DNA of 41,091 bases from Eledone cirrhosa (Eukaryota), in NCBI GenBank assembly GCA_964016885.1, contig CAXHJY010000441.1:1-41091 (forward strand), given 5' to 3'. Below the pieces are notes generated by a model that worked only from the letters and a program-made list of their open reading frames with translations, was not told where the DNA came from and did not search any database. Shown in pieces: positions 1 to 41,091 of the stretch (position 1 is its first letter; each line of letters opens with the position of its first letter). A program made the translations under genes and the position numbers.

Positions 1-60
1 ATGCTTTCCAGCATAGTTACGTCCCTTTACGATCTGAGTTCAAATCCCGCTGAGGTTAAC
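1..60 (+). mobile_element. Partial copy of the SINE at 210-392 (B-box segment)
   Basis: Near-identical to 246-305 (atgctttccagcatagtta...ctgagttcaaatcccgctgaggttaac). Confidence 0.7.
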
Positions 61-209
61 CACTGTAATATGCTGTGTAATGGTTGTTTGCTTAGTTGGG
101 CCTTTAATCCCTGAGATTTTTGGGGTGCCACTGTGACAAACTGCGTGAAGCCTGCTTGGGCCCTCAATCCCTGGAGTCGTGGGAGCACCATTATTACAAG
201 TTGTGTAAT

Positions 210-392
210 CGGTAGATTGGCAGTATTGGTAGAGAGTCGGACGCCATGCTTTCCAGCATAGTTATGTCACTTTACGGTCTGAGTTCAAATCCCGCTGAGG
301 TTAACTTTGCCTTTTATCCTTACGGGGTCGATAAAATAAAGTACCAGTAATGTACTGGATAATTGCTGGCCTTGTGCCAAAAAGTAGAAACA
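210..392 (+). mobile_element. tRNA-derived SINE with 20-bp target-site duplication
   Basis: A-box-like tggcagtattgg, B box gagttcaaatccc; flanked by identical attattacaagttgtgtaat at 190-209 and 393-412. Confidence 0.8.
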
Positions 393-528
393 ATTATTAC
401 AAGTTGTGTAATATTTGCTGTTTCAGACTTCAATTTATGATGTGGTGACTACAACAAATAGGGAAGGTCAATGTTAGAATGATTTATTTAACCTCTTAAC
501 ATCCTGTATGATTCAGTAGAAAATAACA

Positions 529-835
529 GGTTTGTTAATTAAAATGTTTATAGTGTCTTCACTGGTGGACAGGTCATTGTGAAAATTTGCAGCAAACTAG
601 TCTTTATTTTAATTTTTAATGTGATGCAGTCATAATGATGTTTTGTAATTTTCAAGATTATCTTTGCTAATGAAGTTTCATGTGGTTTATTAATTCAAAT
701 GTTTATAGTATCTTTATTAGCAGACAGATTGTTTTGAAAATATGCAATATTAGAGTAAAGACTTCAATTTTTAATGCGATGTCTTCATAATGCTTTTTTC
801 AAGAATGTCTTTGCTAATGTGGTTTCATGTGGTAC
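529..835. repeat. Degenerate ~155-bp tandem duplication
   Basis: ggttt.ttaatt.aaatgtttatagt.tctt ... tctttgctaatg..gtttcatgtggt occurs twice in tandem. Confidence 0.6.
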
Positions 836-1066
836 AGGACGCTAAGAGTTAATAACTATGGATAGGAAACAAAAAATAGATAAAACATTGATCTGTAAAC
901 AGCATTTCATATTATAGATCATAACATAATTGTTCATATCATAAATAAGACAACTTTCAAAGTGGTCTTCAGTTTTGTTGAAGATAACAGAATATAAATA
1001 TATTTTCATGTGAAAAACTAAGATAACGGGATACACAACAACCATAACTTAGACTTTGTACTGTCT

Positions 1067-1490
1067 TTAACCCTTTCGTTACAATATTTTTGATGTATGA
1101 CAATGTCTGTCATTAATCCTTTCATTACCATATTTCTAATGAAAGACACTGTCTATGCCATTAACACTTTCATTACCATATTTCTAATGAAAGACACTGT
1201 CTATGTCATTAACACTTTCATTACCATATTTCTAATGAAAGACACTGTCTGTGTCATTAACACTTTCATTATCATATTTCTAATGAAAGACACTGTCTAT
1301 GTCATTAACCCTTTCATTACCATGTTTCTAATGAAAGACACTGTCTATGTCATTAACCCTTTCATTAGCATATTTCTGATGTATGACACTACCTATGTCT
1401 TTAACTCTTTCATTACCATATTTCTGATGTATGACACTACCTATGTCATGTACCCTTTCATTACCATATTTCTAATGAAAGACACTGGTT
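1067..1490. repeat. 48-bp minisatellite, ~9 units, made of the MITE left end
   Basis: Unit cattaaccctttcattaccatatttctaatgaaagacactgtctatgt; explains the 16-aa periodic ORF 1097-1501. Confidence 0.9.
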
Positions 1491-1701
1491 ATGACTTTTA
1501 AATAATTTTGAAAATAATCAAGAATTTAAAAGGATTTAGTAATATAACTAACTTTCTCATTATTTATCTGGTGTTTGGAAAATAACTTAAAGGTTCTTAC
1601 ATAAAATTAAGGCAGAAGGCATTTTAGATATATATAAGCACTTTAAAACAAAACAGTTTTCTATTATAAAATCTGTGTGGTCTCAGGTGGTATCAAAAGG
1701 G
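1071..1701 (+). mobile_element. piggyBac-like non-autonomous element (MITE) with TTAA target duplication
   Basis: TTAA(1067-1070)-CCCTTTCGTTAC ... GTATCAAAAGGG-TTAA(1702-1705); CCC...GGG termini at TTAA are characteristic of the piggyBac superfamily. Confidence 0.65.
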
Positions 1702-2514
1702 TTAAAACTTTATAGAATGTGTGATGCTTGAACAAATTTTAGAGCATGGAGACTTGTGTAGACTGTTTACAAGAAGAGCAGAGATCTTGATAGAGACCAG
1801 CACAAAATGGAATCGGTCAGTCAAATACTTGTATCTGGCTATCTTGTGCTCTTCTGTGACAGTCAGTGGGCCAAGATGTCTTAATGGTGAACAGGAATTG
1901 GTCTGTCATGTCTCCATATCTGGAAATCTGCTTTTCTGTAACAATTTAGGGACAAAGATAGACATCTTGATGGAGACTGGCACGAAAAGGAATCGGTTAA
2001 ATTCTGATATTTAGATATTTGGTTAGCTATAAGTCATATGTAAATGGAATTTTATAGAGTAAGGATGAGGTAGAAAGAGTTCCCAGTAGAGGAAAGCTAT
2101 TGTAGAAAGAGTTCCCTGTGGAAGGAAGCAACTCTAGATTACTAATACCAGAACAGTTTTGATCTAAGATATAACAGAAACAGAATAGAGTATTGATACA
2201 GTTACATTGTCATCTCATTGTAGTTCATGTGATTACAAATATATATATATATATATATGTGTGTATGTGTGTGTGTGTGTGTGTGTGTGTTATACACACA
2301 CACACATATTTATATATTCTAAATGTTCTTAGAAAAACTTTTTTTTTCGATATGTCTATCTCTTGAGGAAATTTTCCTATTTTCGTTTGTGATGTCAACA
2401 TAATTAATGTTAATTCTAATTGGTGTAGAAAGAATATTTGGAAGGAAATAGAGTTGAAAAGAGATTTTGCTTAAGGGCCTTGAAACCTGAACAGTGAACA
2501 GAGATGGAGATCAA

Positions 2515-2536
2515 GGAGAGAAAGAGAGAGAGAGAA

Positions 2537-2567
<31 letters not shown>

Positions 2568-2631
2568 AAGAGAGAGAGAATGATAGAGAGAGAGAGAGTA
2601 GGACTGTCACAATAGAGAGAGAGAGAGAGAG

Positions 2632-2722
<91 letters not shown>
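2515..2722. repeat. (GA)n microsatellite
   Basis: Directly visible. Confidence 0.95.
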
Positions 2723-2723
<1 letters not shown>

Positions 2724-2834
2724 GTCACTGTAGTCTGTGTAAACTAAGTGGAAGAACCAAACGTACTTTCTGATATCAGAGATGGCTTTACTTCAACTTG
2801 ACTAAATTGGAATCAATATCTTGAAACTATAGCA

Positions 2835-3235
2835 ATGGTGGTGGTGGTGGTGGTATGTTGGTGGTGGTGGTGTGTTGGTGGTGGTGGTGGTGTGGTGGTG
2901 GTGGTGTGGTGGTGGTGGTGGTGGTGGTGTGGTGTTGGTGGTGTTGGTGGTGGTGGAGGTGGTAGTGGAGGTGGTAGTAGTGGTGGTGATGATGGCAGTG
3001 GTGAAGGTGGTAGTAGTGTTGGTGGCGATGATGGTGGTGATGGATGTGGTAGTAGTGGTGGTGATGGTAGTGGTAGTGGTGATGGTAGTGATGGTGTTGA
3101 TGGTGGTGGGACGGCAGTGGTGGAGGTGGTGTTGTTGGCGGTGGTGATGGAGGTGGTGGGACGGTGGTGGTGATGGTAGTAGTGGTGGTGGTGGTGTTGA
3201 TGGGACGGTGGTGGTGGTGATAGTGGAGGTGGTGA
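2835..3235. repeat. (GGT)n-type degenerate trinucleotide repeat
   Basis: Directly visible. Confidence 0.95.
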
Positions 3236-3425
3236 AGGTGGATTGGCAGAGTCAAACACCTCTGTGATATTTGTTCTGGCTCTTTACATTCTGAGTTCAA
3301 ATCTTGCCTTTCATCTTTCCGGGTATAAATAAAATAAGGTACCAGTTAAATACTGGGGTTCATTCAATCAACTTTGCCTTTCCCATAAATTTGCTGGCCT
3401 TGTGTCTAAATTAGATATCATTATT
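3236..3425 (+). mobile_element. Decayed copy of the 210-392 SINE family
   Basis: ggattggcagag...ctttacattctgagttcaaatc ttgcctttcatc...taaaataaggtaccagt...tgctggccttgtg. Confidence 0.65.
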
Positions 3426-3758
3426 TTGGAAATGTACGCAGATGAACAATTCAAAATAAAATTTGGCTCAGAATCATGAATCAATTTTCTTAGTGTAATT
3501 TTAGTCATGAAAATATAGAGTAGAAGAAATAATGATAGAAAAGGGTTTGGTACTAAACCACTATCATCATCATCATCCTCATTTAACAACCATTTTCCCT
3601 GCAAGGGTTGGACAGGTTGTCATAGACTAAGTCAGTACTTCATCAGAGCTACTGACCTCTCAGATAAACTAGGAGTAAGGGATGAGGGTCGAGGTCTCAT
3701 TTCTCAATTACATATGTTTCTGTAATATACAGAGTGTACTAAGTACATTTTATTGTGG

Positions 3759-4387
3759 GACCATCAGTACAGAGGTTGACCATCAGTACAGAGGTTGACC
3801 ATCACTACAGAGGTTGACCATCACTACAGAGGTTGACCACCACTACAGAGGTTGACCACCACTACAGAGGTAGACCACCACTACAGAGGTTGACCATCAG
3901 TACAGAGGTTGACCATCAGTACAGAGGTTGACCACCACTACAGAGGTTGATCACCACTACAGAGGTTGACCATCAGTACAGAGGTTGACCATCAGTACAG
4001 AGGTTGACCATCAGTACAGAGGTTGACCACCACTACAGAGGTTGACCATCAGTACAGAGGTTGACCATCAGTACAGAGGTTGCCCACCACTACAGAGGTT
4101 GACCATCAGTACAGAGGTTGACCATCAGTACAGAGTTTGACCACCACTACAGAGGTTGACCATCAATACAGAGGTTGACCACCACTACAGAGGTTGACCA
4201 CCACTACAGAGGTTGACCATCAGTACAGAGGTTGACCATCAGTACAGAGGTTGACCATCAGTACAGAGGTTGACCATCAGTACAGAGGTTGACCATCAGT
4301 ACAGAGGTTGATCACCACTACAGAGGTTGACCATCAGTACAGAGGTTGACCATCACTACAGAGGTTGACCATCAGTACAGAGGTTGT
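3759..4387. repeat. 19-bp minisatellite, ~33 units
   Basis: Unit gaccatcagtacagaggtt interspersed with variant gaccaccactacagaggtt. Confidence 0.95.
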
Positions 4388-4447
4388 CATGTCTTTAACA
4401 CAACTGAAGAATTCTTCCGATCCTTTGTTTGGCTGTCTCCAGCTGGA

Positions 4448-4735
4448 TATCATCATCAACATCATCATCACCATTCAACATGTCTTCTCTGCTAGCAAAG
4501 GTTGGATAAGTTTTCACAGAGCAAGTCAGTATTCAGGCCAAACCATCAGGCAGGGTGGGGGCATGTATCTCACATACTCTCTATTGAGTGCATTTGGATG
4601 TGGTACCAGCACAGGGAGGTTATCCTGTTTTTACACAGATAAAGGGTCCTCCTGACCCTTTGTTTGGCAGGTTTTCTACAGCTGAGCACCCTTCCTATCA
4701 CCACCACTTTACAGAGTGTACTGGGTGTTTTGACC
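4448..4735 (-). mobile_element. Decayed RTE-type SINE/LINE 3' tail
   Basis: (CAT)n start, then ttttctacagctg..cacccttcctatcacca ccactttacagagtgtactgggtg, the reverse complement of the tail seen at 18625-18685 and 27825-27870. Confidence 0.55.
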
Positions 4736-4799
4736 TCGTTTGGGAGGGGCAGGGCATTTCTCTACTTGGTGCCAAAAACAATGTTGCAATTGATGGCAA

Positions 4800-5138
4800 G
4801 TGATGGTGGTGATGATGTTAGTGATGGTGATGATGATGAGGGCATTGGTGATGACAATGATGGTAGTAATGATAATCGTAATGATGGTGATCATGGTGTT
4901 AGTGATGATAATGGTGATGGTGGTGTTAGTGATGATGATGGTGATGGTGGTGATGAAGCTAGTTATGATGATGATTGTTGTGATGGTATTGATTGTGGTA
5001 GTGTTGGTGTTGATGGTCGTGATGGTGATAATGATAGTGTTGATGTCGTTAGTGATGGTGATGATATTGATGATGGTAGTAATAATAATGTTGATGACGA
5101 TGATGGTGGTAGTAATGATGGTGGTGATGATGATGGTG
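4800..5138. repeat. (GAT/GGT)n degenerate repeat
   Basis: Directly visible. Confidence 0.9.
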
Positions 5139-5699
5139 TTTATCAGTACATCTAAATCAATAACAAACACTTCTAAAAGCCAAGACTGTACCAAACTAAA
5201 GAAGAGAAGACATCAATATATTAACAGACAGAAGAGTAGGCGGCAGAAGACAGCCATTGGAATATATAATACCAGACAGTATAAGACAGCTACTGGAATT
5301 GTTTGCCAATATCTCCAAAATTGTTCACACAACTCTCTCTTTCTCTCTCAGACACCTCCTCACTGGTGCACCACCTCCTCCAACAGATAACTCTTCCTCT
5401 CACACACACTTCTTTACAAGCATAGCATTTCCTCACACTCTTCATCACAGACTGAGGTCTTCCTCACAGAATGAGCATTTCTTCACAGAATGAGCTCTTC
5501 CTTGTAAAATAAGCTCTTCCTTGTAGAATCAGCTCTTCCTTGTAGAATGAGCTCTTCAACTCAAACCAAGCTCTTCTTTCAACACCCTTCCTCATGCAAT
5601 CCGCTTCATAAATCCAGCTCTTCTTCATGCAATTCCTCATAGACCTAGCTTTTCTTCACAGATCCAACTCTTCTTCACAGATCTAGTGCAAGTGTCACA

Positions 5700-5880
5700 A
5701 CAAAAAGTACCCCCTCACCCACCCCCTGTAAAGTGGCCATGCTGCTGCTAAGACAAAAAAAAAACACCCAGTCCACTCTGCAAGGTGGTCATGCTGGTTC
5801 AAGGAGAGAAAGCACCCAGTCGGCCATGTAAGGTGAAGTGTTTGGCATTAAGAAGGGAATCCAGCCATAGAAGACCAAAC
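5700..5880 (+). mobile_element. Decayed SINE/RTE 3' region with an internally repeated aaaa.cacccagt..actctgtaa.gtgg motif
   Basis: Ends ttggcattaagaagggaatccagccatagaa, similar to 18655-18685. Confidence 0.5.
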
Positions 5881-6094
5881 TGAAAACAGAACATATGACC
5901 AAGATGTGACAAGGTTGGCCCATTGAATTACAGGTATAACTTAATTTGGAGCAACATGAATAAAGTAGTGTATTACTGAAGTATATGACACACTCCTGGG
6001 TATCAAACTCACAAACTTACAATGTTGAGCCAAACACCTTAACTACTAAAAGATGTTTATTAGTCTGGTACTTATCCCAGTTTCATTGGTATTA

Positions 6095-6282
6095 AGTGAC
6101 TGAGAGTATAAGACTCTTCCCCTGGACAGAACGCCAGTCCATTGCAGGTACTCATTTTCAGCTGAGTATACTGGAGCAATGTGAAATAAAGTGTTTTTCT
6201 CGAGAACGCAACACACAACCCAGTCCAGGAATCGAACTCACAACATTATAATCATAAGGTGAACACCCTTACCACTAAGCTG
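6095..6282 (-). mobile_element. tRNA-derived SINE (same family as 18419-18763); a second fragment lies at ~5948-6050
   Basis: Reverse complement reads gcttagtggtaagg...tgtgagttcgattcctgg...ctttatttcacattgctccagtatactcagctg. Confidence 0.7.
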
Positions 6283-6316
6283 CTGTCTGGAACTTAATTT
6301 AACAAATTCTTACATA

Positions 6317-6525
6317 TCACCACCACCACCAATACCATCATCAACGCTACCACCATCACCACCCCACCAGTATCATCATCATCATCATCACTACCACCAC
6401 CACTACCATCATTAGCATCATCACCACCACCACCATCACTACCATTATCACTACCACCACCACCACCACCATCATTATTATCATGGTGCTGATGATGGTG
6501 GTGGTGGTGGTGATAGTAATGATGT
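6317..6525. repeat. (CAC/CAT)n followed by inverted (GGT/GAT)n
   Basis: Directly visible. Confidence 0.85.
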
Positions 6526-7044
6526 AAAGTGCCATAAATATACTAGCATGGGTCATGCCAGTAACATTTCAATCTACTACGGTATCCTTTGTATTTAAAT
6601 TGTAATGTCTATGGAAACGATGCTGTTTTCCCATCTATTCATCGCAAACATTCAGTTGAAGCTTTTGAAATTAAAAACTATTCCCGCCATGTTCATATTC
6701 TCTTCAGATTTCAGCTTAACTTGGATAACTGCTTTCCAGAGTTCTTGGCTAATTCAACCAGTTCATAATTCTTTTGTAAAGCTTGTATGGATACCAAAAG
6801 CACATACATAACTGCCTCTATATCTTTCATATTCCATTTATTCAGACAAAGCCTTTCCCTGGAGTAGCAGATTACTTATTGAGATTCTTTATCAAATAAA
6901 TACTGCATATCAACAGAAATAGGCTCATCTGAGGCTGATCTTCATCAAATTTTAACTCTTTTCACATGAAACTATCTGAAACCATCTCTCATTCAGCAAA
7001 TACTAAACTTAATATTGATGTTTCTATTTATCTAAAAAGATTCC

Positions 7045-7375
7045 ATCATGGTTTTATGTAAGAATCTATGTTAAGTTATGTTCCAAACAGCAACTCAATG
7101 AGAAAGTTTGTTATATTACTAAAGTTCAAATTCTTGGTAAAGAAAAGTTTAAAGTGTTTATGTTTTTCTAAAAACCTTCTGCCATAATTTTATGTAAGAA
7201 CCTTTAAGTTATGTTCCAAACAACAGCTTAATGATGACATTATTACTAAATCTTTTCAAATTCTTGACTATTTTCAAAATGATCTCAAAACCATAGGCAG
7301 TGTCTTCCATAAGAAATCTGGTAATAAAACCACAGGTAGTTTCTTCCATAAGAAATCTGGTTATAAAAGGGTCAA
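7045..7375 (-). mobile_element. Second, inverted and decayed copy of the 1071-1701 MITE family
   Basis: cttccataagaaatctggttataaaagggtcaa is the reverse complement of the 48-bp unit; ttttatgtaagaacctttaagttatgttccaaaca and tattactaaa match 1530-1605 reversed; the terminal unit is duplicated here too. Confidence 0.65.
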
Positions 7376-7559
7376 TTTTGCCCCCTACCCATCTATTATT
7401 AAATGGATTCTATATTTTTTAATACTATAACTTCTTATTGTTTTAATTAACACATTATCATACAAGGGGTTGAGCATATGAGTGTGACATCTGGTAACAC
7501 TGGCGTAGTTTAGCCACATATACAGGAGCAGCCCTGGAAGATTACCACACCAACTTCTG

Positions 7560-7740
7560 ACACAACAGCGACCCATGTACTGGAGAATCTACCACAGATC
7601 ACCGAAGAAGACATGGGAGAAACAAATCGAGGAGGACCTGAAATTAGAGCACCTTGACCTCAACCAGACTAAGGTCAGTGCCAAGGATAGAAAAGTATGG
7701 AAGAACATCATGATCAGAGTCCATCATCCAGTGGAACCCA
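7560..7740 (+). pseudogene. RTE-clade LINE ORF C-terminal remnant
   Basis: Manual translation ...RSPKKTWEKQIEEDLKLEHLDLNQTKVSAKDRKVWKNIM matches the RTE C-terminal R(G/S)RPKxTW...DL...DRxxW pattern also seen at 27470-27570. Confidence 0.6.
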
Positions 7741-8603
7741 TCGCAGCATATTGATTGAAAGGACAGCCACCCCTAATCACCAGCTAGGGATCAAAGAAGA
7801 ACAACTAACTAACCCTCTTGGTCCCGACTGACAGAATACATTGGCCTGAAGGACAGCGAGGGGGTTGAGCTGGAACAGTCACTTCCCCTCACCTGTTGGT
7901 GACCAACTCTTCTCCAATAACACTGAGTAGGGATGTGGTCAGGGGGCCAAGAATGCCAGAATCTCCACAGTTACAGGCTTCTATTTCTACCTCTTATTTT
8001 AAAAAAAATTTTTCAGGGTCAATTCCCTCCCACCCTATTTTTGTCTTTCTTCAGGGTCAATTCCCTTCCCCCTATTTTCTTCTTTCTCTTGGGTCAATCC
8101 CCCCCCCCCCCTCTATTGTCATTATGACATTGTAAAAGTATTTTAAAAGTAAAATTTAAAAACAAAAAATACACAATAAAAGTAGCTATCTGATTTTCTT
8201 AATTCAATGAAACATGCAGCAAATTATTTGGTATATCATCTTGTTCTTCAACCTCTTCAATTCTGGCATATTGTCTCTGCTGATTTAATTCTCTTAGAAA
8301 ATAAGTCAATAAAATTGAAGATTTTTCTTTGTTTTGCAGTCAGTTTTTTTTTCTATTTTATTGTTATTTAAAAAATTGTTTTTTATATTTTAACTCCATG
8401 AAAATATATTTTAAATCAATAACAGTTCTCATTATAGCACTACAGCCACCTATCTCTTGAAATTTACATATGACATTTAGTATATATATATATATACATA
8501 TATATATGTGTGTGTGTGTGTGTAAATATATACACATATATAAGTGTGTTTGGCAATATTTACACACGTGTGTGGTGTGTGTGTGTGTATATATATATAT
8601 ATA

Positions 8604-8654
<51 letters not shown>

Positions 8655-8665
8655 TATTCTGTGCG

Positions 8666-8727
8666 TACAAACCCATGCAAGCGTGGAACACGGACGTTAA
8701 ACGTTGATGATGATGATGATGATGATG
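8666..8727 (+). mobile_element. Extreme 3' tip of RTE/SINE with (GAT)n tail
   Basis: caaacccatgcaagcgtggaacacggacgttaaacg+(gat)n, nearly identical to 28048-28110. Confidence 0.8.
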
Positions 8728-9442
8728 TAGTCTGATGTAGTGTTTCTACTTTAGGTTCTTTGCTTACACCAGGCAACACAAAAGCTAATCTTCTGCTTGA
8801 TCAACTTTTTCACAATTTACATAGATCAGATGAAAATTTCCCTTAAATACTTCCCAAGTTGAAACACTTTTCACTTAGGTTTTGCATCTATAAACACATT
8901 TAACTCTATTTTTCACTTCCAAGCTTCCCATTTTTCTTTGTTACAAGGATATAATAAATATATATAATATAAATAAATATTTATATATATACACATAATT
9001 TATATATATGCATGTGTCTATATATATATCTATATATATATATCTATATCTATATCTATATATCTATATCTATATATCTATATATCTATATATATATATA
9101 TATATATATATATCTATATATCTATATATAAAAACAAATAACGAAACGAAATTAAATTTCGTTTCGTTTGTAACTCACTTTTGTATGACTGACGCTTAAA
9201 CATCGAAACTAGTCCAATATTCCTTGTCTGGCTTTCTGGAGAATAGAGGAAAGGTGTTTCCTCAAAAACCAGTATGACTCTAAAAACCGGTTTGTCTGTG
9301 TGTTTACATACAGAATAGCTGGACACTCACAGTAAAGTGACCAGTGAAAAACTCGGTACATCTACATATGTACACGTGTGTGTATTCATATGCATACTAG
9401 TATTTCAGTATACATATGTGGATGTACATTTTTAACTTAATT

Positions 9443-10433
9443 ATCTATCTATATCTATCTATATCTATCTATATCTATCTATATCTATCTATCTATATCT
9501 ATATCTATATCTATATATATCTATATCTATATCTATATATATCTATATCTATATATATCTATATATATCTATATATATATATCTATATATATATATCTAT
9601 ATATATATATCTATATCTATATATATCTATATATATCTATATATATATATCTATATATATATATCTATATATATATATCTATATATATCTATATATATAT
9701 ATCTATATATATCTATATATATATATCTATATATATATATATCTATATATATCTATATCTATATCTATATATATCTATATATATCTATATCTATATATAT
9801 CTATATATATCTATATCTATATATATCTATATATATCTATATCTATATATATCTATATATATCTATATCTATATATATCTATATATATCTATATCTATAT
9901 ATATCTATATATATCTATATCTATATATATCTATATATATCTATATATATCTATATCTATATATATCTATATATATCTATATCTATATATATCTATATCT
10001 ATATATATCTATATATATCTATATATATATATATCTATATCTATATATATATATATCTATATATATATATATCTATATATATATATATCTATATCTATAT
10101 CTATATATATCTATATATATATCTATATCTATATCTATATCTATATATATCTATATATATATCTATATCTATATATATATATATCTATATATATATATAT
10201 CTATATCTATATATCTATATATATCTATATATCTATATATCTATATATATCTATATCTATATATCTATATATATATCTATATATATATCTATATATATAT
10301 ATATCTATATATATATATATCTATATATATATATATCTATATATATATATATCTATATATATATATATCTATATATATATATCTATATATATATATATAT
10401 ATCTATATATATATCTATATATATATATATATA

Positions 10434-10472
<39 letters not shown>

Positions 10473-10549
10473 ATATATATATATATATATCTATATATCT
10501 ATATATATATATATATATATATCTATATATATATATATATATCTATATA

Positions 10550-10602
<53 letters not shown>

Positions 10603-10748
10603 ATATCTATATCTCTATCTATCTATATCTATCTATATCTATCTATCTATATCTATCTATCTATATCTATATCTATCTATATCTATCTATCTATATCTAT
10701 CTATATCTATCTATCTATCTATATCTATCTATCTATATCTATCTATCT
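9443..10748. repeat. 1.3-kb (TA)n/(TATC)n microsatellite
   Basis: Directly visible. Confidence 0.95.
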
Positions 10749-10749
10749 C

Positions 10750-11700
10750 ACGGCTCTCTGGCAGGCGGACCCGGCTGTCAGTGGAGAATCCACCTCGTCA
10801 TTCTATAGAGGGCTGGTGGTTAGCAGGTGCGACGACGCCCTCGGAGAAGCCCTAGGCATGGAGGAAGACGAACTGGCCAACCTGTTCGGTAGGACATTCA
10901 GCCCGGGACCCATGGATAACTTCCAGAGGTCCCTGGCCTGGCAATGCTACAGAAGGGCTCTGCCCGTTCGAGAAAGGCTCTACAGACACGGGCGCCCGGG
11001 TAGGGACCCATCGAAAAAGATCTGTCCCAGATGCGTGTGCGACGAGGAAACCGTTGCACACGCATTGGTACACTGCTCGGGCATTGCCGATCTGTGGGGT
11101 TACGTCGAACAACTGCTGTCAAGGGTGGGACCAATCCGGTTGACCACCGAGTCTATTGTAACGATCAAGCCGCCTCCCCTCTTCAAAAACGAAGGAGAGG
11201 CGGTGTTTCTGTGCGTAATAGCCATGGCGAAAGAGGTTGTATAGTGGACGAGTCTGAAAGGACTGAGGTCAGACACCTTTCTCTCTGGCCAACAACTGGT
11301 CCATTTCTTCCGATATCATTTCGGAAGAAGGATCAGGATGGAGAGAGAGGTGCTGCACCCCAGCCGTTTCTATGAAAGATGGGTGAAAGTGGCGAGAATG
11401 GCCCGTGTGAATGGGCCTTCACTCTACATCAGACTATAGGTGAGGAAGATGAAAGACCAAGGGAGCACCCCTTCTCTGTGCTCCTGAGGAGAAGGGTTGC
11501 ACACTTTTTTCGGGGGTGTGTGCGACCCCCCAAGGCGCCTCCTCTCTATTGAGGACTTTGTTATAAATTTTATTTTTTGTTATATTTTATTTTATTTTTA
11601 TATATTGTTATTGCCTCCTCCTTATTGGGGATGCCTTGTTTTGTAAACTCCCCCATTGTACTTGTCCCACTTTTGATGCCCTGGTGGCAAATAAAAGAAA
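10750..11700 (+). mobile_element. 5'-truncated Tx1-clade LINE copy A (ORF2 C-terminal zinc finger + 3' UTR)
   Basis: ORF 10816-11244 (CPRC...HALVHC) is homologous to 16520-17317; premature TAG at 11242-11244 where copy B has TGG; ends aataaaagaaa then (TATC)n. Confidence 0.9.
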
Positions 11701-11983
11701 CATATCTATCTATATCTATCTATCTATCTATCTATATCTATCTATATCTATCTATCTATCTATCTATCTTTCTGTCTAACGTGCGGAATATCGTCGGTAA
11801 GTTTTTTGTTAATTTCTATGCAAAAAACCGATCTAATTGTTTGAAAAAAATACAACACTTTGTAGATTAACCCCCAAGCTGAATTGTCAGCCGGGTGGTA
11901 ATCCCATTTTTCGCCCCTGTAGGGGCGAAAATTTTATTTAAAAGTTTGTCTTAAAATATCAAATTTTACAAAGTAAAAAAAAC

Positions 11984-13852
11984 TTGAGCAACACTAGAAC
12001 GCTGGAGAACGTTAATAGTGAAAAGAGAGAGAAAGAGGCAGATATTAACGTTATATCTGCTTCTGCTGCTATGGACGTTGCCATAGATACTGTCACAAAA
12101 GAAAAAAATATATCAACATTTGAAAATGTTACAATTTCTACCGCCGAAGCGGAGAAAAATGACAATAACACACGGGAAAACACGGCAAAAAAACCCATTG
12201 ACATACATACACATGAAAAAGACATCAACAACTCTACAGATACATCTACACATAAAATTTCCAACAACGATAACATCATTATTAACAACAACATCACACA
12301 AAAAAAGAAAATGTCTTTTGCTGACACAGTCAACAAGAAACAAGATTTTATAAATCTTGATATCTCCAACGCAAGAGATATGCTCCAGCAAGGGAGAAAA
12401 TTTGTAACTTTCGAAGAAAGAGGTGGGTTTAGAATTAACTCACCCCTTGAAATAAAGGAAGACACAAACCGCCGATCAGTCACTTTTAGGACTGTGTCAA
12501 ATTCGTCAAGAAAACCGACATTTGTTAATCAGTCAGATATAGAAGATTCTTTCAAGGAGATTCTAGGAAATGTCGATTTTCTCCAGCGAGGAAAACAGTA
12601 CGGAAGTGTTTCCGTACTGTTTAAAAGCGAGACACTGGCCCAAAAAAACTCTGTGACACCAATAGTGTCAAAAGCATACACCTTTTTCCCTACATACATG
12701 GGGAAAAGGACACAAAAAATAAAAATAAAAAACATACCTCCAAGCATTAACATCTGGTGGATCTTGGCTGGCTTCGTAGAGCCAGAAACAGACATAATAC
12801 TTTCGATACGAAAATCCATTCGACAAAGGTGGGCGGGCACCGATTTGGAGATTCTGTTGCAAATGAAACCGGAGAGAATCTCCAAAATACCCGAAAGAGT
12901 CGTTATTGATAATAACAACAAAATAAACATTTCGGTAGAAGGAAGAAAATTTCACTGCTTTCGCTGTGGTAGCACATCTCACCTAAAAGCCTCTTGTCCA
13001 CAAACACACAACAGCAACATCATAAAAAAAACGCTATTACCAACACCAACACCAAAACAACCACCACCACAAGTACAATGACAGACGAAACGAACAACCA
13101 CACCAAAACAAACAGACACTCAACCAACAACAACAGAAAAAACAGAGACAACACCCCTGAAGAACACATCCCCACTCCATCCCACTCCATCAAACACTAC
13201 CACAAACACACATACCGAAACACCACCACCACCACACAACATACCCTTACCCCACACACCTGACGATGATTATTCATCGACGGATGAAGCTGCTTCTCCT
13301 TCTTTAAGTGAAGAAGAGGGAGAACCGCGGAAATCAAAAAAACAAAAAAAGAGACACCACAAAACCCCCAAAACTCCAATCACCAACACCAACACACAAC
13401 CACAGACACAAACAACACAAACAACACCACAGTCAAACACCCCCCTATCAGCAAAACCAGCACCAACACCACCCCAAACACAAGCACCCACCATAAAAAG
13501 AAAACTCCCAGATGAACAACAAACTAAAACAATACAACAAAAACACAAACAACAATACGCATACATCAACACAAACAACAAGAGTTTGATGGAGGTCATC
13601 TCCCAAAACCCCAAGGTGGAGACGGAGGGCAAAACTTTCGTCAAGGCAGAATCGTCTCCACACCTTAAACTTATAAGGGTTCCTATGGAAACCTATAAAG
13701 ACCTGAAAATTAAATTTTCACAGGACGTGGGCAACCCCTGCCACAAACCCATCAACCGCGTCCTGTTGAAAGGTTTCCCCACCCCACCCAACACCCCATC
13801 CAGCACCCAAATGGAGATTGAACAACCCGATCTCCAGGAAACGAAAAGGTAA
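11984..13852 (+). pseudogene. Tx1 ORF1 (gag-like, CX2CX4HX4C knuckle, P/T/Q-rich tail) interrupted by one in-frame TGA
   Basis: CFRCGSTSHLKASC motif; the frame stays open after TGA 13079-13081 (QTKRTTTPKQ...) through to the in-frame ORF 13586-13852; the true start is uncertain (TTG 11984 or ATG ~12071). Confidence 0.8.
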
Positions 13853-13893
13853 GTGCACCTTTCGTCCTTTTTCTCCAACTTTTCTTCACCAAC

Positions 13894-16800
13894 ATGGCTG
13901 GTTTACGAGTTGGAACCGTGAATGTGCGTGGCCTAGGGATGCCCTGGAAACAGGGCCAACTTTTAAACGACCTTAGGTCACACAGTATGGATGTGATAGC
14001 CATTACCGAGTCCAGAATCCACAACAGGCAGCAACTAACCCCTATCTTCGACGACTTTGATATCTACGCATCTCTCTGTCAGCCAGGAGGTGGAGGTGGA
14101 GTGGCTGTTATGTTTCGGAAGAACCTGGACGTCGGAGTACAGCAAGTACACTTGGACCCGGAGGGTAGACTGGTAGTCCTAGACGTGAACAGTATCGGAG
14201 GTGGAGCCTTCAGACTGGTGGCCGTTTATGCCCCGACCGGGCAATCGCAATCACGGCCAGACTTCTTTAAGCGTCTAGAGTCTTTTCTGGGAACGTCTCG
14301 CTCCTTACTTTTAGTGGGGGACTGGAATGGTATCCTAGATGCACGATGGGACTATGTGGGAGCATGTCCCAGTAGAGCGGGGTGCAACAGCCTCAAAACT
14401 TTAATCGGCCAATTCCAACTGGCCGATAGGTATCGACTGGATTTCCCGACTGCACCACAGTGGACGTGGGTAAACCGCAGTGGGACATCTAGATCGTATT
14501 TAGATAGGTTCTTCATTAGAGAAAGGGACAAGGATATGTTAAGCTGTCCACGAATGCACATGGTTGCCTATTCAGATCACAAGTTAGTCGTCTGCTTAGT
14601 CAACCGTGATAGAATACATAGACAGGGTCCCGGATACTGGAAGCTGAACGTGTCGTTGCCGGCACGTAAAGCTTACAGTGAACGGATAAGTAAACTAGTC
14701 AAGCAACAGTTAACGGGAGCCATCGTCAACAATAGATGGTGGTACTCTCTCAAGAAAGCAATTAGAATAGAATCGATAGGGTATAGCAGAGAGTTAGCCT
14801 TAGACAAAAACAGAATAGAAAGAGAACTAGTAGCCAAGGTAGAGGAGGCACTTAGAAGTGGCAACGCGGCTAGAGTGTTAGCGTCGAGAACGGCACTGGA
14901 CCAGTTCTTCGATGCGAAACACGAAGGCTGCGTGGTCAGAAGCAAAACACGTGCTCTAGGAAACAAAGGAGCGAAAGCTGTCAGCTGGGCCCGAGTGGCG
15001 GAGGCAAAAAGTGGCAACAAGTCCACGATTCGGTCTTTGAAAGACCAAAACGGACGCGTGCTACTTGACCCCAAGCAAATGTGCGCGGCCTTTCAGCGGC
15101 ACTTTGCGCGACTGTTTGAGCAGAACGACAGTGAGCCGAACGGGGCAATGGACTTTAGTTCATACCTCGACGGCCTGCCGCGTCTCTCGAACACGGACGC
15201 CGAGTTCTGCGAAAGACCGATCACGGACACTGAGATACGGGACGCTCTGGGCCGCTGCGGGAAACGCAAGTCACCCGGTCTAGATGGTCTACCCTACGAA
15301 TTTTACATAGGCATGCCGGACTTGTTCTCTGGCGTCCTCGAAGCCGTCTACTGCAATTGGCAGCAGAACGGGAGAATTCCCAGTTCTGCAGGCAAGGGCG
15401 TAGTAACGCTGATCAGGAAAGACGAGAACAAGGGGGACGAAATTAACAACTTCAGGCCCATAACTCTGCTCAACACAGAGTTAAAGATTTTGGCCAAGGT
15501 GCTAGCGACGAGGTTGGCGCTTGTCGTCGAGAACCTGGTAGGGAAAGCGCAAACGTGTGCAATTCCGACCAGGTCCATACACGACAACCTCCACCTCATG
15601 CGATACATCATAGAGAGGGTGGGTAGTAAACCCGGCTTCGGTGGGGCTCTGATCAACTTGGATCAGTCTAAGGCATTCGATAGGGTCGACCATCGATACT
15701 TGGAAGCGGTTCTCAAGGCGGCCGGTTTCGGTCCCGTGTTCAGAGGATGGATCGAGGCGATGCACACCAGCATCTGCTCGAGGGTCAAGGTAAACGGCTA
15801 CCTATCGGAGCCGTTCGCAATCACGCGTTCCATTCGACAGGGATGCCCTCTCTCCTCCATTCTGTATGTATTGACTCTAGAGCCACTACTGCGGAAATTG
15901 GAGCTGTTGCAGGGCATCCCACTAGAACCGGGACTGCGCAAAGCGGCGTCGGCTTATGCCGACGACGTGACAGTAATGGTGTCGAGCACCTCGGAAATCG
16001 GGGTGATCGGCAACATACTGAAAGAATACGAAACGCTGACGGGAGCAAAACTAAACCCAGACAAGTCTGTCGGTTTGCAACTCGGTACGTGGAGAGGCAA
16101 ACCGATGACATCCGACAGCGTCGTTGGACGCTGGACGGACGGACCGGTGAAATTGCTCGGGGTCTGGTTCGGTCCAGACCTCCAGGTGGAGAAAAACTGG
16201 AACGAGGTCACGGCCAAGGTGTTTGCACTCACTCAGAAGTGGGCAGAGTGCAAACTGTCCTTGAAAGGTCGAGCGGAGGTGGCGAACACTTTCATAGCGT
16301 CCGTCATCTACTACCGCTTGACTGTCGTGCCTTGTCCCCGTGAACACCTCGCCAAGATGGAACGCATGCTCTTCCAGTTTCTGTGGAAGAAGCAGGCTCC
16401 GCTGGTGAGGAGATCCGTCTGCTGTCAGCACCCTTCCAACGGAGGGCTGGGAATGCCGTGGCTGATGATGCGTAAACATGCGCTGAGGCTGCGGCATCTC
16501 CAGGTATTCCTCACCGTTTGTGAGACAGGCTTTCCCACAGCTCGTCTCGCTAACGGAGCTGCAGTCCTGGGTGAAGAAAAGACCGAAAACGATGGGCGCC
16601 TGGCACATTGAATGCGCTCAGGCGCTCACAGTCCTCTGGCAAGCGGGCGCAGCAATCAGTGGAGACTCCACTTCGACATTCTATAGAGGGATTGTACGTT
16701 ACAAGGGCGACGACGTGCTCGGAGAGACTCTGGGCGTCGAAGACGATGAGCTCACCAGTATGTTTGGTAGGACTTTCCGCCCGGGACCTATGGACAACTT

Positions 16801-17317
16801 CCAGAGGTCCCTGGTCTGGCAGTGCTACCGAGGAGCTCTACCGGTTCGTGACAAGATCTACAGGCACGGACGCCCTGGCAGGGATCCTTCCAAGAGGACG
16901 TGTCCAAGATGTGCGCAGGACATTGAAACAGTTCTGCACGCAATTGTACACTGCCCGGGCGTAAGCGACCTGTGGAACTATGCAGAACAACTGCTGTCGC
17001 GTATGGGACAAATACAGTTGACTGCCGAGTCCATAGTAAGGATCAAACCGCCAGACTCTTTCAAAAACGAAAGAGAGGCGGTTTTCCTCTGTACGGTGGC
17101 TATGGTGAAAGAAGTTATATGGTGGACGAGGTTGAGAGGACTGAGGACAGATGCCTTTCTCTCCGGACAACAATTGATTCCATTCTTTAAGTATCACTTT
17201 AGAAGGAGAATCAGGGTGGAGAGAGAGGCACTGCACCCCAGTAAATTTACTGAAAGGTGGGTGAATGAAGCGAAAATGGCCAGAGTGATTGGGCCTTCTC
17301 TGTTTATAAGCCTGTAG
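13894..17317 (+). pseudogene. Tx1 ORF2: apurinic-like endonuclease, reverse transcriptase, C-terminal zinc finger; one frameshift near 16510
   Basis: TVNVRG, GDWN, SDH (APE); GLDG, FRPITLLN, LDQSKAFD, RQGCPLS, AYADD (RT); continues in +1 frame SPFVRQAFPQL...CPRC...HAIVHC. Confidence 0.93.
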
Positions 17318-17590
17318 GTTGAGGAAGAGAGCAAAAGGAAGAAAGGAGCACTTGCACAACACGCTCCTTGAGTTGAGGGTTGTTCTATCGACGGAGTATT
17401 AAACAACCCATTTGTGGCGCCTCCCCCCTATTGGGGATTTCGATTGTTGAAATTGTTTGTTTTTATATTTTTTACACGACTGTATGTAAAATCCCCGGCA
17501 TGTCTTTGTATTGTCCCCTTTCTTGTTGCGCCCTTGTGGCTAATAAAGAAATCTATCTATCTATATATCTATCTATATATCTATCTATAT

Positions 17591-17891
17591 AAAGGTGGGT
17601 GAAAGTGGCGAGAATGGCCCGAGTGAATGGGCCTTCTCTCTATATCAGCCTGTAGGTTGAGGAAAAGGAGGAGGAGAGGAAAGGAGTACAAGCTCTTCGT
17701 ACTCCTGGAGATGAGGGTTGCACATTTTTTTCGGGGGTCTGTGTTACCCATATAAACTGTCTCCCTCTATTGGGGAAAATCGACTAACTTTTAAATTCCA
17801 TCTGTGATAACATTTTACACGTTTTTATTGTATGTAAACTTCCCCCTTTGTATTTGTCCCCTTCTTTTGTGCCCCTGTGGCTAATAAAGAA
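17591..17891 (+). mobile_element. Short 5'-truncated Tx1 copy C (last codons + 3' UTR)
   Basis: aaaggtgggtgaaagtggcgagaatggccc... matches 11376-11440 and 17253-17320; ends gtggctaataaagaaa then (TATC)n/(TA)n. Confidence 0.88.
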
Positions 17892-18418
17892 ATATATCTA
17901 TATATATCTATCTATATATATATATCTATATATATATATATATCTATATCTATCTATCTATCTATATATCTATCTATCTATATCTATATATCTATCTATC
18001 TATATATCTATCTATCTATATATCTATCTATCTATCTATCTATATATCTATCTATCTATCTATATATCTATCTATATATATATATATATCTATATATATA
18101 TATATATCTATATATATATATATATCTATATATATATATATATCTATATATATATCTATATATATATCTATATATATATCTATATCTATATCTATATCTA
18201 TATCTATATATATATCTATATATATCTCTATATATATATATATCTATATCTCTATATATATATATATATATATCTATATATATCTCTATATATATATCTA
18301 TATATATCTCTATATATATATCTATATATATATCTATATATATCTCTATATATATATCTATATATATCTCTATATATATATCTATATATATATCTATATA
18401 TCTATATATATATATATA

Positions 18419-18763
18419 TGGAGGCACATGGCTTAGTGGTTAGAGCATTGGCCTTGCAATCGAAAGGTTGTGAGTTCAATTCTCAGACCGGGTGGTGTGT
18501 TGTTTCCTTGAGCAAGACTCTTTATTTCAAATTGCTCCAGTTTACTCAGCTGTAGAAATGAGATGATAGGGACTGAGGTCCTTATCATTCCACTGCAAAG
18601 TGGTCGTGTAGGTGCCACGGCAAAAAAGCACCCAGCACTCACTGTAAATGAGGTTGGTGTTAGGAAGGGCATCCAGCTGTAGAAATCAAGCCAGAATCAG
18701 TTCCCGTCCCACCCTTGCAAGCAGGGAAAAGCGGACGTAAAATGAAATGATGATGAATGATGA
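18419..18763 (+). mobile_element. tRNA-derived SINE with RTE-like 3' tail
   Basis: A box tggcttagtgg (18429-18439), B box gttcaattc (18474-18482), tail shares cactgtaaatg.ggttggtgttaggaagggcatccagctgtagaaa and gcaagc...cggacg.aaa(tga)n with the RTE 3' UTR. Confidence 0.85.
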
Positions 18764-19093
18764 TATATATATCTATATATATATCTATATATATATATAT
18801 ATCTATATATATATCTATATATATATCTATATATATATCTATATATATATCTATATATATATATATATATATATATCTATATATATATATATATATATAT
18901 ATCTATATATATCTCTATATATATATATCTATATATCTCTATATATATCTCTATATCTCTATATATATATCTCTATATATATATCTCTATATATATATCT
19001 CTATATATATATCTCTCTATATATATATCTCTATATATATATCTATATATCTATATATATATATATATCTATATATCTATATATATCTATATA

Positions 19094-19146
<53 letters not shown>

Positions 19147-19291
19147 ATCTATCTATATATATATATATATTTATATATATCTATATATCTATATATTTAA
19201 CGAAGGAAATGTGGTAAGGAACCAGGTGGACCATAACGCACCAAAGTACTCAATACTTGAGGTAGTAGAGTGGATAATAGGAACCAGTAAG

Positions 19292-19385
19292 ACCCCGACA
19301 GCTGAGCTCAAGCCGTTTCGACGGCTAATTCTGGACTAAATGAAAATTTATCCTGGTATTTAAATAGCCGATCTTCTCAAGGGGT
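19292..19385 (-). ncRNA. Type I hammerhead ribozyme (U3-A8 variant), inverted copy
   Basis: Reverse complement of 21241-21334. Confidence 0.75.
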
Positions 19386-21240
19386 AATTCCATATATGGT
19401 CAAAGTGATTGTCAAAAATCAGTAGTAATTCTGTGGTTGCAAATTAGTAGCGGAGATGGTGGCTAAACCTGCCAGTAGGAGAAAGAGGGGAGGGGGTGGA
19501 GTAGCCCCAATCAAGCGTTTGTAGTGCCAGCTACAGCTGGGCATGAGGTCAAAGAAGATACAGGGGAGGGGGAGGGGGGGAAGTCGGAACGGTAGGTAGA
19601 ACAATGGGGGGTAGAAATATATAGGAAAGAAAAAATACTGAGAGTGAAGAAAAGCAAATAAGTGTAAAGAAAAACAAATGAGTGTAAAGAAAGTAAAGTA
19701 AATTAAATTCTACGACCTAGGTCTCTAGCTATTGTTAGTCTAGAATAAATAAATAAATAAAGAAAGAAAGAAAGAAGTAAAGAAAGAAATAAAGAAATAA
19801 CGAAATAAGTAAAAGAACTAGGTGGGACGGAATAGGCGAGGACCCTTTTAAGAGGTATAAGTACGTAAATGATACGGTGACGGGTCAACAAAAGGGGCCA
19901 AAATACTAAAGAGACTACCACGAAATAAACAATAAAGGTTTCCATCCCGGGCACAATTCCAGCAACCACCCAGTGCAGCAAAGTGAACTGTTTTCGACGG
20001 ACCAACTCCTAAACAAGAAAGATGAACTGGTTACTGCATGTAAACATAGATTGCGTAGGACTTACCTCGCCCTCAAACCCCATAATGACCCGGGGGGGTA
20101 GACTAGGGCTATAACACCCCACTTGCCGATTTTGTAATGGGTAACCCCTGCTTGCCAAGGGAGACGTAAGATCTTCTTTGTATTCTTTTATCGCTTCCTT
20201 TATTTCCTTCCTTCCCCCCTCTCTCCTTAGTCCTTCTACCCCAGCTCTTCTCCTTTGTCGGCGTCTTTTCTCGCCCACCCGAGGCTGCCCTTTGGCCCAT
20301 TGTAGCCTTAGTACCCCTACCCCCTCCCCTAGTCTAGGATAGATTTGGCGGACTCCGCCCTTTATAGCAGTTGGTTTAGACCCCGGATACTTGTCCCCTT
20401 TTTCCGACCGCTCCCACTATTCTCTGTGCCCTCTATATTTCTTAGTGGCACTTATGCCTTATTTTTTCGTTTCAGTATTTCTTTCTTCGCTTTTCTTTTG
20501 GGCGGGGTGGATTCTGAATTTATTCTTCCGCATTCTACCTTTACTTCGTACGAACTTTCATGTAGCTTGTTTTAGATCTTTTAGAGTTAGCATTAGTATA
20601 TATTTTTCTCGGAACTCAGAATTATTATCTCGTATTAGTTCACTTTGCTGCACTGGGTGGTTGCTGGAATTGTGCCCGGGATGGAAACCTTTATTGTTTA
20701 TTTCGTGGTAGTCTCTTTAGTATTTTGGCCCCTTTTGTTGACCCGTCACCGTATCATTTACGTACTTATACCTCTTAAAAGGGTCCTCGCCTATTCCGTC
20801 CCACCTAGTTCTTTTACTTATTTCGTTATTTCTTTATTTCTTTCTTTACTTCTTTCTTTCTTTATTTATTTATTTATTTATTCTAGACTAACAATAGCTA
20901 GAGACCTAGGTCGTAGAATTTAATTTACTTTACTTTCTTTACACTCATTTGTTTTTCTTTACACTTATTTGCTTTTCTTCACTCTCAGTATTTTTTCTTT
21001 CCTATATATTTCTACCCCCATTGTTCTACCTACCGTTCCGACTTCCTCCCCCTCTCCCTCCCCTGTATCTTCTTTGACCTCATGCCCAGCTGTAGCTGGC
21101 ACTACAAACGCTTGATTGGGGCTACTCCACCCCCTCCCCTCTTTCTCCTACTGACAGGTTTAGCCACCATCTCCCCTACTAATTTGCAACCACAGAATTA
21201 CTACTGATTTTTGACAATCACTTTGACCATATATGGAATT

Positions 21241-21334
21241 ACCCCTTGAGAAGATCGGCTATTTAAATACCAGGATAAATTTTCATTTAGTCCAGAATTA
21301 GCCGTCGAAACGGCTTGAGCTCAGCTGTCGGGGT
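21241..21334 (+). ncRNA. Type I hammerhead ribozyme (U3-A8 variant core)
   Basis: Helix I acccc/ggggt; core UUGAGAA; helix II ga(t)cggcta/tagccgtc; GAAA; helix III cggct/agctg with loop tgagctc; GUC cleavage triplet ending 21329. Confidence 0.75.
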
Positions 21335-21368
21335 CTTACTGGTTCCTATATATATATTTATATATATA

Positions 21369-21421
<53 letters not shown>

Positions 21422-21469
21422 TAAGAGAGTAAAACAAAGAATCCTTTAATACATCAAAAGTTTTTATTA

Positions 21470-21507
21470 GCCGACAATGTTTTGTCCTATTAAGGACTCA
21501 TCAGGGC
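21470..21507 (-). ncRNA. Minimal type I hammerhead ribozyme with G12A substitution (likely inactive) in a Penelope-type 3' end (~21420-21690)
   Basis: Reverse complement: gcc CTGATGA gtcct-taat-aggac AAAA c att GTC ggc. Confidence 0.7.
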
Positions 21508-22550
21508 AATCAAATCAACAAGAGGTAATTTCGGCAGATACAAGACAGAAACTCTGAAGAATATGGAGTGTACATACACTAATGTCTTACAAAGATATAC
21601 GATAATAAAAATGAAGATAAAAATAATAAAATTATAATAACTAAGGATGTAGATAACATTAAGAACAATATTACAAATATAGTCCATATTACAAATATAT
21701 ATATATAGATATATATATATATATATCTATATAAAATATTAAAAAAATAATGAATAAAACAATGAAACAGTTCCTTATATTAAACAAAAAAAGTTCATTA
21801 TTTAACGATCGTTTCTAGGACATATATGTGTTAGAATTGGCATGCATATTCAAAAGATCTATGTACAAAATTATACAAAATTATACAAACTATCAAATAG
21901 AATATACATACCAACACATACATATGCCGTCTTCAGAAATAATGAAGTATATTTATTGATAATAACAACAATTCAAAATTACAGGTCTGTTTGGGAACAG
22001 ATTTTAAATAGACCAATGAAATACATAAAAATACATCAAGAAAATACAGTTAGGTGTGTGTATATATGCAAGTAACTTCGTTCACAGATATGCATAAAAG
22101 TGTATGTTCACATGCATACGCATGTCGAAAAAGTGTATGTAAATACAAAAATTCAGGGCTAATGTCTCGGTATGTTTATAATCCACAGACAAAATACACA
22201 TACGTATACATACATATATACACTCATATACACACACATATACATACATTCATACACACACACGCATATACACATAAACATACACATACCCACGAACACA
22301 CACACACACACAGACACACACACATACACACATACGTATATATTATTATTATAACTATATGGATATTATTATAACTATATGGATACACTTACATCTAGAT
22401 GCAGAACTAAAAATAGGTAAGGGAGTAAGTAAATTACAGAGGGTGTCAGACTCAGCATATTTATAAAAATGTATCTATAAATTTAGAAATAAAAAGAAAT
22501 ATATTAAAAGAAATAAACAAGTAAAAGATATACTCATACATATAAATACA

Positions 22551-22590
<40 letters not shown>

Positions 22591-23241
22591 CATATATATA
22601 TATACATACATATACACACACACATATATATACACACATACTCACAACACATATATACATATATGTACACACACATACACACATACATACATATACATAT
22701 ACATACATATACATATATATATATATACACACACATATATATATACACACACATACATATACGTATATATACATACACACACATACCCATGTATATATAC
22801 ACACAACCACACACTCACACACAACTCAGACATACATAAATATAGAGACATACATACACACATATATACATATACATATATACATACATATAAATATATA
22901 TACACACATATATATACACACATATATATATATATATATATAAAAAAATAAATAAATACACAGTCAGACAATTATGCACATATATACACATACATACACA
23001 TATCTCTACAAATACATATACATACACATACATACATACACATATATATACATATATATATATATTTATAAATATATATATACCCCAAAATACCAACATA
23101 AAACCAATTTTCTCTAACTCCTCTAATATAAAGTATAGTAACTCTCAAAAAACTACTCATCATACAACTCTAATAAATGTTAATAATAAAACTCCTAATA
23201 AACAAGATAAAACACCTAAATCAATAAATCTAACTAAAAAT

Positions 23242-24027
23242 GTGCGTGGTGAAGTCATTAACATTAATCCTCCTAGTAAACATCCCGATGCATCCTATAA
23301 AAACAATAAACAACATAGAAACCGTAATAGACGAGTTACTTGGTATAATGCTCCATTTAATTTACAAATTAAGGATAATATTGCTAAAAAATTGTTTAAT
23401 ATCCTAGAGAAAAACTTCCTGCCAAACCACAAATACCATCAAATCTTAAATAGATCAACAGTTAAATTCTCATACTCAACAACCAAAAACATAAAACAAA
23501 ATATAAGTGCCTATAATGCATATAAATGTAAAAAAACCATAAGTATACCACCAATACATCAAACTAACCATAATATCTCCTCAAATACAGAATTAACGAA
23601 AGGTTGTAACTGTAGAAACAAAGCAAACTGCCCATTAAAAGGAAATTGTCTTGTTAACAACATAGTTTATAAATGTAAAGTTAAAACTAAAGATTCTATT
23701 TGCTCATATATAGGAGCTACTTCTAACAATTTTAAGGTAAGGTTTAATACCCACAAACATAGTTTTAAAAATGCTGCACTGGCTAATACAACATCTCTAG
23801 CAGAAAAAATTAATAGTTATAGAAATAATATAGAATATGATATGACCTGGAGTGTGCTCAAAAGAGCCACCCCTTATCAAAATAATAGAAATGAATGTAG
23901 ATTGTGTTCCCAAGAACTATTTGAAATAATGAAATCTAAGGATATCCTATTAAATAAGCGACAGGAATTAATTATATCGTGTAATCATAAACTGAGAAAA
24001 ACATTTAAATATTATAAACCTAATTAA
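23242..24027 (+). pseudogene. Penelope-like element C-terminal part: linker + GIY-YIG endonuclease (RT deleted)
   Basis: WYNAPF, CNCR..NCPLKGNCL, IVYKCKV...SYIG, RFNTHK, CRLCSQE motifs; homologous to the C-terminal half of 30252-31958. Confidence 0.88.
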
Positions 24028-24870
24028 CAATATATATTTTAGAAATTAATATATAATTTAATTTAAATGTAGTTAACCTATAATTTTAATTTAATTAAAA
24101 TTCTACTACAGATGAATTAAAAAAATATTGTGTAATCATAAATTGTGAAAAACTTTTAAATATTATTAACATAATTAATATATACTTTGGAAATTAATTT
24201 ATAGATTAATTTTAGTTTATTTAACCTTTTATTAAAATTCCTTTACAGATGAAATATAACAAAATATCGTGTAATCAATAACAGAGAAATACTTTTTAAT
24301 ATTATAAACCTAATTAATGTACAATTTAGAAATTAATTTATAAATTAATTTTAATTTAGTTAACCTATAATTTTAATTTAGTTAGCTTAAAATTAAAATT
24401 CTAATACAGATGGATTGCAGAATATCATGTAATCATAAACTGAGAAAAACTTTTAAATATATACCTAATTAATATATTCTTTACAAATAAATATATAGAT
24501 TAATTTTAATTTTAGTTAACCTATAATTATATTCTACTATAGATAAAATACAAAATTTGCTTTAATTATTATAAACCTAATTAACATATACTATAGAAAT
24601 TAATATATAATTTTTAATTTAGTTAACCTATAATTAATACTCTACTACCGATGAAATATACTTGATTTGGCTTTCCCTATTACTAAATTCATTTCCTAAA
24701 TTTGATACCATCATGTTAATATTTTTAATTTAGTTATGCTATAATTAATACTCTACTACTGTTTAACTTCAAAATTCCGCTTTAAATATTATAAACCTAA
24801 GTAGTATACACCTTAGAAATTAATATATTAACTATTTTTACTTTAATTAACCTATAATTAATAGTCTACT
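23973..24870. repeat. Degenerate ~140-155-bp tandem repeat that includes the ORF end and stop codon, ~6 units
   Basis: tatcgtgtaatcataaactgagaaaaac.tttaaatattataaacctaattaa recurs at ~23975, 24126, 24265, 24423 and partially at ~24560 and 24781. Confidence 0.8.
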
Positions 24871-25129
24871 TATATTAAAATGCATAATTTTGCCTTCTTT
24901 CTGACACTACTATGTAAACACATATTATGATTTAAATGCAGATTAATATTCTATGTTCCTTGAAACCTATATTTACTATTTCTCACTAATAATTTTAATC
25001 CCGCCCCCTATAATTATTTGTATTTGTAAGTGTGGATGTATGTATGTGTATGTAAGTATGTATGTATGTTTGTGTGTTTGTATGTGAGTATAAAAATACA
25101 TATGTGCACATGTAAATAAGTGTGTATGA

Positions 25130-25183
<54 letters not shown>

Positions 25184-25269
25184 GTGTGTATGTATGTATG
25201 TGTATGTATATGTATTTGTAGAGATATGTGTATGTATGTGTATATATGTGCATAATTGTCTGACTGTAT

Positions 25270-25323
<54 letters not shown>

Positions 25324-25596
25324 ATATATATTTATATGTATGTATATATGTATATATGTGTGTATGTATGTCTCTATATTTATGTATGTCTGAGTTGTGT
25401 GTGAGTGTGTGGTTGTGTGTATATATATGTGTGTGTATATATATATGTGTGTGTATATATATATATATGTATATGTATGTATATATATATGTGTATGTGT
25501 GTATGTGTGTGTACATATATGTATATATGTGTGTTGTGAGTATGTGTGTATATATATGTGTGTGTATGTGTATATGTATGTATATATATATATGTA

Positions 25597-25640
<44 letters not shown>

Positions 25641-26575
25641 TGTATTTATATGTATGAGTATATCTTTTACTTGTTTATTTCTTTTAATATATTTCTTTTT
25701 ATTTCTAAATTTATAGATACATTTTTATAAATATGCTGAGTCTGACACCCTCTGTAATTTACTTACTCCCTTACCTATTTTTAGTTCTGCATCTAGATGT
25801 AAGTGTATGTGGCCGTGTTTATGTGTGCGCCTCGATATCCATATAGTTATAATAATAATATATACGTATGTGTGTGTGTGTGTGTTCGTGGGTATGTGTA
25901 TGTTTATGTGTATATGCGTGTGTGTGTATGAATGTATGTATATGTGTGTATATATGAGTGTATATATGTATGTATACGTATGTGTATTTTGTCTGTGGAT
26001 TATAAACATACAGAGACATTAGCCCTGAATTTTTGTATTTACATACACTTTTTCGACATGCGTATGCATGTGAACATACACTTTTATGCATATCTGTGAA
26101 CGAAGTTACTTGCATATATACACACACCTAACTGTATTTTCTTGATGTATTTTTATGTATTTCATTGGTCTATTTAAAATCTGTTCCCAAACAGACCTGT
26201 AATTTTGAATTGTTGTTATTATCAATAAATATACTTCATTATTTCTGAAGACGGCATACGTATGTGTTGGTATGTATATTCTATTTGATAGTTTGTATAA
26301 TTTTGTACATAGATCTTTTGAATATGCATGCCAATTCTAACACATATATGTCCTAGAAACGATCGTTAAATAATGAACTTTTTTTGTTTAATATAAGGAA
26401 CTGTTTCATTGTTTTATTCATTATTTTTTTAATATTTTATCTTGACTCTGTATTCCGTTTATCTTTCACCGAAAGTGATTTTTGAATGCATCTCTTCTTT
26501 CCATGATATCCGGATTACATTGAGTTCTTCATACAGATTGGACACTACCGTAAACTTTTGGTAGATTTATCTACA

Positions 26576-28110
<1,535 letters not shown>

Positions 28111-28133
28111 TATATATACACACACACACACAT

Positions 28134-28167
<34 letters not shown>

Positions 28168-28196
28168 AATATATATATATATATACACACACACAC

Positions 28197-28232
<36 letters not shown>

Positions 28233-28282
28233 TATATATATTGTTATATATATATAAATATATATATATTGTTATATATATA

Positions 28283-29253
28283 TCATCATCATCATCGTCA
28301 TCATCATCATCGTTTAACGTCCGTGTTCCATGCTTGCATGGGTTTGGACGGGAGTTTTCCCACTTGAGGCAAGAGTGGTTGTCTTGCTCGCATAGGACTG
28401 TCTGGCGGGTTTTCTACAGTTGGATGCCCTTCCTAACACCAACCACATTTACAGTGTGGGGCTGGGAGGTTTTTACCGTGTTGTCTACACGGTTACATTA
28501 CAGCGTGGACTGTCTGGCAGGTTTTCTACAGCTGGATGCCCTTCCTAACACCAACCACATTTACAGTGTGGGACTGGGACGTTTTTACCGTGTTGCCTAC
28601 ACGGTCACATTAGAGCGTGGACTGTGTGTTTTTTTTTCGTGACACCTACACGATCTCATTTGTTTCAGCCTGGATTTTGTGGCACCAACATAACTTTACA
28701 TTGAAAGGGGCGGTGTGGATGGGGGGGGGGGGGGGTATTTTGTTAGAGATGCCTACTGACTGTAGTAGGTTTTACTTTGTATTTAGGTAACGCGGGTCTT
28801 CTCTGTTACTGAGTACCGCCAAAGGTCTCGGTCCAGTGACATTTTCTTGGAGAGGTGTAAGTGTGTGAGGTCGGAATTTATCAGCTCGTCCCAGGTTTTT
28901 CTGGGTCTGCCTACTCCGTGGCTACCGTCTATCTTTATTGCCCTGCACTTTGTTATACAGCTGTCGTCTTTCATGCGCATCACGTGACCATACCAACGTA
29001 GCCTTCTCTCGAGTAAACAACATCTGATCCCTCTTATTTCTAATTTTTTCCTTAGTTCGTTTATGCTTTGCCGTTCGCGTATATTACTATTACACATCCA
29101 GCGGAGCCTGCAAGCTTCGTTCCTCTCTCGTCTGCGTATATCCTCTGCACACAATGCCCAGGTCTCACTGCCATGCAACATTGCTGTTCGTATGCAGGCA
29201 TCATACAACCTGCCTTTCACTTTTAGGGAGAACCCTTTAGCGGCTAATAGTGG
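28283..29253 (-). mobile_element. Second 5'-truncated RTE-clade LINE of the same family, tail-to-tail with the first
   Basis: ORF 28783-29292: KGRLYDACIRTAMLHGSETW...RLRWYGHV...GRPRKTW; (CAT)n at 28283-28310; tatatatattgttatatatata on both flanks. Confidence 0.9.
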
Positions 29254-29359
29254 TATATATATATATATATTGTTATATATATATATATACATAAGTTATT
29301 CCGGGTTCAATCGGGGGTAACCACAGTAAGTAAGGTACTCAATACATAGTAGAGTATAA

Positions 29360-29460
29360 ATGTTTTAATATCGAAAAGCTTCTACAGGACTAAAACTGAT
29401 GATTTCTCACGAATTAAACAGTTCTAGTCCTGTAGAAGCTTTTCTATATTAAAATACATA
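29360..29460. repeat. ~38-bp inverted repeat with ~20-nt spacer
   Basis: atgttttaatatcgaaaagcttctacaggactaaaactg ... cagttctagtcctgtagaagcttttctatattaaaatacat. Confidence 0.8.
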
Positions 29461-29788
29461 TATGATGGCTGCCCCCTCGTTATTGAGTATGGCCATTGCA
29501 CGATATACCATTATTAATAATTATTAATTAATTCTATCGTGCAATGCCTGTGCGTGAAGGTATTTTTTAAAGTGAGGAAAGACTAGGAGAAGGCAACTCA
29601 GGAAACTGGGATAACTCCGATATAAAACGTGCGGCTCAGTAGTTACCGATGGTGTATATATAGATATGCATTCATACTCACACACATACATATTATTATT
29701 CCATAGAGAACTTCAGTTTATTGAAATAAAATTTGTAAAAAATGTGTATATATATATACATATATATACATACACACACACACACATA

Positions 29789-29847
<59 letters not shown>

Positions 29848-29879
29848 AGATCAAAAGATGGTTAAAGGAGTTCCATGTA

Positions 29880-29946
29880 TTTTATTATGCGCATTTCAAA
29901 AACAAACATCATCATGCAATAATATTTGTGTTTTCATCAGATAAAA
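29880..29946 (-). ncRNA. Minimal type I hammerhead ribozyme in the inverted pLTR
   Basis: Reverse complement: ttttat CTGATGA aaacacaaatattattgcatgatgatgtttgttttt GAAA tgcgca TA ataaaa. Confidence 0.8.
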
Positions 29947-30251
29947 CAGGAGAACATGATATGAAGGCTAAAAAACACTTGTGGATAGTGCAGTTTTAAA
30001 TCAACATATGAAAAGTGGTTTTAGATTGATGTGTGATATTGGGAAAAATATTTTATTTAGAGAGGGGGGTGGGTGGAAAGGATGAAAAAGGGGAGGAGAT
30101 GAGAGGGAGAGATGGGTGATAGAGAGAAAGAGATAGTTTTTATAACTGAGAGAAGATATATTGTTTTACATAGAGTTGAAAACCGTTGGAAGATAATGTA
30201 TAAATTAAAAGAATTTGAAAATTAACAAAGGTTAGTTCTAATTGCTCTTCT

Positions 30252-31958
30252 TTGAACCTAAATTTATGGTTTGGTACTTCTGAAGTGATTGGCTGGTTCA
30301 ACAAATTGGATAATAAAAACAAACTAAAATTTATTCAATTTGATATTGCCAGCTACTATTCCTCCATTTCGCCTTCACTTCTCAATAATGCTCTATCTTT
30401 CGCACTTAAATATTCTGACATCACCACAGATGAACTTCACATTATCCTCACCGCACGTAAAACCATCCTAGAGTTCAACAACGAATATTGGACCAGAGCC
30501 GATACCTCTAACAACTTCGACATCACAATGGGAGCATCCGATTCATCCCAATTGACTGATTTAATTGGTATCTTCATTTTGAACTCTTTGAGTCGGAAAA
30601 TTCCTCAACTTCGCGGTGGAATTTATCGTGACGATGGACTCTTTACTATCCTAAATTGCAATATAGTTAAACTTAATATTATTAAGAACAATATACGTAA
30701 TCTCTTTAACCAACATAACCTAAAAATTGAATTTGATAATAGTATCAAACTAGCTAATTTCTTGGATGTATCTCTTAATCTTGACACTGGCCTATATTAC
30801 CCTTACCATAAAAACAATGAGAATCTTAATTATGTTAACTTTAAATCTAACCATCCTACCAATATCAAGAATGCTATAGTTAATAATATTGGAAATAGAA
30901 TATTTAACATATCTTCTAATAAAAACATCTTTGATGCTAACGCCAATTACTATAATAACGCACTTTCTAAAGCCGGCTATCCAGATAAAATCAAATATAA
31001 TAAAGAAACAAATTCTAGGAAAACTTACAGTAGAATAATTAATCATGACCATTCCAATAATTTTAATAAAAGACCTAGATACAAAAACATAATCTGGTAT
31101 AATGCTCCTTTCTCCATCTCTATTAATAACAATATTCCTAAATTATTTTTTAGTGCCTTAAATAAATGCTTCCCTCCCTCACATATCTATAGTAAAATAT
31201 TTAACAAACACACCATCAAATTTTCGTATTCTACATCCTCCAATATTTCCAACATCATCTCTAAACATAACAACAAAATATTAAATACTAAATCTCTTCC
31301 TTCCAATATTGAATTTCATAATAACAGTAATAGTACTCCCGACGTCATTGTAAACCCTAGGCTAACTTCTGTAAACCCAAATACAACGTCAAACACAACT
31401 TCGCTAAATGTTCATAATCCAACTCTAAATCAAGAAACTATTATTCCTATTATTCCTATCGCAAACAACTTCTCCAATCCAATTCCTTCTATAGATAACA
31501 CTAGATCACTCATTAATAATCTCTCTAATTGCAACTGCCGCATTAAAAATAAATGTCCTCTCAACAACCATTGTCTCGATAAAAACTTAATTTATGAATG
31601 TAAAGTTATAACTAGCACCAATTCCTTCACCTATTTTGGCTCCACTTCCACCTCTTTTAAAGCTCGTCTCTATAATCACCATTCATCTTTCAAATACAAA
31701 CTTAAAAGAACCAACACGGCTCTCTCAGAACTCATATGGTCCTTGAAAGACAAAAACATTAAATATACCATCTTTTGGAAGAAGGTTTCTTCTGCATCCT
31801 CATACTTGAACAGCTCTCTATCTAAAATCTGTAATCTCTGCCTAAATGAAAAATTTACCATTATCTCTAATCTAGATTCTATAATAAATAGACGTACAGA
31901 TTTGTTTTCTATCTGCCTGCATAAATTCCATAGGACTTTTCACAAAGTATACAGTTAA
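30252..31958 (+). CDS. Penelope-like reverse transcriptase (N-terminally truncated) + GIY-YIG endonuclease
   Basis: FDIASYY, DITMGAS, IYRDDGL, NFLDV, AGYP (RT/thumb); WYNAPF; CNCR..KCPL..HCL, LIYECK...YFG, CNLCLNEK; 568 uninterrupted codons, no natural start. Confidence 0.92.
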   Translation: MNLNLWFGTSEVIGWFNKLDNKNKLKFIQFDIASYYSSISPSLLNNALSFALKYSDITTDELHIILTARKTILEFNNEYWTRADTSNNFDITMGASDSSQLTDLIGIFILNSLSRKIPQLRGGIYRDDGLFTILNCNIVKLNIIKNNIRNLFNQHNLKIEFDNSIKLANFLDVSLNLDTGLYYPYHKNNENLNYVNFKSNHPTNIKNAIVNNIGNRIFNISSNKNIFDANANYYNNALSKAGYPDKIKYNKETNSRKTYSRIINHDHSNNFNKRPRYKNIIWYNAPFSISINNNIPKLFFSALNKCFPPSHIYSKIFNKHTIKFSYSTSSNISNIISKHNNKILNTKSLPSNIEFHNNSNSTPDVIVNPRLTSVNPNTTSNTTSLNVHNPTLNQETIIPIIPIANNFSNPIPSIDNTRSLINNLSNCNCRIKNKCPLNNHCLDKNLIYECKVITSTNSFTYFGSTSTSFKARLYNHHSSFKYKLKRTNTALSELIWSLKDKNIKYTIFWKKVSSASSYLNSSLSKICNLCLNEKFTIISNLDSIINRRTDLFSICLHKFHRTFHKVYS

Positions 31959-32489
31959 TATTCAATTCTTTATCAATTTAGAATCTTTTCTCAAAGGCAC
32001 ATATACATACACCTCTTTAAAATATACCCATCTTCCTACCTTACTTCAAAGGGCATTATACACTCTATAATACTTGTTTACTCATTACCCTCTTTCTATC
32101 TTCACCTTGTAAAATCCTTCATAACATATACATTTGTTTTTTTGACGTTAGAATATTCATCCGCAATTATTATTATTTTTTCTCTCTATCATAAAACTTT
32201 TTAATCTCAATTTCATCCTTAATTTATTATTTTTTTTTTTTTCTCCCCATCAACGAACTCATTCTTAATACACATTAACTCTTTCTTCGCACATATTATC
32301 AATTCCTTCAATATACAAACTTTAACTTCACATTATTTTTCTCAAATCCTTCTACACCTTAATAATTTTTTCTCTTCGTTAATTTTGAAATTGCCACAAT
32401 ACTTATCAACATACACCTTTTTGACGTTAGAATATTCATCCACAATTATTATTTTTTCTCTCTATCTTCATACATAAACTCCCTCTCTT

Positions 32490-32925
32490 TCCTCGTAAAT
32501 ATTTTTCCCTTCGTTAATTTTCAAATTCTTTTAATTTATACATTATCTTCCAACAGTTCTCAACCTCTCTATGTAAAACAATATATCTTTTCTCAGTTAT
32601 AAAAACTATCTCTTTCTCTCTATCACCCATCTCTCCCTCTCCACCTTCACTCTCATCTCCTCCCCCTTTTTTCATCCTTTCCACCCCCCCTCCCTAAATA
32701 AAATATTTTTTCCTCGTACATATCTTTCCCTTCGTTAATTTTCAAATTCTTTTAATTTATACATTATCTTCCAACGGTTTTCAACCTCTCTATGTAAAAC
32801 AATATATCTTCTCTCAGTTATAAAAACTATCTCTTTCTCTCTATCACCCATCTCTCCCTCTCATCTCCTCCCCTTATTCATCCTTTCCACCCCCCACCCC
32901 CTCTCTAAATGAAATATTTTTCCCA
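32490..32925. repeat. ~220-bp tandem duplication in the Penelope 3' UTR (plus a ~50-bp dispersed repeat at 32140/32418)
   Basis: tcctcgta.ata..tttcccttcgttaattttcaaattc...taaat.aaatatttttcc occurs twice. Confidence 0.85.
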
Positions 32926-33015
32926 ATATCACACATCAATCTAAAACCACTTTTCAGATGTTGATTTAAAACTGCACTATCCACAAGTGTTTTTTAGCCT
33001 TCATATCATGTTCTG

Positions 33016-33082
33016 TTTTATCTGATGAAAACACAAATATTATTGCATGATGATGTTTGATTTTGAAATGCGCATAATAAAA
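33016..33082 (+). ncRNA. Minimal type I hammerhead ribozyme in the 3' pLTR
   Basis: Helix I ttttat/ataaaa; CTGATGA 33022-33028; long AU/GU helix II; GAAA 33065-33068; palindromic tgcgca; AUA triplet ending 33076. Confidence 0.8.
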
Positions 33083-33209
33083 TACATGGAACTCCTTTAA
33101 CCATCTTTTGATCTTATATTATGTATACTCCAGTCCTACAAACTGTAGAGTGCTTCTTATCCGATATCTGCATTGCTTTATTGTACTACAATAAAACTCA
33201 CCTCCTACA

Positions 33210-33282
<73 letters not shown>

Positions 33283-33577
33283 GGAGGAAGTTATAGTTCA
33301 CTTGAAGCATTATGTAATGAGGTATAAACGTTTGTATATGTATAATAAAGCCAAAACAATGCAGGTATGGACATAGAATAAAGAATGCAAATGCAAAAGA
33401 TATTGTTGACAATTAGTCTTTTACATTAGATTTATTTAAATGTCCTTAATTTTCGAGATAATATCTCTTCTTCGGAGGGAAGTAAAGTGGTTAAAGCAGT
33501 GTTCGAGATAATATCCCTTCTTCGGAGGGAAGTAAAGCGGTTAAACCAGTGTTCTAGAACACTGATTTATCTCAAAA

Positions 33578-41091
<7,514 letters not shown>

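Follow-up and report, generated by a model that had tools for sequence, protein, structure and literature searches.

Three Tx1-like LINE copies stacked in a TATC-rich microsatellite patch suggest a preference for the repeat

The stretch of DNA we analysed (the window, 41,091 nucleotides) contains three plus-strand 3' ends of a LINE with an APE endonuclease (EN) and a reverse transcriptase (RT), arranged head-to-tail in one TATC-rich microsatellite patch. We propose, with a probability of about 0.58, that three L1/Tx1-type LINE families inserted independently and in the same orientation into this patch, likely through a preference for TATC repeats. The copies, labeled A, B and C, probably represent a TATC-preferring Tx1-like lineage analogous to Kibi and Koshi. 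The mechanism class is not new, microsatellite-targeting elements being already known; a TATC target would be.

The stack and the coding capacity of its copies

9442 to 10748, plus strand: microsatellite upstream of copy A, a TA/TC mosaic, TC-rich at both ends and TA-rich in its middle part
10749 to 11700, plus strand: copy A, 5'-truncated, with the last 230 codons of ORF2 and the 3' UTR, ending in AATAAAAGAAA
11701 to 11769, plus strand: A-B spacer, 69 nt, TATC-rich, 18 TA to 15 TC units
11770 to 17551, plus strand: copy B, a near full-length but defective two-ORF LINE, ending in AATAAAGAAA
12071 to 13852, plus strand: ORF1 of copy B, first ATG at 12071, in-frame TGA at 13079-81, one CX2CX4HX4C knuckle (CFRCGSTSHLKASC)
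13894 to 17317, plus strand: ORF2 of copy B, with APE endonuclease (PF03372), RT (PF00078) and C-terminal zf-RVT/CCHC (PF13966) domains
17552 to 17590, plus strand: B-C spacer, 39 nt, 13 TA to 7 TC units
17591 to 17892, plus strand: copy C, about 300 nt, 5'-truncated, with 66 nt of the ORF2 end and the 3' UTR, ending in AATAAAGAAA
17893 to 18418, plus strand: microsatellite downstream of copy C, a TA/TC mosaic, 200 TA to 63 TC units
18419 to 18762, plus strand: SINE-like element with a tRNA-like head and a (TGA)n-type tail, in the TA-rich part of the stack's array; a control outside the stack

The earlier note had described three copies in one orientation, each ending in AATAAA(A)GAAA and meeting the repeat at every 5' and 3' junction. 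This description holds: the motif terminates all three copies, and TA/TC repeat abuts all six junctions. In A, B and C the distance from AATAAA to the repeat is only 4-5 nt, and poly(A) is absent. The copies show the hallmarks of a LINE, with no LTRs, three intact 3' ends and two 5' truncations, and judged by its sequence the element is an APE-type non-LTR retrotransposon. Copy A has 2 nt of microhomology (CT, 10747-48) at its 5' junction, and its ORF2 remnant keeps the CCHC finger and contains an internal TAG at 11242-44. A blastn search of the window with copy B did not find a fourth copy.

Copy B is defective: besides the stop codon in ORF1, its ORF2 shifts frame near 16500, at a point where it lacks about seven codons found in P0002. 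In ORF2 the endonuclease (E 5e-14) and RT (E 2e-27) matches are strong, the zf-RVT match (E 2e-5) falls below the curated cut-off, and Pfam returned no RNase H match; aligned to the L1 endonuclease, the catalytic N, E, Y, D, N, D and H positions match. Tx1 elements have two ORFs, a CCHC knuckle in ORF1, a C-terminal CCHC finger in ORF2 and no RNase H, and copy B fits this list, although such features also occur outside Tx1 in the L1 group. The Tx1 clade also has an RRM-type fold upstream of the ORF1 knuckle; Pfam found no match in ORF1 of copy B, including for this fold, and a single-sequence structure model (pLDDT 35.5) was unusable. A splice from the GTAAGT at the ORF1 stop to the first AG past the pyrimidine tract was rejected, as the ORF1/ORF2 fusion, read by hand, is out of frame. 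Folding of the three 3' ends and the 5' end of copy B revealed no unusual structure (z 0.42, -0.74, -0.76 and -0.62).

The copies have diverged considerably (blastn identities of 695/913 for A-B, 235/301 for A-C and 227/283 for B-C). Over 228 codons, A and B differ with a dS of 0.94 and a dN of 0.19; this dS together with the dN/dS of 0.20 indicates that they diverged as active families and are separate insertions. The claim that the insertions were independent is thus borne out, and a local duplication as the origin of the copies is ruled out by the A-B comparison. The data support A, B and C as three separate, independently inserted families; the dN/dS ratio demonstrates this independence for A and B. 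The suggestion that C is closer to A than to B was not robust: it is true only for the 66 coding nucleotides (60/66 versus 57/66), and the 3' UTR gives the opposite result (169/227 versus 169/216). The divergence also bears on whether the stack arose in a single event, by RT template jumps between three RNAs, or comes from misassembly at microsatellites. Template jumping would account for the common orientation and the short spacers, and every join lies in low-complexity DNA. However, a single event requires three long-diverged families to be present as RNA in one reaction. The window contains no N, and multi-kb arrays are resolved in it; this points to long reads, which would cross spacers of 39-69 nt. 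We consider either origin extremely improbable.

The TA/TC array and the insertion junctions

The identification of the repeat as (TATC)n did not survive. The flanks are TA/TC mosaics (512 TA versus 142 TC units in 9442-10749), and perfect TATC runs reach six units at most anywhere in the window. Downstream of copy C the array resumes at 18764-19196, beyond the inserted SINE, in whose head Rfam places a tRNA match (18429-18486, E 0.023) below the gathering score. Neither Rfam on 8000-21500, which returned sub-threshold matches only, mostly TA-repeat noise, nor ARAGORN, which returned no matches, points to a small-RNA gene as the target. In the TC-containing TA arrays of the window the C is always on the plus strand (TATCTATC occurs 57 times, GATAGATA 0 times), so the orientation that A, B and C share relative to the repeat counts as one independent observation.

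In an array of 2345 nt, the three insertion sites lie no more than 106 nt apart (p ~0.006 if insertion were uniform). In 40-nt windows, 0.04% of array positions reach the TC density of the A site and 1.3% that of the B site; in 30-nt windows the share is 1.2% for each; the A site is weaker in 20-nt windows (6.8%), and the C site is not enriched, its density being reached by 14-40% of array positions. Counted per 30 nt, the six Tx1 junctions have 6, 7, 7, 6, 4 and 3 TC, whereas 15 of the 16 other array edges have 0-2 and the remaining, non-Tx1 edge (9443) has 6; the difference (Mann-Whitney p 3e-4) is descriptive only. The flanks are not independent, since the 3' flank of A and the 5' flank of B are one spacer, and they come from a single locus with n=3. 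Across all three 3' junctions the sequence reads GAAA-NN-TATCTAT. A common C-containing 7-mer in register occurs in 0.8% of random triples drawn from all arrays and in 3.8% of those from TC-rich patches, figures that refer to a pattern noticed post hoc. The candidate target site duplications (TSDs), 23, 14 and 9 nt long, do not exceed chance for such low-complexity DNA (p 0.07-0.61 versus a no-TSD null).

An alternative explanation is that TA arrays are a generic sink for insertions, with at most a weak AT/TA-step preference, and that the TATC-rich spacers are short remnants that did not expand. TA arrays account for 27% of the window, and 15 further segments, each longer than 100 nt and none of them Tx1, lie bracketed by such arrays, the SINE in the stack's own array among them; the C site is ordinary in TC density, and the edge at 9443 equals the Tx1 edges in TC content. 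In Octopus vulgaris, according to the supplement of PMC13282606, L1-Tx1 elements fall into 80 families that together occupy 56 Mb, and 7.45% of the genome consists of simple repeats, so that rare triples might occur somewhere in a scanned genome. However, the 15 remaining edges are nearly pure TA, and a sink predicts neither the tight clustering nor the common register. We regard this explanation as unlikely.

The common register, the absence of poly(A) and the short distance between AATAAA and the repeat would also be expected if the element simply bore a TATC tail, inserted otherwise at random, and later copies sometimes hit an older tail. However, the 5' flank of copy A is a 1.3-kb array that is TC-richest beside A (about 21 C per 100 nt) and, by blastn in the window, has no Tx1 3' end before it; with no upstream copy to supply one, this flank cannot be a Tx1 tail. 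Furthermore, TA/TC arrays at 9017-9130 and 26576-27065 are free of Tx1 copies, and the three 3' flanks diverge in composition past their first 9 nt. This makes a tail acting alone very improbable. The self-regenerating tail proposed in the earlier note is accordingly disfavoured in its tail-only form; the 4-5 nt between AATAAA and the repeat and the missing poly(A) leave room for RNA that reads through into TATC alongside targeting.

The proposed TATC-preferring endonuclease fares better, though in part. It is favoured by the TC-rich surroundings of the A and B sites, by the register common to the three 3' junctions and by the TATC-rich 5' flank of A, which has no copy upstream; on the other side are the three copies in one array, the unenriched C site, TSDs at chance level, a strand bias worth one observation, unrelated elements in TA arrays, and a sister lineage that stacks without a microsatellite. 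If the preference is real, the APE endonuclease would cut the strand that reads GATA at a constant distance from a TATCTAT unit, and this nick would serve as the primer for copying the RNA from its 3' end, just past AATAAA(A)GAAA, with the RNA perhaps extending a few bases into TATC and pairing with the nicked strand. Each insertion would be flanked by TATC on both sides, from the array remnant and a probable short TSD. The target would survive insertion, and later families could land beside earlier copies, a double-insertion route to head-to-tail stacks.

Relatives and the sister lineage

Copy B groups with a protein from Argonauta hians (72% identity). The sister lineage comes from record CAXXMW01 (L001-L037, L039 and L042), with 43-44% ORF2 identity to B, and forms a separate supported clade from the A/B/C lineage in an RT tree built without named Tx1 elements (Tx1L, Keno, Kibi, Koshi). 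An Atlas search returned generic EN/RT clusters only. Like copy B, the sister lineage has a homologous ORF1 with a knuckle (E 2e-10 between B and L004), a GTAAGT at the stop codon of ORF1 and another close to the 5' end, and head-to-tail stacking. Its arrays, unlike the A/B/C stack, are pure: they run uninterrupted on one strand (49 distinct 3' ends on 15 contigs), with 3' ends mostly 6.4-6.85 kb apart, about 17 nt from AATAAA to the next copy, subfamilies mixed and 5'-truncated copies directly following 3' ends. Among these closest relatives with DNA context, 0 of 50 ends have TATC or another microsatellite.

The sister arrays raise the possibility that A, B and C also inserted just downstream of their own 3' end or upstream of their own 5' end, with TATC incidental to the first landing. 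However, the copies are parted by 69 and 39 nt of repeat with no direct joins, the NN-TATCTAT register is left unexplained, and the groups, besides being separate clades, differ in the EN beta-hairpin loop. In B and the three close relatives covering it, this loop is short, with the conserved sequence G-[ST]-[SA]-RSY; in the sister group it is longer, by at least two residues, and variable. Self-stacking appears improbable. In L1 this loop is a targeting determinant; the loop alone does not transfer specificity (PMC1950540).

Going beyond TATC preference as such, the A/B/C lineage may have targeted GATA/TATC across long-diverged families without poly(A), through read-through RNA pairing, with target and tail regenerating each other and seeding stacks, and the sister lineage may have dropped host targets to build pure self-arrays of tens of kb. 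The LINE would then have switched modes with a matching change in its EN loop, a scenario we consider rather doubtful.

Comparison with known systems

Kibi and Koshi target (TC)n and (TTC)n, respectively, in teleosts, and crocodilian Tx1 families target (TTCC)n/(TTTC)n (PMC4494074, PMC3812793). These elements and A, B and C alike are APE-type non-LTR elements in TC-containing microsatellites. The A/B/C lineage differs in its TA/TC mosaic (TATC), in its probably octopod host and in that its specificity is read from one locus; the likeness drawn here is one of target type. PMC4494074 calls a family microsatellite-specific when more than 20% of its genomic copies are flanked by the target; here three of three copies in the window, from three families, have TA/TC repeat on both sides. 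L1-Tx1 elements are abundant in octopus genomes, and 13 of 80 families in O. vulgaris were recently active; the repeat-survey passages of the two papers concerned report no target preference for cephalopod L1-Tx1 (PMC13282606, PMC8967140). If our reading is correct, Tx1-like LINEs have TATC/GATA as one more microsatellite target besides the TC-containing ones already known, and microsatellite targeting extends to cephalopods, in whose genomes TA arrays and L1-Tx1 copies abound; this would help to explain how TA arrays turn into retroelement nests. It would also supply two naturally contrasting endonucleases, a short-loop one that goes with TATC and a long-loop one that goes with self-arrays, in which to study how APE endonucleases change targets, a process described as "not well understood" (PMC3812793).

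Tandem arrays produced by double insertion are known from R1 and jockey (PMC5932611), and these resemble the A/B/C stack in their head-to-tail order, target-derived sequence between copies and distinct 5' truncations. However, that precedent concerns one family with an exact TSD, whereas A, B and C are three families (dS ~0.9) with 39-69 nt microsatellite spacers, and the R1 clade and rDNA target belong to the precedent, not to A/B/C. SART1 and TRAS1 insert strand-specifically and in fixed register into a short telomeric repeat, and pairing between RNA and target has been proposed for them (PMC7265360). In short-repeat insertion, and in the probably fixed register of A, B and C, the two groups resemble each other, but SART1 and TRAS1 belong to the R1 clade and end in a true poly(A) tail, which in genomic SART1Bm measures about 20 nt, whereas the A/B/C copies have none.

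Three LINE copies in one array

The window contains three copies of one L1/Tx1-type LINE lineage, all on the same strand inside a TA/TC repeat array, and no further copy of this LINE was found in it:

9442-10748: TA/TC array, upstream bound of the stack
10749-11700, + strand: copy A, 5'-truncated
11770-17551, + strand: copy B, near full length
17591-17892, + strand: copy C, 5'-truncated
17893-18418: TA/TC array, downstream bound of the stack

The coordinates and the window comparison bear out the head-to-tail arrangement described in an earlier note: the stack of three copies is real, with spacers of TA/TC repeat of 69 nt between A and B and 39 nt between B and C. ORF1 of copy B carries a CX2CX4HX4C knuckle, and ORF2 encodes an APE endonuclease (EN), whose catalytic positions agree with those of human L1 EN, a reverse transcriptase (RT) and a C-terminal zinc finger. 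Copy B is defective, with an in-frame TGA in ORF1 and a frameshift near 16500 in ORF2, and copy A has a premature TAG. The best named protein match to B comes from Argonauta hians, at 72% identity; the two group together with 98/97 support, from which we infer an octopod host. The splice-donor consensus GTAAGT occurs in B near the 5' end (11796-11801) and at the ORF1 stop (13849-13854), and it lies at most 60 nt upstream of the ORF2 start in 51 of 51 matched starts of the fetched relative loci, overlapping loci being counted twice.

In pairwise comparison the copies are 76-80% identical. A and B differ at 94 third, 43 first and 36 second positions, each out of 230; over 228 aligned codons dS is 0.94 and dN/dS is 0.20. 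A and B are separate families that diverged under purifying selection, which rules out local duplication as their origin; copy C is too short for a test of this type. The claim that the stack is made up of independent insertions holds, and a single event or an artefact as its source is extremely improbable. The closer relationship of C to A than to B, also claimed, is seen in 66 coding bases only and is reversed in the UTR.

The repeat and the insertion sites

The flanks, previously described as (TATC)n, are instead a TA/TC mosaic in which the longest perfect TATC run is six units; TA and TC units stand at 512:142 in the upstream array, 18:15 and 13:7 in the spacers and 200:63 in the downstream array. 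In the window's TC-containing arrays, two of which have no Tx1 (9017-9130 and 26576-27065), the C is on the + strand, so the shared orientation of the copies amounts to a single observation. This strand bias is common to the 7.5-kb TA/CA array at 33578-41091 (broken at 35064-35462), where C is almost all on the + strand.

Of the 41,091 bases, 11,192 belong to TA-type arrays. Fifteen other segments longer than 100 nt are bracketed by such arrays; they include a SINE within the array of the stack, two RTE-like copies and Penelope-like elements (the last two labels are tentative, given from motifs; Pfam gave no match). These segments favor the alternative that TA-type arrays collect insertions of any kind, which we consider unlikely, if not negligibly so. 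The six Tx1 flanks, which are not independent of each other, hold 6, 7, 7, 6, 4 and 3 TC per 30 nt; hand-picked edges of the other segments hold 0-2 in 15 of 16 cases and 6 in one. The segment at 9131-9441 (311 nt, non-Tx1) lies between two TA/TC arrays, and its right edge equals the Tx1 junctions in TC richness.

Three inverted-repeat-bounded segments (19197-21349, 21793-26378 and 29848-33114; about 97% identity) all adjoin TA arrays, and ORFs inside the latter two (22894-24027 and 30219-31958) carry what are presumably Penelope-like RT/GIY-YIG motifs, without a Pfam match. The RTE-like pair, 27285-28110 (+) and 28283-29254 (-), is 94% identical and lies tail-to-tail across a 170-nt TA spacer; within each copy is a 112-bp tandem repeat, the tail is (TGA)n, and the 5' end lies in pure TA. 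Minisatellites occupy 1062-1487 (48 bp, 8.9 copies) and 3759-4386 (19 bp, 33 copies).

All three insertion sites fall inside 106 nt of the 2345-nt array, for which a uniform distribution gives p about 0.006. In 40-nt windows, TC density at the A and B sites places them among the top 0.04-1.3% of positions in the array, and the C site is unremarkable (14%). The 3' junction reads GAAA-NN-TATCTAT in all three copies, a pattern spotted post hoc; among 200,000 random triples, a common C-containing 7-mer in register appears in 0.8% when they are drawn from all arrays and in 3.8% when they are drawn from TC-rich patches. Candidate target-site duplications of 23, 14 and 9 nt are equalled by a null without duplication in 7%, 29% and 61% of draws. 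L1-Tx1 elements occupy 56 Mb in 80 families in O. vulgaris (PMC13282606), so that a rare triple could turn up in a scan. The TATC preference proposed earlier for this lineage is probable: the TC-rich A and B sites and the 3' register speak for it, the ordinary C site and the chance-level duplications against it. The 5' flank of A is TC-rich with no LINE copy upstream; a model in which TATC is only a tail of the element cannot supply that flank, and we regard it as very improbable.

Relatives in other contexts

One scan of genome contigs gave 44 related loci, 39 of them from a single record, CAXXMW01, labelled as a bacterial MAG (Arenicella), on 15 contigs of 13-94 kb. The matched contigs are eukaryote-type LINE arrays, apparently eukaryotic DNA that was binned into a bacterial genome by mistake. 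Over most matches, their ORF2 shares 43-44% identity with that of B, their ORF1 is homologous, and the tree places them in the sister clade of B alongside a cuttlefish protein. The copies form continuous same-strand head-to-tail arrays with 49 distinct 3' ends on the 15 contigs, mostly 6.4-6.85 kb apart, which mix subfamilies (about 86-99% identical) and include truncated copies fused directly to a 3' end. A TA/TC repeat lies within 150 nt of none of 50 ends of this lineage (one probably a misassigned AATAAA), and neither a spacer nor a host target was seen in these arrays, whose contigs contain no array ends; they are possibly self-stacking or telomere-like. The wider lineage shares the stacking but not the TATC. 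The alternative that A, B and C stacked on one another irrespective of the repeat therefore stays in play, an improbable one in our estimation.

In L1, a beta-hairpin loop of EN probes the target (PMC1950540). This loop has the L1 length and conserves G-[ST]-[SA]-RSY in B and three of four close relatives (the three that cover it), and is variable and at least two residues longer in six aligned sister-group sequences. We count the loop among the points for a TATC preference; in the L1 study, it did not work as a modular switch of specificity (PMC1950540).

Locus L040 lies in a U1 snRNA gene, and its ORF2 is 31% identical to that of B. Its Tx1-like element (L040:3036-10166) has a complete U1 snRNA gene on one side and a U1 copy lacking the 5' part on the other; a 159-nt exact duplication comprises the 3' part of U1 plus flank, and the A-tail meets U1 near nt 37. 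This single copy is a candidate for a LINE that targets U1 and leaves an intact U1 upstream. No report of a U1-targeting LINE was found in the literature searched, and the Fig. 3 legend of PMC4494074 does not name U1 as a target. The 3' region of L038 contains (TG)n; a tandem-repeat screen alone covered L041, L043 and L044.

Proposed mechanism and known elements

The reading we prefer, with a probability of roughly 0.6, is that EN prefers the GATA strand of a TATC-containing repeat, which it would cut at one fixed register, and that the nick would then prime reverse transcription. Because repeat would remain on both sides of an insertion, the site would stay usable and later families could insert beside earlier ones, a growth we liken to double-insertion tandems (PMC5932611). 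In A, B and C, AATAAA lies 4-5 nt from the repeat and poly(A) is absent, so the RNA 3' end may include a few bases of TATC, through which it would pair with the primer; AATAAA is followed by 11 nt and an A-run in L040 and by about 17 nt in the CAXXMW01 array lineage. Pairing of the RNA 3' end with target DNA has been described for the I factor, R1Bm and R2Ol (PMC6007223) and proposed for SART1 (PMC7265360).

In the literature searched we found neither a Tx1 that targets TATC/GATA nor, in the passages covered of PMC13282606 and PMC8967140 among others, a target preference of cephalopod L1-Tx1; such a family may already be listed in Repbase, in Kojima & Fujiwara 2004 or in the supplement of PMC4494074. 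Among APE-type LINEs, site-specific members are confined to the Tx1 and R1 clades (PMC6007223), which agrees with the Tx1 label used here; membership of the lineage in that clade is putative, the RT tree having no named Tx1 reference. Microsatellite-preferring Tx1 elements are already established: Kibi in (TC)n, Koshi in (TTC)n and crocodilian elements in (TTCC)n/(TTTC)n (PMC4494074, PMC3812793).

Follow-up and report, generated by a model that had tools for sequence, protein, structure and literature searches.

Organization of the palindromic insertion

The window, i.e. the complete stretch of 41,091 nt from Eledone cirrhosa that was analysed (GCA_964016885.1, CAXHJY010000441.1:1-41091), consists of animal-type DNA with abundant TA microsatellites and belongs to a genome of 3.0 Gb. 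Around its middle we found an insertion whose parts are listed in Table 1. Alignment of the two window arms (19277-19989 and 20637-21349) gave 99.16% identity over 714 columns, which confirms the inverted arms described in the first-pass annotation. The same annotation had regarded the element as a palindrome that is capped at both ends by a hammerhead ribozyme and lacks a convincing ORF. A hammerhead motif is indeed found at both ends, and the sequence quoted for it is exact, but the element is not symmetric: the family tail (19198-19276) is present on the left side only. The absence of an ORF did not hold, as 19988-20101 encodes the end of the reverse transcriptase (RT)/endonuclease ORF of the family. 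An assembly artefact was excluded, the arms differing at six places, the insertion being asymmetric and its layout being repeated at many loci. In contigs from four runs (kind not given) the family runs into the ORF at 19988, and none of these contigs bridges the junction of the window. Long double-stranded RNA is a possible, putative product of the palindrome.

Table 1. Features of the insertion in the window. Positions with a sign are counted from C17 of the hammerhead, which is set to 0.
Feature	Position	Strand	Basis
Complete insertion: two 5'-truncated copies, head to head, of a Penelope-like element (3.54 kb, Hydra-clade motifs)	19198-21349	.	
Left arm: inverted copy, 5'-truncated, with the tail site (+100) as 3' end	19198-19989	-	
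Tail of ~80 nt; in full-length copies it begins the 5' leader preceding the ORF (ATG at +191)	19198-19276	-	
Left type I hammerhead; U3 = 19380, predicted cut after C19297 (C17)	19280-19391	-	fold, descriptor
Right arm: copy truncated at the 5' side, with the short site (+20) as 3' end	19988-21349	+	
RT/endonuclease ORF: last 37 codons and stop, CxH motif included	19988-20101	+	
3' UTR/pLTR of the element, ~1.1 kb	20102-21234	+	
Right type I hammerhead, extended helix I, palindromic loop III	21235-21346	+	fold, descriptor
Core of the right hammerhead, U3 = 21246 to A9 = 21252; GAAA at 21307-21310; predicted cut after C21329	21246-21252	+	
Positions -44 to -33: 5' end of most genomic arms; initiator-like TYAGTY word (A = 21289)	21285-21296	+	
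TATA-like word, 29 nt upstream of 21289; weak, mostly lost in older subfamilies	21260-21267	+	
(TA)n target, left flank	18763-19196	.	
(TA)n target, right flank; TAT common to the +20 end	21347-21419	.	

Several other elements were observed in the window. Just beyond the right (TA)n flank, at 21466-21510 (-), lies a separate canonical type I hammerhead with a CUGAUGA core (Rfam RF00163, 25.2 bits; gathering score 34), which is probably the end of another Penelope-like element (PLE) or of a retrozyme. Two more truncated PLE-like frames at 30219-31958 (+) and 22894-24027 (+) share CxCx5C, CxxC and CxH, are 41% and 36% identical to the protein of the family described below, and belong to other Hydra-type families. 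At 11942-17317 (+) we found a LINE-like element that has an open 929-aa frame with endonuclease and RT (Pfam E 4.9e-14 and 2.2e-27), ORF1-like frames upstream and a shifted C-terminal frame downstream.

Family identity, ORF and copy number

We counted the genomic copies by pattern searches. The 3' half of the ribozyme gave 10,111 exact matches as a 29-mer and 81,042 matches as a 31-mer at up to 3 mismatches, and the 5' half of the young subfamily gave 2,128, so the family is multi-copy, as the first-pass annotation had expected. A search with the central 651 bp recovered twenty loci, one of them the window itself, with the unit on one strand. In each of the remaining 19 loci the match begins with the first bases of the unit, and none has the junction of the window; those examined run upstream from 19990 into the coding region, to varying lengths and at 99% identity. 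The proposal of a non-autonomous, non-coding family fails on these longer copies, which enter an intact ORF of the RT plus GIY-YIG type. One locus (L053) is a partial tandem composed of a pLTR with ribozyme and tail, the leader, an open 717-aa frame starting at +191, the 3' UTR and a second ribozyme, and this pLTR-ORF-pLTR arrangement carrying the hammerhead agrees with the suggested Penelope-like pLTR origin. In an array on C1 five ribozyme matches are spaced by 3,542-3,543 bp, which is the unit length; the frame is open in the two complete units that were examined. The autonomous RT/GIY-YIG partner that the first-pass annotation had proposed to look for is thus represented in the genome by intact 717-aa copies and tandem arrays. 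For the C-terminal 189 aa, 150 of 150 scored matches were 100% identical and without stops.

Of 8,000 candidates scored against the 717-aa protein (P0001), 2,232 reached E <= 1e-20; most of these relatives are unnamed and share 39-43% identity with it. Its frame contains the RT motifs QFDI and LYRDD and the endonuclease motif VIY...YIG, and the domains carried by its Atlas neighbours (0.96-0.99) are HTH_animal, GIY-YIG and RVT_1, the latter two in 26-50% and 18-77% of members, respectively. Sequence searches of Pfam, NCBIfam and PDB gave no RT or GIY-YIG match for this protein, and Pfam likewise assigned no family to three frames tested in the centre and arms, nor to the two further PLE-like frames described above. 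By motifs and neighbours, the single ORF with RT followed by GIY-YIG has the order of C-terminal EN+ PLEs. Structural traits of PLEs are present as well: partial tandems forming pLTRs, an inverted 5'-truncated copy, a tail at one end and a hammerhead in the pLTR.

The Hydra clade of PLEs (Craig et al. 2021, PMC8557442) is marked by RWK, a change of DKG to DKT, a CxCx5C linker, the lack of CCHH, and CxxC plus CxH. We found the corresponding motifs in the 717-aa protein: RWR at 37 (RWK or RWR in the relatives), DKT at 117, the linker CxCx5C at 572, CxxC at 670 and CxH after N689, the last two around a conserved E and N, and a single Cys between VIY and YIG, CCHH being absent. The single ORF, the position of a hammerhead near the 3' end and the preference for (TA)n are also shared, nearly all mapped +20 and +100 ends being joined to (TA)n. 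Two features that are descriptive and not diagnostic differ: Hydra-clade elements are generally shorter than 3 kb, whereas the unit here measures 3,542-3,543 bp with a 1.1-kb 3' UTR, and all Hydra hammerheads in the accessible part of File S2 have a CUGA core and a short loop II, whereas the present motif departs from CUGANGA by U3-A8 and has a loop II of ~40 nt and a helix III of 5-6 bp. The tail of ~80 nt also exceeds the 30-40 nt published for PLEs. File S1 lists a Hydra-clade family from Octopus bimaculoides, Hydra-1_Obim, which has a different ribozyme, its sequence having been compared by eye only. Traits of a retrozyme or other non-autonomous element, i.e. a non-coding unit amplified as such, in tandem and with a whole ribozyme per unit, were not found for the family. 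Judged by its sequence, the element is almost certainly an autonomous Penelope-like retrotransposon family, of the Hydra clade by its motifs. The family is young, with copies 97-99% identical and intact ORFs.

At two loci we observed short repeats at junctions. In L123:3171-6742 (G000:C1, ~91,489,170-91,492,740), ~65 head-to-tail copies of a 55-bp piece of the ORF sit at the 5' truncation junction between the tandem array and its inverted copy, and at the junction of L050 a 14-bp piece is present three times. These repeats may reflect reiterative copying by a telomerase-related RT or later slippage.

Structure and conservation of the hammerhead motif

The minimum free energy structure of 21225-21350 contains the three hammerhead helices. 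In helix I the four C-G pairs have probabilities of 0.97-0.98, and the values for helices II and III are 0.62-0.76 and 0.63-0.75, respectively. The core at the right end reads U3 U4 G5 A6 G7 A8 A9, the GUC triplet ends at C21329, and the left-end motif is the mirror image. All elements of a type I hammerhead are present, namely three helices, a Watson-Crick 3-8 pair, GAAA, A15.1-U16.1 and H17. A permissive descriptor allowing any Watson-Crick 3-8 pair found only these two sites in the window and none in 2000 dinucleotide shuffles of the 1360-nt unit. Fold and descriptor therefore agree on the U3-A8 type I hammerhead that had been proposed for each outer end. The folding energy itself is unremarkable against background (z -0.3 to -0.7). 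The Rfam Hammerhead_1 profile gave no match to the U3-A8 motif at either end, in line with the prediction that CUGANGA-type and Rfam searches miss it. The A10.2-U11.2 pair, which had been counted as part of the ribozyme, was seen in only 1 of 20 aligned sequences, that of the window's own subfamily.

Across the family the core is kept to different degrees. U3-A8 was found in all 100 matches listed for the young subfamily (2,128 in total). Among the 100 listed of 1,951 matches in older subfamilies, which were sorted by eye, 71 have U3-A8, 22 C3-A8, 4 U3-G8, 1 C3-G8 and 2 A3, so that the 3-8 pair is broken in about 25 and a G-U pair in 4; position 7 takes all four bases. In an alignment of 20 sequences (the window and 19 of 30 older-subfamily loci) covariation was modest: 85.6% of the cells are paired, and 4 of 27 pairs show two-sided changes, three of them via two related sequences. 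U3-A8 thus stands as the family state, but strict covariation of 3 and 8 does not hold within the lineage. The C3-A8 mismatch subfamily (L168, L181, L182, L208, L213, L219, L222) was amplified to at least 1,310 tail arms, which suggests that full catalysis is not needed for spread.

The motif can also be split. An RNA beginning at -40 lacks the core strand, and according to cofolding the 5' half in the downstream pLTR could complete the ribozyme: the re-formed structure has -27.7 kcal/mol, compared to -14.8 and -1.0 for the two parts alone. We further noted that the 5' strands of helix II and helix III (21256-21261 and 21311-21315, +) share five bases, so the 3' strand of helix II can pair with either. 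An RNA from -40 to +140 is predicted to form this alternative hairpin, which might be an off state.

Ends of the inserted copies

For the mapping of arm ends we used 80 C1 loci, which are the places of 100 listed of the 10,111 matches, plus L056. From these, 141 arms were mapped; the 126 arms with at least 95% identity to the reference served for the ends, 15 were dropped, and the count of pairs used all 141. The sample is biased in that each arm must contain -30 to -2. The 3' ends of the 126 young arms fall on two sites, 54 at +20 and 59 at +100, both joined to (TA)n with a shared TAT, and 54 of 58 abutting head-to-head pairs combine one short (+20) with one tail (+100) end. At the 5' side, 96 of the 126 arms end between -33 and -44 (modes -39 and -40) and none between -45 and -100, while 14 end beyond -100 (mostly limited by the 400-nt reference), 9 at 0 to -32 and 7 downstream of 0. 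The boundary at -44 is visible by eye in an older subfamily, too.

The typical copy is a ~200-bp palindrome that contains half a ribozyme; the copy in the window corresponds to this product except for its longer arms. The junction centre differs between copies, and in mini copies the end points of the two arms usually lie only a few bases apart. At three loci (L094, L119, L121) we observed loop-less perfect palindromes with both arms ending at -39. Of the two window arms, the one with the tail is shorter and the longer one lacks it; since neither arm contains the other, one is not a fold-back copy of the other and two copying events are needed. Inverted 5'-truncated copies with a one-sided tail are standard in PLEs (PMC8557442, PMC2377424, PMC3846280), and such a copy is noted for Penelope-13_HM in File S1 of PMC8557442. 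By its sequence, the palindrome is the usual 5'-truncated inverted-copy insertion of a PLE.

The accumulation of 5' ends between -33 and -44 lies within loop II. Its boundary at -40 is on a TYAGTY word, which is kept in nearly all subfamilies, including two sequences whose neighbouring loop differs strongly, and which presumably represents a match to the animal initiator consensus. This pile-up is likely to mark a transcription start, as far as the sequence can tell; PLE start sites lie in the pLTR (PMC2377424, PMC8557442). A cap-derived extra G before A(-40) was not in excess, with 56 G against 44 C (100 listed of 115; p = 0.27). We set aside a TATA box for the -40 start, the TATA-like word being unconserved in most older subfamilies. 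A 3' splice site at -39/-38 was rejected likewise: the modal ends at -39 and -40 include the AG, and the arms join a partner arm or (TA)n instead of an exon further upstream.

Junctions at the predicted cleavage site

Next, we analyzed tail arms preceded by a purine for ends at the predicted cut, sorting the rows by eye and taking -3 and +7 as control positions. At +1 there were 107 matches, and the 100 listed comprise 66 junctions and 34 intact copies with an extra base. The control at -3 gave 7 junctions in 12 matches, and that at +7 gave 21 junctions in 38, where bases shared with (TA)n pool neighbouring positions. Counting A only, 48 were found at +1, of which 11 are ambiguous by one base, versus 5 at -3. 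In 15 of the 66 +1 junctions both arms end at +1 around one extra A. All 10 fetched both-arm loci have the structure (TA)n-[+20..+1]inverted-A-[+1..+100]-(TA)n, and as they carry at least three tail variants they represent independent events; this +1/+1 class consists of ultra-mini insertions of 121 bp. The visible partner arm mostly starts at or downstream of +1, which suggests that one RNA served for both cDNAs.

As a natural control we examined the C3-A8 subfamily, whose link to its tail was seen in 4 of 4 full copies (30 loci) and in 3 of 3, partly the same loci. Here we counted 14 junctions in 51 matches at +1 and 7 in 17 at -3, a weaker step than in the main subfamily (14 vs 7 compared to 66 vs 7; Fisher p = 0.013). 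Per tail arm, however, the +1 rate is 14/1,310 = 1.1% in C3-A8 versus 66/7,697 = 0.9% in the main subfamily. The weaker step thus results from more stops at -3 and not from fewer at +1, in a subfamily that is older and noisier, and because the +1 rate is no lower the control supports cleavage only in part. About 99% of the tail arms (7,697 intact) extend across the cut site, so that most templates must have been uncut or re-ligated. Position +1 also starts a G4 run at the three-way junction, where stalling of the RT is possible. An extra G at the cut was present in 33 of the 100 listed rows as intact copies; a reading as ligation scar was rejected, the extra G occurring several times more often in the older subfamily (in most of its 37 intact rows vs 1,310 arms), as slippage would predict. 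On the level of genomic sequence, the +1 excess is likely to be indirect evidence of ribozyme cleavage in vivo.

Proposed mechanism and alternative explanations

Our preferred reading, to which we assign a good probability, is that the window contains a 5'-truncated head-to-head insertion of an autonomous PLE into (TA)n and that, in vivo, cleavage by the U3-A8 hammerhead likely affects a minority of the RNAs. The element protein would nick both target strands and reverse transcribe two cDNAs from two fixed internal start sites; that two primers give two cDNAs joined end to end is, in our view, very probable. We lean towards a main transcript that would start at ~-40 in loop II, its 5' end consisting of half a ribozyme and both RT starts, with run-off yielding the ~200-bp mini-palindromes that make up most copies. 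Cleavage after C17, either in read-through RNAs that contain the complete motif or through base pairing to the 5' half in the downstream pLTR, would fairly likely provide the +1 RNAs and with them the 121-bp ultra-mini insertions. Long arms as in the window would need a template that was uncut or re-ligated at the 3' ribozyme. A more far-reaching idea, which is tentative and may well be wrong, is that the RNA starts with half a ribozyme that only its own far end completes. Such a split switch could trim ends and close a circle of 3,543 nt, and the tens of thousands of insertions would then amount to a 5' RACE library of start (-40) and cut (+1), both cDNAs stemming from one RNA.

An experimental comparison is provided by the anole PLE PAc, a Poseidon element (Frangieh et al. 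2024, PMC11167929), for which in vitro both strands were nicked and extended and the RT starts at two internal sites that bound the tail. These two starts, the AT-rich target and the extension of both strands are the same as deduced here. The PAc ribozyme overlaps the start codon, whereas in the present family the ATG lies 191 nt downstream and both starts share TAT with the target. It is dispensable for insertion in vitro, and no RNA-seq reads were reported to end at its cut site; cut ends in vivo were not found for PAc, whereas here genomic copies end in excess at the cut. A review describes the role of PLE ribozymes in vivo as conjectural (PMC6765202).

With the element itself unchanged, the hammerhead could be inactive or merely structural in vivo, and the pile-ups at +1 and -40 would be RT stalls or repair trimming at RNA structure. 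The similar absolute +1 rate in the 1,310 tail arms of the mismatch subfamily, the intact passage of ~99% of tail arms through the cut site, the missing cap-G excess and the anole ribozyme mutants that still insert in vitro (PMC11167929) would all be compatible with this. Yet stops fall about ninefold directly upstream of the cut (66 vs 7), and in 15 insertions the two arms share one terminal base and flank a single extra A. The sharp limit at -44 is located in an AU-rich loop, while arms extend through the GC-rich helices downstream of it; in addition, N7 of the core stays free and helices I-III stay paired from subfamily to subfamily. We thus rate an inactive hammerhead as improbable. Self-priming or fold-back of a single cDNA, or an antisense template (PMC3846280), has also been considered as a source of inverted arms, and it would account for the near identity of the arms of one insertion and for mini-copy arms that mostly stop within a few bases of each other. 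Against it, neither arm of the window can template the other, the tail arm being shorter and the long arm tail-less, and the loop-less palindromes at -39 together with the +1/A/+1 junctions exclude simple hairpin priming. This origin is decidedly unlikely, and the two-event layout of the window fits the in vitro behaviour of PAc better than self-priming.

That most copies are non-coding and palindromic could also suggest a dedicated non-autonomous, retrozyme-like palindrome, 2.15 kb long and mobile as a whole with two terminal ribozymes. The window junction, however, is absent from the 19 other loci sharing the central 651 bp, and those examined continue into the ORF; junction points vary by copy and most mini copies have no ribozyme 5' half (2,128 vs 10,111), which makes such a unit extremely improbable. 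The known non-LTR retrozymes (bioRxiv 10.64898/2026.07.22.740005; see also PMC7229834) are likewise non-coding, PLE-derived repeats with type I hammerheads, but they are arranged head-to-tail in tandem with a whole ribozyme each, whereas the mini copies here are head-to-head, contain half a ribozyme and are apparent dead-end products.

Relation to published hammerheads and significance

The U3-A8 core is not new, having already been published for PLEs. Natural hammerheads with U3-A8 have been reported, also as active in vitro (Perreault et al. 2011, PMC3088659), and ~1,300 Schistosoma U3-A8 motifs were found via the PLE Cercyon (Cervera and de la Pena 2014, PMC4209133). The Cercyon minimal hammerheads show the same core exchange, are of type I and have a long helix II, G10.1-C11.1 and a palindromic loop III, and they are missed by CUGANGA descriptors just as the present motif. 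They differ in being minimal, so that dimers are thought to be needed, whereas the motif described here has a predicted stable helix III, folds as a monomer and belongs to a different PLE family. In a literature search covering mainly openly available papers, we found neither mini head-to-head copies bounded by a start site inside a ribozyme nor genomic ends at the cut of a PLE ribozyme.

While the palindrome and the U3-A8 core are already explained by published PLE biology, the family-wide junction pattern with its fixed 3' ends and its pile-ups at -40 and +1 is new. What PLE hammerheads do in the living animal, and how the inverted copy and the one-sided tail come about, are named as open questions in PMC4209133, PMC8557442 and PMC11167929. 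The family is young and large, so its junctions can be counted like an experiment, in which the C3-A8 subfamily takes the part of a natural mutant. If the +1 excess reflects cleavage, it would be in vivo evidence of a kind absent from the literature searched. The junction pattern makes both the role of the PLE hammerhead and the origin of inverted insertions testable.
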